DNA of 52,833 nucleotides from Ruminococcus sp. Lineage in GTDB: Bacteria; Bacillota; Clostridia; Oscillospirales; Acutalibacteraceae. Positions within the stretch are counted from its first letter, which is position 1. Every line of letters starts with the position of its first letter. The translations under genes were made by a program, and so were the position numbers. This document shows, in pieces, positions 1-52,833 of this stretch. The DNA lies in NCBI GenBank assembly GCA_023667385.1, contig JAMPAE010000001.1:1-52833 (forward strand). Reading direction: 5' to 3'. Under the pieces are notes generated by a model that saw only the letters and a program-made list of their open reading frames with translations, ran no database searches and was not told the DNA's origin.

Positions 1-38
1 GGGTGTTGATGTTGTAATCGCTTGATTTACAAGCTTGT

Positions 39-55
39 TTGCGGAGAGGACGAGA
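39..55. repeat. attL core (ttgcggagaggacgaga), the phage-distal copy of the tRNA 3' end
   Basis: Exact 17-bp match to 52804..52820. Identity stops on both sides of the 17-mer. Confidence 0.85.
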
Positions 56-64
56 AAACAAAGA

Positions 65-150
65 TTGATATTGTGGGGTGTCATATAATGCCAAATGCTT
101 AATATCTTATGTTTTATCTTTTGTTTTGATATTGTGGCGTGTCATAGAAT
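65..150 (+). repeat. Two direct copies of a 25-mer (ttgatattgtggSgtgtcataKaat) at 65..89 and 126..150 in the attL arm
   Basis: 23 of 25 positions are identical and the spacing is 61 bp. Both copies lie between the att core and the int stop. They are candidate binding sites for a recombination accessory protein. Confidence 0.5.
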
Positions 151-171
151 ATCAACTTTGCTTCAAAAAAT

Positions 172-195
172 CGTGTACATTTCCGTGTACATTTC
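172..195 (+). promoter_or_regulatory. Tandem 12-bp repeat cgtgtacatttc x2; candidate integrase arm-type sites (left arm)
   Basis: Exact tandem duplication. The same CGTGTACA core is repeated twice with 12-bp spacing at 52753..52772, next to attR. Confidence 0.5.
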
Positions 196-1471
196 AAATC
201 TTGTCAAATTTGGTCATTGATTGCTTCTTCAATTCATCAACGATGGCAATGTAAGGCTTCATCGCTTCAAACTTTGAGTGCCCCGTCCATCGCATTATGA
301 CTTCGGCGGCAATGCCAAGTTGCAAGGCGGTGACAACGAATGTGCGCCGGGCAACGTGTGTTGTTATCAATGCCCATTTCGGCAAGACTTCTTCATGCCG
401 TTGGTTGCCGTTGAAATAAACAATCCTTGTAGGGGTGTCAATCCCGGCAGCTTTGGCAATGTCTTTCAAGTAAAGATTCATTCGCACGTTGCAAGGCACG
501 GGCAAGGCAAGGTCGTTTTTGAACTTGCATTCTTTGTATTTGTCAAGAATTGCCCTTGAATGCTTGTTCAATTCAATCTTTAAGCCGTCAACGGTCTTTT
601 GGGTCACGACATCAATGTGGTTTTCCTTGACATCGCACCGTTTCAACTTTGCGACATCCGAAAACCTTAACCCGGTGTAACAACAAAACAAGAACACATC
701 GCGGGTTTGTTCCAAATGCTTGTCGGATTCCTTGAATGTCATATCGGCAATGCGCTTGACTTCATCTTGGGTCAAATAGATTATTTCCTTTGCGTTGCCG
801 TCCGTGCCTTTCAACTTGGGTCGGAAAGTTTCGTGAACCTTGCCGGAATAATAACCGTGTGCATCCGCCCAACGCAAGAACCACCGAACAAAGGCAAGGT
901 TCTTGGCAATGGTAGTGTTCTTCAATCCCTTTTTCATCAGGAAAGCGACAAATTCTTGCATCTTTGCGTCCGACAAGGTATGAAACGAAATCAAGGGGTC
1001 AAATTCATTCAACCTTGATTTCATCGCCTTAAACTTTTGAAAGGTTGCATCCGTCCATTGGTTTTGCGCCCCCATTGTTTGTGTGAATCGGTCGTAAACC
1101 TGAAAGAACGACAATGAAACGGGGTCTTGAATGACTTCTTCAATCTTTGTGTGCCGTCCGACCATATCATTGAACAATTCCTTGATTTCGCCGGGGTCGG
1201 GAATGCGCTTTTCAAGCAATTCATATCTTGCCATTACTTCATTGATTGCGCCGCGCCATTCATCAATCTTGCGGTTGATAATCGTTGCGTCTTGAAATGA
1301 TGATTTCGCCCTTTGTTCGGCTGCATCCCATTCATCAAGGGGCAAGGACACGCCCAAAGGGAAATCAAGGGGCGTTTTGCCACGCAATGTCACACGCATT
1401 CGGATTGTGCATGAATCTTGATTTTTGCCCCTTTTGTGCGGCAAGAACTTGACCGACCAATTTATTATCAT
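194..1471 (-). CDS. int: Tyrosine recombinase / phage integrase
   Basis: 425 aa. The C-terminal catalytic signature is present: YTGLRFSD (Arg), HVARRTF (H-x-x-R) and GHSKFEAMKPY (His and the Tyr nucleophile). The gene is adjacent to attL. Confidence 0.9.
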   Translation of the reverse strand: MIINWSVKFLPHKRGKNQDSCTIRMRVTLRGKTPLDFPLGVSLPLDEWDAAEQRAKSSFQDATIINRKIDEWRGAINEVMARYELLEKRIPDPGEIKELFNDMVGRHTKIEEVIQDPVSLSFFQVYDRFTQTMGAQNQWTDATFQKFKAMKSRLNEFDPLISFHTLSDAKMQEFVAFLMKKGLKNTTIAKNLAFVRWFLRWADAHGYYSGKVHETFRPKLKGTDGNAKEIIYLTQDEVKRIADMTFKESDKHLEQTRDVFLFCCYTGLRFSDVAKLKRCDVKENHIDVVTQKTVDGLKIELNKHSRAILDKYKECKFKNDLALPVPCNVRMNLYLKDIAKAAGIDTPTRIVYFNGNQRHEEVLPKWALITTHVARRTFVVTALQLGIAAEVIMRWTGHSKFEAMKPYIAIVDELKKQSMTKFDKI

Positions 1472-1761
1472 TTTGCGTCCGTTTTAAGCATCTTTCCACG
1501 TCCAAGCAACAACCATTCAGCCGACACGCCGAAATCGGTGCAGATGCCCGCCAATGCGTCCACGTCAATACATTTGTACGACATTTCTTCAATCGGTTTG
1601 TCAATGGTCGTTTTCAATGTCGCATATTTAACCCGGTTAAGGTTGTGCGCTTCACAAAATCCCTTGACCCCATCAATCTTTCCCAACTCAATTGCAAGGT
1701 TTAAGGCTTTGAAGAATCGGCGGGTGATTTCAATTGCTTGTGGGTTGACTGACTTTTTCAT
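1468..1761 (-). CDS. Small HTH DNA-binding protein (excisionase or regulator candidate)
   Basis: 97 aa with an ATGA overlap onto int. The C-terminal motif FGVSAEWLLLGRGKM is typical of phage XRE-like HTH proteins. Confidence 0.55.
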   Translation of the reverse strand: MKKSVNPQAIEITRRFFKALNLAIELGKIDGVKGFCEAHNLNRVKYATLKTTIDKPIEEMSYKCIDVDALAGICTDFGVSAEWLLLGRGKMLKTDAK

Positions 1762-2138
1762 TATCTAACTTTTGTTATGCAAATGCAATGCAAATGCACT
1801 TCATTTGAATTATTTAATTTATTATCAATATTTTAAGTGGCGGTCGTTGGGCAAAAACTTGTTTTTTGCCCTATTACCCATATATAGTATATTATTATAT
1901 ATATATTTCTTTTCTTTTGCATTTCGTTGCATTGCAAGTGCATTGCATTTGCATTCGGTGCTATTGTTCAAACAGTTACAATTCGGATTTTTGCCTTTTA
2001 GTGGCAACTTTGGGCATAAATTGATGCACCAACGTGGGCATCTTTGGGGCTTCTTTTGGGCATTGAATGCAACTTTTGAAAATTTGCAGAATTTTTGCAT
2101 TGCAAATGTAGTGCAAAAGGAATGCAAATGCATGCTTG
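1762..2138. repeat. Non-coding region with dense TGCA-N(2-7)-TGCA motif arrays flanking a roughly 40-bp AT-only tract
   Basis: tgcaaatgca occurs at 1778 and 1789 (11-bp phasing). Six TGCA occur in 1918..1953. tgcaaatgca occurs again at 2123. gcattgcaaatgtagtgcaa is at 2097..2116. The AT tract is at 1881..1917. ORFs in this region have no coding support. Confidence 0.6.
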
Positions 2139-2570
2139 TTATTGTCGCCTTTGAACCCTGACCGTCTTTGACTGAATCGGGGTGCGCCCCTTGACATCAA
2201 AAATGGCTTTATAACCGCCGTCCGTGTCCGAAAGGAATTGCACGTTGATGTCAAGATTCCACCCACGCGGTTCATCAACGTGGATTGATTGCGTCTTGGG
2301 GTCATAGGTATATTGCCCCGTTGTGGTGTCCACCAAATCGACTGTGTGTTCGTAAATGTGCGTGAACGCCCCATTCGGTTCAAAAAGGTAATATTCGGGA
2401 TTGGTCGCCGGATAAAAGGTTGAACCGTCCTTGTAAGCTGTAACATCCCATTGCCCGGCAATCGTTGAAAGGACAACGGCGGGTTCATCCTCGGAAGCAT
2501 TGTCAGAGGAACACGCACACATGGCGATGCAAGCGCAAGCAAGGACAACCCAAGTGAAAATCTTATTCAT
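2139..2570 (-). CDS. Lipoprotein (signal peptide plus lipobox Cys), last gene of the repressor operon
   Basis: The N-terminus is MNKIFTWVVLACACIAMCACSSDN. It overlaps the upstream 117-aa gene by 8 nt. Confidence 0.7.
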   Translation of the reverse strand: MNKIFTWVVLACACIAMCACSSDNASEDEPAVVLSTIAGQWDVTAYKDGSTFYPATNPEYYLFEPNGAFTHIYEHTVDLVDTTTGQYTYDPKTQSIHVDEPRGWNLDINVQFLSDTDGGYKAIFDVKGRTPIQSKTVRVQRRQ

Positions 2571-2916
2571 GGTTCATCTTGATTTTGTAGTCGGCAATCA
2601 TCTTGTCAAATTGCGCCTTGTCAACAAGCGCAAATTCTTCATCTTTGAGTGCAGCCAATTCAAGGGCATCAAAGATTTCTTGTGGCATTTCCGAATAATA
2701 AGCCGGAACGCCGTAAAAGTCCGACACGCGGATTTCAATTTTTGACATGATTACGTTATTGCATATTTGGGAATATTCATCATCGGTCAGGCACACAAAC
2801 GGCAAGACCATCGGATTCAAGGCACGTTTGAGGTCAATGGCTTCAATCTTATCAAAGATTGATTCAGGCAAACCGGGCATCTTAAACACCGGGTCGGCAA
2901 TATTAAGTCTTATCAT
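2563..2916 (-). CDS. Hypothetical acidic protein, co-transcribed with the repressor
   Basis: 117-aa ORF with a 4-nt overlap onto the repressor stop. Confidence 0.5.
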   Translation of the reverse strand: MIRLNIADPVFKMPGLPESIFDKIEAIDLKRALNPMVLPFVCLTDDEYSQICNNVIMSKIEIRVSDFYGVPAYYSEMPQEIFDALELAALKDEEFALVDKAQFDKMIADYKIKMNHE

Positions 2917-3329
2917 TGCTTTGTTGATGTTAAATTTTCAATGATTGCAAGAAGCCGTGAATTTTGTGCAACGACATCTTGATGGGTCTTTTTGAGGTCG
3001 GCAAGGTCTTTCCGTATGCTTGCAAGGTCGGAAGTCAACTTTTGCATCGGCGTGACATCCTCAAAGGTTTCAACTTCTTCTTTTTCTTCACTGACACGTT
3101 CCACAATCTTGTCGCCGTTAATGGCATCGCCGTGTTCAACGTGTTGCCCGCCAAAGACCGTGTGTTGCTTCGGTAATAAGCCACACAATAATGCGTCTTT
3201 TGACTTGGGAATCTTGCCGCCGGATTCCCAATTTTGGATTGTTCGGGCGTGAACTCCTAATCTTTCCGCAAGTGCTTCTTGCGAAAGACCTAATTGTGAA
3301 CGAATTTCTTTTATTTCATTTGCGGTCAT
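2913..3329 (-). CDS. XRE-family HTH repressor (CI-like) with a C-terminal coiled coil
   Basis: MTANEIKEIRSQLGLSQEALAERLGVHARTIQNWESG is a canonical XRE HTH. The ORF could also start at 3356. It is divergent from the early genes. Confidence 0.8.
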   Translation of the reverse strand: MTANEIKEIRSQLGLSQEALAERLGVHARTIQNWESGGKIPKSKDALLCGLLPKQHTVFGGQHVEHGDAINGDKIVERVSEEKEEVETFEDVTPMQKLTSDLASIRKDLADLKKTHQDVVAQNSRLLAIIENLTSTKQ

Positions 3330-3408
3330 AATCAGATAGTTACAAGTTGTTAACATTCTTTAACGCGAAATAATGTGTGATTGCTATTGACAAACACGAA
3401 ATATTGTG

Positions 3409-3416
3409 TAACTTTG
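3409..3416 (+). promoter_or_regulatory. Candidate Bacteroidetes-type -7 box TAACTTTG for the rightward early promoter
   Basis: It matches TAnnTTTG. It forms the left half of the 11-bp inverted repeat taactttgcaa / ttgcaaagtta. Confidence 0.35.
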
Positions 3417-3438
3417 CAAGCGTAAACGGAACACGTTG

Positions 3439-3446
3439 CAAAGTTA
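3439..3446 (-). promoter_or_regulatory. Candidate -7 box TAACTTTG for the leftward repressor promoter
   Basis: The reverse complement of 3439..3446 is TAACTTTG. It forms the right half of the same inverted repeat. Confidence 0.35.
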
Positions 3447-3549
3447 AAGCGAAAATGAGCGATTACAAATAGCAAAGATACGTCATTTTTCGCAAAGAAC
3501 ACGCAAGGTATGCCGAAAAACATAAAAACAAACTAAATATTTCGCAATA

Positions 3550-3738
3550 ATGAAAACTTACGACAAGACAATCAAAGCCGACATCACCATCAAGGTTCAC
3601 ACCGTGACCAACGCCGTCAAGTTCATGAATATGGCAAAGGAACAAGGCGCAACCCAAATCCAAGACAAGGAAACACGCGACAAAGGCGGTCGCAAGTATG
3701 AACTTAACGGTGAAATCACTTACATCTACATGGTCTAA
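3550..3738 (+). CDS. Hypothetical small early protein
   Basis: 62-aa ORF whose start carries the conserved 13-mer tttcgcaataATG. Confidence 0.45.
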   Translation: MKTYDKTIKADITIKVHTVTNAVKFMNMAKEQGATQIQDKETRDKGGRKYELNGEITYIYMV

Positions 3739-3786
3739 TAATCATGGGGTGGTGCAATGCCGCCCCAATCAAAAACTTTCGCAATA

Positions 3787-4197
3787 ATGGACATTACAAT
3801 TATCAAGAATGATGATTTTGAAACCATCGGAATCAAGGTCACAACATCACACCCCGGTTATTTCGTCCCTGAAACCGTCTTTGCATGGGGCATAACCTAT
3901 GAAGATATGTATTTTTCAAAGAAAGTCCGTGGCGACTACTACGAAAAAGAAATCTTTGCCCTTGTAAGAGCCGGAAAGCAAGCGGAAGCCGCAAGCCATT
4001 TGATGCAGACGGTGGCACGGGTTATTGAAGAAGCCGGAATCAAGGTTGTACACGATGTTGATGAGTACGGCGAAAAACACGGTTATAGCATCGGCAAAGG
4101 CGATTATTATTCAAAGATTGCCGACCAAGCCAATGCAGAGGTTGAACGCCTGATAAAGAAACTTGAACAAGCAATTGCCGACCGCAAGAAGAAGTAA
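3787..4197 (+). CDS. Hypothetical protein
   Basis: The ORF track starts at 3757. The ATG at 3787 is preferred because it carries the tttcgcaataATG context and lies downstream of the intergenic hairpin at 3746..3766. Confidence 0.5.
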   Translation: MDITIIKNDDFETIGIKVTTSHPGYFVPETVFAWGITYEDMYFSKKVRGDYYEKEIFALVRAGKQAEAASHLMQTVARVIEEAGIKVVHDVDEYGEKHGYSIGKGDYYSKIADQANAEVERLIKKLEQAIADRKKK

Positions 4198-4242
4198 AAC
4201 CGCCGGGGCGGTGTAGCAGCCGCCCCGCACAATCCCAATATT

Positions 4243-4464
4243 ATGAGTAAAGAACTTTTTTCATTTCAAAAAGGATGGTTGCAGATTCCTAATGGCAACC
4301 TTGCCGAATGCCGTGAAAAGCTGATGAAAGCAATGAACATCACAACACGCGCCGCATGGGGCAAAAGGCTGAAAGGCGAAGTTGAACCCAAGATTTCGGA
4401 AGTCAAGGCGATTGAAAGCGTCTTTGCCGAATACGGAATCAAAGACCCTTGGGGAATGGAGTGA
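4243..4464 (+). CDS. Hypothetical small protein
   Basis: 73-aa ORF. Its stop overlaps the next ATG. Confidence 0.45.
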   Translation: MSKELFSFQKGWLQIPNGNLAECREKLMKAMNITTRAAWGKRLKGEVEPKISEVKAIESVFAEYGIKDPWGME

Positions 4465-4859
4465 TGGAAGCCGCAAGCCTTACCAAACGCGAATCCGAAA
4501 TTGCGGAATTGTTCGCATGGGGCGCAAGCAAGAAAGATGTTGCAAATCGCCTTTTCATTTCGGAACGGACAGTTGAAAACCACGCCCGGAATATATATGC
4601 CAAAATCGGGTGTCAAAAAATCAATGAATTGTGCGCGTGGTGGTTTTGCACGACCTTTCACATATCCTTTGACCTTTCGCCCCTGAAACGCAAAGTGATT
4701 GCCGGAATGCTTTTGATGTTGATAATGCCGCAAATTTTCGCAATGGACAATCAGAACTTTTGCAGAATATCAAGGACAAGCACACGAACAATGACACGTT
4801 CAGTCCGCGCCCGGCGGTCGCGCCAAGAATCCGAACTTGATTTGTCAACCCTTTTATAA
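4464..4859 (+). CDS. LuxR/GerE-type HTH protein with a hydrophobic C-terminal segment
   Basis: LTKRESEIAELFAWGASKKDVANRLFISERTVENHARNIYAKIG is a LuxR-type HTH. It is followed by VIAGMLLMLIMPQIFA. The track start at 4449 is a TTG. Confidence 0.7.
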   Translation: MEAASLTKRESEIAELFAWGASKKDVANRLFISERTVENHARNIYAKIGCQKINELCAWWFCTTFHISFDLSPLKRKVIAGMLLMLIMPQIFAMDNQNFCRISRTSTRTMTRSVRARRSRQESELDLSTLL

Positions 4860-4867
4860 AATTCGCA

Positions 4868-5107
4868 ATGATGAAAAAAATAAAATACATCCTCAAAACA
4901 ATCACGGGCGGTCAGGACTTGACCCCGCGCCAAAGGCTGATTGGAATGTGGTGGGCAACGTCTTTGTCAATGACTTGTATGTGCGCCGAATCAATTCCCG
5001 CCTTGCTTTTCTTTGTCGCTAATTTCGGCATATCATCGCACTACCTTGAAAAATATGTTCCCGTGCCGGAAGATGATTCAGACCCATTTGATGATGAATT
5101 TGAATAA
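4868..5107 (+). CDS. Small membrane protein
   Basis: 79 aa with two hydrophobic segments (LIGMWWATSLSM and IPALLFFVANFGI). Confidence 0.4.
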   Translation: MMKKIKYILKTITGGQDLTPRQRLIGMWWATSLSMTCMCAESIPALLFFVANFGISSHYLEKYVPVPEDDSDPFDDEFE

Positions 5108-5110
5108 GCC

Positions 5111-5383
5111 ATGATTGATATTAACCCGAACACGCGGTTGATTGACTTGACGGTTGGGCAACTCCTTGAACTGATTGAATCGGCAAAAGGAACACCGACA
5201 CAAGAAGCGGCAAAAGAACGCCGCCTTGAATATGGCATCGCCGGGATTGCCCGAATATTCAATTGCAGCATAAGCACCGCAAACCGAATCAAGGCAAGCG
5301 GAAAGATTGACAAGGCAATTTCACAACGCGGTCGGTTGATAGTCATTGACGCGGAACAAGCATTGAATTTATTTAACAAGTAA
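5111..5383 (+). CDS. Small HTH protein (excisionase/MerR-like fold, DUF3853-like)
   Basis: YGIAGIARIFNCSISTANRIKASGKIDKAISQRGRLIVIDAEQALNLF resembles Bacteroidales excisionase-type HTH proteins. Confidence 0.5.
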   Translation: MIDINPNTRLIDLTVGQLLELIESAKGTPTQEAAKERRLEYGIAGIARIFNCSISTANRIKASGKIDKAISQRGRLIVIDAEQALNLFNK

Positions 5384-5397
5384 AATATTAACTAACA

Positions 5398-7359
5398 ATG
5401 AAGAAAGTTATCTTAAAGTCTTTGACCCTTTGCAACTTCAAGGGGGAACAAAGCCGGACAACTCAATTCAACGCGGATGTCACGACAATATCCGGCGGCA
5501 ATGGTCTTGGCAAATCAAGACACTTTGACGCATTCATGTGGCTTCTTTTCGGCAAGGATGCCCAAGACCGCAAGGATTATGAGGTGCGGACATACAACGC
5601 CGATGGAACATTGTTGCATGAAGTTGAATGCAGCGTGACGGGCGTTATTGACGTTGATGGCGAAGAAATTACCATCAAGCGTGAATCCGTTGAAGAATGG
5701 GTAAAACCCCGTGGTCAGGTTGACCGCGTGTTGAAAGGCACACACAACGAATGTTGGTGGAACGAAACCCCGGTCAACGTGCGTGAATATGACAAGCGCA
5801 TCGGCGCAATCCTTGACGCATCGTTGTTCAAGATGATAACCAACCCTTTGTTTTTCGCGTCAATGCAATGGAAATTGCAACGTGCCGAATTGTTCAATCT
5901 TGCCGGAACAATCACGGATGCCGAAATTGCCGCCGAAAACCCCGATTTTCAAGTTCTTCTTGACAAGCTGACCAACAAGTCACTTGTTGACTTCAAAGCC
6001 GAAATCAAGGCAAAGAAAGAGCGTTTGAACAAGGAATTGAACGGCATTGCTCCACGCATTGACCAAACGCAAAAGTTGAAGCCGCAAAGTGAGGATTTCG
6101 CCGCCCTTGAAGCTGAAATCGCCGATGTTGATAAGCAGCTTGCCGACATTGACAAAATCTTGTCGGATAATGCCGCCCGAATCCGTGCCGAATATCAGGA
6201 ACAACAAAGCAAGTTACACGCCATCAACGAACTTGAAAGCAAACGTGCCGACCTTGTGCGCAATGCCCAACAAGCCGCCAAAGAAGCCGCGTTTGAAGCC
6301 AATGCAAGCCGCCGTGAACTTTTCAGCAATATAGAATCCAAGAAGCGTGAATTGTCGGCAATGAAGCGTTCCTTGCAGACCCTGACAAGCACTCGTGACC
6401 GTTACGCCGCCGACATTGCCGCCCTTGAAGCCGAAATCATCAAGAAGCGTCAAGAATGGCACGATGAAAACGCCAAGAAATATTCGGGCGATGATGTTTG
6501 CTTTCATTGCGGACAGCAATTGCCGGAAGCAATGAGGGCAAAAAACCTTGCCGACTTCAACAACGCCAAGAATGCCGCAAAAGCAAAGATTCAGGCGCAA
6601 GGCATTGAAATGGCGAAACGCCTTGAAACACTCAAGAAGCAACATCAAGACACAATCGCCGACATTGCCAAGCAAGAGGAAGAAAACAACGCCTTGAATG
6701 CAGAAATCACAAAGTTGCAAATGGATTATGCGAACATGGCGAATTTTGAGCCGGAAGAAGTCGTGCCGCATGAGGTCGCCGGATATGCCGAATTGACCAA
6801 GCAGATTGAAGAAGCGAAAGCCGCCCTTTCAACCGATGAACACGCCGCCGATGATACCGAACACAAGGCAAAGAAAAAGGAATTTACCGCCAAGCGTGAT
6901 GCCTTGAAAAAGCGTCTTGCCACCCGTGAAGAAATCGCACGTCTTGACAAGGAAATTGCCGACCTTAACAAGCAAGGTCAGGACATCGCTCAACAAATCG
7001 CCGACCTTGAAAAGCAAGAATATATTGCCCAAGAGTTCACACGCCGCAAGATTGATGAATGTGAAAGCCGAATCAACGGAATGTTCCACAATGTGACGTT
7101 CCGATTGTTTGACAAGACCTTTGAGGGCAATATTTATGAAACGTGCATTCCCCTTGTTGATGGTGTGCCGTTTGGAGCGGCGAACACCGCCGGACAAGTC
7201 AACGCGGGTCTTGACATCATCAACACGCTTTGCCGATTCCACGGCATTTGCGCCCCGATATTCATTGACAACCGCGAATCGGTTATCAACCTGATTCCGA
7301 CCGAAAGCCAAATTATAAACCTTGTCGTTACCAACGACAATAAACTAACAATTCAATAA
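5398..7359 (+). CDS. Rad50/SbcC-like SMC-family ATPase with a long coiled coil and a CxxC hook
   Basis: Walker A is GGNGLGKS near the N-terminus. A coiled coil of roughly 400 aa is interrupted by DDVCFHCGQQ. The C-terminal Walker B / D-loop is PIFIDNRES. Confidence 0.75.
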   Translation: MKKVILKSLTLCNFKGEQSRTTQFNADVTTISGGNGLGKSRHFDAFMWLLFGKDAQDRKDYEVRTYNADGTLLHEVECSVTGVIDVDGEEITIKRESVEEWVKPRGQVDRVLKGTHNECWWNETPVNVREYDKRIGAILDASLFKMITNPLFFASMQWKLQRAELFNLAGTITDAEIAAENPDFQVLLDKLTNKSLVDFKAEIKAKKERLNKELNGIAPRIDQTQKLKPQSEDFAALEAEIADVDKQLADIDKILSDNAARIRAEYQEQQSKLHAINELESKRADLVRNAQQAAKEAAFEANASRRELFSNIESKKRELSAMKRSLQTLTSTRDRYAADIAALEAEIIKKRQEWHDENAKKYSGDDVCFHCGQQLPEAMRAKNLADFNNAKNAAKAKIQAQGIEMAKRLETLKKQHQDTIADIAKQEEENNALNAEITKLQMDYANMANFEPEEVVPHEVAGYAELTKQIEEAKAALSTDEHAADDTEHKAKKKEFTAKRDALKKRLATREEIARLDKEIADLNKQGQDIAQQIADLEKQEYIAQEFTRRKIDECESRINGMFHNVTFRLFDKTFEGNIYETCIPLVDGVPFGAANTAGQVNAGLDIINTLCRFHGICAPIFIDNRESVINLIPTESQIINLVVTNDNKLTIQ

Positions 7360-7361
7360 CC

Positions 7362-8333
7362 ATGTCCAACGACATTCAGAAACAAAACCCGACCGGGATT
7401 GTGACAACGACCAACCCGGCAACCGTGGGGTTCAACTTCTTTGACCCCGTGCAGTTTGAAACAATGCAACGTGTGTGCAAGATGTTCGCATCATCCGACC
7501 TTGTGCCGGACACATACAAGCCGAAAACCAAACCCATCCCCACCAACGCATCGCCGGAAGCAATCGCCGCGATTCAAGCCGAAAACCGCGCCGCCGAAAA
7601 CAAGGCAATCGCCAATTGCATGATTGCCGTTGAAGTGTCAATGCGCATCGGTGCATCGCCCTTGATGGTCATGCAGAATATGGCGGTTATATACGGTCGC
7701 CCATCGTGGTCGTCAAAATTCCTTATCGCAACGGTCAATTCGTGCGGTCGCTTTGAACCCTTGCAATTCCGTTTCACAAACAAGGGCAACATCGGCAAGG
7801 TTGAATATACCGACTATGTGTGGAACGACCACACACGCCGCAAGGAAGCAACCAAAAAGACCCTTGACGGCACGAACATTGCTAACCTTGAATGTGTCGC
7901 TTATACGACCAAGAAAGGGTCAAAGGACGTGTTGGAATCCGCGCCCGTGTCAATCCGTCTTGCCATTGATGAAAGATGGTACACCAAAGACGGGTCAAAG
8001 TGGCAGACAATGCCGCGTCAAATGCTGATGTATCGCGCCGCGTCAATGTGGACAAACGCTTATGCTCCCGAACTTTCAATGGGTATGCGCACGGTTGAAG
8101 AACAACAAGACATCGTGGATGTTGAGTTTGAGGAAATCCGCGACACCCCGACCGAAAGCAAAACAAAGGAAGAAGCGGTGAAAACAACCATCGGTTTTGA
8201 TGATGCAACGCCCGCCGAACCATCAACCGCCGTCAATCAGGAAGCCGCCCCGAAAGAAACGGTTGACACCGAAACCGGGGAAGTGACCGCCGCGCCCGCC
8301 GAAGATTCTTCAAACGACAATCCCGGATTCTGA
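7362..8333 (+). CDS. recT: RecT-family single-strand annealing protein
   Basis: RecT-like core (MFASSDLVPDTYK...NCMIAVEVSMRIGASPLMVMQNMAVIYGRPSWS) with an acidic C-terminal tail. Confidence 0.75.
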   Translation: MSNDIQKQNPTGIVTTTNPATVGFNFFDPVQFETMQRVCKMFASSDLVPDTYKPKTKPIPTNASPEAIAAIQAENRAAENKAIANCMIAVEVSMRIGASPLMVMQNMAVIYGRPSWSSKFLIATVNSCGRFEPLQFRFTNKGNIGKVEYTDYVWNDHTRRKEATKKTLDGTNIANLECVAYTTKKGSKDVLESAPVSIRLAIDERWYTKDGSKWQTMPRQMLMYRAASMWTNAYAPELSMGMRTVEEQQDIVDVEFEEIRDTPTESKTKEEAVKTTIGFDDATPAEPSTAVNQEAAPKETVDTETGEVTAAPAEDSSNDNPGF

Positions 8334-9103
8334 TGGACTTGAAGATTCTTGGCAGCAGCTCAAAGGGAAATTGCTACATTTTTGACAATGGCGATGAAGC
8401 ACTTGTCCTTGAATGTGGCATCCCTTTCAAGCGGGTGCAAGAAGCGGTGAATTTCAACACCGGGCGCATTGTCGGCGCGGTCATATCGCACGAACACGGC
8501 GACCATGCAAAGGCGGTTGATAAATTCCTTGAAGCATTCATCCCCGTTTATACGTCAAGAGGAACGGCAAAGGCATTGGGAATCCTTGATAACAACCTTG
8601 TCAAAGACGTTGCCGACCATGTGATGTATGCACTTGGAAAGTTCAGAATCTTGCCTTTCCCGGTTGAACACGATGCCGCGCAACCTTTCGGTTATCTTTT
8701 GCACCATCCGGCAATGGGAACGGTCTTGTTTGCGACTGATACAATGTATTTGCGCCACCATCCTTTCGGTCTGAATGACATTATCAAATTTCAAGGTCTT
8801 AACAACATCTTGATTGAATGTAATTATCGGCACGATATAATGGAAGCGAATATCAACGCCGGGAAATTGCCGAAAGTGACCGCCAAGCGCACAATGAAAA
8901 GCCATTGCAGCTTTGCCGAATGTCGGGCGACCTTACTTGCGCAAGACCTTTCGGAAGTCAACAACATTGTCTTGATTCATCTTTCGGACGGCAATTCAAA
9001 TGCAAGCGACTTTCAACGCGATATTCAGGAAGTAACGGGCAAGACCGTGACAATCGCCGAATCAGGCATAACAATCAAAAATTTCAATAAAACACCATTC
9101 TAA
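8333..9103 (+). CDS. Metallo-beta-lactamase-fold hydrolase (likely the recombination nuclease partner)
   Basis: The HEHGDH (HxHxDH) motif is present. The start overlaps the recT stop. Confidence 0.75.
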   Translation: MDLKILGSSSKGNCYIFDNGDEALVLECGIPFKRVQEAVNFNTGRIVGAVISHEHGDHAKAVDKFLEAFIPVYTSRGTAKALGILDNNLVKDVADHVMYALGKFRILPFPVEHDAAQPFGYLLHHPAMGTVLFATDTMYLRHHPFGLNDIIKFQGLNNILIECNYRHDIMEANINAGKLPKVTAKRTMKSHCSFAECRATLLAQDLSEVNNIVLIHLSDGNSNASDFQRDIQEVTGKTVTIAESGITIKNFNKTPF

Positions 9104-9105
9104 CA

Positions 9106-9735
9106 ATGAAAAAGTATGTAGTTTTCAGCCGCGCACAAGGACGCGAAGATGGGTTGATTCTATCAGGTTTTGACCCCGAAGAAGTGCAAAGTAATTTTCT
9201 TGACTATGTTAACGACTTCAACGATGATGTTGTTGATGATGCAGACAAGGTTTCAATCTTTGACTATGAATTGGCAGTTGAAGAAGTCAAGGACGTGAAC
9301 GAAGAAATTACCGACTATCAGACAGCCCGCGCATATCTTGGTGGCAAGCCGAACTTGCAATTCAAGGTCGCACAACAAGCCGACACAATGACAACCACCG
9401 TGCCGACCCTTGAAGATGTCACACGCCTTGTTCAATCCCTGAATCCGTCACACGTTCAGGCATTGCAAGCCTTGAACGAACTGTTCACAATCGCGCAAGC
9501 ATGGAACAAAGCCGACAACTTTATGCCGGACTATTCCAACCGCAATCAAGACAAATGGTTTCCGTGGTTTGTCTATGATGCCGATGCTGCGGGCTTCGTG
9601 TCTGCGAATACGTATGGTGCGCCCTCGTATACGTATGCGAGTCTCGGTTCTCGGCTTTGCTTCAAAACCGCAAATCGCGCCCGTCAATTCGGCAAGCAAT
9701 TCATTGACCTTTGGAACAAGGTATTGATGTTTTAA
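9106..9735 (+). CDS. Small acidic protein carrying a remote DGR variable repeat (VR2) near its C-terminus
   Basis: 209 aa with no signal peptide and a very acidic N-terminal half. The C-terminal AAGFVSANTYGAPSYTYASLGSRLCF parallels the VR1 peptide AGFVAAHAYTAPTSTSAIFGSRLCY. Confidence 0.7.
   Translation: MKKYVVFSRAQGREDGLILSGFDPEEVQSNFLDYVNDFNDDVVDDADKVSIFDYELAVEEVKDVNEEITDYQTARAYLGGKPNLQFKVAQQADTMTTTVPTLEDVTRLVQSLNPSHVQALQALNELFTIAQAWNKADNFMPDYSNRNQDKWFPWFVYDADAAGFVSANTYGAPSYTYASLGSRLCFKTANRARQFGKQFIDLWNKVLMF
9586..9662 (+). repeat. DGR variable repeat 2 (remote VR)
   Basis: Gapless 77-nt alignment to TR 48635..48711. There are 14 mismatches, all at TR adenines, and none at the 55 non-A positions. 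It ends in cggttctcggctttgc, identical to the VR1 3' end. Confidence 0.75.
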
Positions 9736-9753
9736 CCTTGAAAGTGTCGCACT

Positions 9754-10572
9754 ATGATACAAACAAAGTACAACGAACACCGATTTGTCACATCGGACAC
9801 GGCACAAGCAACGGGAATGTTCCTTGCAAAACGCCTTGTCAAAGAGTGGCAAGAAAGTGTCATTGACCAAGACACCGGGGAGGTCGTGACAATCAACCGT
9901 TGTGAAGTCCTGATGGATGCCGGAACGCCGATTGAAGGCAACGCCGCAATGACAATCAACTTTCACATTCAGGCGGGCGACATCACCGAATTTGAAGTGA
10001 CCGACCAATGCCGACAAGGTGTGTGGCACAACGGCGGCGGTGTTACCCCGTGGATTGTTACCGCCGATGTCAAGGACAAGAACCGCAAGTTCATCTTGTA
10101 TGCACGTGGCGTTGAACACGCCCTTGAAATCGCACGGGATTACATTGAATTGCACTTTCCCGGTCATTTCTCCTTTGTCGGGGTCAAGGGATTCAACAAT
10201 TGCATCGCAATCACCGACAATTTCAAACGTGACGGCGCGGAAGCTGACCGCACGATTGAAACGCCTGATGATACCGAAGAAACGATTGACGGCAAATTCT
10301 ACATGATAGAATTGCACATCAAGCCGATTAACAAAGGCATGGAACACGATTCATCATTCTTGGTGTTCACGTCAAACGCGGAAAAGGCAAAGCAGCTTGC
10401 CGAAAATTGGTTGTTGCAACGTGAAGCGGATGAAATTGCAAAGGGCAACTTGACCAACGAATTTGCCGGATTCACAACCACAATCAAGACCGCCACATTG
10501 CTGAATTGTTATTGCGTGATACCGCCGGACTTCACAAGGGCATATCTTGATGCAGAGAAAGAAAACGAATGA
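9754..10572 (+). CDS. Hypothetical protein
   Basis: 272-aa ORF in the early operon. No motif recognised. Confidence 0.5.
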   Translation: MIQTKYNEHRFVTSDTAQATGMFLAKRLVKEWQESVIDQDTGEVVTINRCEVLMDAGTPIEGNAAMTINFHIQAGDITEFEVTDQCRQGVWHNGGGVTPWIVTADVKDKNRKFILYARGVEHALEIARDYIELHFPGHFSFVGVKGFNNCIAITDNFKRDGAEADRTIETPDDTEETIDGKFYMIELHIKPINKGMEHDSSFLVFTSNAEKAKQLAENWLLQREADEIAKGNLTNEFAGFTTTIKTATLLNCYCVIPPDFTRAYLDAEKENE

Positions 10573-10617
10573 CCAACCCGCCCCCGGTGATTGCGCCGGG
10601 GGCATAACCGAACAACA

Positions 10618-11322
10618 ATGAAAGACAAGACATATTATTTTCCGCACGATTATGGGGCAAGGAACGACCCCAAGTTGCAAGGAATCCTTGTTGAGCATGG
10701 AGCGGCGGGCATCGGTGCTTTTTGGTGCATCATTGAGCAGCTTTATGAACAAGGGGGTGCAATGCCCTTGAAGTCGTGCAAAAGCATTGCATTTGCTTTG
10801 CATATTGATTGCAAGGTAGTGGAAAGCATCGTGAATGACTTTGGCTTGTTTGGCAATGATGGCGAAACCTTTTGGTCTGAATCCGTCAACAAGCGAATGG
10901 CAAAGCGCACGGCGATAACCGAAAAGCGCAAAGCCGCCGCCGCAAGCCGTTGGCAATCCTTGCCCGATATGCAAATGCAATCCGAAAGCATTGCAAATGT
11001 AGTGCAACCCGAATCCAAAATAAAAGAAAAGAAAGAAAAAGAAACATCATCTAACGATGATGGTAATGGGGCAAAACCGCAATCACGGTTTGTGCCGCCG
11101 ACCCTTGAACAAGTGAAAGCATATATCCTTGAAAAAGGTTATTCAATGGACGGCGAAAGGTTCATTGACTTCTACGAAAGCAAGGGTTGGATGGTGGGCA
11201 AAAACAAGATGAAAGATTGGAAAGCCGCCGTGCGCAATTGGGCAAGGGAAGAAAGCCAACGCCCCACCGCCCGGAAGCCTCAAACAAGCAAATCACGAAA
11301 CGTCAATGATGAATGGCAATGA
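10618..11322 (+). CDS. Replication initiation protein (DUF4373 / Lin1244-like N-terminal domain plus a DnaD-like C-terminal domain)
   Basis: YYFPHDYGARNDPKLQGILVEHGAAGIGAFWCIIEQLYE lies at the N-terminus and FIDFYESKGWMVGKNKMKDWKAAVRNWA at the C-terminus. The track start at 10591 is a TTG. Confidence 0.65.
   Translation: MKDKTYYFPHDYGARNDPKLQGILVEHGAAGIGAFWCIIEQLYEQGGAMPLKSCKSIAFALHIDCKVVESIVNDFGLFGNDGETFWSESVNKRMAKRTAITEKRKAAAASRWQSLPDMQMQSESIANVVQPESKIKEKKEKETSSNDDGNGAKPQSRFVPPTLEQVKAYILEKGYSMDGERFIDFYESKGWMVGKNKMKDWKAAVRNWAREESQRPTARKPQTSKSRNVNDEWQ
10776..11043. repeat. Ori-like block inside the replication gene: TGCA-motif iterons followed by an A-rich tract
   Basis: gtgcaaaagcattgcatttgctttgcatattgattgcaagg is at 10776..10816. 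atgcaaatgcaat is at 10969..10981. gcattgcaaatgtagtgcaa is at 10988..11007 and is an exact 20-mer copy of 2097..2116. The tract aaaataaaagaaaagaaagaaaaagaaa follows. Confidence 0.45.
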
Positions 11323-12062
11323 AAGATAACAACGAAATCCCCGGTCTTGATAAGATATTAAGGGCAATTGAAGAACGCGGCACGTTTGCCAAAATGACCC
11401 GTTGTGTGTACACGTCCGGCAATTATAGCATTGAAAACGCCTTGAAGATTGTTGAAGCAATCGGCAAGACCCGCAAACGTGATTTTGTCATTGACAATGA
11501 CAATCGCTTTGCTTATGAAAATTTCATCAAGTGGTGTCATTGCGATGCCACGATGAAGCAGATTCACCCCGACACGGGCGAAATCGTGCCGGGCAACCTA
11601 TATTCCGGCATTTACATCGGTGGCACAACCGGGTCGGGCAAATCTTGGTGTCTTGAAATTATGCGGGCATACGCCACCGCCTTGAATCTTCAAATCAGCT
11701 TTCCCGGATGGGATAAAGATGAAATGCGGTCGTTGGGTTGGCGAACCGTCCGTGCCGATGAAGTGTGTGACACTTTCGCCGATTCGGGCAAGATGCAAGA
11801 ATTTAAGACTTGTCAGATTCTTGCGATTCAGGACATGGGGCAAGAGCAAGAAGAATCCCTTTACATGGGCAATCGTGTTGACACAATCCGGCAGCTTATT
11901 GAATATCGGGGCGACCTTGACAACCAACTTACCCTTATAACATCCAACTTGCAGATGGCGGGCGACCGCCTTTTGGCAAGATACGGCGACCGTGTGGCAT
12001 CACGCTTGCGCCAAATGTGTAACAACCTTGTCATTAAGGGCAAAGACCGCCGAAAACTATAA
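11313..12062 (+). CDS. P-loop ATPase, helicase-loader-like (DnaC/IstB-like)
   Basis: Walker A is GGTTGSGKSW and the Walker B-like motif is ILAIQDMG. The gene sits immediately after the initiator gene. Confidence 0.55.
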   Translation: MAMKDNNEIPGLDKILRAIEERGTFAKMTRCVYTSGNYSIENALKIVEAIGKTRKRDFVIDNDNRFAYENFIKWCHCDATMKQIHPDTGEIVPGNLYSGIYIGGTTGSGKSWCLEIMRAYATALNLQISFPGWDKDEMRSLGWRTVRADEVCDTFADSGKMQEFKTCQILAIQDMGQEQEESLYMGNRVDTIRQLIEYRGDLDNQLTLITSNLQMAGDRLLARYGDRVASRLRQMCNNLVIKGKDRRKL

Positions 12063-12084
12063 ATAACAAAATCACTACATTACA

Positions 12085-13218
12085 ATGGAAAATCTTGAAA
12101 TTAAAATGTCCGTTGATGAATTGGTTTACACAACGCCACGCGGCAATGTGATAACCGATTCAATCAAGGTTGCAATCTATTTCGGACGGTTGCACAAGAA
12201 CATTATCAAGTCGGTGCGCCGTCTGATGAAACACGGTCTTGAAGCTGAATTTCGCGGCATCGCGGGCGACCGCATTTGTTATCAAATGACCCAAAAGGGA
12301 TTTGAAGCGGTCACAAAGACGTTGCCCGGTGTAGATGCCTTGCGTCAAGCAGCCATTGACAAGTTCAACGGCAAAAAAGAAATATCCTTTGCCGAATACA
12401 TGGAACGACAACAAGCCGTGACCAATGTTGCCCCGACAAGCATTGAAACGGCAATCGTTATCAGAAACACCGACAATGGGCGTTTCGTTGATGCCCGACA
12501 GCTTCATGCATTCATCAACGGAGCAAGTGCATTTTCAACGTGGATTAAAAGCCGCATTGAACATTGCGGTCTTGTCAGTGGTGAAGATTATGTGGCTATT
12601 GATAGTTCAAACATTGAAGAAAGTTTAGCCAATATCCGTGTCGGTCGCCCATCACAAGAATATGCCTTGACCGTTGATTGTGCAAAGGAATTGTGCATGG
12701 TTGAGGGCAACGAAAAAGGACGTGCCGTGCGACGTTACTTCATTGAAGCCGAAAAGCGTTTCAGGGCATCACAACCCACCGCCCCGGCAATTCCTCAAAC
12801 ATTCGCCCAAGCCTTGCGCCTTGCCGCCGAACAAGCGGAAACCATTGAAGCGCAACAAAAGCAGATTCAAGCGCAATCCAAGCAGCTTGCCGACCAAGAA
12901 GCCGACATTCGTTTTGTCCGTTCCTTGCAGACTGCCGACACGTCAATCTATGTCGCCGACCTTGCCAAGCTGATAACACAAAACGGGGTTGAAATCGGCG
13001 GCATCCGGCTTTTCAAGTGGTTGCGCGACAAAGGTTATTTGACCCTTGACAACAAGCCGACACAAAACGCCTTGCAAATGGGTTTGTTTGAAATCAAGAC
13101 AACGCAATGGGAAAAGCCAAATGGGGAAATCAACACGTCTTTCACAACCCTTGTCACGGTCAAGGGGCAAAAATATTTCATCAACAAATTCATCTATAAC
13201 ACCCAAAACAAGCCATGA
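12085..13218 (+). CDS. Rha/AntA-type regulatory protein with a KilAC-like antirepressor C-terminus
   Basis: The N-terminus has the Rha-like VITDSIKVAIYFGRLHKNIIKSVRRL. The middle has the AntA-like VDARQLHAFINGASAFSTWIKSRI. The C-terminus has FAQALRLAAEQAE...ADLAKLI...WLRDKGYL. Confidence 0.65.
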   Translation: MENLEIKMSVDELVYTTPRGNVITDSIKVAIYFGRLHKNIIKSVRRLMKHGLEAEFRGIAGDRICYQMTQKGFEAVTKTLPGVDALRQAAIDKFNGKKEISFAEYMERQQAVTNVAPTSIETAIVIRNTDNGRFVDARQLHAFINGASAFSTWIKSRIEHCGLVSGEDYVAIDSSNIEESLANIRVGRPSQEYALTVDCAKELCMVEGNEKGRAVRRYFIEAEKRFRASQPTAPAIPQTFAQALRLAAEQAETIEAQQKQIQAQSKQLADQEADIRFVRSLQTADTSIYVADLAKLITQNGVEIGGIRLFKWLRDKGYLTLDNKPTQNALQMGLFEIKTTQWEKPNGEINTSFTTLVTVKGQKYFINKFIYNTQNKP

Positions 13219-13814
13219 AAATCTATATTTCGGGAAGAATCACGGGGTTGCCGTTGTCAGAAGTCCGACAACGGTTTGAAGATGCCGCCATTATGCTTGA
13301 AGATATTGGCTTTGAAGCGGTGAATCCCCTGAATAACGGACTTGAACACAAAGCGAGTTGGAAAGAACACATAGTTGCAGACATCCGAATGCTTCTTGAT
13401 TGTGATGCAATTTACATGATGGACAATTGGATGGAGAGCCGGGGCGCGGGCATTGAATATGACATCGCCAACCGCCTTAACCTTGACGTGTGGTTTGAAT
13501 CAAAGATTTGCCGTGAAAATCAATCGGTGTTGCGCATTCAAAACGCCATCCACGAAGTCATGGGGTTGCGCTTCAATCAATACACGACCAAATGCCGGAA
13601 ACGCGAACACTTCTTTGCACGGATGCTTTTTGTGTATCATTGCCGACAGCTCAAAATGACCTTGACGCAAATTGCCGGATATATCCACCGCGACCATTCT
13701 TCAATGCTTCATTTCTTGCGGAAATATGATGATGATTACACCTACAATCCACAATTCCGCGAAATGGCAACAAAGGTAAATGAATTGTTAAATCCCTTAT
13801 CCAAAGACAAATGA
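13215..13814 (+). CDS. Fusion protein: nucleoside 2-deoxyribosyltransferase-like (DUF4406-like) N-terminal domain plus a DnaA-C-like HTH domain
   Basis: MKIYISGRITGLP... lies at the N-terminus. KREHFFARMLFVYHCRQLKMTLTQIAGYIHRDHSSMLHFLRKY resembles DnaA domain IV. Confidence 0.45.
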   Translation: MKIYISGRITGLPLSEVRQRFEDAAIMLEDIGFEAVNPLNNGLEHKASWKEHIVADIRMLLDCDAIYMMDNWMESRGAGIEYDIANRLNLDVWFESKICRENQSVLRIQNAIHEVMGLRFNQYTTKCRKREHFFARMLFVYHCRQLKMTLTQIAGYIHRDHSSMLHFLRKYDDDYTYNPQFREMATKVNELLNPLSKDK

Positions 13815-14887
13815 ACCACAAATTCCCTTATCGTTGGACGTTGAAAGATGCCCGATTCACGAAAGACAAAGGAAAAGTCTTTTCGTGCTTTGCTTGTGGG
13901 GGGGGGTCAACAATGGGTTATAAATTAGCGGGTTATGACGTAATTGGTTGTAACGAAATTGACCACCGCATGATGTACACTTATTGTCAGAACCACAACC
14001 CCCGCTTTCCGTTCCTTGAACCGATTCAGGATTTCAAGAACCGTGAAGATTTGCCGCCCGAACTGTTCAACCTTGACATCTTGGACGGGTCGCCCCCTTG
14101 TTCAACCTTTTCAATGGCGGGTGTGAATTGCGGTCGTGAAAAGTCTTGGGGTAAGATGAAGAAATTCCGCGAGGGTCAAGCCGAACAAATCCTTGATACG
14201 CTTTTCTTTGATTTCATTGACCTTGCCAAGAAGCTGCAACCGAAAGTGATTGTCGCCGAAAACGTCAAAGGATTGCTTCTTGGGGAAGCAAAGAAATATG
14301 TTCAACGGATTTACACCGAAATGACCGAAGCGGGGTATCATTGCCAACATTTCGTTCTTGATGCCCAAACAATGGGTGTGCCGCAACGCCGTGAACGTGT
14401 CTTTTTCGTTGCCTTGCGCGATGATTTGGTTGACCGTATGCCGTGTCAAAACACGTTGTTTGACGTTACCCCAGTGTTGAAGCTAACATTCAACGAATCG
14501 CCCATCTTGTTTTCCGAAGTGATGGACGGCAAAGGTCGTGAAATTGAATCCGCAGAAATGCGCAAAAGGTGGGAAGCACGGCAACCGGGCGATGATGATT
14601 TTGGCGATGTCACAACACGTCTTTATGGTCGCCGACTGACATTCAACACGCAATTTGCCTATGCCGACCGCGTTTGCAATTGCCTGACCGGGAAAGAAGA
14701 TTCAACCGTGTTGTTTGATTATCCACGTTATTTGAGCCAAAGCGAGGTTTGCAAGATTGCTTCATTTCCGACCGATTATGACTTTGGCGGCAACAAACCG
14801 CACTATGTCGCCGGAATGTCCGTGCCGCCCGTGATGATGGCGCAAATCGCAACCGCGATATGGGGGCAATGGTTATCAAAAATTTGA
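13811..14887 (+). CDS. DNA (cytosine-5)-methyltransferase
   Basis: Motif I is FSCFACGGGSTMG, motif IV is SPPCSTFS, motif VI is ENVKGL and motif VIII is QRRERVFF. Confidence 0.85.
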   Translation: MNHKFPYRWTLKDARFTKDKGKVFSCFACGGGSTMGYKLAGYDVIGCNEIDHRMMYTYCQNHNPRFPFLEPIQDFKNREDLPPELFNLDILDGSPPCSTFSMAGVNCGREKSWGKMKKFREGQAEQILDTLFFDFIDLAKKLQPKVIVAENVKGLLLGEAKKYVQRIYTEMTEAGYHCQHFVLDAQTMGVPQRRERVFFVALRDDLVDRMPCQNTLFDVTPVLKLTFNESPILFSEVMDGKGREIESAEMRKRWEARQPGDDDFGDVTTRLYGRRLTFNTQFAYADRVCNCLTGKEDSTVLFDYPRYLSQSEVCKIASFPTDYDFGGNKPHYVAGMSVPPVMMAQIATAIWGQWLSKI

Positions 14888-14928
14888 CTAACTTTGTAAC
14901 ACTATAAGACATTAAAATTTTCGTAACA

Positions 14929-15513
14929 ATGAAATTATTCTTCTATGACCTTGAAACGACCGGAACAAACCCCGGTCGCAACGGGATTCACCAAATTAGC
15001 GGTGAAATCGTGATTGACGGCAAGACCGTTGAAACCTTTGACTATAAGGTGCAGCCGAACCCAAAGGCGCAAATTGAAGATGCCGCCCTTGAAGTCGGTG
15101 GCGTGACCCGTGAACAAATAATGGCTTATCCCACGATGGATAAAGTTTACAATGAACTTGTCGCAATGCTTGGCAAGTACGTTGACAAGTTCAACCCGAA
15201 AGACAAATTCCACCTTGTCGGTTACAACAATCGCGGTTTTGATGATAACTTCTTTCGGGGGTTCTTCTTGCAGAACGGCGACAAATACTTTGGTTCTTGG
15301 TTTTGGGCTGATTCAATTGACGTGCTTGTGTTGGCTTCAACATTCCTTGCCGACCGCCGCCACGAATTGCCCAACTTCAAACTTGCGACCGTTGCCGACT
15401 TCTTGGGCATTGACACGACCGCCGGGAAGCTGCATGATGCGTCCTTTGACATCTTTGTGACAAAGGCGGTGTTTGATTTCATCATGTCTAAATTCATAAT
15501 GCACGGAGTATGA
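14929..15513 (+). CDS. DnaQ-like 3'-5' exonuclease
   Basis: ExoI is FYDLETTG, ExoII-like is VGYNNRGFDDNFF and ExoIII-like is HDASFD. Confidence 0.75.
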   Translation: MKLFFYDLETTGTNPGRNGIHQISGEIVIDGKTVETFDYKVQPNPKAQIEDAALEVGGVTREQIMAYPTMDKVYNELVAMLGKYVDKFNPKDKFHLVGYNNRGFDDNFFRGFFLQNGDKYFGSWFWADSIDVLVLASTFLADRRHELPNFKLATVADFLGIDTTAGKLHDASFDIFVTKAVFDFIMSKFIMHGV

Positions 15514-15788
15514 CAAACGGACAATATAACACCATCAAGCGCATTATCAACCACGAAATGTCCGAAGATGATGCGGTAATCTTGGGCAAGCGCATAATGG
15601 TTGCGTCAAGGGTTGCATCCGCACTTTATACCGATTCAACCAAACACGTGGGTGGTTTGGTTTATGCGGATGAAAGTGCAAAGGAAGAACGGTGCAAAAG
15701 AATCGCCGAAACCGCCCTTGACATCGCCGATGAAATCATCTTTCAGGCGGTCATGCGAAACCAAAAGAATGCTTTGAACAATGAATGA
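15510..15788 (+). CDS. Hypothetical protein
   Basis: 92-aa ORF coupled to both neighbours by overlaps. Confidence 0.4.
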   Translation: MTNGQYNTIKRIINHEMSEDDAVILGKRIMVASRVASALYTDSTKHVGGLVYADESAKEERCKRIAETALDIADEIIFQAVMRNQKNALNNE

Positions 15789-16434
15789 GATTGAAACATT
15801 CGGCACAATAAGCCTTGTCAATGCTGATTGCCTTGACGTTATGGCGGGGTTGCCTGACAACGTCTTTGACTTGGCGATTGTTGACCCGCCTTATGGCATC
15901 GGCATTGACGGGCAAAAGGCTTGCACTTGCAAGAATCCGAAGCACAACCGAAAGCATCACGAAACAAAGGGATGGGATAAATTACCCCCCCCCATTTACT
16001 TTGCTGAATTGCAACGTGTTAGCAAAAATCAAATTATATGGGGCGCAAATTACTTTGTTCCGATGCTTGACAAAGGCACAAAAGGGTGGATTGTTTGGTT
16101 TAAGGGTCAAACCGGGCTTACAATGTCGGATTGTGAATTGGCTTATTCTTCATTTGATTGCCCGACACGTCTTGTCACAATCAACCGATGTGAACTTGCA
16201 AAGCAACAAACAATCCACCCGACCGAAAAGCCGAAATCGCTTTATGGATGGTTGCTCAATCACTATGCAAAGCCAGGCGATAAAATCCTTGACACCCATT
16301 TGGGGTCGGGTTCAATTTGCCTTGCAGCGCATGACCTTAACTTTGAAATGTTGGGAATCGAACTTGATGCCGGGTATTATCAAGCCGCGAAACAACGTCT
16401 TTTATATCATCAACAACAATTAAAACTTTTCTGA
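15781..16434 (+). CDS. DNA methyltransferase (N6-adenine or N4-cytosine, DPPY class)
   Basis: The catalytic motif is IVDPPYGIG near the N-terminus. The C-terminal AdoMet motif is ILDTHLGSGS. Confidence 0.8.
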   Translation: MNEIETFGTISLVNADCLDVMAGLPDNVFDLAIVDPPYGIGIDGQKACTCKNPKHNRKHHETKGWDKLPPPIYFAELQRVSKNQIIWGANYFVPMLDKGTKGWIVWFKGQTGLTMSDCELAYSSFDCPTRLVTINRCELAKQQTIHPTEKPKSLYGWLLNHYAKPGDKILDTHLGSGSICLAAHDLNFEMLGIELDAGYYQAAKQRLLYHQQQLKLF

Positions 16435-16442
16435 ATAAGGAA

Positions 16443-17024
16443 ATGAAGAACTTAAACCAACTATCAACCGACATTCACGACAACGCCGTGAAGCACGGAT
16501 TTTGGGAGAATCACCCGACATCCGAACACTTCTTGATGCTTGTGATTTCCGAGGTTGCCGAAATTGTGGAAGCCGACCGCAAAGGCAATTCGGCGGTAAT
16601 AAATCACATTCGCAAGCAAAAGAACCTTGCAAACGCCCAAAAGTGCAGAATGAGCGAAGAAGTGGACAACGCCCCCGACTTTGAAACGGCATTCGTTGAA
16701 AACATCAAAGACACGATGGAAGATGAAATGGCAGATGTTGTCATTCGGCTTCTTGACCTTGCCGGAAGTCTTGGGATGGACTTTGAACGCCTTGCACCTA
16801 TGCGTTACCACCGTGCGTTTGACCGCTTTTCATTCACAGAAAATGCCTTTGCCTTGTGCAAGGGGTTGTGCCGTGACAACATCAACATTTTCAAACGCAT
16901 TCAATTCGGCATTCACTATGTAACCGGGTGGGCGAAAAGTCAGGGCGTGAACCTTGAATGGCATATCAACGCCAAGATGCGCTTCAATGCGACCCGTCCG
17001 AAGAAGCACGGCAAAGCATATTGA
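16443..17024 (+). CDS. MazG-like nucleotide pyrophosphohydrolase
   Basis: LMLVISEVAEIVEADRKG and EMADVVIRLLDLAGSLGMD give the EExxE/D-type motifs of all-alpha NTP-PPases. Confidence 0.6.
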   Translation: MKNLNQLSTDIHDNAVKHGFWENHPTSEHFLMLVISEVAEIVEADRKGNSAVINHIRKQKNLANAQKCRMSEEVDNAPDFETAFVENIKDTMEDEMADVVIRLLDLAGSLGMDFERLAPMRYHRAFDRFSFTENAFALCKGLCRDNINIFKRIQFGIHYVTGWAKSQGVNLEWHINAKMRFNATRPKKHGKAY

Positions 17025-17249
17025 ATGCAAGTGCATAACAAAAGCAATGCAAATGCAATGGCACGAATGAAATATCTTGTTATCGCAACCGAACCGACAA
17101 CCGGGGAAAGAGTGGCATTTTACACGGATTGGTTTGATGCCGACAATCACTTCAACGGCGATGCCGATATGGTTGCGATTGACTTAATCCATCATCTTGT
17201 CACCTTTGATGGCGAAACGTGGCAAGACATTGAACAAGACCATCTTTAA
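17025..17249 (+). CDS. Hypothetical small protein
   Basis: 74-aa ORF. Its 5' end contains TGCA motifs (17026..17057). Confidence 0.4.
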   Translation: MQVHNKSNANAMARMKYLVIATEPTTGERVAFYTDWFDADNHFNGDADMVAIDLIHHLVTFDGETWQDIEQDHL

Positions 17250-17264
17250 TAAACCAATAACACT

Positions 17265-17639
17265 ATGTTACAAATTGAAATCATCGGCAACATCGGCAAC
17301 AATGCCGAAATCAAGAAAATCAACGGCAAAGATTGTGTCGCTTTCAACGTGGCACATTCGGAAAAGTACAACGGCACGGAATACACCACATGGGTGTCGG
17401 TTCTGATGAACGGCAACGGCGGCAACCTCACACAATATCTTGTCAAAGGTACGAAAGTGTTTGTCCGTGGTCGCCTTTCGGTCACAAACTATCAGGACAA
17501 GAACGGAAAATGGCGTGTGGGGGTGAACTGTTCCGCAACCGAAGTGCAGCTTTGCGGAATGAAGAACGACAACACCGCCGGAGCATCCGACAATGACCCA
17601 TTCGGGGGCAGTTACGGCAACAATAATGTTCCTTACTGA
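17265..17639 (+). CDS. ssb: Single-stranded DNA-binding protein
   Basis: OB-fold pattern (IIGNIGNNAEIKKINGKDCVAFNVAH...WVSVLMNG...GTKVFVRGRLSVTNYQDKNGKWR) with an acidic/aromatic tail containing DNDPF. Confidence 0.75.
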   Translation: MLQIEIIGNIGNNAEIKKINGKDCVAFNVAHSEKYNGTEYTTWVSVLMNGNGGNLTQYLVKGTKVFVRGRLSVTNYQDKNGKWRVGVNCSATEVQLCGMKNDNTAGASDNDPFGGSYGNNNVPY

Positions 17640-18154
17640 TGCGCCCGAATTATGACATCATCATCGGCATTGACCCCGATGTTGACAAAAGCGGGGTGGC
17701 GGTTCTTTCAACCAACTTGCGGAAAGTTTATGTAAATGCGCTTTCCTTTCCTGACTTGTTGGAATCGTTGAAAGACCACACAACACTTTACCGCAAGACC
17801 TTTCGGACTTTCGTTGTCGTTGTTGAAGCATCTTGGATGATTCGCGGCAATTGGCATTTGACCGAAAGGGGGCGAAAGCAATATGCAGCCGCCACTGGTT
17901 ATAAGGTCGGGTGCAATCATCAGGTGGGCAAACTGATTGTTGAAATGTGCAAGGCTTACAACATCCCCGTGATTGAGCATTGCCCCTTGCGCAAGTGTTG
18001 GTCAGGCAAAGACGGCAAGATTACCCACGAAGAACTGATTCAGTTTTGCCCCATTGACAAGACCCGCACGAATCAGGAAATGCGCGATGCCGCCTTGCTT
18101 GCATGGTCATTCGCCGATTTTCCAATCAGATTGAAAGCATTGCCGAAAAGGTAA
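17639..18154 (+). CDS. RuvC-like Holliday junction resolvase
   Basis: The N-terminal IIGIDPDVDKSGVAVL is a catalytic Asp motif of the RNase H fold. The start is coupled to ssb by an ATGA overlap. Confidence 0.6.
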   Translation: MRPNYDIIIGIDPDVDKSGVAVLSTNLRKVYVNALSFPDLLESLKDHTTLYRKTFRTFVVVVEASWMIRGNWHLTERGRKQYAAATGYKVGCNHQVGKLIVEMCKAYNIPVIEHCPLRKCWSGKDGKITHEELIQFCPIDKTRTNQEMRDAALLAWSFADFPIRLKALPKR

Positions 18155-18184
18155 TGTTGAATAACTTTTTGATTTCTTTTTGCG

Positions 18185-18221
18185 ATAAAGCGTGTTTCAT
18201 AGTGTTACACGCTTTATTTTT
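18185..18221 (+). terminator. Rho-independent terminator separating the early and late modules
   Basis: 11-bp stem ataaagcgtgt / acacgctttat with an 11-nt loop, followed by tttt. Confidence 0.6.
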
Positions 18222-18222
18222 G
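18215..18222 (+). promoter_or_regulatory. Candidate -7 box TATTTTTG upstream of the late-region genes
   Basis: It matches TAnnTTTG and lies 34 nt upstream of the ATG at 18256. Confidence 0.25.
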
Positions 18223-18255
18223 CACTTGATTTTGTAAACCTTTCATTATTCGTAG

Positions 18256-18807
18256 ATGAAACCAATTGATTTTCCGCAGTCCACAAAGGTACTGCAAAGA
18301 CCCGAAGAAATGCTTGACACGGATTGCAAGCCGTTGCCCGTGTGGAGCGATGGCAAAGAATGCGTGTCGTGTTGGCGACCGACATTCAAGGAACGCTTGA
18401 AAATCCTTGTGTCCGGCAAGGTGTGGTTGTCCGTCTTATGCGGTCGGACACAACCGCCCGTCTATATAACCGGGGAACATTTCTTTGTAAGACCCCCATT
18501 CCGCGCCCGTGTGCGTCTTTTCCTTGAAGATGTATGGGATAACACCACCGCGATGTTCAAAAGCCTTGTGTCGGCATCAAAAGAAGCCGACAAGCGCAAG
18601 CATTTCTTTGTCGGTGCAATCATTTCACTTCTTTGGGGTTGTCTGATTCCGCTTCTTGGCTTTGCTTTCGGTTGTATTGCCGGAGCAATCAAGGAATGGT
18701 GGGATTCCAAAGGTCACGGCACGGTTGAACTTATGGACTTTGTATTTACTTGCATCGGCGCGGCATTCGGTCTTGCCCTTTCAAGCATTATCCATCTATT
18801 CTTGTGA
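18256..18807 (+). CDS. Hypothetical protein with C-terminal transmembrane helices
   Basis: 183 aa. The C-terminal hydrophobic segments are FFVGAIISLLWGCLIPLLGFAFGCIAGAI and FVFTCIGAAFGLALSSIIHLF. Confidence 0.45.
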   Translation: MKPIDFPQSTKVLQRPEEMLDTDCKPLPVWSDGKECVSCWRPTFKERLKILVSGKVWLSVLCGRTQPPVYITGEHFFVRPPFRARVRLFLEDVWDNTTAMFKSLVSASKEADKRKHFFVGAIISLLWGCLIPLLGFAFGCIAGAIKEWWDSKGHGTVELMDFVFTCIGAAFGLALSSIIHLFL

Positions 18808-18810
18808 CCT

Positions 18811-19365
18811 ATGGCAAAGACGGAGAAAATCAAGATTGACCGCCTTGTGCCGGACAATCGCAATTTCAACAAGGGTACACAATACGGCGACCATCTTATG
18901 GATGAATCGTTGCGTCAATTCGGTTTGGGTCGTTCCATCCTGATTGACCGAAACAACCGAATCATTGCCGGAAACAAGACAACCGAAAAGGCGGGCGAAC
19001 TTGGCTTTGATGATGTGCTTGTCGTTGAAACCGATGGGCGCACCCTTGTTGCCGTGAAGCGCACCGACATTGACTTGGATTCAAAAGCCGGACGCGAACT
19101 TGCCCTTGCCGACAATGCCACCGCAAAAGCAAACCTTGATTGGGATGAAGAAGCAATCGCCGAAGCTGCAAAGGCTTTTGAGTTTGACCCCAACGATTGG
19201 GGCGTTGACTTGTCTTTGGGTGATGAGGATTCCGAAGATGAAGAAGATTCCCCAAAAAAGGAAATTTCAACACGGTTGATTGTTGAGTGCAAGGACGTGA
19301 CCAAACTTTCAATGCTTTATTCAGAACTGCAAGACCGAGGGTTTGAAGTGGAGTTGAAAGAGTAA
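18811..19365 (+). CDS. ParB-like nuclease domain protein
   Basis: LVPDNRNFNKGT...ILIDRNNRIIAGNKTTEKAGELG is followed by an acidic tail. The gene lies just upstream of the terminase genes. Confidence 0.55.
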   Translation: MAKTEKIKIDRLVPDNRNFNKGTQYGDHLMDESLRQFGLGRSILIDRNNRIIAGNKTTEKAGELGFDDVLVVETDGRTLVAVKRTDIDLDSKAGRELALADNATAKANLDWDEEAIAEAAKAFEFDPNDWGVDLSLGDEDSEDEEDSPKKEISTRLIVECKDVTKLSMLYSELQDRGFEVELKE

Positions 19366-19402
19366 CCGAAGTAACTTTTTCGGTCTAAAAAAGGATTGAA
19401 AC

Positions 19403-19909
19403 ATGGCAAAGTACAGCAAAAAGACGGTTGAAAAGATTGTCGGACTTATCAGGTCGGACACATACACCATTGCCGAAATTTGCCGTCAAGTCGGAATCAA
19501 CAAAAAGACTTATCACGAATGGATTAACACCCACGAAGAATTTGCCCTTGCCGTTGAGGAAGCAAGGGAAGAATTGATGCAATCAATGGTGATGGTCGCC
19601 AAGAAGTCTTTGCGGCGCAAGTTAGAGGGTTACGATGTGACGGAAACACGCACCGTCACTATTCCCGGCAAGGAAGTTGGCGAGGACGGCAAACCGAAAC
19701 CGAAAGTCAAAGAACATATCACGACCAAGAAACATGTTGCCGCCGATACCGCCGCAATCATATTCACATTGACCAACGGCGACCCGGAGCATTGGAAGAA
19801 TCGGCAGAACAACGAAGTGACGGGCAAGGATGGCAAAGACCTATTCGCCCAAAAGACCGATGAAGAATTGGCGGCAATGATTCAGGACTTGCAAAGGAAA
19901 TTGGAATGA
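19403..19909 (+). CDS. Terminase small subunit
   Basis: The N-terminal HTH is YTIAEICRQVGINKKTYHEWINTHEEFALAVEEA. The gene is coupled to TerL by an ATGA overlap. Confidence 0.65.
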   Translation: MAKYSKKTVEKIVGLIRSDTYTIAEICRQVGINKKTYHEWINTHEEFALAVEEAREELMQSMVMVAKKSLRRKLEGYDVTETRTVTIPGKEVGEDGKPKPKVKEHITTKKHVAADTAAIIFTLTNGDPEHWKNRQNNEVTGKDGKDLFAQKTDEELAAMIQDLQRKLE

Positions 19910-21375
19910 ATAAGCGGTCGGCAATGATTGAGTGTATAAAAGCAATGCAAGAACGACTTGTGCGTGACAGTCGTTCCGATTTGTTGCGTTTTACCCTTTC
20001 AACGATGCCGACATTCAGACCCGCCGATTTCCACCGCCGTTATTACACGGTATTGACCAAATTTGCAAAGGGGGAAATCAAGAAACTAATGGTCTTTATG
20101 CCACCGCAGCACGGTAAAAGCGAGGGTTCAACACGCCGTTTGCCGTCTTTCCTTGTCGGTCTTAATCCCGACTTGCGGTTGGCGGTCGTTTCCTACAATG
20201 CCCCCAAAGCACGAAAATTCAACCGAGAGATTCAACGCATTATTGATTCCCCCGAATATCACGCCATTTTCCCCGACACTTGCTTGAATGCTTCAAACGT
20301 CACGACCATTGCCGGGTCGTGGTTGCGCAATGCCGATGAATGCGAAATCGTGGGGCATCGTGGTGGCTTCAAGACCGTAGGTGTCGGCGGTGCATTGACG
20401 GGCGAACCCGTTGACATCCTGATTATGGATGATATTTACAAGGACGCGAAAACGGCATGGTCGCCGATTGTCCGTGAATCCGTGTCGGATTGGTATGATA
20501 CCGTTGCCGAAACACGTTTGCACAACGATTCCCAACAACTGATTGTCTTTACACGATGGCATGAAGATGATTTGGCGGGTAAACTATTGCGTGAACAAGG
20601 GGTGTTTGACGCGGAAAGCAACCCCGATGGTTGGGTTGTGGTCATTTATCAGGCAATCAAAGAGGGCGCACCCACCGAATATGACCCCCGACAAGAGGGC
20701 GAAGCACTTTGGGAAGTAAGACATTCACGGCACAAGTTATTGCAGACAAGGCAACGAAACCCGCAAGTCTTTGAATCGCTTTATCAGCAGAACCCGCAGC
20801 CACGCGAGGGTCTTATGTATGAACAAGGCTTTGTTGAATATGACATTCGCCCGGCAACACAATATTGCATCCGCAAGGCTTATGTGGACGTTGCCGACAC
20901 GGGCGCGGATTACTTGTGTGCCATCATCTATGATGAAACCGAACACGGCAATTATATCGTTGATGTGCTATTCACGACACGCCCGGTTGAATATACCGAA
21001 CCCGCCCTTGCCAAGATGCTGACAAAGCACGGTGTTGCCCAATGCGTGATTGAAGCGAACAATGGCGGTCGCCTTTTCAAGAACAATGTTGAAAGGCAAT
21101 GCCGATTGTTGGGCAACGGCAAAACACAATTCATCGCCTTTCATCAGACGGCAAACAAGGATATTCGCATTTATGAGCATTCGGCAATGGTGCAGAACCT
21201 CACGTTTATGCCCGCCGGATGGAAACGCACGTTCCCCGAATTTGCCAAAGCCATTTGCGGTTATATGAAAGCCGGACAAAATGAACACGATGATGCGCCG
21301 GACGCATTGACGGGAACGATTGAACGAAGAAAGAAACGCGGCAGTCAGGGGGTTGCATCCCTTTTCGGTCGTTAA
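19906..21375 (+). CDS. Terminase large subunit
   Basis: 489 aa. Walker A-like motif is MPPQHGKSE and Walker B-like is ILIMDDIY. A C-terminal nuclease region includes EHDDAPDALT. Confidence 0.8.
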   Translation: MNKRSAMIECIKAMQERLVRDSRSDLLRFTLSTMPTFRPADFHRRYYTVLTKFAKGEIKKLMVFMPPQHGKSEGSTRRLPSFLVGLNPDLRLAVVSYNAPKARKFNREIQRIIDSPEYHAIFPDTCLNASNVTTIAGSWLRNADECEIVGHRGGFKTVGVGGALTGEPVDILIMDDIYKDAKTAWSPIVRESVSDWYDTVAETRLHNDSQQLIVFTRWHEDDLAGKLLREQGVFDAESNPDGWVVVIYQAIKEGAPTEYDPRQEGEALWEVRHSRHKLLQTRQRNPQVFESLYQQNPQPREGLMYEQGFVEYDIRPATQYCIRKAYVDVADTGADYLCAIIYDETEHGNYIVDVLFTTRPVEYTEPALAKMLTKHGVAQCVIEANNGGRLFKNNVERQCRLLGNGKTQFIAFHQTANKDIRIYEHSAMVQNLTFMPAGWKRTFPEFAKAICGYMKAGQNEHDDAPDALTGTIERRKKRGSQGVASLFGR

Positions 21376-21403
21376 CCAAATCACAATAAACCCAAGTGAA
21401 CTA

Positions 21404-22867
21404 ATGAAATTAACTGACATTATCCAAACGGAAAACCCCACCGAGCAAATCAACGCTTTGCAAGGTGGACGGCAACACGCCATTCCCGATGTCGCAAGGG
21501 GCAAGAAAGCACTTGACCCCAAGTTGCACGACATCAACGACCCCTTGATTCGCAAGGACAAAAAAGTTAGGGTTGATGCCGATGATGAAAGCGATTCGGC
21601 AAAGAAAGTCATATCAACCGATGGCGAAGCGGTGGCGACACGCACCGAAAAGGTGGCAAGAATCGCCCTTGCGCTGCAACGCCTGATTATCAACCGCGCC
21701 GTGTCGTTTTGTTTCGGCAACCCGGTTGAGTATAACGCAACCCCCACCGATGAGCAACAAGAAGCGGTCTTGAAAGCCTTGAAACGCATTCTTTCGGATG
21801 TCAAGACCAATTCGTTGAACCGCAAAATCGGACGTGCCATTTTCGGCTTCAAGGAATGTGCCGAATTGTGGTATCCCGTTGAAAAGGAACATAACAAATA
21901 CGGATTCCCAAGCAAGTTCAAATTGCGTTGCGCCTTGTTTTCCCCGGCTTTCGGTGATGTGCTTTATCCTTACTTTGATGATTCGGGCGACATGGTGGCG
22001 TTTTCACGCGCATTCAGCCGTAAGGACAACAAGGGTGTTTCAACTGATTACTTTGAAACATACACCGATGAAGAACATTGGCTTTGGGTTGTCAATGCCA
22101 ATGGGTCGGGCGCACAAGTCGCCGAGGGATTCCCCAAAGCGGTTGCCATCGGCAAGATTCCCGTTATTTACGGTTATCAACCCAAGTTTGAAACCGAAGA
22201 TGTGGACAAGCTGATTGACCGTTTGGAACTTCTTCTTTCAAACTTTGCCGACACAAACGATTACCATGCAAGTCCGAAGATATTTTGCACGGGTACAATC
22301 AACGGATGGGCGAAAAAAGGCGAATCCGGCGCGGTTATTGAGGGCGAACCCGGTGCAACGATGCAATATGTGTCGTGGGCAAATGCCCCCGAAGCGGTCA
22401 AGTTGGAAATTGAAACCCTTTTGCGTATGATATACACCATCACGCAAACGCCGGACATTTCCTTTGATTCGGTCAAGGGATTGGGCGCAATAAGCGGTCT
22501 TGCCCTGAAATTGCTTTTCATGGATGCCCACCTTAAAGTTCAGGACAAGAGGGAAATTTTTGATGAATACCTACAACGCCGCGCCAACGTGCTTCTTGCA
22601 TACATCGCCCAATTCAACACGCAGCTTGCCGCCGCTTGTGATGAACTTGAAGTTGAACCCGAAATAACGCCTTACATCCTCACAAGTGAAATTGATGATT
22701 TGAACTATTGGATGACAGCCAACGGCAACAAGGCGGTCATTTCGCAAGAAGAATCAATTGAAAAGGCGGGATTATCGGGCAACCCCGAATTAACAATGCA
22801 GAAAATCAAGGAACAAACCACCGCCGAAAACTCCTTTTTGGTCGGCGAACCAATCCTTGACGCATAA
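21404..22867 (+). CDS. Portal protein
   Basis: About 487 aa, directly after TerL. The track start at 21320 is a TTG that overlaps TerL, so the ATG at 21404 is preferred. Confidence 0.7.
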   Translation: MKLTDIIQTENPTEQINALQGGRQHAIPDVARGKKALDPKLHDINDPLIRKDKKVRVDADDESDSAKKVISTDGEAVATRTEKVARIALALQRLIINRAVSFCFGNPVEYNATPTDEQQEAVLKALKRILSDVKTNSLNRKIGRAIFGFKECAELWYPVEKEHNKYGFPSKFKLRCALFSPAFGDVLYPYFDDSGDMVAFSRAFSRKDNKGVSTDYFETYTDEEHWLWVVNANGSGAQVAEGFPKAVAIGKIPVIYGYQPKFETEDVDKLIDRLELLLSNFADTNDYHASPKIFCTGTINGWAKKGESGAVIEGEPGATMQYVSWANAPEAVKLEIETLLRMIYTITQTPDISFDSVKGLGAISGLALKLLFMDAHLKVQDKREIFDEYLQRRANVLLAYIAQFNTQLAAACDELEVEPEITPYILTSEIDDLNYWMTANGNKAVISQEESIEKAGLSGNPELTMQKIKEQTTAENSFLVGEPILDA

Positions 22868-22891
22868 CATTTCATCAAAAACCAATCAGCA

Positions 22892-23185
22892 ATGAAAAGT
22901 CTTTTTGTATTTCTTTGCGCCGTGCTGATGCTTGCAATGGCATCATGCACGGACGGCAATGTGGTGTCGGGTTACGTTGTCGGCAAGCGACACAATCCGG
23001 CAAGATGTTACACAACACGCGACCCCGCGACACAAACCACACGCATTCGGAACATCCCCGAAATGTGGGTTCTTTATGTTGCTGATTCGACCGCCGTGCG
23101 AACCATACACGTTGACAAACCCACCTTTGAATCGGCGGTCAAGGGTGAAACAATCCGTTTGCGCTATGGCAAAGAAAGCAAGTAA
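22892..23185 (+). CDS. Small lipoprotein (moron) between the portal and MuF genes
   Basis: MKSLFVFLCAVLMLAMASCTDGN gives a signal peptide plus lipobox. Confidence 0.6.
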   Translation: MKSLFVFLCAVLMLAMASCTDGNVVSGYVVGKRHNPARCYTTRDPATQTTRIRNIPEMWVLYVADSTAVRTIHVDKPTFESAVKGETIRLRYGKESK

Positions 23186-23348
23186 ACCCGCCGCCCCGGA
23201 ATACACTTGCCGCGATTGCCGACATTCGGAGAATTGGCACAATGTCGGGGCAAACGGTCAATTCATATTCTGCAACTGCAAATTCCAAAAGTGGTGCAAA
23301 TTCCTTGACCACGATTATTGCAACAACTTTCAAAAGCGTTTATCCTGA
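23166..23348 (+). CDS. Cys-rich small protein (zinc-ribbon-like)
   Basis: 60 aa: MAKKASKPAAPEYTCRDCRHSENWH...FCNCKFQKWCKFLDHDYC. Its stop overlaps the MuF ATG. The longer track ORF 22932..23348 overlaps the lipoprotein gene. Confidence 0.4.
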   Translation: MAKKASKPAAPEYTCRDCRHSENWHNVGANGQFIFCNCKFQKWCKFLDHDYCNNFQKRLS

Positions 23349-26300
23349 TGGCAAAGAAGAAGCAACAACCAAAGGCGACCCGCTTTTCAATACAAGGCTT
23401 TGACTTGAACCATTTCCGCGCCACCGAACAATATGCGGCAATGGTGCAAGCCTTGTTTGACCGTGCCACCCTTTTGATGTCGCAAGCTGCAACACGCGGC
23501 ACGATTGACCCCGACAAACCCTTTTCGTTTGATGATTACCCAGCATTAAAAGCCGAATTGCAAAAGGTGGCATCACAACTTGCGTCACAACTGACCACAA
23601 CGATTGAAAAGGGGTCGCGCAATCAATGGTTGTTCGCTTGTGATAAGAATGACGGATTCATTGATTCAATAATGGACACGTCAAAGGTATCAAAGGCGCG
23701 GTTGAAGAAGATGCAAGACCGCAATTTGGACGCATTGCGCACGTTTCAAGACCGCAAGGTGGGCGGCATGAACTTGTCGCAACGTGTGTGGCGTTATGTC
23801 GGACAATACAAAGAACAACTTGAATCCGCACTTGATGTCGGACTTGGAGAGGGGCGCAGCGCACAAGAACTTGCCCGTGATGTAAAGAAGAACTTGCGCG
23901 AACCTGACCGTTTGTTTCGCCGTGTGCGTGACAAGCGGGGCAACCTTGTGTTGTCAAAGGCTGCAAGGGCATATCATCCGGGGCAAGGTGTTTATCGGTC
24001 AAGCGTGAAGAATGCCCAACGTCTTACAAGGTCGGAAATCAATATGGCTTATCGTGAAAGCGACTTTTTGCGGTGGCAACAACTTGATTTCGTTGTCGGC
24101 TTTGAAATAAAGCGGTCTAATTGGCACGATGAGGACGGACACGAATATAAATGCAAGTTGTGTGACCGTCTGCAAGGGCGTTATCCCAAGTCTTTCAAGT
24201 TCAAAGGATGGCATCCGCAATGTCGGTGTTATGCCGTGCCGATTCTGATGGATGAAGAAACCTTTGATGAAAACGAATTGGGCGACCTCAAAGCAGCCTT
24301 GCGCGGCACGGAGTACAAGAAGAAGCAAGCAAGATATGTTGTTACCGATGTGCCGGACGCATTCAAAGAATGGGTTGAGGAAAACAAAGACACCGTTTCC
24401 GGGTGGAGTTCAACGCCGTATTTCATACAAGACAACTTTGTTGATGGCGACATCACAAAGGGGTTGAAGATAGATTTGCCGACAGTTGAACCCGATATGC
24501 CCACAATCCCCACATTCAAGGCAACAACCCCCCAAGAAATTAAAGATTTCATTCTTGCCAACATTGCCGATGATTGCACCCTTGAAATCGGCAAAAATGA
24601 CCTTGATTTGTGGAATGATATTGTCAATCAACTAAACCAACGCATTCAACAATTCGGATTGCCCAAGTTTAGCCGTATTGGAAAACCCGCGAATCGGCAA
24701 GCGGAAGCATCTTGGGATGGGAATAACAACGGATTTAATCTGAATATCCCTTATTTACGCAATCAGACCGCAATTGCGAGGGCTGAAAAGTGGAAGAAAA
24801 AGGGTGTTTTCTATTCGCATACCTATGAGGATAAAGAAGATTATGTTCGTGCGGTAATTGACCACGAAATCGGACATTGTTTATTGTCGCAATTCGGCTT
24901 CAAGTCTGATGCAATAAGCACGATGGGCAAAGCGGGTAAATCAATAATGTTGAATGGCAAACCTTTCAATGAAATTAACGATGTGTTGGGTTATTATGCT
25001 TCAACCGATGTTGATGAATACTTTGCCGAAGCATTTGCGATGTTTGCCGGAAAGAACCGTGACAAGTTGGGCGAATACACAAGGTCAATGATGGAAAGAT
25101 TCGTTGAAAAGGTCAAGAAAAAGACCGGGCAAGACCCATTCGCCGCCCCCGGTAAGTCAGAACCGAAGATTGACCCGGTGCAAGCGCAGCTTGACGCACT
25201 TATGCCGTCCGTTGAAGCGGCAAGGAAGATTTGTCAGGAATGGGGAATTGTAATGCAAGAAAAACGCCTTAATGAAGCGGTTGCAGAAAAAGACATTAAG
25301 ACAATCAATGGTTGCATTGCTGCAATCACAAGTATTGACACGAAGTACACAACCGAAATGTCGGCATTCTTTGCCGATTGCACACACTTGATTAAGGAAA
25401 TGAACGAATCCGGCGGGGATTTCAAGACCATCATTGCCGAATTAACCCAATACATGACCAATCTTTCAAAGGACAAAAAGATGTGGTCGGATGGTGCTTC
25501 ATTCTATCAATCCGAAATTCAAAAGGCAAAGGACAAGTTGAAGCAATATAAGGCATCGCCGGAAGCATCAATGACGGCATCGCAAAAATCCTTGCTTTCC
25601 GATGTTCGTATAACAATAAGACAAGCCGAAGAATGGGGAATCAGCACAACCAAAATTAAAGGTCTGATGCAACAATTCATTGACCACCCCAATTTTGATT
25701 GGCGCACACAACCCGAATCGGAGAATTACGAAAGATTCCTTGAAAACGAATATTTTGCTTTGGAGGGTAAAATAACCCAAGTCCGAAAGAAGATGGAACA
25801 ATTCTTGACCGAAGCAAGGGCATTGATTAAAGAAGCCGACAAATTGGGTCTTGATACCGATGCAAACCGAAACGATTTAAGCCGATATGTGTTCGCGTTG
25901 TCGGGGTCTGATAAGGCTTACACTTGGGGGCAATTCAAGAATGAAATCAAAAAGATTTACAACGCCCTAAAAGTGACCATTGATGAAACCGTCAAGAAGA
26001 ATGAAGAAGAAGCGGCAAGGAAATCTTCAATGGAACATGAAGCAACATTCACGGGCGAACCACACAAAGCCGTGAAAATTGATTATAAGACGGATTCCGA
26101 AGTTGATGCCACATTTGCAGAGATAAATAAGGACTTTACCGTTGAACGATGGTTTGAAAATGGCGATTTGCGATTGACCCCAACGAATGAACGCGGGGTT
26201 AATGGCTTCACATATATGGATGGGCGTATTTCGTTAAAACCCGATAGATTGCGACTTGTTAAGTCTGCATTGGGCAAAATAGGACAAAAAAAGACATCCG

Positions 26301-26851
26301 AAATCACGTTTGCCGAAGCTGATGCAATGGCAACCTTTTGGCACGAAATATGCCACAATCGCAATACGTCCGGCAATATGCGCCTAACGAAAATGGAAAC
26401 AAGGTTTATGGAGTTGGCAAATGAATTTGTGGCACGACATTCTTTGCCTGAATTTTATGCGAAATTGGGCGCAAGTCATGTTCCGCACCCTGAATTTCAG
26501 ACCGACCGAAATTCCACGAATTATAATGAAATGGTCACGAATTATGATTTTGTTATCACAAAATTGGGATTGTCGCATTCCAAGACCCTTGCATCAGTCC
26601 GCAAGCACTTATTTTCGGGTGCATACAATGACCAACAAACGGGATTGGGTCAAGGCTTGCTTGATGGTGGTTTGAAATATGCCAACGGAAAAGCGGTCAA
26701 AAAATCCGATTTGAATGCCTTGTTGAAATTGATAAGGACAACCGAAAGTGACGTAAGAACATACGACCCCAAACAAGGTAAATTTGTGATTACAAAGACC
26801 CGTCAAGACATCATTGTTGAATGGCTAAAAGAAAAAGGGTTCATTGTATAA
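23348..26851 (+). CDS. Head morphogenesis protein (SPP1 gp7 / Mu F family) fused to a large polyvalent C-terminal region with two zincin-like HExxH modules
   Basis: The gp7/MuF core ends in KGWHPQCRCYAVP. HEIGH is at 24863..24877 with a downstream EYFAEAF at 25016. HEICH is at 26342..26356 with a downstream ELANEF. The track start at 23318 is a TTG. Confidence 0.75.
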   Translation: MAKKKQQPKATRFSIQGFDLNHFRATEQYAAMVQALFDRATLLMSQAATRGTIDPDKPFSFDDYPALKAELQKVASQLASQLTTTIEKGSRNQWLFACDKNDGFIDSIMDTSKVSKARLKKMQDRNLDALRTFQDRKVGGMNLSQRVWRYVGQYKEQLESALDVGLGEGRSAQELARDVKKNLREPDRLFRRVRDKRGNLVLSKAARAYHPGQGVYRSSVKNAQRLTRSEINMAYRESDFLRWQQLDFVVGFEIKRSNWHDEDGHEYKCKLCDRLQGRYPKSFKFKGWHPQCRCYAVPILMDEETFDENELGDLKAALRGTEYKKKQARYVVTDVPDAFKEWVEENKDTVSGWSSTPYFIQDNFVDGDITKGLKIDLPTVEPDMPTIPTFKATTPQEIKDFILANIADDCTLEIGKNDLDLWNDIVNQLNQRIQQFGLPKFSRIGKPANRQAEASWDGNNNGFNLNIPYLRNQTAIARAEKWKKKGVFYSHTYEDKEDYVRAVIDHEIGHCLLSQFGFKSDAISTMGKAGKSIMLNGKPFNEINDVLGYYASTDVDEYFAEAFAMFAGKNRDKLGEYTRSMMERFVEKVKKKTGQDPFAAPGKSEPKIDPVQAQLDALMPSVEAARKICQEWGIVMQEKRLNEAVAEKDIKTINGCIAAITSIDTKYTTEMSAFFADCTHLIKEMNESGGDFKTIIAELTQYMTNLSKDKKMWSDGASFYQSEIQKAKDKLKQYKASPEASMTASQKSLLSDVRITIRQAEEWGISTTKIKGLMQQFIDHPNFDWRTQPESENYERFLENEYFALEGKITQVRKKMEQFLTEARALIKEADKLGLDTDANRNDLSRYVFALSGSDKAYTWGQFKNEIKKIYNALKVTIDETVKKNEEEAARKSSMEHEATFTGEPHKAVKIDYKTDSEVDATFAEINKDFTVERWFENGDLRLTPTNERGVNGFTYMDGRISLKPDRLRLVKSALGKIGQKKTSEITFAEADAMATFWHEICHNRNTSGNMRLTKMETRFMELANEFVARHSLPEFYAKLGASHVPHPEFQTDRNSTNYNEMVTNYDFVITKLGLSHSKTLASVRKHLFSGAYNDQQTGLGQGLLDGGLKYANGKAVKKSDLNALLKLIRTTESDVRTYDPKQGKFVITKTRQDIIVEWLKEKGFIV

Positions 26852-26853
26852 AG

Positions 26854-26879
26854 AAAGGGCGGCATTGCGACCGCCCTTT
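26854..26879. terminator. Bidirectional GC-stem hairpin between convergent genes
   Basis: aaagggcgg-cattgcga-ccgcccttt is flanked by an A-run and a T-run. Confidence 0.65.
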
Positions 26880-26880
26880 T

Positions 26881-27138
26881 CTATTCGTTGAAATATGCCG
26901 TTAATTCCTTTTCAAATTGGCTTTCAGCTTGCTTTTTTAATTCATCATCGCCAATGATTTCGGCAAGGTCTATGAAAGAGAATGCAAGTTGATGTGGAGA
27001 TTGCGCCCAATAGTCTTTCAAGTATTGGTCACGGTCGCACCCCTTTGGGATGTACGGCAATACTTCTTCAAGAATCACCGGGTCTTTGGTAAAATCAAAG
27101 ACAGTCTTGTTTTTTAGGTTTGAATAATCTTTTTTCAT
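26881..27138 (-). CDS. Hypothetical protein (island gene 10)
   Basis: 85-aa ORF with an ATGA overlap onto the upstream gene. Confidence 0.5.
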   Translation of the reverse strand: MKKDYSNLKNKTVFDFTKDPVILEEVLPYIPKGCDRDQYLKDYWAQSPHQLAFSFIDLAEIIGDDELKKQAESQFEKELTAYFNE

Positions 27139-27449
27139 TTTGATTGATGTTTTCGTTCAATCGTGCCGCGATAGATGCGACACTTGTTGTTGATATAAGG
27201 GCGGTCGGGGGCAAGACCATAATTCCACAAGGTTGTCATTGACACACCCAATTCATCAGGCGTGAAACGCTCAAAGATTGCGGCGATTGACCCAAAATAA
27301 TAGTGTCTATCATCGCCCAAGCAGACGTGAACGACTTGTTCTTGCTTCATTTCGGCTTCATTAGTTTGTGCAAAGTTAACATTTTTCGGTCGGATTTGAG
27401 GAAACACACGCGGTTCATCGTGTCGTTCCTGAAAAGTCAAACCATTCAC
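27135..27449 (-). CDS. Hypothetical protein (island gene 9)
   Basis: 104-aa ORF that overlaps the upstream gene. Confidence 0.5.
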   Translation of the reverse strand: MNGLTFQERHDEPRVFPQIRPKNVNFAQTNEAEMKQEQVVHVCLGDDRHYYFGSIAAIFERFTPDELGVSMTTLWNYGLAPDRPYINNKCRIYRGTIERKHQSK

Positions 27450-27972
27450 GGGGCGAATTGAATGCCGCCTTTTTGATTTCGCGGTAAAAGGCTTTGTTCA
27501 GCTTGCGCAACCTTGCAAGATGTTCATGGGGATGCCATCGCCAATTCGGCATCACTTCATTGTTTGCTGAATAAATGCCGCCTTGTTTCGGCTCAAAGCG
27601 GGCAAAGGCAACCAAGTGTCCGTCTTTGATGAAAACAACGTCACAATCGCTTGAATTGTGCTTTTTGGGGTATCGTATTGCCTTGCATCCTGAATAATAT
27701 TCTTGGATGCGGCGTTGTTGTTCCATCGCTTCACGGATTCTTGCCGCCTTGTTCTTGCGGAAATCCCAAAGGTCGGCGGCAACCTTGTGGCGCAATTCGG
27801 CGACATTGATGGGGTCATTGCCCGTTGCGATGTCATAAGGCATCAGACCGTCAACGAACATACGCACGGCACGTTCAAAGTTTTCCTTGTCCACAATCTT
27901 GTTGTGAAAGTCGGTCAGGAAGTCGGGGGAAAGGTTGAACCTTTCCGAAAGGGAATTGATTATTGATTCCAT
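27415..27972 (-). CDS. Hypothetical protein (island gene 8)
   Basis: 185-aa ORF. No motif recognised. Confidence 0.5.
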   Translation of the reverse strand: MESIINSLSERFNLSPDFLTDFHNKIVDKENFERAVRMFVDGLMPYDIATGNDPINVAELRHKVAADLWDFRKNKAARIREAMEQQRRIQEYYSGCKAIRYPKKHNSSDCDVVFIKDGHLVAFARFEPKQGGIYSANNEVMPNWRWHPHEHLARLRKLNKAFYREIKKAAFNSPREWFDFSGTTR

Positions 27973-27979
27973 TTTGTTG

Positions 27980-28450
27980 TTATTTGGTTGATTTTATGTT
28001 GAGTAATTTTGCAAGGGCGAATTGTTCCGGCGAAAGGATTGTTCGCCAATATGATTCGGGGTATTTATCCCACGGAATCTTGTATGTGCAATGGTCTTGG
28101 GATTCGTGACCCCACCATTGGCAATGTCGGTTTTCATCGGTTGAATCCTTGCACACTTCAAGGATTTCCCCACACAATTTGCGCATACACGTTTCACATT
28201 GTGCGGTGTATTCGGGTGCATCCTTGACAACATTGTTTTCAATCGCCCAAGAATAAGCGTTGTTTAATTCCGTTTCAAGGGATGTGCCGATGAATGTTGC
28301 AAGTTCAACACCACCTTTGCCGATTGTAACCTTGACACAGGGCGAATAAATGGGTTGCCCTGATTCATCCACACCGTCAATTTTGAGATTGGACACACGC
28401 ACGAACACTTTGCGGCGTGTCAAGATGTCAAAGATTTCAAGACCGTTCAT
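27980..28450 (-). CDS. Hypothetical Cys/His-rich protein (island gene 7)
   Basis: The start MNGLEIF at 28450 forms an ATGA overlap with the upstream TM gene. It contains CETCMRKLCGEILEVCKDSTDENRHCQWWGHESQDHC. The track ORF extends to 28606. Confidence 0.5.
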   Translation of the reverse strand: MNGLEIFDILTRRKVFVRVSNLKIDGVDESGQPIYSPCVKVTIGKGGVELATFIGTSLETELNNAYSWAIENNVVKDAPEYTAQCETCMRKLCGEILEVCKDSTDENRHCQWWGHESQDHCTYKIPWDKYPESYWRTILSPEQFALAKLLNIKSTK

Positions 28451-28641
28451 TTCTTCTTGTTTTTGAGGATTGAGAAAAACACGACCACCGCGAAAAATGC
28501 GATGATGCCAACGGCACACGGAATCCAAAGGGGTGCAAAGACCCAACCCCAATTCAAGCCGGGGTTGATGAAAAGTTTGATGGCGACCAAAAGCACGGTC
28601 AGCCACAAAAGGGTTATCGTTGCGATGTCACGCTTCTTCAT
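28447..28641 (-). CDS. Small two-TM membrane protein (island gene 6)
   Basis: 64 aa: ITLLWLTVLLVAIKLF ... LWIPCAVGIIAFFAVVVFFSIL. Confidence 0.5.
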   Translation of the reverse strand: MKKRDIATITLLWLTVLLVAIKLFINPGLNWGWVFAPLWIPCAVGIIAFFAVVVFFSILKNKKK

Positions 28642-28945
28642 GTTGATAGATGTTATATGTTTTGTTAATTGATTGGTATATTTCCGACAAGGTGCAATTC
28701 ACATATTCGGATTTTAACGCATACCACAAACCGGGTGTTTCGCCATAAGAGGTCGTGAACCATTCCTTTGCATCACGCCATTGCAACCACGAAAAGACGG
28801 CAAATTTGTGGCGCGGCATACGTTCTTCAAGGGTTGTCAGGGCGACACGACCGTTGGGCGACTTCTTGATTAGCGTTGCGACATTCTTGTAAAAGTGTGC
28901 AAGCACTTTATCTTGCTTTGAGGGTTTATAGTTTTTATTCATCAT
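28628..28945 (-). CDS. Hypothetical protein (island gene 5)
   Basis: 105-aa ORF with overlaps on both sides. Confidence 0.5.
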   Translation of the reverse strand: MMNKNYKPSKQDKVLAHFYKNVATLIKKSPNGRVALTTLEERMPRHKFAVFSWLQWRDAKEWFTTSYGETPGLWYALKSEYVNCTLSEIYQSINKTYNIYQHEEA

Positions 28946-29639
28946 CGGTCAATTCTTGGGTTAAGAAATCACGGAACAAGGCGGCATCAACCAATCGCCG
29001 GATGCGTGTTGGCTTCATTCCACCCATATATTCGGGGATAATCTTTTGCATCTTATAAATTTCATCCGGCAAGATTGAATGCAGCTTGCGCCCCGCCTTT
29101 TTAGTTATCATATCATCAAAGTGTCGTGCATACCTTATCAGGGCGGCAAACATTGAACACACAAGGTCAGCTTGCGCGATGAACATAACCCAATCCGGCA
29201 ACAAGTCGGGATTCTTGCGCCGATATTCCGAATGAATCACGTTCCACGCCCATTGCAAGGTCGGCGATTCCTCAATGAATTGTTCGGCATGGTCGGCAAT
29301 GTTCTTGCGGTGGTCATAGTCAAGGATGCGTGAACGTGTGCGGTCATAATCACGCCACAATTCATTCAAGGCGCGTGAACAATGCCGCGTTTCACGGACT
29401 TTTAGAATCTTTGCAAGGTCGTTCAGGGTATCAATATAATCCCAAATGACATCAAAGAACACAAAGGGCAAGTAAGAGATTCGGAACACCGTGTGGCGGT
29501 CAAATGCCGTTTCAATGTTGAAATCCCTTTGCACCGGGCGCGATGGCATCACACTGAATGGCGATGGCTGCAACGGCATCATGCCCGGTCGGTGCTTCTT
29601 GATGAAGTCAAGTATTTCTTTGGGCGGTGTCGGTGTCAT
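28935..29639 (-). CDS. Hypothetical protein (island gene 4)
   Basis: The start at 29639 forms an ATGA overlap with the upstream stop. The track ORF extends to 29678. Confidence 0.5.
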   Translation of the reverse strand: MTPTPPKEILDFIKKHRPGMMPLQPSPFSVMPSRPVQRDFNIETAFDRHTVFRISYLPFVFFDVIWDYIDTLNDLAKILKVRETRHCSRALNELWRDYDRTRSRILDYDHRKNIADHAEQFIEESPTLQWAWNVIHSEYRRKNPDLLPDWVMFIAQADLVCSMFAALIRYARHFDDMITKKAGRKLHSILPDEIYKMQKIIPEYMGGMKPTRIRRLVDAALFRDFLTQELTDDE

Positions 29640-29935
29640 ATCAAACGCCAATGTGATGTGGTGATGCAACCGTAACATTCCGATGTGATGATTGCTTCAC
29701 CATCCTTAATCAGCGTGTCCACCTTGTCGGTCATAACCAAAAAGTCGCAACCGCCGCGTTCATTCTTGATTCGGATGAAATTGCGGTTATTAAGGCGGTC
29801 AAGGCTTATTTTGCGGATGATGATTTTGGTTGTTTCGCCAATCCAACCATCATAAAAGGTCAGCATCTTGCCGACAAGCGCATTTTGATAATATTGGGCA
29901 TCTTTCATGGTGTGGAAATTTAACCGTTGATGCAA
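29636..29935 (-). CDS. Hypothetical protein (island gene 3)
   Basis: 99-aa ORF with an alternative start at 29908. Confidence 0.45.
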   Translation of the reverse strand: MHQRLNFHTMKDAQYYQNALVGKMLTFYDGWIGETTKIIIRKISLDRLNNRNFIRIKNERGGCDFLVMTDKVDTLIKDGEAIITSECYGCITTSHWRLI

Positions 29936-30141
29936 TAATTGTATGCCTGACGGAATTTTGCTTGTGTAGGCGAAAAGCGAAAGTAAGACATCGCGTTTTG
30001 AACGTGTGTCACGGCATCAAGACCGCAAAGGGGTTTGAACTTGTTGATGATGGGTGTGACATCACGGTTAAGGGGATTGCCGTTGGTTGCGATGATAACC
30101 TTGCGGCATTCTTCTTTGATTGCTTTGTAAATCGGATTCAT
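29920..30141 (-). CDS. Hypothetical protein (island gene 2)
   Basis: The ATG at 30141 carries the conserved tttcgcaataATG context. The hairpin at 30160..30180 lies upstream of it. Confidence 0.45.
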   Translation of the reverse strand: MNPIYKAIKEECRKVIIATNGNPLNRDVTPIINKFKPLCGLDAVTHVQNAMSYFRFSPTQAKFRQAYNYCING

Positions 30142-30188
30142 TATTGCGAAAGGGTTGTTGGGGCGGCATTGCACCGCCCCGTGATTAT

Positions 30189-30551
30189 TTAGATGCGAGT
30201 GTGTGCGATTTTGTCAAGGTAGAAATCGCGTAATTCCCAAAAGAAATCGTTGTTGTCGGTCACGCCGTCACGAATGCAATCGCAAAGGGTGTTGGCGATG
30301 GTAGCTTTGAGATTGTCAAGTTCTTGGCGTGTGATTGCCTGACGTTCTGCAACGGTTACATATTCCGGGAACACTTCTTTGAATCGTTCATCGGAAAGGA
30401 ACATTGCCGATTGAATCTTGTTAAGCATTGTTTCATCGCCCTTGATTGTGATTACCTTGTCGAATTCTTCAAGGACTTCAGACACGCCCTTGATGTAGTT
30501 GATTTGGGCGGGTTGGTATTCGTTTTTGTAGATGCGGAGTGTATATTCCAT
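30189..30551 (-). CDS. Hypothetical protein (island gene 1)
   Basis: 120-aa ORF whose ATG at 30551 carries the tttcgcaataATG context. Confidence 0.5.
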   Translation of the reverse strand: MEYTLRIYKNEYQPAQINYIKGVSEVLEEFDKVITIKGDETMLNKIQSAMFLSDERFKEVFPEYVTVAERQAITRQELDNLKATIANTLCDCIRDGVTDNNDFFWELRDFYLDKIAHTRI

Positions 30552-30610
30552 TATTGCGAAAATTGTGGGGTTGCCCCCGGTTAAACAACGTGTCTTATAT
30601 TAAGACACCG

Positions 30611-30618
30611 CAAAGTTA
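30611..30618 (-). promoter_or_regulatory. Candidate -7 box TAACTTTG driving the minus-strand island
   Basis: The reverse complement of caaagtta is TAACTTTG, the same octamer as at 3409 and 3446. It lies 60 nt upstream of the ATG at 30551. Confidence 0.35.
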
Positions 30619-30758
30619 TGTGTTATTTTGGAAATAACAAACTTTTTCGGCAAAAATTTTGCTTTTGCATTGCATTTTCTTTGCTTGTGCAGTGCAAAAT
30701 GTGAATAACTTGGGGATAACATTGTTGAACAATATAAATGTATTACTATAAAACACAC

Positions 30759-30766
30759 TAAATTTG
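30759..30766 (+). promoter_or_regulatory. Candidate -7 box TAAATTTG for the head gene operon
   Basis: It matches TAnnTTTG and lies 40 nt upstream of the ATG at 30806. Confidence 0.35.
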
Positions 30767-30805
30767 CCATTGATTTGTAGAACCAATTAACATCACAACA
30801 CAAAA

Positions 30806-31501
30806 ATGACCATCCAAGAAATTTTGGCGTTACTGACCGCAAAGTTTTCAGGCGCGCGAAAAGACGGGTTGACCACGTTGGCACGCACCATCGCGTTACA
30901 ATGTGCCACCATTGAAGAAGCGAGAACGATTGTTGACAAGTTGACCGATGCGCAAGTCAATGAGTTCATCAAGAATTTCCGTGCGGATGTTGACAAGGAA
31001 GTGACCGAGGGTGTCAAGACATCGGAAGCCAACTTGCGCAAGAAGTACAACATCAAGGAAGACCCCGCAACACCCCCCAAAGCTGAACCCGGCGGCAATG
31101 GGGAAAACATCGCCGACATTGTGAAAGCAGCTGTCGCCGAAGCGGTCAAGCCTTATGCCGACCGAATTGCGACAATGGAAACCGAGAATCTTAACAAATC
31201 AAGGCTTCAACGACTGAATGAAGCGTTGGCAAGCTGCAAGGACGCAACTTTCAAGGCGCAAACCCTGAAAGACTTTGCCCGAATGCAATTTGCCGATGAT
31301 TCGGCATTTGATGAATACTTGACCGAAAAGACCACGGACATCACCGCCGCAAATCAGGCGTTTGCCGATAACTCAATGCGACAATCAGGTGGAACGCCCC
31401 TTTTCTCCAACAAGGGCGAATCCGGCGTTTCAAAAGCCGTTGCCGACTTTGTGGCAAGCGCAAACCCCGCCAACAATCAGTTTGCGGGCAAAGAACTTTA
31501 A
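30806..31501 (+). CDS. Scaffolding protein
   Basis: 231 aa, predicted helical and charged, Ala/Lys/Glu-rich. It lies immediately upstream of the capsid genes. Confidence 0.55.
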   Translation: MTIQEILALLTAKFSGARKDGLTTLARTIALQCATIEEARTIVDKLTDAQVNEFIKNFRADVDKEVTEGVKTSEANLRKKYNIKEDPATPPKAEPGGNGENIADIVKAAVAEAVKPYADRIATMETENLNKSRLQRLNEALASCKDATFKAQTLKDFARMQFADDSAFDEYLTEKTTDITAANQAFADNSMRQSGGTPLFSNKGESGVSKAVADFVASANPANNQFAGKEL

Positions 31502-31526
31502 GTTTAACCCAAAACCCTTTTAAGAA

Positions 31527-32096
31527 ATGACAATGCAAGTCAAACGCAAAAAGGACAACCGCGTTGTGAAATGTATTCTTCATCGTGTCGCCGACATCCC
31601 CGGCGGTGTGACTGTTGAAACATCCACACTTGGCGGTAAGGCACTTTTTGAGGGTACGCCGCTTGGCAAGGGGAATGACGGTCTTTATTGCGTGGCAAAA
31701 ACCGCGCAGATAGTCACCGCAGCCGATGCCGCCGCCACCGCCTATGAGGTTGGGAAAGGAAGCCATTTCAAAGTTGGCGACCGCTTTTCAGCCGGGGGCG
31801 CAAACGGTCAGGTTATCGCAAGCATTGATAAGTCCGACCCCGCAAAGGACATCATCACACTTTCGGCAACGCTTGGAAAAGCGGTCAAGGTGGGTGACGT
31901 TGCCTTTGAATCAGCCGGAGCGAACACCACCCCGAAAGTCGTTCCAACCGTTATCGCGGGTTCAAACTATGACGTTGAACCCGATGGTGACAACCTTTGG
32001 GTTGACGCATGGGTTATCGCGGTTGTGCGTGACACCAACGCCCCCGCCGTTACCCCGGCGATGCTTACAACCCTTAAAGGCATCAATTATGTTTAA
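31527..32096 (+). CDS. Capsid decoration / cement-like protein
   Basis: 189 aa, Gly/Ala/Val-rich, located between the scaffold and major capsid genes. The call rests mainly on position. Confidence 0.35.
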   Translation: MTMQVKRKKDNRVVKCILHRVADIPGGVTVETSTLGGKALFEGTPLGKGNDGLYCVAKTAQIVTAADAAATAYEVGKGSHFKVGDRFSAGGANGQVIASIDKSDPAKDIITLSATLGKAVKVGDVAFESAGANTTPKVVPTVIAGSNYDVEPDGDNLWVDAWVIAVVRDTNAPAVTPAMLTTLKGINYV

Positions 32097-32115
32097 CCGT
32101 TAACGCACCAAGAAT

Positions 32116-33228
32116 ATGCAGAAAACACTGATGCAGGGGCTTACCGAAAAGGACATGGAAGCGGTTATTCACTCCTATGACCTTAAAGAGTATTATTACC
32201 CCACATTGTTTCCGCTCAAAGAAACAAACACTTTGACGTGGAAAGTGCTTGAAGCGCAAGCGGGATTAAAGATTGCCGCCGACCTGACGGCAAGGGGTGC
32301 ATCAATCCCCAAGAAAACCCGCGATGCCATTTCAAGGCTGCAAGGCGACATTCCCAAAATCACCATTTCGCGTGAAAAACTTGAAGATGAACTTACCGAA
32401 TACGACATCATGGTGGCAATGGCATCTAACGATGCCGACTTGCGCAACCTTGTTGAGTTTTGGGCAGAGGACACCAAGTTTTGTTGGGATGGCGTTGCCG
32501 CCCGTGCCGAATGGATTGCGCTCAAATCAATTTCGTGCGGTGGCAAGCTGAAAATCAGCAATTCCAACAATGCCACCGTTGTAACCGAATATGATGTTGA
32601 CTATCAGATTCCCGCAGAACAAAAGATTGGCGTTGCCACGTCTTATGTTTCGGGAACGGCGGGCAAGCCTTTCACAAAGGACATCCCCAACGCCCTGAAA
32701 ATCGGTCGCCGTCTTTTCGGTGTGAAATACAAGTTTGCGTTTATGAACGTGGAAACCTTTGAAAAACTTGCCGCGCAAGATGAGGTTTACAAGCGTTGCG
32801 CAACCCTTGTTCAGAACCTGACCGAAACCCAAGATGCGCCCAATTTGCAGTCGGTTAACGCCTATCTTGCAAAGCGCACCGAAACTTTCCGTGGTCTGCA
32901 AATCATCGTGATTGACCAAGACATCACAATTGAACTTGCAGACGGCACACGCATAACGGGCAACCCCTTTGAAGATGATGTGATTTTGTTTTCCGAAAGC
33001 AAGGTTCTTGGAAACACCTTTTGGAAAACGCCCATTGAAGCAAAGAAGCGTCCCGGCAGCGTTGCCGAAAAGGTTATGCACGGTCATACCCTTGTGCAGA
33101 AATTTTCAGAGGATGAAACCCCCGTGCGTGAAGTCACCGAGGGAATCGCAAACCTTTTCCCGGCGTGGAAACTTGCGGGTCGTTCCGTCCTTATGCAAAT
33201 CAACGCAACCACATGGAATAAGAACTAA
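32116..33228 (+). CDS. Major capsid protein
   Basis: 370 aa. The call rests on size and position after the scaffold and decoration genes, and on the strong hairpin that follows. Confidence 0.65.
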   Translation: MQKTLMQGLTEKDMEAVIHSYDLKEYYYPTLFPLKETNTLTWKVLEAQAGLKIAADLTARGASIPKKTRDAISRLQGDIPKITISREKLEDELTEYDIMVAMASNDADLRNLVEFWAEDTKFCWDGVAARAEWIALKSISCGGKLKISNSNNATVVTEYDVDYQIPAEQKIGVATSYVSGTAGKPFTKDIPNALKIGRRLFGVKYKFAFMNVETFEKLAAQDEVYKRCATLVQNLTETQDAPNLQSVNAYLAKRTETFRGLQIIVIDQDITIELADGTRITGNPFEDDVILFSESKVLGNTFWKTPIEAKKRPGSVAEKVMHGHTLVQKFSEDETPVREVTEGIANLFPAWKLAGRSVLMQINATTWNKN

Positions 33229-33233
33229 CGACC

Positions 33234-33277
33234 GACCACCGGGGCGACACCTGAAAAGGCGAACCCCGGCGGTCTTT
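33234..33277 (+). terminator. Hairpin/attenuator after the major capsid gene
   Basis: gaccaccggggcg ... cgaaccccggcggtc forms about 13 bp with one mismatch, followed by ttt. Confidence 0.45.
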
Positions 33278-33291
33278 GCAAGATTTGAAGC

Positions 33292-33615
33292 ATGGCAACA
33301 ACCACCAACAAAGAATATTTGACCAAGACATTAGGCGGTCTTAACGTGTCGGACAACGACATTGACGTGATATTGCTTAAAGCCGGACTTGATGAAGATG
33401 CCCCCGTGGACGTTACAAGTTGCGACCTTGCCGTTTATAACCGATTTTCGGTTGTGATTGCGGCGGCAGCGCAAAATGTGTCCGAGGGCGGTTATTCCAT
33501 TTCTTGGAACATTGAAGCCGTCAAGTTGTATTACAACGCCCTTTGTCGTGAACTTGGCAAAGACAACGTGTTGGAAGCAAAACCGAAAATTCGTAACCGT
33601 TCAAACTTTTGGTGA
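33292..33615 (+). CDS. Head-tail connector protein
   Basis: 107 aa. The call is by position. Confidence 0.4.
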   Translation: MATTTNKEYLTKTLGGLNVSDNDIDVILLKAGLDEDAPVDVTSCDLAVYNRFSVVIAAAAQNVSEGGYSISWNIEAVKLYYNALCRELGKDNVLEAKPKIRNRSNFW

Positions 33616-33617
33616 TT

Positions 33618-33953
33618 ATGGCAATGGTCAAACAATATCCCCATTTCCTATTCATTGAAACCGCCCCGGAATCCGTTCAGGACGCAAAGGGCGCGTGGAC
33701 GGAAACCGAGCCGTCACGCACATTCATTTCAATGTGCCGTGAAGAATCAGACGGACGCGGCGCGGAATATCAGGTTGCCGGGGGAGAATACCACAAGGCA
33801 ACATCATTGATTCAATGCCCCAAGTCGTGTCCGCTTGTTCCGAAAGGCACAAAAGTGATTGTCGCAAATGACCGGGATTGTTCCGACATACGGATAATTG
33901 GTGAATGCCTGAATTTTGACCCATCGCAACTTCATTGTCGGTTATGGCTATAA
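33618..33953 (+). CDS. Head closure / head-tail adaptor protein
   Basis: About 111 aa. The call is by position. The track start at 33609 is a TTG. Confidence 0.4.
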   Translation: MAMVKQYPHFLFIETAPESVQDAKGAWTETEPSRTFISMCREESDGRGAEYQVAGGEYHKATSLIQCPKSCPLVPKGTKVIVANDRDCSDIRIIGECLNFDPSQLHCRLWL

Positions 33954-34411
33954 GACCCGATTTCACCCCCAATGATGTCAAGCGGCGGTTTGACGCATTC
34001 TTGGAAGAAGTCAAGAAGAAGCAAATCGCACGTTTGCAGAAATTGGGCGAAATGTGCCTTATTGAAGCGCGTAACAACAAAGGTTATATGATGCAGACCG
34101 GGGCGTTACTTTCATCAACGGGATATATGATTTTCGTTGATGGCGTAGCACTCCACACACAATTTGATGCCGCAAGCGGCGCGGAATCCAACGCGGCGCA
34201 AGAGGGCATCAAGGCGGGCGAAAGTCTTGCCGATAAGGTGGGAAAGGAAACAAAGGGCGTTGCCCTTGTGGTCGTTGCCGGAATGAATTATGCGATGTAC
34301 GTTGAAGCCAAAGGCTATAACGTGCTGACATCAGCCGAACATCTTGCAGAAAGGGAGTTGCCCCGAATGTTAGAAAAACTTGTTTCAAACATCAAAGCCG
34401 CAGCGGAATGA
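33944..34411 (+). CDS. Head-tail joining protein (HK97 gp10-like position)
   Basis: About 155 aa. The call is by position. The track start at 33935 is a TTG. Confidence 0.4.
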   Translation: MAIRPDFTPNDVKRRFDAFLEEVKKKQIARLQKLGEMCLIEARNNKGYMMQTGALLSSTGYMIFVDGVALHTQFDAASGAESNAAQEGIKAGESLADKVGKETKGVALVVVAGMNYAMYVEAKGYNVLTSAEHLAERELPRMLEKLVSNIKAAAE

Positions 34412-34824
34412 AAGACAACTTGAAAACCCCATTTGACACCGATGGCATCTTGTTTGGGTTGCTTGTCGGTAAAACGTCAATCAAAGGCGGGGTCTTTGTC
34501 GGCGATGAACGCCCCGAAGATTCCACCGATGAAGATATTGTCGTTAACACAATTGACCTTGAAGCGGACGCATTGCCCCAATTAGGCACGTCCAACATCA
34601 ACATTTATGTGACCGACACTTCAAAGCGTGTCAAAGGGAAAATGCAGATGTCGGCAAACCGCCAACGCCTTGACCTTTTAACCCAAGAAGTCTTGAATCT
34701 TGTTCGCAATGCCGTTTTGCCCGGCATGAAGATAATCCCGAAAGGGGCAACAATTATGTATGAGCCGAACACCAAACAACACTTTGTGAACATTCGGATT
34801 GATTGGAATATTCAGACAACTTAA
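34408..34824 (+). CDS. Tail completion / tail terminator protein
   Basis: 138 aa with an ATGA overlap onto the upstream gene. It lies upstream of the major tail gene. Confidence 0.4.
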   Translation: MKDNLKTPFDTDGILFGLLVGKTSIKGGVFVGDERPEDSTDEDIVVNTIDLEADALPQLGTSNINIYVTDTSKRVKGKMQMSANRQRLDLLTQEVLNLVRNAVLPGMKIIPKGATIMYEPNTKQHFVNIRIDWNIQTT

Positions 34825-34841
34825 TTCCCATTTTATAAATC

Positions 34842-35351
34842 ATGGACAAGAAATCCACAGTCATCACTTTGGGGCTTTGTGAAATTCAGGTTGGCGAAGC
34901 CGCCCCCAACGGCACTATGCCCACCGCCCTTACAAAGATTGGCAAGACTTACAAAGACACCGCCAAGATTGCCCAAGATTCGTCCGATGTGACGGAACAT
35001 TATGAAGAGGGCAAAGCCGCCCCCGAAGTGCGCCGCAAGTCACGCAAGATTCCGACCTTGACATTCTCAATCATGGACCCGTCCGTTCAAGCACTGATTG
35101 ATTATGTCGGCGGTGAAGATGTCGGCACAGACGGCAAACCCGCTTGGGGTTACGATGGCAGCGAAGTTGTTGCCAATCGTGCAATCAGGGTCATAACCGA
35201 ACAAGGCTTTGACTTTGACATTCCCAACGGTGACATTGAAGCCGTTATCAACGCCGACCTTACCGCAAGCGGTATTTTCCTTGTTGATTTCACCGTCACC
35301 CCGATGGCGGTATCATCCGGCAAGGCATTGCGTGGCACACCCAAAGCGTAA
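34842..35351 (+). CDS. Major tail protein
   Basis: 169 aa, directly upstream of the chaperone pair and the tape measure gene. Confidence 0.6.
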   Translation: MDKKSTVITLGLCEIQVGEAAPNGTMPTALTKIGKTYKDTAKIAQDSSDVTEHYEEGKAAPEVRRKSRKIPTLTFSIMDPSVQALIDYVGGEDVGTDGKPAWGYDGSEVVANRAIRVITEQGFDFDIPNGDIEAVINADLTASGIFLVDFTVTPMAVSSGKALRGTPKA

Positions 35352-35442
35352 GCGGGGCGCACGGCAACCAATCATTCACACGCCCCCGGAGAGTGTCGGA
35401 AACGCACACTTTGGGGGCGTTTTACCAATCAGCACATAAAGC

Positions 35443-36015
35443 ATGGAAGAAACAAAGAAAACACCCCTTGAACAAGAAAAAGAAGAATTGAACGCCCTTA
35501 TCCGCAAGGGTGTGTCTTTTGAGGTCAAGGACGTTGAGGTTACAACCGCAAAGCGGTTTTTCGGTCTTATACGCCGCAAGCAGCTTGTGGAAGTGACACG
35601 CACGTTCACGATTGAAGAACCGACCCTTTCAACCCTTGACCGCCTTTCATCGGAATGGATTGAATTTGCCATTGATGAAGAAGCCTTGAAAAGCAACGAT
35701 GCGATGGTCAAGGCGCGGACATTCGCGCACAAGCATTCAATCCGATGCGCCCGAATTGTCGCCATCGCCGTTCTTGGGGTTGACCGTTTGAAATGCACTA
35801 TCAAAGGTGGTGTTCCGCATTACGTTGAGGACACCGAAAAACTTAACGCCATGACCGATTTGTTTGCGCGGACAATCAAACCGTCACGTTTGCATCAATT
35901 CGCCGTGTTGGTCAATTCTATGGCTAATTTGGGGGATTTTATGAACTCTATTCGATTGATGTCAACCGACCGAACCACAATGCCGATTCGGATAGAGGGA
36001 AGCAACGCGGGTTAA
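35443..36015 (+). CDS. Tail assembly chaperone (gpG-like)
   Basis: 190 aa, immediately upstream of the tape measure gene. A slippery heptamer lies near its 3' end. Confidence 0.65.
   Translation: MEETKKTPLEQEKEELNALIRKGVSFEVKDVEVTTAKRFFGLIRRKQLVEVTRTFTIEEPTLSTLDRLSSEWIEFAIDEEALKSNDAMVKARTFAHKHSIRCARIVAIAVLGVDRLKCTIKGGVPHYVEDTEKLNAMTDLFARTIKPSRLHQFAVLVNSMANLGDFMNSIRLMSTDRTTMPIRIEGSNAG
35928..35934 (+). other. Candidate -1 programmed frameshift site T_TTG_GGG
   Basis: It fits the X_XXY_YYZ pattern in the chaperone frame. The -1 frame opens exactly here, after a TAA at 35925..35927, and stays open to 36224. Confidence 0.55.
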
Positions 36016-36224
36016 ACAGTCCACACGGTCGCCGGGGCGCGTTGTGTGCGCATTTCGGTTGGACTTATGACTACTTGATTAACGGCATTGCATGGTCGCT
36101 TGTGGAAAGAATGATGATTGACGCACCGAGTTATGACACGGACGCAAATGGTGACGTTCAGGAAATCGCCCTTACCGAGAGCAACCAAGAACAAGTTTTG
36201 AATTTTGTTAATTCAATGATGTAG
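35928..36224 (+). CDS. -1 frame extension giving a gpGT-like chaperone fusion product
   Basis: A 99-codon open -1 frame overlaps the last 88 nt of the chaperone gene and ends 8 nt before the tape measure ATG. Confidence 0.5.
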   Translation, partial: FGGFYELYSIDVNRPNHNADSDRGKQRGLNSPHGRRGALCAHFGWTYDYLINGIAWSLVERMMIDAPSYDTDANGDVQEIALTESNQEQVLNFVNSMM

Positions 36225-36231
36225 AAAGAAC

Positions 36232-39200
36232 ATGGCAGAAATTGACGGCGGCGGTTTGTCCTTTACCTCACAATTGGACAACAGCCAATTAGATGCGGCG
36301 ATACAAGAAACGATGCGGCGGGTTCAAGGCTTGTCGGATGGCGTTGTTGGTGTCGGTGATTCCGTTGACAAGACGGTTGCCGAAATCGGCACGATGCTTG
36401 GCAAAATCGGCGAAGAATGCGAAAAGCAAGAAACCGCCATTTGGAAACTTGAAGATGAATTTGAAGCCTTAAAGCAACTTGCATCCCAAGAATGGGAAAA
36501 GAACGGATTTTCAGCCGAATATAAAGCACTAAAAGACAAGCAAAAGGCGATTCAAGGCGAAATCACCGTGCGCAAGCAGCTTTTAACCGAATTGCGGAAT
36601 CAGTCAAGCCAACTTGATGATGCCCGCGATGCGATGATTGCCGAAGCGAAAGCCACCCAAGAAAACGAAAAAAGCCAAACATCTTTGCGACAAAGATTGC
36701 GTGAATTGAAGATGGAAATGGTTGAACTTGAAGCCGCCGGACAACGCAACACCGCCCGTTATCGTGAAGTTGCCGCCGAAGCCGCCCGCCTGACCGATGC
36801 GTGGGGCGATGCACAAGCACAAGCCAACATCCTTGCAAACGATGATGCCGGATTCGCGGGTGTTTTGTCAGGTCTTACCGGGTTGACGGGTGGATTTTCA
36901 GCCGTTGCCGGAATGGTCGGCTTATTCGGGGAGCAAAACGAAGATTTGCAACAAATCATGTTAAAGACCCAATCAATTATGGCGATAACAAATGGTTTGA
37001 TGCAAGTGTCGCAAGCACTCAATAAGGATTCCGCGTTTATGCTTGGCACGGTCGGCAAGCTGAAAGAATGGTGGAACGGTCTTTTAGAGGTCGGGCGCAA
37101 TGCGCAAGCCGAAGAAACGACCGCCGTTGAAGCCAACACCCTTGCACAAGGGGAAAACGCGGCAACAATCGCCACAAACACCACCGCCGAAGAAGTCAAC
37201 ACCGCCGCGAATCAGGCAAATGCCGCCGCAAGAGGTAAAGCCACAACCGCCACAACCGCAAACACGGCGGTTCAAGGGGCGAACACCACCGCAATCGGGG
37301 CGCAAGCGGTCGCTGCAAAAGCCGGAACGGTGGCAAACATCGGTCTTGCCGGAGCATTCCGAATGGTCGGGGCGGCGATTAAGTCAATCCCGGTGTTCGG
37401 TTGGATTCTTGCCGGAATTTCCGCACTTATCGGTCTTTATTCACACTTTGCAAGCAAGGCATCAGAAGCCAAGAAAGCGCAAGAAGAATTTTCAAAAGCA
37501 CTTGTTGATGGTTGTTACAAGCCAATCGGCAAGATTGAAGAATTGTCAGTAGCGTGGACAGCTTTGGGCGATAACCTTGAAGCAAAGGAAGCCTTTGTGC
37601 GCAAAAACAAGGCATCCTTTGATGAATTGGGTATTTCCATTGACGGTGTGACCGCCGCCGAAAATGTCCTTGTCAACAACAAGCAAGCATTCATTGACGC
37701 ACAAATTGAAAAGGCAAAGGCACTTGCATACATTGAATTGGGCATGGCGAAATTAAAACAAGCCTTGCAAAATCGTGAAGATGCCGAAAATGTATCATTG
37801 AATTGGATTGAAAAGATATTTTCCTATGGTGGCGCGGGAGAAAAAATGTTGCGTGAAAAGCGAACCGAATTGACAAATGCCGCGTTGGGGTTGGAAGCTG
37901 AAATGCGTGAATACTTTGAAAGGGCGCGTCAAGCCGAAGCCAACGGCAATGAAATCTTGTCAAATGCCCTTATTGAAACGAATGAAGTTATTGCCGGGTC
38001 ACTTGGTGACCTTAACCAACAAATCGCCAACAAGCGGCAAGAATTGTTAAAATCCCTTGATGCCGAAACCTACAAAAAGGTTATGGGCGAAATTGAAGCC
38101 TTGCAAAAAAAAGCCGATGCCATCACGGGAACAACGACCACCCACCGAACAGGGGGCGGTGGCGGCGGTTCATCAACGACCAAAGACCCATTCTTGGAGA
38201 AGTTGCAAAAGCGCAAAACCGAATATCAACGGTTTATGAAATGGCTTAATTCCGGCGATGAAATCCTTGTGCAATCCGCGAATCAGGAATTTGCCACGTT
38301 GCTTCAAGAGGGGGCGACATATATTGATTACCTGAAAAGGCAGCGTGACCAAATCTTGGAAATTGACGTTGCAAACCGCACAAAGGCGCAAAACAAGCAA
38401 TTGCGCCAACTGAATGATGCCATCGCCGAAGAAACGAAACAAACCGTCCTTGAACAATTCAATCAAGAATTGTCCGAACAACTGACCAATGCCAAGTCGG
38501 TCATTGATATGCTCAATATCATTGAACGCCGCCGACAAGAACTTGCCAATGACGGCACGGAACTTGACAACGGCAAAAAGACCATCTTGGATGATGCCGA
38601 AAAGGACGCACGAAAGCAAGCAAGGGAACAAACCGAAGAATTGCTAAAAGAATATGCGTCTTATACCGATAAACGCCTTGAACTTGAAAGGGAGTTCAAC
38701 CGCGACATTGAAATGCTTAACCGCGCCCGTGCAGCCGCCACAACGGATGCAGACCGGGCAAGCATTGATGCAGCCATTGCCAACCGCCGCCGCAAATATC
38801 AGAACGACACCAAAGGCACGGGCGACACCGATTATGACGCACTAATTGAGCAATACCAAGGATATGAGCAAAAGCGGGCGACAATCGCCGGAAAATATGC
38901 CGAACAACGCCGTGTTGCCCTTGAACACAACGACAAAGAAATGCTTGCCCGAATTGCCGATGCCGAAGCAAATGAATTGGCAGACCTTTCAAATGAAATC
39001 GTTACCAAGTCAAGCGATTGGCAAATGCTTTTCGGCAACTTGGAGGGTCTGACAACATCAACCATCCAAAGACTTATCAAGAACATTGAAGCGCAAAAGA
39101 TTCAGTTTTCAGGCGAATTTAACCCCGCCGACTTGCAAGCCATCAATGAACAACTTGAAAAGGCGCGTGATGAAATCAACAGTCGCAACCCATTCAAGGC

Positions 39201-40701
39201 GTTGGGCAATGCCTTTTCGGAATTGCGCCGCCAAATGTCTGACAATGCCTTGTTGTCAAACGACAACGACCCGTTCTTGGCATCTCTGAAAGCCAAAGAA
39301 GCCGAATATCAACAATATCAAAAGTGGATTCAGTCCGGCGACAAAACTTTGGTGCAAGGGTCGCAAGATGCCTTTGCCGGGTTGCTTTCGCAAGGCGGCA
39401 ATTACCTTGATTTCCTGAAAAGGAAGAAGCAAGAATTGCAAGGCAAGATTGACATGGGCGTTGATGTCGGCAATTCAATGCAAGTGATTGACGCACTTAT
39501 TCGCAAGGTTGAATCCGGCAAATCGGCGGGCGACATGATGAAAGAAGCGTTGAAAGACGTGTTTTCAAATGTCGGTTCAACACTTTCCCTTGTTTCCGGC
39601 ACATTCAATTCGGTTGTGTCCGGCATGGAAAAGATGGGCATTGCGATGGATGAGGAAACACAAGCGATTCTTGGCGACATCGGCGGCATTTTAGAGGGCG
39701 CACAACAAGCCGCCGAGGGCATTGCGTCCGGCAATCCCCTTGCCGTGATTCAAGGGTCAATTTCCCTTATATCATCGGCGGTTGATTTGTTTGACAGCCG
39801 AAGCCGTAAGGCAGAAAAGGCAATCAAACGTCACAAAGAGCAACTTACAAAGTTGCAGAATGTTTACAAGCAACTTGAATGGCAAATTGACAAGGCTTTG
39901 GGTCTTGATGAATATGAAGCATCAATGAAAGCAATTCAGAATATGCGCAAGCAACAGCAAGAATTGCTTGGAATGATAAATGCCGAAAAATCCAAGAAAG
40001 GCAAAAAGTCCGATGCAAGTAAGATTGAGGAATACACCGAACAAATCCGCGAACTTGACCGCGCCATTGAAGATATGTATGATGAAATTTCAAAAAACAT
40101 CTTACAGACCGATGCCAAAAGTTTTAGTGATTCTTTAAGTGAATCCCTTGTAAGTGCATTTGAAAAGGGCGAAGATGCCGCCAAAGCCTTTGAAGAAACG
40201 GTCAACGATGTTTTGAAAAATGCCATCGTGAATCAGTTGAAGAAAAAATTCCTTGAACAACAACTTCAAGGCGCACTTGATAACCTTGAAAGTTCAATGG
40301 GTTATTGGAACGGCGATGATTTCATCTTTGACGGATTGACCGATTCGGAAATTGAAGCATTCAAACGCAAGGTTCAAGCAGCCGCCAACAACTTCAATCA
40401 GGCGTTGGGCATTTATTCGGACTTGTTCAAAGACCTTACCGATGAAGAAGATTCCGACACATCTTTGACCGGGGCGGTCAAGGGTGTTTCAGAGGAAACC
40501 GCGTCACTTGTCGCCGGACAAATGAATGCAATCCGAATCAACCAACTTGAAATCAAAGACACGTTGCGCCAACAACTTCTTGTCCTGAATCAAATTGCCG
40601 CGAACACGGCATTCAATAAACATCTTGCAAAGATTGACCAAATCATCACGATTCTTGAATCAAATGGGGGCAATTCTTTGCGTTCACAAGGCTTAATTTA
40701 A
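36232..40701 (+). CDS. Tail tape measure protein
   Basis: 1489 aa, highly helical, Ala/Gln/Glu-rich. It has a central hydrophobic segment and a poly-Gly stretch. Confidence 0.85.
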   Translation: MAEIDGGGLSFTSQLDNSQLDAAIQETMRRVQGLSDGVVGVGDSVDKTVAEIGTMLGKIGEECEKQETAIWKLEDEFEALKQLASQEWEKNGFSAEYKALKDKQKAIQGEITVRKQLLTELRNQSSQLDDARDAMIAEAKATQENEKSQTSLRQRLRELKMEMVELEAAGQRNTARYREVAAEAARLTDAWGDAQAQANILANDDAGFAGVLSGLTGLTGGFSAVAGMVGLFGEQNEDLQQIMLKTQSIMAITNGLMQVSQALNKDSAFMLGTVGKLKEWWNGLLEVGRNAQAEETTAVEANTLAQGENAATIATNTTAEEVNTAANQANAAARGKATTATTANTAVQGANTTAIGAQAVAAKAGTVANIGLAGAFRMVGAAIKSIPVFGWILAGISALIGLYSHFASKASEAKKAQEEFSKALVDGCYKPIGKIEELSVAWTALGDNLEAKEAFVRKNKASFDELGISIDGVTAAENVLVNNKQAFIDAQIEKAKALAYIELGMAKLKQALQNREDAENVSLNWIEKIFSYGGAGEKMLREKRTELTNAALGLEAEMREYFERARQAEANGNEILSNALIETNEVIAGSLGDLNQQIANKRQELLKSLDAETYKKVMGEIEALQKKADAITGTTTTHRTGGGGGGSSTTKDPFLEKLQKRKTEYQRFMKWLNSGDEILVQSANQEFATLLQEGATYIDYLKRQRDQILEIDVANRTKAQNKQLRQLNDAIAEETKQTVLEQFNQELSEQLTNAKSVIDMLNIIERRRQELANDGTELDNGKKTILDDAEKDARKQAREQTEELLKEYASYTDKRLELEREFNRDIEMLNRARAAATTDADRASIDAAIANRRRKYQNDTKGTGDTDYDALIEQYQGYEQKRATIAGKYAEQRRVALEHNDKEMLARIADAEANELADLSNEIVTKSSDWQMLFGNLEGLTTSTIQRLIKNIEAQKIQFSGEFNPADLQAINEQLEKARDEINSRNPFKALGNAFSELRRQMSDNALLSNDNDPFLASLKAKEAEYQQYQKWIQSGDKTLVQGSQDAFAGLLSQGGNYLDFLKRKKQELQGKIDMGVDVGNSMQVIDALIRKVESGKSAGDMMKEALKDVFSNVGSTLSLVSGTFNSVVSGMEKMGIAMDEETQAILGDIGGILEGAQQAAEGIASGNPLAVIQGSISLISSAVDLFDSRSRKAEKAIKRHKEQLTKLQNVYKQLEWQIDKALGLDEYEASMKAIQNMRKQQQELLGMINAEKSKKGKKSDASKIEEYTEQIRELDRAIEDMYDEISKNILQTDAKSFSDSLSESLVSAFEKGEDAAKAFEETVNDVLKNAIVNQLKKKFLEQQLQGALDNLESSMGYWNGDDFIFDGLTDSEIEAFKRKVQAAANNFNQALGIYSDLFKDLTDEEDSDTSLTGAVKGVSEETASLVAGQMNAIRINQLEIKDTLRQQLLVLNQIAANTAFNKHLAKIDQIITILESNGGNSLRSQGLI

Positions 40702-40706
40702 CAACA

Positions 40707-41222
40707 ATGAATAATCTTATCAAAACGCTTGCAAAGCAAGCCAAACGCAACGGAATTTGCGAACAATGGCTTTCAGAATTGAAAACCCTTGAAGATAGAC
40801 GCGAGTTGGTCAAAATGTACTTGCGCGGCATTGATTTTTGCTTGCGCAACAACTATCCGTCAAATGAGTTTATCAAGGAACATTTCGGCGATATATGCCC
40901 CGAAATGGGCGTGTTCGTTGATAAGCACATTAACGTGTCTAATGTCCGTCCGTGCGTTTGTCTTGGCGTGACATTCGGCAAATATGAAATCACCGAATAT
41001 TCGGCGGGCGAACTGTATGTGAAGCACAACGCCGAAATTGACGTGACCGCAAAAGACAATGCCTTTTTGATGATAAGCGTATTTGACAACGCCATCATCA
41101 ACATTCACGCACACGACCGGGCAAAGGTGTGTGTGAACCGCTTTGGTGGAAAGGTCAACATCATTGAAAACGACTTTGACGCAATGGTCAAGGTCAATGA
41201 ACGTAACCCAAACGAGTTTTAA
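40707..41222 (+). CDS. Hypothetical tail-associated protein
   Basis: 171-aa ORF between the tape measure and Dit-like genes. Confidence 0.4.
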   Translation: MNNLIKTLAKQAKRNGICEQWLSELKTLEDRRELVKMYLRGIDFCLRNNYPSNEFIKEHFGDICPEMGVFVDKHINVSNVRPCVCLGVTFGKYEITEYSAGELYVKHNAEIDVTAKDNAFLMISVFDNAIINIHAHDRAKVCVNRFGGKVNIIENDFDAMVKVNERNPNEF

Positions 41223-41225
41223 CGT

Positions 41226-42431
41226 ATGAACACCGAAAACATCATCTTTCAAATGCCCTTTGATGAGAGTGACGGAGCGTTGACCGCTTACGACTATTCT
41301 TCAAACCGTGCCGATGGCGTGGTTGACGGGGCGCACTTTGTACCCGGAAAGAACGGCAATGCCATTTCCTTTTCGGGGAACGACACTTGCGAGGTGTCAA
41401 AAAGCATCTTGCCCAATCTTGGGGTTGACTTCACGATTCTTGCGTGGGTGCAGCCAAAGGAACGAACCGCCGGGTCGCCGTCAAAGCTGATTTGGCTTGT
41501 CAACTTTGATGGTCTTGAAAACTTCATTGAATTTGACTTTGAAGCAAAGCCGGGTTCATGGTATTCACTTGCACTTGTCAAGCGTGGCACGACATATAAC
41601 TTTTATGTCAATTCAACGCTTCTTAAAGCCGTGACAAAAGCCGGAACACCCATTGGCATTTCCCTTAACCAAGATTGTTATTCCGGCGACTATGGCTTTG
41701 GACTTCTTGATGATGTCAAGATGTTCAATGTCGCCCTTTCGCAATCCGACCTTATGGATGAGGTTTCAAACGTCAAAAACATCACATATTCGGTTGATGG
41801 CGTTGACTTCAAGACGTGGGGTGTGTACGTTTCAGGGTCGGAGGGCATTTTGAACCGTCCGAAGCTGAAAGCCTTGACATCGCTTTCGTGGGATAATTAC
41901 CACGGAGAATCCGTTGACCTGATGCACAAGTTTTATGAACCGCGTGAAATCACTTTGTCTTGCTTCATTAAGGCAGACACGAAGATTGATTTCATCACAC
42001 GTCTTGCCGAATTTGAACGGCAGTTTGACAAGGTGGGAACACAACGCCTTGTCATTGACGTTCACCCGGTCAAACCCCTTGTTTACGAGGTTTATTGCAA
42101 GGATGCAATTGAAGTGACAAAGGAATGGAACGATGAATTGATGGTCGGCACATTCAAGTTGAAATTGGTTGAACCCGAACCCGTCAAGCGTATGTTGAAA
42201 CACATTCGCGTGGGCGAATCCACAAAGCGTTGCACAATCACACTTTCAACCCGTAAATATGTCAACATCTATTGGGGTGACGGCACGGTTGATTATGACG
42301 TGTGTGGCGAGAAAAAGACTATAACACACGATTTTACAACCAATGGGGATTTTTTTTCCCTTATCACAGGTTGCATTGATGAAATCACCGACTTTGAAAC
42401 GAATGCCATTGTGGTATGGAACAAATTATAA
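41226..42431 (+). CDS. Distal tail protein (Dit-like) with an N-terminal LamG/concanavalin-like domain
   Basis: GKNGNAISFSGNDTCEVS...WYSLALVKRGTTYNFYVNSTLL...LLDDVKMFNVALS is a laminin-G-like pattern. The C-terminal half sits in the Dit position. Confidence 0.5.
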   Translation: MNTENIIFQMPFDESDGALTAYDYSSNRADGVVDGAHFVPGKNGNAISFSGNDTCEVSKSILPNLGVDFTILAWVQPKERTAGSPSKLIWLVNFDGLENFIEFDFEAKPGSWYSLALVKRGTTYNFYVNSTLLKAVTKAGTPIGISLNQDCYSGDYGFGLLDDVKMFNVALSQSDLMDEVSNVKNITYSVDGVDFKTWGVYVSGSEGILNRPKLKALTSLSWDNYHGESVDLMHKFYEPREITLSCFIKADTKIDFITRLAEFERQFDKVGTQRLVIDVHPVKPLVYEVYCKDAIEVTKEWNDELMVGTFKLKLVEPEPVKRMLKHIRVGESTKRCTITLSTRKYVNIYWGDGTVDYDVCGEKKTITHDFTTNGDFFSLITGCIDEITDFETNAIVVWNKL

Positions 42432-45400
42432 TAACAAAGCCAAACGGAAACCGTGTGCCGATGCAATCCCGGCGCACGGCAACCGATGTCACCGCCGCAA
42501 AGCAATCTTGGGTGCTTAATGGCGATGATACGGTTGACATCACCGTGAAATCCCCCTTTCGGCAGACATACGACATCGGCGACAAAATAACCATATTCGG
42601 GCGCGATTACACCCTTAACCGATTATCCAAACCCAAGAAAACCGGGATGCACGAATTTGAATATTCGTTGCAGTTTGAGGGGGTGCAATACGACCTTTTG
42701 CGGGCAAGTTATGACGTGACCATTGACACCACCAACAACGAATTGCAAGACGTTCAAGGCGATTCCTTGACGGGCGATTTGCGGCGGTTCTTGACCGTTC
42801 TTGTCGCCAATGCAAACCGCGTGTTCCCCGGCAAATGGGCGTTGGGCGTGTGTCCTGAAACGAAAAGCGACATCACAAAGACTTTCGGCGAATCAGATAA
42901 TTGCCTTTCGGTGCTTCAAAGCATCTTGGGGGAATTTGATGAATCGTATTTCTTTGACATCCAAACAATCGGTGGTGTTTACACCATCAACATAAGGTCA
43001 ACATCGCAAACCTTGCCGTTTACCCTTGAATTTGGCAAGGGTAACGGACTTTATATGTTGAGCCGCGACAATGTTTCATCCTCAAACATCGTGACCCGCC
43101 TTAAAGTCTATGGCAGCGCATCAAACATCACGTCAAAATATCGTGCCGACCGCCTTTGTTTACCGGGAAAGACAAAGGGGCAATCATACATTGAGGATGC
43201 CCAAGCGGTGGCGCGTTACGGCATCTTTGAGGGGCGCAAGCATTTTGACAACATCAAACCGACATTCACGGGTCACGTTCAGGCGGTCGGGGATTCCGTG
43301 TGTGAATTTATAGACCCCACGATTTCTTTTGACCTTAACGCCGTTGAAGCCGATGGCAAAACAACCGTCTATTTGATTGACGGTGTTTCCGCAAAGGTGC
43401 ATTTCAATTCGGGCAACCTTGCCGGATATGAATTTGAAATCGCCAAATATGACCATGCCACACACAAGGTCACATTGCGCAAATTCACTGATGACCGGGG
43501 CGATGTCTTTCCGTCCGAAACATCGGCGGCATTTCAATTCAGGGCAAGCGATGGCACATATTCGGGCGATGAATACAAGATTGTTGACATTGCCTTGCCG
43601 CAAGAACTTGTTGACAAAGCCGAAGCCGAACTTTTGGAAGCGGGGCAAAAGTATTATGAGCAAAACAGCCAACCCAAAGTGCAGTATTCTTTGAGTGTCA
43701 CAAAGGCATTCATTGAAAAGAACTTTGCCACCGATGCCGGGGTTGTCAACGTCTTTGTTCCGGGCGATTATGTGCGTGTTAAGGATGATGATATTGGCGT
43801 TGACAAAGCCGTGCGCATCAAGTCAATCACACGCAACGTCCTTGACCCTTACGATTATTCGCTTAACCTTTCGGACACGGTGACAACCACCGTGACCAAC
43901 CGTGTGTTGTCTGACCTGATAGACATTGACAAGATTATTGAAATCAACAATCTTAAAGACCCCGCCCGCGCCCGCGCAAATTGGCGGTCAAGTCGTGAAG
44001 TTCTTGACATGGTATTTGACCCGGAGGGGGATTATTACACCGATAAAATCAAGCCAAATTCCATTGATACCCTTGCTTTGTCGGTCGGGGCAAAGTCAAT
44101 GCAATTCGGATTGACAAACACGGTCTTTCAACCCAATTACAACGGCAACCCCAAGTTAATGAGGTGGCAAGGCGGCGTGTTGACCCATTACACCATCAAT
44201 GAAGATTCGGCGGTGTCTTGGGTTCTTGGAGATGGTCAAATCACATTGTCGCCCGATTCACAACCGTTTTACATTTATGCACGTTGTCACCGTGTATCAT
44301 CAGCCGGACAAATCGCTATAACAACACGTCAATATCGCGTTGATGAAGACCCCAATTATTATTGGTTTTGGATTGGCGTTATAAATTCGGTTGACCCCGA
44401 CATCAAGGCACGTTCAATCGCCTTGACTTATGGGTTCACGATGATAAACGGGCGGTTCATCAAGACCGGGCGCATTGAATCAGCCGATGGCGAAACATAC
44501 TTTGATTTGGACAATTCCGAAATCGGCGGTCGCATCGTGTTCAATTCCAACGGTCAGGAAAAGACCCTTGAAGAATTGGGGCAAGAAGCACTTGAAAGCA
44601 AGGATTTCATCAATAACACCTTGCCGGGGTTGTTGTCTGAATTGCAATCGCAACTTGACGGTGTTGTGGAACAATGGTTTTATTCCGTTGACCCGTTGCC
44701 CCTTAACACCGCCCCGCAAGCCACCGCCAATGAACCCGCAAGCGATTGGACAACAAGTGAAGATAAAGAAAAACATCTTGGCGACTTGTATTATAACACC
44801 GAAACGGGCAAGGTTTGGCGATATGTGAAGATTCTATGGTCGCCCGCACCGAACTATGCCCGCGCAACTCGCTATGTGTGGAAAGAACTTGAAGATACCG
44901 AATTGGCACAAGCATTGGCATTGGCGCAAGATGCCCTTGATGCAGCCAACACAAAGGCACGAATCTTTGTTGACACCCCTTATCCCCCTTATTCGGTCGG
45001 CGACTTATGGGTGCAAGGCGCAAGCGGCGACATATACCGATGCAAGACCGCCCGCGATTCAGGTTCTTTCACGTCAAGCGATTGGGAAAAGGCTTCAAAA
45101 TACACCGATGATTCGGCGTTGAATGCGTTTATCAACAATAACTTTGCCAACACCGTGTCAAACCTTGAAACACAAATTGATGGCAAAGTTGAAACGTGGT
45201 TTCAGGTATCAGACCCGGCGACATCATGGACAACTAATGAATTAAAACAAATCCATGTCGGGGATATGTGGTATAATACTAATACAAAGGAATTAAAGTA
45301 TTACAAGCGTTTAACCAACAACCAACCTTATACGTTTGGATGGCAACTTGTTGAGGATGCCAAAGCCATTGCAGCTTATGAAGCGGCATCACAAGCACAA

Positions 45401-46462
45401 GACACCGCCGATGGCAAACGTCAAGTGTTCGTTTCAACGCCTTATCCCCCTTATGACATCGGCGACCTTTGGGTTGACGGAAAGGAATTGCGCCGTTGCA
45501 TCACCGCAAAAGCAAAGGGGCAATCTTACAGTGTCAACGATTGGGTTATTGCAGTGTATTATGATAATACAAAGACAACCATTGACGGCGGCATTGTCAC
45601 GTCCGGCACAATCCAAGTGGCGGGCGATAATGCAAGCATCCTTGCCGGAATGACCGGACAAGGCACGGCGGCAACGTCAATCCGCTTTTGGGCGGGTGCA
45701 TCTTTTGAAAACCGCGCCACCGCACCTTATCGTGTATTGCAAGATGGGTCGTTTTATGCGACAAAAGCCAACATCACGGGAACAATCAATGCAAATGCGG
45801 GTTCAATCGGTGGTTTCAATATATCATCCGGCAAAATCGGTTATGGCACATCATCAGAACAAGACACAACGCACGGGTTGGCATTGTTAAGCAGCTTCAT
45901 TCGCTTTTACAATGGCGACCAAAGAACGCTTGTTGGATGCCTTAATTCGTTGGGTTATCCTTATAATGGATTGTTTGAGTTGAACGGAAGCATGGGAACG
46001 GCATTGGAAGTTCACCATAAGTTCAAGAACACGACCGATTCCGACCTTGAACATTGGTATTTGCCGAAAGCACTTGCGGTTTATGGCAATCAATATAATC
46101 TTGGTAAGGTGGCATTCTTGGAAAAGGGATATATCGGACAAATATATTCCGATATTATTCAAAGTTATTTTGCCATAACCCACAAATATCATTTCACATC
46201 AAATCCAAATAGTCGCACATCTTTGTACTTGCCGACAAAAACAACTATCAACAATAGAACCGGGGATGTTCCCGTGATTTTTGATGTTGAGATTGTGTGT
46301 GATTGGAATATGGCAAATACCGTTGTGTTGACATCGCAAACCGGGGCGCAAATCTATAATCAGAATGGCGGCACGGTTTCAACCGTTGATTTGGCAAAAG
46401 GTGATTCAATCAATTTACGCTATTATAACGGCGGTTGGGTTATTATAAATCGTTATAATTAA
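42416..46462 (+). CDS. Tail tip / host-specificity protein (Tal-like) with an internal tandem duplication
   Basis: 1348 aa, in the position after Dit. Two paralogous units of about 130-170 aa lie at 44657..45178 and 45179..45553. Confidence 0.65.
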   Translation: MEQIIITKPNGNRVPMQSRRTATDVTAAKQSWVLNGDDTVDITVKSPFRQTYDIGDKITIFGRDYTLNRLSKPKKTGMHEFEYSLQFEGVQYDLLRASYDVTIDTTNNELQDVQGDSLTGDLRRFLTVLVANANRVFPGKWALGVCPETKSDITKTFGESDNCLSVLQSILGEFDESYFFDIQTIGGVYTINIRSTSQTLPFTLEFGKGNGLYMLSRDNVSSSNIVTRLKVYGSASNITSKYRADRLCLPGKTKGQSYIEDAQAVARYGIFEGRKHFDNIKPTFTGHVQAVGDSVCEFIDPTISFDLNAVEADGKTTVYLIDGVSAKVHFNSGNLAGYEFEIAKYDHATHKVTLRKFTDDRGDVFPSETSAAFQFRASDGTYSGDEYKIVDIALPQELVDKAEAELLEAGQKYYEQNSQPKVQYSLSVTKAFIEKNFATDAGVVNVFVPGDYVRVKDDDIGVDKAVRIKSITRNVLDPYDYSLNLSDTVTTTVTNRVLSDLIDIDKIIEINNLKDPARARANWRSSREVLDMVFDPEGDYYTDKIKPNSIDTLALSVGAKSMQFGLTNTVFQPNYNGNPKLMRWQGGVLTHYTINEDSAVSWVLGDGQITLSPDSQPFYIYARCHRVSSAGQIAITTRQYRVDEDPNYYWFWIGVINSVDPDIKARSIALTYGFTMINGRFIKTGRIESADGETYFDLDNSEIGGRIVFNSNGQEKTLEELGQEALESKDFINNTLPGLLSELQSQLDGVVEQWFYSVDPLPLNTAPQATANEPASDWTTSEDKEKHLGDLYYNTETGKVWRYVKILWSPAPNYARATRYVWKELEDTELAQALALAQDALDAANTKARIFVDTPYPPYSVGDLWVQGASGDIYRCKTARDSGSFTSSDWEKASKYTDDSALNAFINNNFANTVSNLETQIDGKVETWFQVSDPATSWTTNELKQIHVGDMWYNTNTKELKYYKRLTNNQPYTFGWQLVEDAKAIAAYEAASQAQDTADGKRQVFVSTPYPPYDIGDLWVDGKELRRCITAKAKGQSYSVNDWVIAVYYDNTKTTIDGGIVTSGTIQVAGDNASILAGMTGQGTAATSIRFWAGASFENRATAPYRVLQDGSFYATKANITGTINANAGSIGGFNISSGKIGYGTSSEQDTTHGLALLSSFIRFYNGDQRTLVGCLNSLGYPYNGLFELNGSMGTALEVHHKFKNTTDSDLEHWYLPKALAVYGNQYNLGKVAFLEKGYIGQIYSDIIQSYFAITHKYHFTSNPNSRTSLYLPTKTTINNRTGDVPVIFDVEIVCDWNMANTVVLTSQTGAQIYNQNGGTVSTVDLAKGDSINLRYYNGGWVIINRYN

Positions 46463-46467
46463 GCACT

Positions 46468-46860
46468 ATGGAATTAGCAAAAATATTGCCCGATGGGTCG
46501 GTGGACATTCGCTTTTGTTCGCCGATACTTGGCGAAAAAATGGCGCAATTGAGAGAAGCCGGGTTTCTTGACTATGTGCCAACGGAACAACCGAAAGCGG
46601 ACACCGGGTTTGTCGCGGTTGATTCCTTTGAAGTTGTTGACGGTCGCATTGTTCAATCGTGGTCAACCAAGATTGACCCAACGGTTGTGCAATCACGCAT
46701 CGCCGAACTTAAAGAACAACTTGAAGAATCAGACTACAAGGTTACAAAGTGTTATGAAGCATCTTTGGTGGGCGAATCCTTGCCGTATGACATTGCGGAA
46801 TTGCACCGGGAAAGGCAATCAATCCGTGATGAAATAAACCGTCTTGAAGCGATGATTTGA
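46468..46860 (+). CDS. Hypothetical tail fibre-associated protein
   Basis: 130 aa, acidic, with a C-terminal coiled coil. Confidence 0.4.
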   Translation: MELAKILPDGSVDIRFCSPILGEKMAQLREAGFLDYVPTEQPKADTGFVAVDSFEVVDGRIVQSWSTKIDPTVVQSRIAELKEQLEESDYKVTKCYEASLVGESLPYDIAELHRERQSIRDEINRLEAMI

Positions 46861-46942
46861 AAAGTTATCCTCAATTTATTCAACAATGTTTCATAGTAAG
46901 ACAATGAGCATTAAATTTGCATCCAACAATTCGTAAAACGAT

Positions 46943-47209
46943 ATGGACACAACAAGGTCGGGCGAACAAGTTTCCGCCCAAATCGGCAAAATGGGTGTTG
47001 TTGCCCTGACTGATTCCGGCTTTTCATTGCCGGATGGTCAGTGCTTCAACATCAAGAATGACGGCATCGCCCCGGTCACGCTATCGGTGCGCCTTGCCGG
47101 AATGTCGGATTTCATTGAAACGCAATTTGATTGCGGGTGGAATCCTGAAATCGTGAAAGAAATCGCGCCAACTTCGTTGGTTAATATTAACTTAAAATGG
47201 GGCTTTTAA
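46943..47209 (+). CDS. Hypothetical small protein immediately upstream of the DGR target
   Basis: 88-aa ORF that ends 1 nt before the ATG at 47211. Confidence 0.4.
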   Translation: MDTTRSGEQVSAQIGKMGVVALTDSGFSLPDGQCFNIKNDGIAPVTLSVRLAGMSDFIETQFDCGWNPEIVKEIAPTSLVNINLKWGF

Positions 47210-47210
47210 T

Positions 47211-48527
47211 ATGGGTCTTATGATTGGAGTGGGCAACACAAAACCCACATTCGCTTATGACTATTATTACGGCATTGAATGGGATAAGACCGTTTCAAAT
47301 CCTATTCCAACCCGTGTCGGCAAAGATGAACTTCACAAGTCTTTGCCCGTGCAGTCACTTATGCGCCGTTGCACTTTGAAAGATGATGGCGCGGTCAATT
47401 ACTATCTTCACGCCAACGATTCATCAAAGCGTGACAACGGAGCAGCCGCCGACCTGACGGGCGCACACGGTCAATTTATGGTTGAATTGCCGGATGCTTA
47501 TATGCGCTTTGAGATGGACGGCAACAAGAATCGTGCGCTTATGAGCGACCGACCCTTGCCCGGATTTATCAAGTGGCGCAAAGACTACGTTTCAGCCGAT
47601 GAAGCGTGTGTGCAGCGTTCCACAACCACCCTTTGCGCCGTTGTCAACAACGACCCCGATTTCAGGGGTGGCGGCAATCAAACCGCTTATGATGATACCG
47701 ACCACACTTTGTTGGGTCGCCCGGCAACGTCAATCAGCTTGACAAACTTTCGTGCATACGCCCGCAAGCGTGGGTCGGTGTCATGGAATTGCAATCTTTA
47801 TCAGACACACCGCAAGTTGTGGTGGTTCTTTGCGATTGAATATTGCAATTTCAATTCGCAAGCCGCGTTCAATGCCGAATTGACCGCTGACGGATTCCAT
47901 CAAGGTGGACTTGGCGCGGGTGTCACAACCCTTAACGGCACAAAGTGGAACACTTGGAACGGTTACAATCCTTTCATTCCTTGCGGTCACACCCTTTCGT
48001 TGGGCAATCACACGGGAACGGTGGATTACACCTTACCAAGCGGATATGACACAACAACCCTTGTCGTTGCCGTGCCGTCTTATCGCGGCGTGACAAATCC
48101 TTTTGGTCATATATGGAAATGGACTGATGGTTGCCTTTGCAACATTCAATCCGATGCCGCCGGGGGATTATCCGAATTTTACGTTTGTGACGACCCGACA
48201 CACTTTGCATCAACCATCGGCGCGGAATATCAGTTGCGCGGCAACTTGCCCCGAAAAGAGGGATATGTAAAAGCCTTGATTCTTGGCGAACACGGCGAAA
48301 TAATGCCCCTTGAAGTCGGTGCAAGCACAACCACCTATTTCTGCGACTACTTTTATACTAACATACCCGCAAGTGGTGAAGCCATACGCGGCGTTTTGTT
48401 CGGCGGTTATGCGTATTATGGTGCGTGTGCAGGCTTCGTGGCTGCGCATGCGTATACTGCGCCCACGTCTACGTCTGCGATTTTCGGTTCTCGGCTTTGC
48501 TATTACCCAATCGAAACCGCCGCGTAA
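47211..48527 (+). CDS. DGR target protein (receptor-binding candidate, C-terminal C-type-lectin/FGE-like variable domain)
   Basis: 438 aa. The C-terminus GVLFGGYAYYGACAGFVAAHAYTAPTSTSAIFGSRLCYY is encoded by VR1. Confidence 0.85.
   Translation: MGLMIGVGNTKPTFAYDYYYGIEWDKTVSNPIPTRVGKDELHKSLPVQSLMRRCTLKDDGAVNYYLHANDSSKRDNGAAADLTGAHGQFMVELPDAYMRFEMDGNKNRALMSDRPLPGFIKWRKDYVSADEACVQRSTTTLCAVVNNDPDFRGGGNQTAYDDTDHTLLGRPATSISLTNFRAYARKRGSVSWNCNLYQTHRKLWWFFAIEYCNFNSQAAFNAELTADGFHQGGLGAGVTTLNGTKWNTWNGYNPFIPCGHTLSLGNHTGTVDYTLPSGYDTTTLVVAVPSYRGVTNPFGHIWKWTDGCLCNIQSDAAGGLSEFYVCDDPTHFASTIGAEYQLRGNLPRKEGYVKALILGEHGEIMPLEVGASTTTYFCDYFYTNIPASGEAIRGVLFGGYAYYGACAGFVAAHAYTAPTSTSAIFGSRLCYYPIETAA
48387..48501 (+). 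repeat. DGR variable repeat 1 (VR1)
   Basis: Gapless 115-nt alignment to TR 48596..48710. There are 20 mismatches. Nineteen fall at the 29 TR adenines and one is T48650 to G. Confidence 0.9.
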
Positions 48528-48595
48528 AACGTAAATCGTTCCCCGAAAGCATTTTAAGCGAGTTTTGAAATGAAGATAAAAGGGTTGTCAGGTGT

Positions 48596-48710
48596 CGCGG
48601 CGTTTTGTTCAGCGGTAATGCGAATAATGGTGCGAATGCAGGCTTCGTGTATGCGAATACGAATAATGCGCCCACGAATACGAATGCGAATATCGGTTCT
48701 CAGCTATGCT
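48596..48710 (+). repeat. DGR template repeat (TR)
   Basis: Non-coding copy of the VR. In the VR frame it contains 10 AAT codons (RGVLFSGNANNGANAGFVYANTNNAPTNTNANIGSQLC). It lies between the target gene and the RT gene. Confidence 0.9.
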
Positions 48711-48856
48711 TGTAAAAATATAGTTGCATCACCTGAAACCTTGCCACAAAAACATCCCATTCCGGGGGTGTATGAGTGGGGCAACCCACGGCAAAAAATA
48801 AATTATGTTGAACGACTTTGGTAGGGCTGCCGAAAAAGTCTATTATTCAAGCAAAC

Positions 48857-50071
48857 ATGAAGCGTTTGAACAACCTTTTTGAAAAGGTCATAAGCCTTGA
48901 CAATTTGCGCCTTGCCGATGAAAAGGCAAGGAAAGGCAAGTTGCGGTCTTATGGTGTCCGACTTCACGACAAGAACCGTGAAGCCAACATTCTTGCGCTG
49001 CATGAACAATTAAAGAACGGAACATTCAAAACATCGCCTTATCACGTTTTCACAATCTACGAACCCAAAGAAAGGTTAATTTATCGTTTGCCGTACTTTC
49101 CCGACCGCATATTGCATCACGCGATTATGAACGTGCTTGAACCCATTTGGGTGTCTATATTCACAAAGGACACTTATTCTTGCATCAAGAATCGCGGGAT
49201 TCATGCGTGTGCCAAATCGGTGCGCCGTGCATTGCGAGAGGATAAGGACGGCACACGGTATTGCCTGAAAATTGATGTCCGCAAGTTTTATCCGTCAATC
49301 CGTCACGACATCTTGAAAGCCATCATCCGGCGTAAAATCAAAGATGCCCGGTTGCTTGCGCTTCTTGATGAAATCATTGATTCTGTCAACAACACGACCA
49401 CACAATCAACGAAACCCAAGCGCAAAAGAAGCAAAGGCAGACCGATGGGGTCGCGTTACTTGTGCATGAGCAAGCAATCGCACAAGATGGGCGAAGCTGA
49501 TGCAGATGAAGCCAACGAGCCGGAAGAAGCGGAAGAACCCGAAACAAGGGGCGTTCCAATCGGCAATTACCTATCACAATACTTTGCCAACCTTGTCTTG
49601 GCTTACTTTGACCATTGGTTGAAAGAAGTGATGGGCGTTAAGTATTATTGGCGATATGCCGATGATATTGTGATTCTTGCCGCCGACAAACAATTCTTGC
49701 ACGACCTATTGCACGAAATCCGCAAATATTTTGCGACCCTTGATTTGCACGTCAAACGCAATTATCAGGTGTTCCCGGTTGAAAGCCGTGGGATTGACTT
49801 CTTGGGTTATGTATTTTACCACACCCACACACGCTTGCGCAAGAGCATAAAGCAACGGTTGTGCCGCCGGGTGGCAAGCCTTAACAAGCGGAAAGAGCAG
49901 ATGCCCAAAGAAGCGTATCGCCAACAAATATGCAGTTGGTGGGGTTGGTGCAAATACTGCAATTCAATAAATCTTTTCAACAAACTAAAAGCAACGATGC
50001 CTTATGAAATCAGCTTTAATCGCCCCAAATGCGCATTACGACATGACGCATGGGCAACCCAAACCGATTGA
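48857..50071 (+). CDS. DGR reverse transcriptase
   Basis: The RT motifs include YADD at 49655..49666, and IGNYLSQYFAN has the DGR-typical SQ signature. The track start at 48818 is a TTG, so the ATG at 48857 (MKRLNNLFEKV) is preferred. Confidence 0.9.
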   Translation: MKRLNNLFEKVISLDNLRLADEKARKGKLRSYGVRLHDKNREANILALHEQLKNGTFKTSPYHVFTIYEPKERLIYRLPYFPDRILHHAIMNVLEPIWVSIFTKDTYSCIKNRGIHACAKSVRRALREDKDGTRYCLKIDVRKFYPSIRHDILKAIIRRKIKDARLLALLDEIIDSVNNTTTQSTKPKRKRSKGRPMGSRYLCMSKQSHKMGEADADEANEPEEAEEPETRGVPIGNYLSQYFANLVLAYFDHWLKEVMGVKYYWRYADDIVILAADKQFLHDLLHEIRKYFATLDLHVKRNYQVFPVESRGIDFLGYVFYHTHTRLRKSIKQRLCRRVASLNKRKEQMPKEAYRQQICSWWGWCKYCNSINLFNKLKATMPYEISFNRPKCALRHDAWATQTD

Positions 50072-50414
50072 AAAGGACAATGATGGTTCAACCATCGTGC
50101 GCCTTGACATCAACCCCGAAATGGGTATTCCCGGCGGCGACATTGCCACCGCCAAGTCAGCCGATGCCGACCCCGTGCAAATCGGTTGGTCGTGCTTTGA
50201 AGTCAGGACGTTCAACGCCCCGACCAAAGCCAACTTAAAAAAGGCGATAATCCGCGCCATTGTGGATGAAACCGCCGAATTTGACCTTGTGAACTCCTAC
50301 AACAAGCACGTTATGGGAATCAAGGTTGATGAAGAAGCCGTGCAGCGTTACAAGGAATTTTTGGCATTCACCGAAGAACTTGACGCGGCATTGGTTGAAT
50401 CGCTCAAAAACTAA
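50004..50414 (+). CDS. Hypothetical acidic protein
   Basis: 136-aa ORF that overlaps the RT 3' end by 68 nt. The true start is uncertain. Confidence 0.4.
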   Translation: MKSALIAPNAHYDMTHGQPKPIEKDNDGSTIVRLDINPEMGIPGGDIATAKSADADPVQIGWSCFEVRTFNAPTKANLKKAIIRAIVDETAEFDLVNSYNKHVMGIKVDEEAVQRYKEFLAFTEELDAALVESLKN

Positions 50415-50438
50415 TATTAACAATAACACTTACTAACA

Positions 50439-50855
50439 ATGGCAAGGTTTGGCGACCTCGGAATTGAATCCGGGGCAATCATCGGAAAAGGTATTGAAAT
50501 TGAGGAATTGTTCGGCAAGCGAATCTTGATTGAGAAAACAAAGATTTCAAAGTCAAAATTCACGGGCAAGAACAATTCCGGGTTAAGGCTGCAAATGCAA
50601 GTCGTTCTTGCGTCATTCAACGAAACGCCGGATGAAGATGGCGACTTCTATGTGAAGAAGCCGGACGGCACACCCGATGGCGAAAGGCGATGTTGTTTCA
50701 CCGGGTCGGACATTCTTATTGAGGGTGTCCAAGCAGCCGAAGAAAAGATTTCAAGCATCAACGCGGAACGTGCCGCCAATGGCGAAAAGCCGCTTGAACT
50801 TTATCCGATTGACACAACCATTGTCAAGGTCGGCAAGTGTTTCAATTTCACTTGA
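50439..50855 (+). CDS. Hypothetical protein
   Basis: 138-aa ORF upstream of the lysis cassette. Confidence 0.45.
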   Translation: MARFGDLGIESGAIIGKGIEIEELFGKRILIEKTKISKSKFTGKNNSGLRLQMQVVLASFNETPDEDGDFYVKKPDGTPDGERRCCFTGSDILIEGVQAAEEKISSINAERAANGEKPLELYPIDTTIVKVGKCFNFT

Positions 50856-50857
50856 AC

Positions 50858-51379
50858 ATGACAAACGAAATCCATCCGCTTCTTTCAGCTGTTGGCAAAT
50901 ACTTGATGGGGGCAATCGGCGCATTGATTGCATTCTTGCGCCCGACTTTCCCTTTCATCATCGTTTGCACCATCGCCGTGTTGCTTGATTGTTACACGGC
51001 TTGGTCGTTGTCGCGGCGCGTGAAGAAGAAATTCCCCGGTGCAAACGATGGCAAATTCAAAAGTCATTATGCCGGGCGTGTGTTTGTCACGCTTGTTAAA
51101 GTCTATGCCGTGACCGTGCTTGCCTATATGATTGACACAATCATTTTCCCGGATATGACAATGTTGTTGCCCAACATCGTTGCCGGAACGGTTTGTTTTT
51201 GGCAAATATGGTCAATGCTTGAAAATGAATCATCGTGTAATGATGCACGTTGGGCAGAAATCGCCCAACGCATTATGGTTGACAAGACCGAAAGACACTT
51301 TGACATTGACTTGCACGAGCTGAAACACCCGGAACGTGAAAAGAAGAACGGCACGGCGGCAACGCCTGACGTTGAGTAA
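50858..51379 (+). CDS. Holin
   Basis: It has three to four TM segments (LMGAIGALIAFL, FPFIIVCTIAVLLDCYTAW, VYAVTVLAYMIDTIIF, LLPNIVAGTVCFWQIW) and lies directly upstream of the endolysin. The track start at 50837 is a GTG. Confidence 0.65.
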   Translation: MTNEIHPLLSAVGKYLMGAIGALIAFLRPTFPFIIVCTIAVLLDCYTAWSLSRRVKKKFPGANDGKFKSHYAGRVFVTLVKVYAVTVLAYMIDTIIFPDMTMLLPNIVAGTVCFWQIWSMLENESSCNDARWAEIAQRIMVDKTERHFDIDLHELKHPEREKKNGTAATPDVE

Positions 51380-51401
51380 TTAACCACCAATCATTATCAT
51401 C

Positions 51402-51980
51402 ATGGCAAATGTTGATGTTTTGTTGCCTTTCATCCTCAAATTTGAGGGTGGATTTGTCAACGACCCCGCCGATTCAGGCGGTGCGACCAATAAGGGCGTA
51501 ACAATCGCAACTTGGCGGCAATGCGGTTATGACAAGGACGGCGATGGCGACATTGACGTACAAGACCTTAAATTGATAACCAATAAGGACGTGCGCGACC
51601 GCGTGTTGAAGCCGCATTATTGGGATAGATGGAAAGCCGACCAAATCCAATCGCAAAGGGTGGCGAACATCCTTGTTGATTGGGTTTGGGGTTCAGGCAA
51701 GCACGGCATTGTCATTCCCCAACGCCTTTTGGGGGTCAAGGATGATGGCATTGTCGGGGCAAAGACATTGGCGGCGGTCAATGCAGCCGACCCCGACCGC
51801 CTTTTTGAAGCCATCTACAATGCCCGCGAAAAGTTCTTGCACGACATCACCAACCAATCGGTTGCAAAGTATGAAAAGAAAATCAAACGCAAGGCGACCG
51901 AAGCCGAACTTTTGAAGCATACCAACAAGCGATTCATCAAGGGTTGGTTGCGCCGTCTTGCTGCAATCCGAAATCTTTAA
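51402..51980 (+). CDS. Endolysin, GH108 N-acetylmuramidase plus a PG_binding_3-like domain
   Basis: [24 protein letters not shown] is the GH108 signature. The C-terminus has [18 protein letters not shown]. Confidence 0.85.
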
Positions 51981-51992
51981 CCACAACCGCAC

Positions 51993-52604
51993 ATGAAAAG
52001 ATTCTTAAAGACTATCATTCCCGCCATTGTGTTCATCATCGCTTTGGCATCGTGCGCGACAACGAAAAAGGTTGAAGCAACAACCCATAAGATTCGCGCC
52101 GACACAACACACGTTGAAGAACACAAAGAATTGGCGACCACCACAACCATTGACACGACCCGGACGGAACAAGGCAAAGTGACAATCACGGAAATTGTGT
52201 TTGAAACATCGCCGTGTTCCGCGCCGGACACGACCACCGCCGACAAGGGGCAACCACCGATAAGGGCGCGACCCGAAACCCCGGTGGCATCGGTTGACTT
52301 GCCCGGCATCGGACTTGTTCAAGGCAATATCAAGTCCATTCGGCAAACGGTCATTGAAAATAATGTTGAAGTCAAGGGGCAAAGCACGGATTCCAACAAG
52401 CAAACGGAATCCAAATGCAATGCAAATGCAACACGGACGGAAGAAAACAATACCGTCAAAGAGCAACCCGCACCCGACCCCAACCGATGGAAATATATAT
52501 CATTCATCATCGCCGCCGCCTTGATTGTTCTTTTATACCTGAAACGTGTGCCGATTTTGGAGTGGGTAAAAAGAATTTTATCAGGATTGCGCCGGATATT
52601 CTGA
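51993..52604 (+). CDS. Lipoprotein with a C-terminal TM helix; unimolecular spanin candidate
   Basis: The N-terminal MKRFLKTIIPAIVFIIALASC contains a lipobox. The C-terminus has WKYISFIIAAALIVLLYL. It is the last gene of the lysis cassette. Confidence 0.5.
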   Translation: MKRFLKTIIPAIVFIIALASCATTKKVEATTHKIRADTTHVEEHKELATTTTIDTTRTEQGKVTITEIVFETSPCSAPDTTTADKGQPPIRARPETPVASVDLPGIGLVQGNIKSIRQTVIENNVEVKGQSTDSNKQTESKCNANATRTEENNTVKEQPAPDPNRWKYISFIIAAALIVLLYLKRVPILEWVKRILSGLRRIF

Positions 52605-52665
52605 AAAAATGTCTATCTTTGCGACATCATTATTGCGAAAACCCCAAATGGGGAATAATGTCATT

Positions 52666-52696
52666 CGCCCGGTCAATGCGCCGGGCGATTGTTTTT
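52666..52696 (+). terminator. Rho-independent terminator of the late/lysis operon
   Basis: cgcccgg-tcaatgcg-ccgggcg is followed by attgttttt. Confidence 0.6.
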
Positions 52697-52710
52697 GACC
52701 ATCATTGCGA

Positions 52711-52752
52711 CAACAAAAAACGACCCCGGAAATGTGACTTTCGGGGTCGTTT
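52711..52752 (-). terminator. Minus-strand rho-independent terminator, phage-borne, downstream of the tRNA
   Basis: A 14-bp stem aaacgaccccggaa / tttcggggtcgttt with one G-U pair. On the minus strand it is followed by tttttt (aaaaaa at 52715..52720 on the plus strand). Confidence 0.55.
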
Positions 52753-52778
52753 CGTGTACATTTTCGTGTACAAATTTC
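52753..52778 (+). promoter_or_regulatory. Two CGTGTACA cores 12 bp apart; candidate integrase arm-type sites (right arm)
   Basis: cgtgtacatttt and cgtgtacaaatttc have the same core, orientation and spacing as 172..195. Confidence 0.5.
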
Positions 52779-52803
52779 GCAAATGCTTGTCTTGCAAGCG
52801 ATA

Positions 52804-52820
52804 TTGCGGAGAGGACGAGA
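52804..52820. repeat. attR core, overlapping the 3' end of the intact tRNA
   Basis: Exact 17-bp match to 39..55. It is contiguous with the tRNA T-arm sequence to its right. Confidence 0.85.
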
Positions 52821-52833
52821 TTCGAACTCGTGG
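52807..52833 (-). tRNA. Partial tRNA gene (3' part only; T-arm plus acceptor 3' strand); possibly tRNA-Ser
   Basis: The reverse complement reads ccACGAG-TTCGAAT-CTCGT-CCTCTCC-G. That gives a 5-bp T-stem, a canonical TTCGAAT T-loop, a 7-nt acceptor strand and a G discriminator. The anticodon lies outside the window, so the isotype is only a guess based on a GGAGAGG 5' end and G73. Confidence 0.75.

Follow-up and report, generated by a model that had tools for sequence, protein, structure and literature searches.

Phage DGRs are usually read as tropism switches that act on tail proteins. The stretch of DNA analysed here (52,833 nucleotides, hereafter the window) carries a single DGR beside a tail-protein gene, and the original prediction, made from the letters of the window, had assigned this DGR a second, remote variable repeat (VR) in a small gene that is separated from the TR by 39 kb and does not belong to the structural module. 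The locus raises the questions of whether such a gene is genuinely a DGR target, whether it is still being rewritten, and what its product would do in the infected cell.

Remote second targets, and the idea that they serve counter-defence, are already published, and the window is a new lineage-level case. Benler et al. 2021 (PMC8008677) described a second, 'non-structural' DGR target of Quimbyvirus ('ORF 80/84'), and in four induced prophage species of the human gut Dahlman et al. 2025 (PMC12629997) found a second, distal VR close to counter-defence genes, without protein-family or structural analysis of the second target; an intracellular or counter-defence role for distal second VRs was proposed in both studies. 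Prophages of this kind have also been engineered (Dahlman et al. 2025). A distant target has also been reported in Bacuni phages (Hedzet et al. 2021, PMC8143477), and a global survey was unable to detect remote targets (Roux et al. 2021, PMC8144416).

Here, we recompute the alignment between the remote repeat and its TR, follow the repeat through related phages, delineate the protein family that carries it, and predict the structure of its product. We consider it highly probable that the repeat, VR2, is a genuine, in-use second target of the single DGR of a temperate Bacteroidales phage, with a putative role for its product as an intracellular binder.

The DGR cassette and its tail target

The DGR cassette of the window comprises the following features:

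48596..48711, forward strand: TR, of which 48635..48711 templates VR2 and 48596..48710 templates VR1
48694..48709, forward strand: TR counterpart of the VR 3' end, IMH*-like, CGGTTCTCAGCTATGC
48387..48501, forward strand: VR1, in the 3' end of the tail-protein gene 47211..48527
48818..50071, forward strand: DGR reverse transcriptase (RT), Pfam RVT_1, with a probable ATG start at 48857

The gene that contains VR1 matches phrog_5302 'tail protein' with an E-value of 1e-119, and the only mismatch between VR1 and TR that does not fall on a TR adenine is a T to G change at TR position 48650. The RT open reading frame is intact and carries the motifs of the DGR clade (IGNYLSQ at aa 248 and YADD at aa 280); its best match among solved structures is 8ub7, in which the chain is named only 'Reverse transcriptase' (E 6e-48).

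Searches of Pfam, NCBIfam and PDB sequences recognised no Avd near the cassette. The four open reading frames beside it (46468..46860, 46943..47209, 50004..50414 and 50439..50855) had no Pfam match, the first three of these had no NCBIfam match, and 50004..50414 had no meaningful match among PDB sequences. An open reading frame overlapping the RT 3' end, as 50004..50414 does, occupies the same position in phage Versailles, which makes it an Avd candidate by position only.

A small gene in the recombination and replication block

The remote target is made up of these features:

9106..9735, forward strand: VR2 target gene, 209 aa by translation of the open reading frame, matching phrog_11581 (E 1.2e-18)
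Residues 1-209 of its product: an acidic N-terminal domain (1-62), a linker, and a conserved C-terminal domain (~113-209) that contains the VR
9586..9662, forward strand: VR2, the remote variable repeat, an ungapped match to TR 48635..48711 with mismatches at TR adenines only
9592..9644, forward strand: probable mutable core of VR2, codons 163-180, in which relatives vary at the A columns only
9592..9601, forward strand: A-free homology block GGCTTCGTGT, which opens the mutable core
9645..9660, forward strand: IMH-like 3' end of VR2, CGGTTCTCGGCTTTGC, identical to the VR1 end and with two differences from the TR

The gene call of the original prediction was upheld, including the acidic N-terminal part and the lack of a membrane segment or signal-like N-terminus. 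The start codon of 9106..9735 lies 3 nt past the stop of the preceding MBL gene. Residues 1-100 of the product contain 21 D/E against 9 K/R (pI 4.1), no TM segment was found along the protein (the maximum 19-residue Kyte-Doolittle mean is 0.44), and its N-terminus is not signal-like. On the upstream side are genes for an SMC-like ATPase, RecT (7362..8333) and an MBL-fold protein (8333..9103), and downstream follow a Lin1244_N protein, a DnaC-like loader, Ant, a C5 methyltransferase, an exonuclease and an N6/N4 methyltransferase, the two methyltransferase genes lying 4-6 kb 3' of the VR2 gene. The window also encodes an integrase (194..1471) and an HTH repressor (2913..3356), indicating that the phage is temperate.

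Across 64 related viral loci, taken with 10-kb flanks, conservation of neighbours was seen for MBL, the SMC-like ATPase, RecT, a replisome organizer and DnaC, and in 35-38 of the 64 the VR2-gene homologue is the next gene after MBL, in the same orientation. In these MBL-adjacent loci, the distance downstream is 1.7-2.5 kb to the replication genes and 4-8 kb to the methyltransferases. The gene had been described as belonging to an early region and looking non-structural, and its place in a recombination and replication block bears this out. No partner gene is kept across all lineages among the 64 loci and no obvious effector was seen; the neighbours in other lineages differ.

VR2 departs from the TR at adenines only

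Recomputing the alignment of VR2 with TR 48635..48711 reproduced the predicted figures exactly: over 77 ungapped nucleotides there are 14 mismatches, which fall at 14 of the 22 TR adenines and at none of the 55 other positions. The probability that 14 random mismatches would all land on the 22 A of 77 positions is ~4e-10. When both strands of the window were scanned for TR-like runs lacking any non-A mismatch, only the TR itself, the 77-nt VR2, and VR1 emerged. Upstream of 9586 the match between VR2 and TR fails at non-A positions, again as predicted, so that VR2 corresponds to approximately the 3' two-thirds of the 115-nt TR.

The 16-nt sequence CGGTTCTCGGCTTTGC was correctly predicted to close both repeats, at 48485..48500 in VR1 and at 9645..9660 in VR2, while the TR reads CGGTTCTCAGCTATGC at this point. 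Comparison with relatives suggests that five of the 14 VR2 differences are fixed rather than currently mutable, namely those at 9586, 9587 and 9591 on the 5' edge and those at 9653 and 9657 in the 3' end. The latter two, by which the VR end is distinguished from the TR, are retained unchanged in 8/8 related phage contigs. The difference at 9591 is common to all related contigs whose TR has A at that site, and those at 9586 and 9587 are common to the relatives whose alignment extends that far. As the three 5'-edge and two 3'-end A differences are fixed among five close relatives, the mutable core probably spans ~9592..9644.

This core contains 17 TR-adenine positions, nine of which are substituted in the window genome. 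It lies in frame near the 3' end of the open reading frame, with 24 codons between the end of VR2 and the stop, and its eleven randomised codons (six AAT, one TAT, three ACG and one ATC, all in frame) permit ~1e10 protein variants, none of which contains a stop codon.

A downstream hairpin or cruciform is a target recognition element of the BPP-1 type and is not universal. We found no DNA hairpin 3' of VR2, as folding of 9640..9720 gave -6.9 kcal/mol (z = +0.67 versus shuffles), and DNA folding downstream of VR1 was likewise no better than that of shuffles (z = -0.75).

TR-to-VR2 transfer in related phages

To follow VR2 beyond the window we used eight IMG/VR contigs, each of which has a related RT as well as a homologue of the small gene. 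In every one, VR2 matches the TR of its own contig over 75-78 nt with 9-14 mismatches, all at A. Moreover, where the TRs of these contigs differ from one another at non-A positions, the cognate VR2 shows the same differences (ACGCCGTCG versus ACGGCTACG versus TCGGCGGCG is an example), a pattern that requires repeated TR-to-VR2 copying in each lineage. Together with Versailles and LoVEphage, VR2 follows the TR of its own genome in 10 other genomes.

Variation among close relatives shows the same adenine dependence. The original prediction had proposed scoring per-site variation in related phages against TR adenines, and in five phages that are 96.5-99% identical outside the VR we found that 17/23 TR-A columns vary, as against 1/55 non-A columns and 28/543 columns outside the VR (Fisher p = 3e-11 and 6e-16, respectively). 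At the protein level, variation within 90%-identity clusters centres on ~aa 164-180, where as many as 9 different residues occur at one site, and the remainder of the protein is almost invariant. In 126 family representatives hypervariation occupies residues 156-180 (most columns have ~3-3.9 bits), and conservation extends over the positions adjacent to the VR and the greater part of the domain core (~122-155 and 181-204).

Judged by these sequence comparisons, A-specific transfer from TR to VR2 recurs in many lineages and is confined to the core. For the phage of the window itself, the nine substituted core adenines and the behaviour of its relatives point to VR2 being a live target rather than a relic. 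The prediction of a remote second VR belonging to the DGR of the window is thus strongly supported, by the DGR-type RT, by the tracking of TR in 10 genomes, and by hypervariation at TR adenines, and the gene that contains it appears to be a non-tail gene.

A large protein family with a C-terminal variable domain

A search of 5.8 billion proteins yielded 4208 matches to the VR2 protein, and a search of 50%-identity representatives yielded 980 clusters at that identity with E-values up to 1e-3. Of the best 150 of these 980 clusters, nearly all are 110-310 aa in length, and the conserved unit is the last ~100 residues, which lie at the very C-terminus in nearly all of the 150 representatives. The hosts of prophage copies are Bacteroidales (Muribaculaceae, Prevotella, Bacteroides pyogenes, Parabacteroides and Alistipes). 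The VR2 protein itself had no match in Pfam, NCBIfam or PADLOC, the last indicating no defence or anti-defence family. Pfam searches with 126 family members returned nothing relevant and no CLec-type family, those with the ten longest representatives revealed no informative N-terminal fusions, and blastn of the region against GenBank phages gave no match.

Proteins of two known phages, LoVEphage and Versailles, align to the family profile on both sides of the VR, with E-values of 7.5e-24 and 2.2e-19. By contrast, the tail target of the window reached only 17 bits against the same profile, within the VR. We considered a common origin of the VR2 protein and the domain of the tail target and rejected it: the similarity is confined to the 32-49 residues templated by the TR, and thus reflects the shared template rather than domain descent. 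Profile alignment places the VR2 protein in one large family that includes the remote non-structural DGR target of Quimbyvirus/LoVEphage. These two names presumably denote one phage, as each is ~95% identical to the B. dorei CP011531.1 prophage.

We then turned to structure prediction. In the full-length model (pLDDT 67.5), the N-terminal beta-beta-alpha-beta domain (residues 1-62) is confident and the linker poorly modelled. Foldseek found no match to this model in the PDB; in BFVD, the N-terminal domain alone resembles many uncharacterised phage proteins of 50-70 aa, neither search pointing to a function. Residues 95-209, modelled on a diverse alignment, were predicted with higher confidence (pLDDT 89.9, pTM 0.81): two helices lead through a long loop into a beta-hairpin, after which come the VR strand and loop, then a short strand, and finally two C-terminal helices. 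In this predicted structure the variable residues map to a beta-strand and loop of the ~100-aa C-terminal domain.

To our knowledge, all solved DGR variable proteins display the VR on a C-type lectin fold, and the original prediction had expected a truncated version of it here. This expectation was not supported: Foldseek comparison of the 95-209 model with the PDB gave no match at E < 1 and no C-type lectin, the Pfam searches with 126 members gave no CLec family, and the A1 profile had no match among PDB sequences at E-values up to 10. CLec domains have been reported for the Quimbyvirus targets (Benler et al. 2021, PMC8008677), and the modelled VR-bearing domain could conceivably be a strongly reduced CLec derivative. 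A bolder reading, to which we give a low but appreciable probability, is that the ~100-aa C-terminal domain is a new, non-C-type-lectin DGR scaffold, and that the family amounts to a widespread intracellular library of antibody-like binders directed against polymorphic host defence proteins or other cytoplasmic proteins. If so, the DGRs of gut phages would routinely diversify post-entry host range besides adsorption.

Homologues in LoVEphage and Versailles

The homologue in LoVEphage (OY731444.1) is a 194-aa protein encoded by 15651..16235 and shares the neighbourhood of the second Quimbyvirus target described by Benler et al. 2021 (PMC8008677). Its VR lies near the C-terminus and spans 112 nt, with 11/11 mismatches at TR adenines, on the strand opposite the TR. 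As in the window protein, the family profile matches both the helices that precede the VR and the G-S-R-L...FGxQFxxLW helix that follows it. The two loci are also alike in that the gene lies far from the RT cassette, outside the structural module and with DNA methyltransferases nearby. They differ in lineage, LoVEphage having a 71-kb genome of the Quimby type and the window 52.8 kb with RecT, MBL and DnaC-like genes. The immediate neighbours differ as well, the LoVEphage gene lying in a block with four methyltransferases, a Lar-like protein and a tRNA ligase, whereas that of the window adjoins recombination and replication genes. VR2 of the window is on the same strand as its TR and is only 77 nt long, and the window protein lacks a segment of ~26 aa that precedes the shared part in LoVEphage. 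Finally, the RT is a single intact open reading frame in the window but is frameshifted in Quimbyvirus according to Benler et al. 2021 (PMC8008677). The shortened VR, the same-strand geometry, the intact single-ORF RT and the recombination and replication neighbourhood characterise this new lineage-level case.

Closer in layout is Versailles (ON453897.1), a cultured phage of B. caecimuris, whose homologue (10181..10762) is annotated 'tail protein'. The VR of this small gene extends over 107 nt with 14/14 mismatches at TR adenines. Versailles shares with the window, in this order, an SbcC-like ATPase, a RecT-like protein, an MBL hydrolase, the small VR gene, a replisome organizer and DnaC, and in both the far right end is where the RT and TR are found. 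The small proteins are nevertheless only ~30% identical, the Versailles VR covers ~107 nt of the ~115-nt match between TR and VR1 as against 77 nt in the window, and in Versailles the MBL gene is separated from the small gene by two genes that the window lacks there, for a NinB/Orf homologue and a hypothetical protein. The term 'DGR' did not occur in the retrieved literature that mentions phage Versailles.

Against the prototypical BPP-1 system (Mtd/TR/bRT/Avd), the window agrees in the A-specific mutagenesis of a VR from a TR, an RT with IGxxxSQ and YxDD motifs, the position of the VR near the 3' end of the open reading frame, the use of AAY codons, and the difference between IMH and IMH*. 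BPP-1, however, has one adjacent target, a C-type-lectin receptor-binding protein of the tail fibre, whereas the second target of the window is a non-tail gene 39 kb away; moreover, the predicted VR domain of the window has no CLec match, there is no GC-rich hairpin after VR2, and no Avd was recognised.

Proposed mechanism and function

In the mechanism that we propose, the RT would copy TR RNA into cDNA, misincorporating opposite adenines, and the cDNA would replace the homologous stretch in VR1 of the tail gene and, 39 kb off, in VR2. Addressing would use the VR-specific 16-nt 3' end together with the A-free block GGCTTCGTGT on the 5' side of VR2, and such use of a 5' homology block and a shared 3' end would cause only the 3' two-thirds of the TR to be installed. 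By analogy with the BPP-1 paradigm, the 3' end may act as an IMH that directs cDNA priming or integration, and the 5' junction may be resolved through short homology.

The small soluble product would be a variable cytoplasmic ligand binder that is produced along with the early recombination and replication genes and works in the infected or lysogenic cell. Its most likely binding partner would be a polymorphic protein of the host or of a rival phage, its role may lie in counter-defence or host takeover, and its diversification would pre-adapt the phage population to different hosts. We favour a cytoplasmic variable binder engaged in phage-host or phage-phage conflict on the basis of gene context, absent export signals and the parallel in the literature. 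Consistent with a non-virion role are the lack of a TM segment, the conserved position after MBL, the methyltransferases downstream, the neighbourhood in LoVEphage, and the restriction of tail similarity to the TR-templated segment. We counted against our overall explanation that no Avd was recognised and that no hairpin, C-type lectin match or PADLOC match was found.

One alternative is that the small protein is a virion-associated or extracellular adhesin, serving in decoration or accessory receptor binding and merely encoded outside the structural module, which would make VR2 an ordinary tropism target. Receptor-binding proteins are the classical phage DGR targets (Roux et al. 2021, PMC8144416), and the conserved two-domain layout could represent an anchor and a binder. 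The 'tail protein' annotation in Versailles and a weak match of the window protein to phrog_5302 'tail' (E 0.002) also speak for an adhesin, but this 'tail' similarity spans residues 157-188 only, which is the TR-templated stretch. Furthermore, the gene lies inside the recombination and replication block in most lineages, and its LoVEphage homologue lies in a methyltransferase-rich block on the strand opposite the RT and tail genes. The protein is small and acidic, with neither a signal-like N-terminus nor a TM segment, and Foldseek searches of the PDB and BFVD found no structural-protein fold. We therefore regard an adhesin as improbable.

Equally improbable, in our estimate, is that the protein serves the lysogen as a diversified sensor or decoy for proteins of superinfecting phages (superinfection exclusion), in the manner of the DGR-diversified putative antigen sensors of bacteria. 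The phage carries the integrase (194..1471) and HTH repressor (2913..3356) of a temperate phage, DGR-diversified sensors of bacterial conflict systems have been described (PMC10907252), and Benler et al. 2021 place the homologue in a 'defense- and counterdefense-related' neighbourhood. However, no effector domain or partner gene is conserved beside the homologues across lineages, PADLOC gave no match, and the gene belongs to the rightward early block and points away from the repressor and integrase, an orientation that would argue against expression in the lysogen.

That VR2 of the window genome is an inactive relic, once homed and resembling the TR through retained ancestry, is very improbable: although the 5' third of the TR match, still present in Versailles and LoVEphage, is lost and neither an Avd nor a downstream hairpin was recognised, there are zero non-A differences over 77 nt beside diverged flanks, the same shortened VR2 varies actively among close relatives and co-varies with each TR at non-A positions in the eight contigs, and the RT open reading frame is intact with its catalytic motifs.

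The cytoplasmic binder that we favour would have consequences beyond this phage. The window adds an independent lineage with a small non-tail DGR target, and one large conserved family joins its protein to the published Quimbyvirus/LoVEphage case. This family is hypervariable wherever examined, and its predicted VR fold is not recognisably a C-type lectin; the size of the family and a VR scaffold without detectable C-type lectin match are the features that may surprise specialists. Were the protein to act intracellularly, DGRs would have a hand in post-entry host range, a real extension of known biology. The system is tractable, as family members occur in two cultured phages, LoVEphage and Versailles, the host of the latter (B. 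caecimuris) being a member of the OMM12 consortium.

Remote and adjacent copies of the template repeat

Comparison of VR1, the variable repeat in the tail-protein gene (window 48387..48501), with the template repeat (TR, 48596..48711) revealed a single non-adenine difference, a T to G change at window 48441 relative to TR 48650. By contrast, VR2, the remote variable repeat (9586..9662), carries no non-adenine differences from the TR over the shared 77 nt, and VR2 therefore reproduces this stretch more cleanly than the adjacent VR1 does.

The database gene call for the VR2-gene product (P0001) is 193 aa long (92% coverage). However, the N-terminus that begins at the ATG at 9106 (MKKY…) is kept in homologues of the 9106..9735 product, indicating that the 209-aa open reading frame is the better gene model.

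Genes surrounding the VR2 gene

Two genes in the vicinity of VR2 are described here:

5398..7359, SMC/SbcC-like ATPase that heads the recombination block
9754..10572, 272-aa gene directly downstream of the VR2 gene, phrog_35807

The ATPase also matches PADLOC models of LmuB, from Lamassu (E 1.6e-14), a match that probably stems from similarity between the ATPase domains and not from membership in a defence system. The 272-aa gene is present in only 2 of the 64 related viral loci with VR2-gene homologues, and in approximately 25 of these loci its place is taken by a 149-aa and a 246-aa gene; its position is a variable slot adjoining the hypervariable VR2 gene.

Homologues in other phages

In Bacteroides phage Versailles, the homologue (ON453897.1 10181..10762; 7893..8474 of stretch L145) lies in the early region and is labelled 'tail protein' in GenBank. 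This gene is a second DGR target, and it probably received its label because its TR-templated segment resembles tail targets. The term 'DGR' is absent from the two papers we found to mention phage Versailles. LoVEphage (OY731444.1) carries its VR2 homologue on the strand opposite to the TR and reverse transcriptase (RT), and thus remote homing in the VR2-protein family is orientation-independent.

The reverse transcriptase and an overlapping reading frame

Both the window (50004..50414) and Versailles (7233..7661 of stretch L146) have an ORF of 136–142 aa that overlaps the RT gene at its 3' end, and the window ORF matches phrog_11557, which has no assigned function. As sequence-based searches for Avd across the DGR cassette found none, we consider this ORF a candidate accessory protein of the DGR.

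The RT itself (48818..50071) contains an insertion of ~55 residues between conserved blocks (residues ~190–245), K/R-rich at first and D/E-rich thereafter, that includes …TKPKRKRSKGRP…EADADEANEPEEAEEPE…. Alignments to sequences of solved structures leave a coverage gap at the insertion, the best stretches stopping at 184–185 and others starting at 242–244.

Follow-up and report, generated by a model that had tools for sequence, protein, structure and literature searches.

The anti-phage hotspots of P2-like prophages and P4-like satellites span 1–5 kb (Rousset et al. 2022, PMC9122126), while the P22-like phages carry an "ant moron", or immI region, for which 10 content types were described in 16 genomes (Villafane et al. 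2008, PMC2629481). The lambdoid moron of the Hendrix/Juhala concept is a non-morphogenetic element with its own promoter and terminator (summarised in PMC2629481). The reverse-strand gene block considered here is of the same kind as these phage accessory hotspots and morons, for example those of P2 and the "ant moron" of P22. As in the P2/P4 hotspots, a small high-turnover locus lies between two conserved anchors in a temperate phage family, DprA/SLOG-type toxin-antitoxin defence pairs (shosTA-like) occur there together with many unknowns, and the anchors permit systematic mining of metagenomic contigs. With P22 immI it shares a variable, independently regulated block at a fixed position in the late structural region, often with an anti-repressor and small regulators and with many content types among syntenic phages, and with lambdoid morons a setting among late-operon genes, variation between related phages and the lack of an apparent role in morphogenesis or lysis.

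The P2/P4 hotspots, however, adjoin cos, whereas the present slot sits inside the head-morphogenesis module of Bacteroidota phages, is transcribed against the flanking structural genes, has two soft-core orphan genes and bears at its promoter an operator-like dyad common to three plus-strand promoters; moreover, the cargo in the window (the whole stretch of 52,833 nucleotides that was analysed) matches no defence model. The immI region precedes the tailspike gene, while the slot lies between the MuF-like and scaffold genes; the window is without an ant gene, the proteins are unrelated, and neither an Arc/Mnt-type repressor nor a sar-like antisense RNA was identified in the window's slot. Lambdoid morons usually comprise one or two genes, in contrast to this ten-gene operon, which appears ancestral, almost never absent, native in composition and partly conserved.

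The only deposited close relative is phage005a/b_ATCC49417 of P. gingivalis (Matrishin et al. 2023, PMC10367356; PP754928.1), which has a capsid 77% identical, the same genome order, a reverse-strand slot flanked by the minor capsid (MuF) gene and the scaffold-like gene, and three dyad-marked plus-strand promoters. The slot content of phage005b is nevertheless wholly different and includes an ADP-ribosylglycohydrolase, an XRE regulator, a tyrosine recombinase, an anti-repressor and a DUF1566 lectin-fold protein, with neither i02 nor i03 (the soft-core genes of the window) and with no dyad at the slot promoter. In the study of Matrishin et al. the nuclease-protected DNA of phage005b is reported to be enriched in culture supernatant, and the example of this phage, which lacks i02 and i03, argues that these two genes are not needed for particles. 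The same paper mentions genomic islands in phage005-type prophages, and no description of the slot between the MuF and scaffold-like genes turned up when its text was searched.

In the window ten tightly packed minus-strand genes (i01–i10, with coordinates given from the best-supported ATG starts) tile positions 26881–30551, with the MuF-like gene on one side and the scaffold gene on the other. The genes, proposed earlier by a sequence-only reading, are real: the coding fraction of the block is 97.5%, the own frame is the best of six for all ten ORFs when scored with phage codon usage, and the AT skew flips its sign across 27–31 kb, as expected from the coding-strand switch. Nine of the ten ORFs were also called independently as genes in public collections. 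The codon-usage scores of the block genes are 0.25–0.40 bits per codon versus 0.45–0.47 for the structural genes, and the GC content of 0.45–0.46 is not anomalous against approximately 0.47 for the whole window. The linkage of the ORFs by short overlaps, as it was first described, holds for five junctions, with exact ATGA overlaps at i08/i07, i05/i04 and i02/i01 and two others of 11 and 14 nt, but not for the remaining four, which are gaps of 7, 11, 47 and 64 nt; even so, "operon-like" seems a fair label for the block.

A mostly minus-strand block of 2.3–6.8 kb is found at the same position in 76 of 77 related phages; phage005b has a 16-gene reverse-strand block in the slot, and the distant Riemerella phage RAP44 a small one of four genes. 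Because of this occurrence, extending in miniature to RAP44, the reverse-strand block is, by genome comparison, ancestral to the Bacteroidales temperate siphophage lineage. The sequence-only reading had regarded it as an inserted island, which does not agree with this distribution or with the GC content and codon usage, which match the phage. The suggestion of variable cargo at a conserved point was borne out by comparison with relatives, since 151 protein families were counted in 78 slots and 77 of them were seen in one locus only, while the eight window genes other than i02 and i03 are present in 0–13 of 99 loci. The gene turnover is per gene, and the block as a whole persists across the lineage.

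Two genes stand apart from this variability. The small soft-core protein i02 (27135–27350, minus strand; 71 aa, with 10 K+R and 8 D+E residues) was found by HMM in 69 of 78 slots and matches phrog_10608 (7e-21), a PHROG of unknown function; its AF2 model has a pLDDT of 84, and Pfam, PDB and Foldseek searches gave no match. The soft-core orphan i03 (27415–27972, minus strand; 185 aa) was found by HMM in 72 of 78 slots, in 66 at full length, some relatives retaining merely a 75-aa N-terminal fragment. Its 177 homologues show at least 58% identity among the 120 matches listed, where all are unnamed or "hypothetical" and without a Pfam domain, and just 61 cluster representatives exist among 1.84 billion proteins. 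The predicted structure of i03 is confident (AF2 pLDDT 89), and nothing in PDB or BFVD was matched by Foldseek. With a prevalence of about 85–88% of relatives, both genes are, judged by their distribution, near-universal soft-core genes and not cargo. Since both are well conserved, they may serve a fixed phage function rather than an accessory one. Neither is a conserved core gene with a known morphogenetic role, as both are without an assigned role and are missing from phage005b and several other loci (L017, L074, L078 and L081); they have no recognisable domain or structural match and are unlike any structural, chaperone or polymerase family. An internal TAACTTTG box (27371–27378, minus strand), 20 nt upstream of the i02 start codon, is a possible secondary promoter and is seen in the window's own clade only (11 of 69 loci).

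The other eight genes are variable cargo. The operon's last gene, i01 (26881–27138, minus strand, as are all those below), encodes an acidic 85-aa protein of a variable "terminal small gene" family with homologues in 13 of the 99 loci searched, some on the opposite strand, and no domain was found with Pfam, NCBIfam, PHROG and PADLOC profiles. The product of i04 (27980–28450; 156 aa) was noted earlier as Cys/His-rich and is moderately so (6.4%, compared with 2.1% for reference phage proteins), the C-terminal half being rich in Cys, with six at residues 85–121; it has a single partial homologue among 99 loci, none in IMG/VR, and a public cluster of 2 members. The two-TM character ascribed to i05 (28447–28641; 64 aa) is supported by two hydrophobic segments in its hydropathy profile; this small membrane protein matches phrog_1374 (3e-7), also of unknown function, and its homologues, in 10 of the 99 loci, lie without exception inside the slot. 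The ORFan i06 (28628–28945; 105 aa), supported by the best coding frame, has no homologue among 99 loci or in IMG/VR and a public cluster of 5 near-identical members.

The biggest cargo gene, i07 (28935–29639; 234 aa), is a lineage-restricted ORFan for which a search of 5.8 billion proteins gave 18 homologues, all without a domain, and a PDB profile search gave no hit; in the contigs examined the homologues occupy the same slot beside a PAPS-reductase-like gene. Homologues of i08 (29636–29908; 90 aa) occur in 7 of 99 loci at 29–33% identity, and in MAGs of Muribaculaceae and "Ruminococcus" the gene is annotated "hypothetical protein". Those of i09 (29920–30141; 73 aa) are likewise present in 7 of 99 loci, in L002 as the first gene of the slot, and those of the acidic i10 (30189–30551; 120 aa), the operon's first gene, in 5 of 99 at 37–50% identity, being promoter-proximal in L020, L021 and L028. 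The content was rightly called uncharacterised: none of the ten products has a significant match in Pfam, NCBIfam or PADLOC, the two PHROG matches are both to groups of unknown function, and the eight non-core genes could be assigned no function from a domain, a defence system or a phage family.

The slots of relatives contain more recognisable genes, among them PAPS_reduct, Bro-N/KilAC and SLOG+PRT-like genes. PADLOC detected there ShosA (6.6e-8), ShosT (6.4e-7), PsyrA/PsyrT and BrxP (1.5e-17), that is, Shosta/PsyrTA-like pairs and a BrxP/DndC-like PAPS reductase, and Pfam a HigB-like toxin, ADP-ribosylglycohydrolase, PcfJ/PcfK and an integrase. Bro-N/KilAC anti-repressors are carried in the slot by at least 14 relatives and by phage005b, and a small protein of about 75 aa (i02, a member of family f8 or an XRE-type HTH protein) lies near the 3' end in every slot type. 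Genes for defence, toxin-antitoxin systems and anti-repressors can be recognised in relatives' slots, but no window product matches a model for defence, anti-defence or regulators, and for the window the defence or anti-defence role supposed initially is deduced from relatives.

The -7 box reported earlier at 30611–30618 forms part of the predicted island promoter (30611–30641, minus strand), in which the -33 element TTTG (30638–30641) and the -7 box TAACTTTG are separated by a 19-nt spacer, in agreement with the Bacteroidetes-type -33/-7 consensus as given in PMC7366714. The -7 motif alone is not enriched across the window (33 found versus 35 expected), and the island copy has TTTG 19 nt upstream. 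A minus-strand TAnnTTTG box is found in the same intergenic region of 75 of 78 relatives, and the -33 TTG, the 19-nt spacer and the -7 box are all invariant in 59 distinct relatives' sequences; this is probably a conserved promoter of the housekeeping sigma-ABfr type. At the convergent junction of the MuF-like gene and i01 a terminator-like hairpin (26853–26880, both strands) has folding energies of -16.7 kcal/mol on the plus and -18.6 kcal/mol on the minus strand (z-scores -3.4 and -4.1) and is trailed by a U-rich tract on both strands, consistent with the bidirectional terminator originally proposed. A comparable strict bidirectional hairpin was found in just 19–22 of 78 relatives, and the closest relatives of the window all lack a detectable one. 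With the conserved promoter and, in this window, the bidirectional terminator, the block has the signals predicted for a separate transcription unit, as had been suggested.

The 19-bp dyad GTGTCTTATATTAAGACAC (30590–30608), 2 nt downstream of the island -7 box, is a putative operator at or near the island transcription start. In the alignment 87.9% of cells pair versus 80.1% in shuffles, and double-sided (compensated) changes number 34 versus 6.2 expected. Of 78 relatives 68 carry a dyad there, versus 4 of 390 random windows, and the window has 4 copies versus 0.11 expected, those at three plus-strand promoters lying just upstream of the -7 boxes. One of these, the head promoter (30738–30766, plus strand), stands back-to-back with the island promoter and consists of the dyad ATGTATTACTATAAAACAC (30738–30756), 2 nt and the -7 box TAAATTTG (30759–30766), 40 nt before the scaffold ATG; its dyad is found in 66 of 78 relatives, to be set against the same 4 of 390 random windows, and also in phage005b, where dyads occupy the corresponding three plus-strand promoter positions and none was found at the reverse-block promoter. 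This arrangement suggests that a single regulator acts on all four dyad-marked promoters of the window.

According to these data the block is likely to be this phage's copy of an ancestral reverse-strand accessory slot, composed of the soft-core genes i02 and i03 and exchanged cargo, which Bacteroidales temperate siphophages, kin of P. gingivalis phage005, would have kept between the MuF-like and scaffold genes. The block probably constitutes a self-contained operon whose predicted sigma-ABfr promoter would fire away from the head promoter, while in this window the bidirectional terminator would separate it from the converging packaging/MuF transcript. Two layers may be envisaged, i03 and i02 near the 3' end and, around them but mostly on the promoter side, flexible cargo, here eight ORFans, that appears to be swapped among related phages. 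A single DNA-binding factor probably couples expression of the island to the phage late programme, since the island dyad recurs at three plus-strand promoters; both the transcription and the dyad role are inferred here from sequence. By analogy with the recognisable cargo of relatives, the most likely role of the window cargo lies in regulation or in conflict, be it between phage and host or between phages, and virion assembly is an unlikely one.

Other explanations were weighed against this one. A recent one-off event, in which a foreign ten-gene cassette entered the head operon of this particular phage as a moron, would account for the block's own promoter-like and terminator-like signals, for the eight of ten genes that are rare or unique among relatives and for codon scores somewhat below those of the structural genes, yet it is highly improbable and largely refuted by the almost universal occupancy of the slot, even in RAP44, by the lineage-wide homology of the promoter region and by the conservation of i02 and i03; the unremarkable GC content and a turnover that hits single genes and not the whole block also argue against it.

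Less improbable, though still unlikely, is a control region for secondary immunity or for lysis versus lysogeny, comparable to P22 immI, with i02 and i03 as regulators and the other genes as passengers. The anti-repressors of relatives and phage005b, the small protein near the 3' end of every slot type, the fixed slot position within the late region and the dyad, whose location resembles that at the Arc/Mnt-controlled Pant (PMC2629481), are consistent with it; however, the window is without an anti-repressor, i02 is not detectably an HTH or ribbon-helix-helix protein by profile, AF2 and Foldseek searches, Shosta-like and toxin-antitoxin cargo misfits a purely regulatory region, and the dyads remain in loci without i02 and full-length i03, so that these proteins are unlikely to be the dyad binders. 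It is quite improbable that i02 and i03, perhaps with other slot genes, are conserved phage-cycle genes placed on the opposite strand by chance, which might act as assembly chaperones, as helpers in packaging or DNA modification, or as factors for late transcription. Their prevalence, the identity among the listed i03 matches, their native codon usage and their location within the head module agree with such roles, but they are missing from phage005b, for which nuclease-protected phage DNA is reported in culture supernatant (PMC10367356), and from the four other loci named above, i03 is cut to a fragment in some relatives, neither resembles a family of the expected kind, and the variability of the remaining eight genes speaks against a core role for them.

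In the ancestral accessory slot a short leader (CGCAAnnATG, in this window with a GC hairpin before it) recurs ahead of many genes and would help gene exchange. The i10 5' leader (30549–30578, minus strand) consists of a GGGG-GCAA-CCCC hairpin (30567–30578) followed by TTTTCGCAATA and the ATG, and that of i09 of a GC hairpin and TTTCGCAATA before the ATG, so the window carries tandem leaders, and in different relatives the slot opens with a homologue of i10 or of i09. The sequence GGCGGCATTGCnnCCGCC has four copies in the window versus 0.10 expected, one of them being the GC-rich hairpin between i10 and i09 (30159–30181, minus strand; -17.6 kcal/mol). On the sense strand of the slots the motif CGCAAn(1-3)ATG was counted 175 times, versus 11 antisense, and in 53 of 78 slots it marks the first gene, though it may be a simple translation-start context. 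A fifth copy of the dyad was spotted by eye at about 18192, and the same leader as that of i10 also precedes the early gene ATG at 3787.

The window is the genome of a temperate siphophage-like phage of a Bacteroidota host. At its left end a tyrosine integrase (194-1471) and an XRE/CI-type repressor (2913-3356) are encoded on the minus strand, and the plus-strand early genes code for an SbcC/SMC-like ATPase, an exonuclease, a DNA methylase, a MazG-like protein and SSB. The next genes of this plus-strand series are TerS, TerL, an SPP1-type portal and the 1177-aa MuF-like gene (23318-26851), which is the left anchor of the slot considered here, while the scaffold-like gene (30806-31501) is the right anchor. 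Past the scaffold gene there are a head-fibre/decoration-like gene, an E-type major capsid gene, tail genes, a diversity-generating retroelement (DGR), a weak match to a holin family, and a GH108 endolysin.

The stretch 26881-30551 between these two anchors is tiled, over 97.5% of its length, by ten minus-strand ORFs (i10, proximal to the promoter, to i01, the last). After start refinement all of them begin with ATG, and with codon usage taken from confirmed phage genes the own frame outscores the other five in every ORF. The AT skew reverses its sign over 27-31 kb, a change also seen at the minus-strand lysogeny genes, and nine of the ten ORFs were independently called with the same lengths in public collections, where their clusters consist of 1-5 near-identical "hypothetical" proteins, some on contigs binned as Muribaculaceae. 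Of the nine junctions, three are exact ATGA overlaps, two further ones overlap by 11 and 14 nt, and the remaining four are spaced by 7, 11, 47, and 64 nt. Tiling, in-frame codon score, AT skew, and independent gene calls thus confirm the ten-ORF block described in the sequence-only reading, and its details also hold: i05 is a two-TM peptide and i04 is moderately rich in Cys and His (6.4% together, reference proteins having 2.1%; six of the Cys fall within residues 85-121).

For comparison 98 relatives were collected from genomes and IMG/VR with the capsid as anchor; their capsids are 49-92% identical to that of the window, and their host labels include Muribaculaceae, Prevotella, Alistipes, Bacteroides pyogenes, and others. 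A block of 2.3-6.8 kb, with picked ORFs mostly or entirely on the minus strand, lies between the anchors in 76 of the 77 loci with both anchor genes; the exception is L019, the most distant locus (capsid 49% identical), with a junction of 440 bp. Of the DNA relatives, only phage005a and phage005b of Porphyromonas gingivalis are deposited (capsid 77% identical). The prophage phage005b carries a 16-gene minus-strand block at exactly the same position with unrelated content: ADP-ribosylglycohydrolase, XRE regulator, tyrosine recombinase, anti-repressor, and DUF1566 lectin-fold protein. Even in Riemerella phage RAP44 (28% capsid identity) four small reverse-strand genes are found between the SPP1-gp7-type head morphogenesis gene and the scaffold/capsid genes. 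Since the slot is present in 76 of 77 loci, in RAP44, and in phage005b, and since the GC content of the block (0.45-0.46 versus about 0.47 for the window) and its phage-like codon usage in all ten genes are native, an "inserted island" is the wrong picture: the recent insertion initially supposed is not borne out, and the slot is ancestral, only its content being changed. RAP44 also has a second reverse-strand block (12983-15193), which separates the tape-measure gene from the tail genes and encodes an Ig-domain protein and an Ant anti-repressor besides small ORFs, and reverse-strand accessory slots may recur at several module boundaries in the wider phage group.

The initial suggestion of variable, uncharacterised cargo, on the other hand, is supported for what is now seen as a conserved site: the slot proteins of 78 slots were clustered into 151 families, 77 of which occur in one locus. 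The gene order is consistent among relatives and runs from the promoter through variable genes (often a PAPS-reductase-like gene or an SLOG+PRT-like pair) to i03, a small variable gene, and i02, sometimes followed by an anti-repressor with a 77-aa gene and then by a small terminal gene. Because greedy ORF picking gives antisense shadow ORFs, such as "f5(+)", i02 and i03 were counted by HMM census instead. In this census i02 (71 aa) was present in 69 of the 78 slots, and i03 (185 aa) was full-length in 66 and represented by a 75-aa N-terminal-only version in six more; the two genes are therefore near-core, and the view of all ten genes as cargo does not stand. By tblastn the remaining genes had homologues in far from all of the 99 loci (i01 in 13, i05 in 10, i08 and i09 in 7 each, i10 in 5, i07 in 4, i04 in 1, and i06 in none).

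The i03 protein has 177 homologues, and the 120 listed are all at least 58% identical to it and either unnamed or "hypothetical"; an exhaustive profile search of 1.84 billion representatives returned 61 clusters only. Its distant profile matches gave no informative domain in a Pfam scan, a PDB sequence profile search gave no link to any known family, and tblastn against deposited phages gave no match. The AlphaFold model (pLDDT 89) consists of a helical N-terminal part, a long helix, a four-stranded sheet, and C-terminal helices, for which Foldseek found no match, the best E-values being 0.39 in PDB and 0.075 in BFVD. The i02 model (pLDDT 84) shows a beta-hairpin, three short helices, and then beta strands. 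Its sequence pattern had led to the guess of an excisionase or HTH_17-type winged helix, which was dropped as sequence and fold searches were silent: 21 family members had no Pfam match at E <= 1 (including HTH_17, MerR, and Xis), the PDB profile search gave nothing at E <= 10, and Foldseek against PDB matched no solved or DNA-binding fold (best E-value 2.5), the I-HmuI DNA-binding region and AcrVA3 being at a nonsignificant TM-score of 0.50. Both genes are absent from phage005b according to the HMM census, yet nuclease-protected DNA of this prophage is reported as enriched in culture supernatant, together with phage-like particles (PMC10367356), so i02 and i03 are not required for particle production. 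A sub-lineage of six loci (L008, L009, L054, L061, L064, and L050) also lacks i02 and full-length i03; the first slot gene there (about 8265-8507) encodes a 75-aa protein whose match to i03 is confined to the helical N-terminal part, and an anti-repressor with a 77-aa gene stands at the far end. The N-terminal-only versions in these slots suggest that i03 is modular.

The ten products of the window had no significant Pfam, NCBIfam, or PADLOC match, and only i02 and i05 matched PHROGs, of unknown function. With PADLOC-DB v2 the best E-value was 0.035 (i10, retron RT outgroup model) and nothing else was found; no Bro-N, KilAC, or ANT domain of an anti-repressor was detected by Pfam and PHROGs. 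The largest cargo gene, i07, has 18 homologues among 5.8 billion proteins, all unnamed and domain-free, which occupy this same slot in the four contigs examined; its PDB profile search was empty, and i04 and i06 have no relatives in IMG/VR. Thus the defence or anti-defence content proposed earlier is not borne out for this window, where nothing is demonstrably either. The relatives' cargo was scanned with one representative from each of 92 slot families. A PAPS-reductase-like protein of about 25 loci matches the PADLOC model of BrxP (1.5e-17) and, weakly, DndC; Bro-N/KilAC anti-repressors occur in about 14 loci; and an SLOG (YAcAr/DprA-like) and phosphoribosyltransferase-like pair of about 12 loci matches ShosA (6.6e-8), ShosT (6.4e-7), and PsyrA/PsyrT, likewise in PADLOC. 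Further families include a HigB-like toxin (Pfam), XRE-type HTH proteins, ADP-ribosylglycohydrolase, PcfJ- and PcfK-like proteins, a ProQ-C-like domain, and tyrosine recombinase. As judged from these matches, the recognisable content is that of a putative accessory, conflict, or regulatory hotspot, with nothing pointing toward virion assembly.

The block has its own predicted promoter on the minus strand, with the -7 box TAACTTTG (30611-30618) identified by sequence match and TTTG at -33 (30638-30641) separated by a 19-nt spacer. These elements fit the sigma-ABfr consensus, which is TAnnTTTG at -7 with TTTG near -33 (PMC7366714). Window-wide the box is no commoner than chance (33 found versus 35 expected), so its weight comes from context: a -7 box is found in the same intergenic region in 75 of 78 related loci, and 59 distinct sequences agree without exception in the TTG, the length of the spacer, and the box. 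At the other end a hairpin at 26853-26880, with a U-rich tract on each strand and -16.7 (plus) and -18.6 (minus) kcal/mol, is a credible candidate for a bidirectional terminator at the point where transcripts would converge. Fewer relatives have it than have the promoter, since a strict search detected a bidirectional hairpin in 19-22 of 78 relatives; as this is only about a quarter, the terminator was rejected as a lineage-wide feature. With these predicted signals, the claim that the block carries its own transcription signals is upheld, by a promoter conserved across relatives and a terminator hairpin in the window. An internal TAACTTTG upstream of i02 was also considered as a conserved promoter and rejected, being confined to the window's clade.

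Two nucleotides downstream of the island -7 box there is a 19-bp inverted repeat, or dyad, GTGTCTTATATTAAGACAC (30590-30608). In relatives its arms show compensated changes (GTGTGTTA...TAACACAC, GTGTATTA...TAATACAC, GTGTTTCA...TGAAACAC); pairing is kept in 87.9% of cells versus 80.1% in shuffles and 23-62% with partner columns slid, and double-sided changes number 34 versus 6.2 expected. Related dyads (GTGTnTTAnnnTAAnACAC) lie 2-8 nt upstream of three plus-strand -7 boxes, namely, ahead of the packaging operon of a 183-aa protein, a ParB-like protein, and TerS (about 18192-18210, found by eye), ahead of the scaffold gene (30738-30756), and ahead of the DGR target gene (46887-46903). A pattern search of the window gave four copies versus 0.11 expected, to which the copy at about 18192 is additional; a copy at 45555-45571 is inside an ORF. 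Of 78 relatives, 68 have the dyad at the island promoter, 66 have it at the scaffold promoter, and 58 have it at both sites, versus 4 of 390 random windows. In phage005b (L105) perfect GTGTTTTATATTAAAACAC dyads are located at the same three plus-strand positions (15241, 30534, and 44871), and its slot promoter has no dyad. The dyad-bearing promoters of the packaging, head-tail, and distal tail/DGR-lysis genes look like a late-promoter regulon.

The covariation counts of the island dyad fit an operator and an RNA hairpin alike. The plus-strand dyads, however, lie in untranscribed DNA, in the would-be -33 spacer, and are therefore read as a putative protein operator, which makes the RNA hairpin the less likely of the two readings. 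Unlike the other three promoters, that of the island has a canonical -33 element and its dyad is at or near the predicted transcription start, which would be a repressing position. A single factor probably acts on all four dyad-marked promoters, and it could either activate the late-type promoters and shut the island off late in infection or repress all four promoters in the lysogen. With regard to an Arc/Mnt-type repressor, no ribbon-helix-helix or HTH protein was identified among the slot products of the window. The i02 and i03 proteins were also judged unlikely binders, because the dyads persist in loci without i02 and full-length i03, including phage005b. The proteins common to the window and phage005b include two small early proteins (4243-4464 and 5111-5383) and, adjacent to the integrase, a repressor-like protein of 97 aa (1468-1761, minus strand).

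The i10 and i09 genes have a leader in common, in which a GC-rich hairpin is followed by TTTCGCAATA and ATG. Elsewhere homologues of these genes stand first in the slot (i09 in locus L002; i10 in L020, L021, and L028), so the window looks like two "first-position" cassettes in tandem. In the slots CGCAAn(1-3)ATG occurs 175 times in sense versus 11 times in antisense orientation and marks where the first gene starts in 53 of 78; the first early gene, next to the immunity switch (ATG at 3787), has this leader as well. The motif may provide a context for translation start or a micro-homology for recombination, or it may do both, and as micro-homology it would serve cargo exchange. A GC-rich hairpin with a common loop (GGCGGCATTGCnnCCGCC) is present in four copies versus 0.10 expected by chance, all at module boundaries: the early operon start (3747-3764, minus strand), the MuF/island junction (26858-26875), the i10/i09 gap (30162-30179), and after the reverse transcriptase (50136-50153).

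According to these data the slot belongs with phage accessory hotspots and morons. Like a moron, the block has a predicted promoter (30611-30641) and terminator of its own, the latter detected in the minority of relatives; unlike one, it does not deviate in base composition, and a present/absent pattern applies to individual cargo genes only, not to the whole block. The P2/P4 hotspots are 1-5 kb high-turnover loci between two conserved genes, with DprA-type toxin-antitoxin pairs in their cargo (PMC9122126). Small size between conserved anchors and high turnover are likewise found here, and defence-type cargo (ShosA/ShosT, PsyrA/PsyrT, BrxP/DndC-like, and HigB-like) is found in relatives' slots and not in the window, anti-repressors and regulators being also frequent. 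In the P22 "ant moron" a fixed late-region site holds a variable block under its own regulation, of which sixteen genomes show ten types (PMC2629481). The window has no ant gene, while at least 14 relatives have an anti-repressor. In P22 immI small Arc/Mnt-type repressors act at operators overlapping the promoter; here an operator-like dyad lies at or near the predicted start, and no protein of the repressor type was identified. The features of the slot's own are the reverse orientation inside the head module, the soft-core orphan pair, and a putative operator shared with three plus-strand promoters.

Nothing in this window specifically shows an exceptional or new kind of system. The i03/i02 pair has confident models, no detectable relatives outside the lineage, and no structural match. 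Two further readings are speculative and rather improbable: that this pair and the eight ORFans include new anti-defence, defence, or host-takeover proteins specific to Bacteroidales phages, and that the dyad defines an undescribed transcription switch of Bacteroidota phages, in which one factor would control three late-type plus-strand promoters devoid of the TTTG -33 element and, in the opposite sense and by way of the site at or near its start, the accessory operon. Most mapping of phage accessory hotspots has been done in Proteobacteria (P2, P4, and P22), and the present hotspot, which is well anchored, belongs to a lineage of Bacteroidales temperate phages widespread in gut and mouth. With these anchors (MuF-like gene, scaffold gene, and conserved back-to-back promoter region) short metagenomic contigs could be mined systematically. 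As families mostly lacking a known function stand beside Shosta-like, toxin-antitoxin, BrxP-like, and anti-repressor genes, the slot offers candidates for new functions in defence and counter-defence, few of which have been tested in this phylum. The i03/i02 pair and the dyad-marked promoters are testable entry points into the poorly known regulation of Bacteroidota temperate phages.

Several other features of the genome were observed. The MuF-like gene (1177 aa) is unusually long, the relatives' versions having 591-863 aa, and about its first 400 residues alone align to the phage005b minor capsid protein; its C-terminal extension, which had no match in Pfam, contains two HExxH motifs (HEIGH and HEICH) and may be a MuF-fused metalloprotease-like effector domain. 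The product of 8333-9103 is 52% identical to a phage005b gene product annotated as Apyc1-like anti-Pycsar nuclease, so one counter-defence gene or more is probably encoded outside the slot. In the DGR (47211-50071) the target is a 438-aa gene, aligning to a phage005b "tail protein", with a 115-nt variable repeat at its end (VR, 48387-48501) that is 83% identical to the downstream template repeat (TR, 48596-48710); 19 of 20 mismatches are at template adenines, and an RVT_1 reverse transcriptase (48818-50071) is located downstream. At the immunity switch (3409-3446) two exact TAACTTTG boxes on opposite strands face each other within a near-perfect 38-nt palindrome (TAACTTTGCAAGCG...CGTTGCAAAGTTA), where the promoters of the CI-like repressor and of the early operon may overlap face to face, and a third box, TATCTTTG, lies nearby on the minus strand (3473-3480).

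Follow-up and report, generated by a model that had tools for sequence, protein, structure and literature searches.

The window, the whole 52,833-nt stretch of DNA that was analyzed, very probably contains (probability about 0.93) an active diversity-generating retroelement (DGR) from a temperate, siphovirus-like Bacteroidales phage. Its layout of target gene, template repeat (TR), and reverse transcriptase (RT) is accessory-free and serves two targets (Table 1). We infer its activity in this genome from genome-to-genome comparison. The first-pass annotation had described a complete DGR where the tail module ends, spanning 47211-50071. The target, TR, and RT are all present there, and the assignment is borne out by adenine-specific mismatches and a BPP-1-like RT. 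The context was also as described, with the tape measure and a 1348-aa tail protein followed by the DGR and then the lysis genes. That span covers the cassette and leaves out a second, non-adjacent target. The word complete applies only in the accessory-free sense, since Avd was not found.

Table 1. Positions of the features of the DGR in the window
Feature	Position	Strand	Description
Target gene 1	47211..48527	+	ORF; 438-aa tail protein with VR1 at its C terminus
VR1	48387..48501	+	Variable repeat, collinear with the TR
VR1 hypermutated tract	about 48402-48483	+	
Putative IMH of VR1	48484..48501	+	TCGGTTCTCGGCTTTGCT; identical in VR1 and VR2
TR	48596..48710	+	Template repeat, non-coding; 29 adenines; 10 AAT codons in the VR frame
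IMH*	48693..48710	+	TCGGTTCTCAGCTATGCT; TR counterpart of the IMH
Structured spacer RNA	48707..48853	+	Covariation
Spacer helix P1	48707-12/48848-53		
Spacer helix P2	48741-45/48790-94		
Spacer helix P2a	48753-58/48765-70		
Spacer helix P2b	48776-80/48785-89		
Spacer helix P3	48814-19/48835-40		
Spacer helix P3a	48824-26/48829-31		
DGR RT	48857..50071	+	404 aa; most likely start
RT insertion	49388..49543	+	Lineage specific, about 50 aa, between LLDEIIDS and GVPIGNYLSQ
Target gene 2	9106..9735	+	ORF; 209-aa protein in the early recombination/replication region
VR2	9586..9661	+	Corresponds to 76 nt at the 3' end of the TR (48635-48710)
Putative IMH of VR2	9644-9661	+	Identical to the IMH of VR1

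VR1 and the TR are collinear over 115 nt, and a pairwise alignment reproduced them without gaps. Of the 20 positions at which they differ, 19 coincide with one of the 29 adenines in the TR (hypergeometric p = 1.5e-13). The mismatches are adenine specific, and the even spread that the first-pass annotation had named as grounds for rejection was not seen. Its count of AAT codons in the TR was also correct. The homology between the two repeats ends sharply on both flanks. VR1 is in frame with the target ORF, covers about 38 codons, and stops 8 codons short of the ORF end. The TR lies upstream of the RT, 147 nt from its ATG.

Target 1 matched phrog_5302, annotated as a tail protein (E 1e-119). It has 6,858 homologues, and several of the clusters formed from them at 90% identity each contain hundreds of variant sequences. 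It had no sequence match in Pfam, NCBIfam, or the PDB, including a profile search at E <= 10. AlphaFold2 models of the two targets, built from shallow alignments, reached pLDDT values of 41.4 and 61.6, and values in the VR regions fell under 50. These models were unusable for assigning a fold, and a C-type-lectin (or Ig) fold was not shown for either target by them or by sequence match to Pfam or the PDB.

The RT encodes the motifs RYADDIV and PIGNYLSQ, in agreement with the YADD and IGNYLSQ that had been annotated, and its ORF ends at 50071. These motifs fit the YxDD and the motif-4 signature [I/V]GxxxSQ of DGR RTs. It most likely starts at the ATG at 48857 and not at the TTG at 48818, because 48814-48853 belongs to a conserved RNA structure and the relatives align from the ATG. 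The RT matched Pfam RVT_1 (1e-18) and phrog_1423 (3e-128). Its best PDB match was 8ub7_A, the Brt of BPP-1 (E 5.8e-48), compared with 7e-20 for solved group II intron RTs and about 1e-3 for retron RTs. A grouping with retron or group II RTs had been named as evidence against a DGR; by search E values the RT is far closer to BPP-1. It scored 120.7 bits against TIGR04416 (group II RT/maturase), for which the cutoff is 300. Scores against the NCBIfam retron and defense RTs (Drt2/3/4 and retron St85) were also below their cutoffs (72 versus 200, 50 versus 390, and 48 versus 235). No group II intron RNA was matched within 48300-49000. The RT contains an unusual insertion in which a basic segment, KPKRKRSKGR, precedes an acidic run. 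This insertion breaks the alignment with BPP-1 Brt in two and interrupts the fingers/palm region relative to that protein. Relatives have 0 to 23 residues at this site, and the long form is present in the window and in its closest relative (89% RT identity).

The second target lies about 39 kb from the cassette. A third copy of the repeat is present at 9547-9661, of which only the 3' 76 nt are truly TR-like. This part, VR2, differs from the TR at 14 positions, all of them among its 22 adenines (p = 4.7e-10). Target 2 matched phrog_11581 (E 1.2e-18). It has 4,149 homologues, in which a hypervariable patch, AGFVxAxTxxAPSxTxAxxGSRLCF, lies within an otherwise conserved protein. The family comprises at least 1,697 50%-identity clusters of small proteins without a known domain. 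Target 2 had no sequence match in Pfam, NCBIfam, or the PDB, and Pfam scans of longer family members gave no fused domains. A Foldseek search with the low-confidence model of the 209-aa protein against viral structures returned only uncharacterized proteins with low TM-scores. Its neighbors are genes for an SbcC-like protein, a RecT-like protein, and a metal-dependent hydrolase, and it has no signal peptide. It is conceivable, though rather unlikely, that target 2 is a non-virion intracellular binding protein expressed early, so that one TR would diversify both the tail tip and a cytoplasmic host-interaction function. Under this reading it may, for example, act as an inhibitor of variable host defense or exclusion proteins.

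The two-target layout with an adenine-specific VR2 was present in all eight relatives in which a single contig holds both genes, and also in phage Versailles. In two pairs of near-identical relatives, VR2 accounts for all or nearly all of the differences (11 of 11 in the first pair, 14 of 15 in the second). The IMG/VR set contained 66 relatives with enough upstream sequence. We analyzed 65 of these, and all 65 showed the same layout with adenine-biased differences. Two genomes, L227 and L228, are 98.8 to 99.4% identical to the window. Such near-identical genomes were reached only through the 88-aa protein upstream of target 1; VR1 and the TR were compared there, and VR2 in other relatives. The TR is identical in L227 (a 99.4% relative) and differs by 1 nt in L228. 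VR1 of both genomes differs from that of the window at adenine-templated positions. Over 4.3 kb, L227 and the window have 24 differences, 18 of which are in VR1 and none in the TR. A different VR1 beside an (almost) unchanged TR in genomes that are about 99% identical argues that the element is a recently active one. Exact-protein look-ups with the RT and four other window proteins returned no record.

In both VRs, the 18 nt at the 3' end behave as a putative IMH. They differ from the TR at two sites, CAG to CGG and CTA to CTT, the second of which is synonymous. Both differences are invariant in all relatives, and the second site is unchanged even where the TR of one clade has G instead of A. 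The 18-nt assignment follows from the fixation of these two differences. No inverted repeat of at least 6 nt was found within 100 nt after VR1, and after VR2 only AT-rich 6-mers were present; neither VR is followed by a GC-rich one. A GC-rich inverted repeat occurs downstream of the IMH in 34% of DGRs and is not a defining feature.

No Avd-like Pfam match was found in the flanking ORFs or in the 36 window ORFs of 90 to 200 aa, and the same scans found no other known accessory gene. An accessory protein (Avd, HRDC, MSL, or CH1) is common in DGRs but not universal. Accessory genes are missing from 29% of catalogued DGRs (PMC5758913), so a missing Avd does not exclude membership. Its absence fits Architecture A. 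An ORF between the VR and TR of five relatives was considered as an Avd candidate and rejected; its sequence is unlike the helical Avd, and the window does not contain a homologue.

The spacer that separates the TR from the RT encodes a structured RNA supported by covariation. In an alignment of 24 diverse relatives, 97.6% of cells were paired, and 16 of 30 pairs showed compensatory changes. None of 500 shuffles reached the observed values, and slid controls gave 30 to 54% pairing. The window spacer scored 20.1 bits (E 0.34) against Rfam RT-17 (RF03020), below the gathering score of 40.4. Seven more distant relatives (52 to 59% RT identity) matched RT-17 above the threshold, with 41.9 to 51.3 bits. 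On this sequence comparison, the window spacer RNA is best described as a derived RT-17 variant with two inserted hairpins. Like RT-17 (Weinberg et al. 2017, PMC5737381), it is located upstream of the RT and contains the conserved elements CCUUGCC...GGCAAAA, UGGUAG...CGAA, and AAGCA. It differs in that the window clade has the extra covarying hairpins P2a and P2b in the loop of the first stem. The RT-17 motif, whose function had been left open, thus occupies the TR-RT spacer of these DGRs. A scan for sigma-70 promoters and terminators around the TR was uninformative; Bacteroidota promoters are outside the coverage of that tool.

These features suggest a mechanism for the element. The TR and the downstream spacer would be transcribed as one RNA. 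Covariation shows that the spacer adopts a conserved fold of several helices, of the RT-17 type, whose outer helix pairs the last bases of the TR, TGCTTG, with CAAGCA immediately ahead of the RT start. The BPP-1 DGR RNA suggests, by analogy, that the spacer RNA may position and prime reverse transcription. The RT would copy the TR from its 3' end and misincorporate at adenines; the substitution spectra show this outcome, and membership in the RT family points to the enzymology. The cDNA would then replace the VR, with its 3' junction probably at the 18-nt IMH common to VR1 and VR2. The two fixed differences between IMH and IMH* may keep the TR from being overwritten. The 5' junction would be set by homology. 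Judging from the extent of homology, it may lie for VR1 in the first TR block that contains no A and for VR2 in the central block, TGC(A/G)GGCTTCGTG. Rewriting of VR2 would be limited to 76 nt because of this central junction. In target 1, about 20 codons, mostly AAT, would be diversified in the C-terminal tip of a presumably receptor-binding tail protein. In target 2, about 12 codons would be diversified near the C terminus of a small early-region protein.

The three repeats could instead be relics of duplication or recombination of paralogous C-terminal domains, with an unrelated RT (of a group II intron, retron, or defense system) and no retrohoming. The targets do have only the 40-aa VR segment in common, and NCBIfam models of group II, Drt, and retron RTs do match the RT weakly, below threshold. 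Every NCBIfam score is nevertheless far below its cutoff, and the match to BPP-1 Brt is better than that to group II RTs by 28 orders of magnitude. The differences of both VRs also fall at TR adenines (19/20 and 14/14), and a non-coding TR lies directly upstream of the RT. The layout is kept in all relatives examined, and the VRs differ between 99% identical genomes where the TR does not. The relic explanation has a negligible probability and is already effectively refuted.

A true DGR that is now inactive in this genome is improbable. Its RT would have been disabled, for instance by the 50-aa insertion, and VR1 and VR2 would be frozen products. The interruption of the fingers/palm region relative to BPP-1 Brt fits this possibility, as does the lone non-A difference if it is a point mutation that followed homing. 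The RT ORF is intact, however, and its catalytic motifs are kept. L227 and L228 also have an RT of the same length as in the window and are 98.8 to 99.4% identical over the RT region, but their VR1 differs. Since VR1 changed there beside an (almost) unchanged TR, the lineage that bears the insertion appears to have diversified very recently. A little less probable again is that VR2 is non-functional, a decaying partial VR copy in a small gene that shares the motif by chance. All VR2 differences are at adenines and VR2 keeps an intact IMH with the same sequence as in VR1, even though the TR match covers only 76 of 115 nt. The gene lies in a non-structural region at a great distance from the cassette, but this arrangement is repeated in the eight relatives and in Versailles, the RT of which is only 37% identical. 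Near-identical relatives that differ almost exclusively in VR2, and a protein family in which a hypervariable patch with sharp limits is set within a conserved frame, also argue against decay. We therefore retain the reading of an active DGR with two targets.

The prototype DGR of BPP-1 (mtd-avd-TR-brt) has a homologous RT, adenine-specific differences between TR and VR, a tail-protein gene whose 3' end holds the VR, the same 3' IMH/IMH* logic, and a structured RNA between TR and RT. The BPP-1 RNA is RT-10 (PMC5737381), whereas the window spacer belongs to another, RT-17-like family. The window also differs from BPP-1 in that it contains neither Avd nor a GC-rich hairpin after the IMH, uses AAT codons in place of AAC, and has a second, non-adjacent target and a 50-aa RT insertion. 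Its tail target has no detectable sequence similarity to Mtd.

An architecture of target, TR, and RT without a recognizable Avd is already described. The Architecture A1 DGRs of Wu et al. (2018, PMC5758913) have this gene order and no accessory gene, and the Avd-less RT group in their tree is Lineage 3. Their phage DGRs with non-adjacent targets likewise have a second target that lies within one phage genome and under 50 kb away from the RT. Target-specific 5' boundaries and occasional non-A substitutions are also found in their DGRs. The window DGR, with its two targets, is ordinary within a very large class that has been described before, and is one more among thousands catalogued in gut Bacteroidales phages. 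The comparison alone defines the putative IMH of an Avd-less lineage.

Versailles (ON453897) is an induced prophage of B. caecimuris I48 (PMC10197239). Its early part is syntenic with the window and encodes SbcC, RecT, a hydrolase, and the small target, followed by replication genes. Its late part is also syntenic, with the tail protein, TR, RT, and lysis genes. Adenines account for 12 of 13 differences in its VR1 and 14 of 14 in its VR2. Its RT is only 37.5% identical, and its VR2 covers 107 nt of the TR, compared with 76 in the window. The terms DGR, diversity-generating, and reverse transcriptase are absent from the text of the paper that named it (PMC10197239). The phrog_11581 family of small early-region proteins is a second target that is conserved and actively diversified throughout a wide group of temperate Bacteroidales phages. 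This group includes Versailles, which is cultivable and in which the function of the target could be tested.

One TR also serves two VRs in two genes in the Bacuni phages of B. uniformis (PMC8143477), where one target is distant from the cassette, and in the tentaclin-encoding phages nd4/nd12 (PMC10743442). The Bacuni phages differ in that they encode Avd and their targets are of the DUF1566 type. Tentaclins are 570 aa long and combine an N-terminal lectin domain with Ig domains. In contrast to these targets, the second target of the window is about 200 aa, contains no known domain, and lies in the early region. In GenBank phage records, the closest DGR RTs were from crAss-like phages (for example cr55_1 and crAssphage LMMB; PMC7290462), with 48 to 52% identity over 93% of the length. 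These phages belong to another order and have podovirus-like genomes of about 100 kb. A megablast search of the cassette against GenBank phages gave no nucleotide-level match.

The substitutions are not uniform across TR positions. All four bases are found in VRs at AAT sites, while the TR adenines at 48611, 48640, and 48702, all in a CAG context, are almost always G in the VRs. The G bias, which includes one synonymous change among the three, is not accounted for by simple random A-to-N mutagenesis. The single non-A difference, T48650 in the TR against G48441 in VR1, was reproduced, and VR2 keeps T at this position. It had been called unusual and is in fact ordinary, since non-A substitutions are found in 23% of DGRs (PMC5758913) and the same TAT to GCT change recurs in two unrelated relatives. 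An origin of non-A substitutions by mismatch extension was not specifically supported; the adjoining A was mutated in 15 of 25 cases, which is about the background rate. Non-A substitutions are enriched directly 5' of TR adenines (25 of 53, with 26% expected; p = 8e-4).

The element is a bona fide DGR and was recently active. The top family of direct repeats in the whole window consists of the TR, VR1 and a copy at 9547-9661. The TR and VR1 align over 115 nt without gaps and differ at 20 positions, 19 of which are at TR adenines (29 in total; hypergeometric p = 1.5e-13). These adenines were replaced by T (10), C (5) or G (4), and the likeness ends sharply at either flank. The ORF for target 1, a 438-aa tail protein, contains VR1 in frame near its 3' terminus. 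Read in this frame, the TR contains 10 AAT codons. The RT ORF, which runs to 50071, contains the motifs RYADDIV and PIGNYLSQ. The first-pass annotation had reported the collinear 115-nt repeats, the 19 adenine differences, the 10 AAT codons and an RT with YADD and IGNYLSQ. All were reproduced, and its statements that the element is a DGR were correct throughout.

The RT matched Pfam RVT_1 (1e-18) and the phage RT family phrog_1423 (3e-128). Its best solved-structure match by far was 8ub7_A (E 5.8e-48), which is Brt, the RT of the Bordetella phage BPP-1 DGR (100% identity over 166 aa). Group II intron RTs (7e-20) and then retron RTs (~1e-3) were weaker structure matches, and the RT scored far under all cutoffs of the NCBIfam group II, retron and Drt RT models. 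The closest RTs from GenBank phages were DGR RTs of crAss-like phages (48-52% identity). The alignment with Brt is interrupted by an insertion between LLDEIIDS and GVPIGNYLSQ. This site holds 0 to 23 residues in relatives, and the long form is present in the window and its closest IMG/VR relative, L001.

No Avd-like protein was found beside the cassette or among the 36 window ORFs of 90-200 aa. The accessory-free layout is Architecture A, found in 29% of DGRs, and an Avd-less DGR lineage was noted by Wu et al. (PMC5758913). As a speculation, the basic patch of the RT insertion could aid nucleic acid binding in this Avd-less element. One sub-clade of relatives (loci L067, L071, L074, L075 and L079) contains a 111-122-aa ORF between the VR and the TR (e.g., L071:3416-3751). 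This ORF (MENN..FLVKIKF..) is unlike a helical Avd by sequence and has no homologue in the window. It could be a lineage-specific accessory gene.

Features of the DGR and its surroundings in the window.
Feature	Position	Strand	Description
Integrase	194-1471	minus
11-nt-period motif clusters	1768-1809, 1929-1968, 2086-2132, 10784-11023, 17022-17064, 30656-30697, 52400-52431	both	GCAAATGCA / TGCATTTGC
Target 2	9106-9735		209-aa ORF with VR2; phrog_11581, function unknown
VR2	9586-9661		matches TR 48635-48710
Head-morphogenesis-like protein	23318-26851		1177 aa
47-nt repeat	44966-45012 / 45428-45474		within gene of 1348-aa tail protein
Target 1	47211-48527		438-aa ORF with VR1
VR1	48387-48501
TR	48596-48710
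Helix P1	48707-12/48848-53		spacer RNA
Helix P2	48741-45/48790-94		spacer RNA
Helix P3	48814-19/48835-40		spacer RNA
Helices P2a, P2b, P3a			spacer RNA
RT insertion	49388-49543		~50 aa; KPKRKRSKGR (basic), then acidic run

Only the 3' 76 nt of the third repeat copy are TR-like. All 14 differences between this VR2 and the TR are at adenines (22 present; p = 4.7e-10). Target 2, 39 kb from the cassette, is flanked by replication genes and, on its opposite side, by genes of the SbcC-like, RecT-like and metal-dependent-hydrolase types. Its family contains 4149 homologues in a 90%-identity collection (1697 clusters at 50% identity). The members are all small (110-310 aa), and the conserved part is the ~95 C-terminal residues. 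In the family alignment a sharply delimited patch, AGFVxAxTxxAPSxTxAxxGSRLCF, is hypervariable; the rest is conserved, including a C-terminal helix after the patch. The sole likeness between the two target proteins is this VR segment of 40 aa.

The RT has at least 598 relatives in IMG/VR. Upstream sequence was long enough for analysis in 66 of the best 80 loci, and a VR was found in 65 of these. All 65 have the order target with VR, ~90-nt gap, TR, ~150-180-nt spacer and RT, and all have adenine-biased TR/VR differences. Homologues of the 209-aa protein were present on the same contig as the RT locus in eight cases. Each of the eight carries a VR matching the 3' 67-75 nt of its own genome's TR, with 100% of the differences at adenines. 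The RT of the cultured Bacteroides phage Versailles (ON453897) is just 37.5% identical to that of the window, but the phage shares the synteny and encodes both targets. Its differences are at adenines in 12 of 13 cases for VR1 and 14 of 14 for VR2.

Near-identical phages were present in two NCBI assemblies, L227 (JAMPGB010000009.1, 52,855 nt; 99.4% identity) and L228 (98.8%). Their TRs are identical to the window TR or differ by 1 nt. Their VR1s differ from the TR at 20 (L227) and 10 (L228) positions, adenines only, and both are unlike the window VR1. Of 24 differences between L227 and the window over 4.3 kb, 18 are inside VR1. Two pairs of near-identical relatives had 11 of 11 (1400 nt) and 14 of 15 (1040 nt) differences inside VR2. 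Therefore, both targets are rewritten in nature. The insertion-bearing lineage has diversified very recently.

VR1 and VR2 share their last 18 nt, TCGGTTCTCGGCTTTGCT. The TR counterpart, TCGGTTCTCAGCTATGCT, differs from this block at two adenines, and both differences are invariant across relatives. TR CAG corresponds to VR CGG in 37 of 37 cases. The next codon is CTA in the TR and CTT in every VR examined, a synonymous change; in one clade this TR site is G and the VR has T regardless. Because T is kept there and the CTA-to-CTT change is synonymous, the block is not copied from the TR. Judged by its sequence, it behaves as an IMH facing an IMH*, a pairing described for nearly all DGRs (PMC5758913). 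A GC-rich inverted repeat was sought after VR1 and VR2 and not found; it is missing in two thirds of DGRs (PMC5758913). At the 5' side, VR1 is bounded by the first A-free block and VR2 by the central block, TGC(A/G)GGCTTCGTG. Such target-specific limits fit the homology-dependent 5' integration described for DGRs (PMC5758913).

The single non-A difference (TR T48650, VR1 G48441) changes the codon TAT to GCT. Because L227 and L228 keep T at this site, the change is recent in the window's own lineage. The first-pass annotation called it unusual, which did not hold: non-A-to-N substitutions are present in 23% of catalogued DGRs (PMC5758913), and TAT to GCT recurs independently in relatives L001/L002 and L017, whose VRs otherwise differ. 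We surveyed 132 unique TR/VR1 pairs (loci L001-L080 and L147-L228 and the window) and found 53 substitutions among 7325 non-A sites. The commonest were the transversions T to G (24) and G to T (10). Nearly half (25/53, 47%) are directly 5' of a TR adenine, where 26% would be expected (p = 8e-4). The non-A difference is ordinary, and the transversion bias is notable.

VRs show almost no variation at three TR adenines, each within a CAG. Relatives have G at 48611 in 77 of 77 VRs, which selection for glycine may plausibly explain, and at 48702, inside the IMH, in 37 of 37. At 48640 they have G in 53 and A in 2, with no C or T; the window VR1 is among the two that keep A. This mid-VR site is synonymous (GCA/GCG), so protein-level selection does not explain its near-invariance. 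Random A-to-N mutagenesis does not explain it either.

The TR 3' end and the spacer were aligned as RNA in 24 diverse relatives. The consensus has six helices with 97.6% of cells paired and compensatory double changes in 16 of 30 pairs. None of 500 column shuffles attained the observed values, and sliding the partners by 1-3 columns lowered pairing to 30-54%. P1 pairs the final bases of the TR with those directly before the RT ATG, which favours a start at ATG 48857. The window scored below threshold against the Rfam motif RT-17 (20.1 bits vs 40.4), and seven more distant relatives scored above it. The window's clade differs from RT-17 by two additional hairpins in the first loop. Among the motifs RT-1 to RT-19, RT-10 was the only one that their authors tied to a DGR (BPP-1); they speculated that further motifs might be DGR-linked (PMC5737381). 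By analogy with the BPP-1 RNP (bioRxiv 10.1101/2023.10.23.563531), the spacer RNA is likely to position and prime cDNA synthesis.

All architectural features have been described before: the accessory-free cassette, the non-adjacent second target, the target-specific 5' boundary, IMH/IMH*, occasional non-A changes and a structured spacer RNA. What interest remains lies in the role of target 2, a small protein encoded in the early region. Its Versailles homologue (L145:3893-4474; ON453897 10181-10762) is annotated "tail protein," with HHpred against PHROGs as the recorded basis. This label may stem only from the common VR segment and may mislead, because phrog_5302, the tail-protein PHROG, matches nothing but residues 157-188 of the window protein.

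The window looks like the complete genome of a temperate phage. Besides the integrase and a recombination module, it carries genes for terminase, portal, major head protein, tape measure and the 1348-aa tail protein, followed by the DGR and, after it, a GH108/PG_binding_3 lysin. Its relatives are Bacteroidales prophages or contigs. They include the "Bacteroidales bacterium M2" MAG (Muribaculaceae-type; 89% RT identity), and further hosts are Prevotella, Bacteroides pyogenes DSM 20611 and Alistipes putredinis DSM 17216. The 1177-aa protein also matches the Bxa ADP-ribosyltransferase PHROG (7e-83). The two 47-nt repeat copies are 77% identical, and both code for TPYPPY..GDLW. The 11-nt-period clusters are mostly in apparent intergenic stretches and could be phage operator, promoter or iteron-like sites. 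L001 contains a tRNA gene (7931-8015, minus strand) ~2.8 kb downstream of the RT, a possible marker of an attachment site or prophage end.
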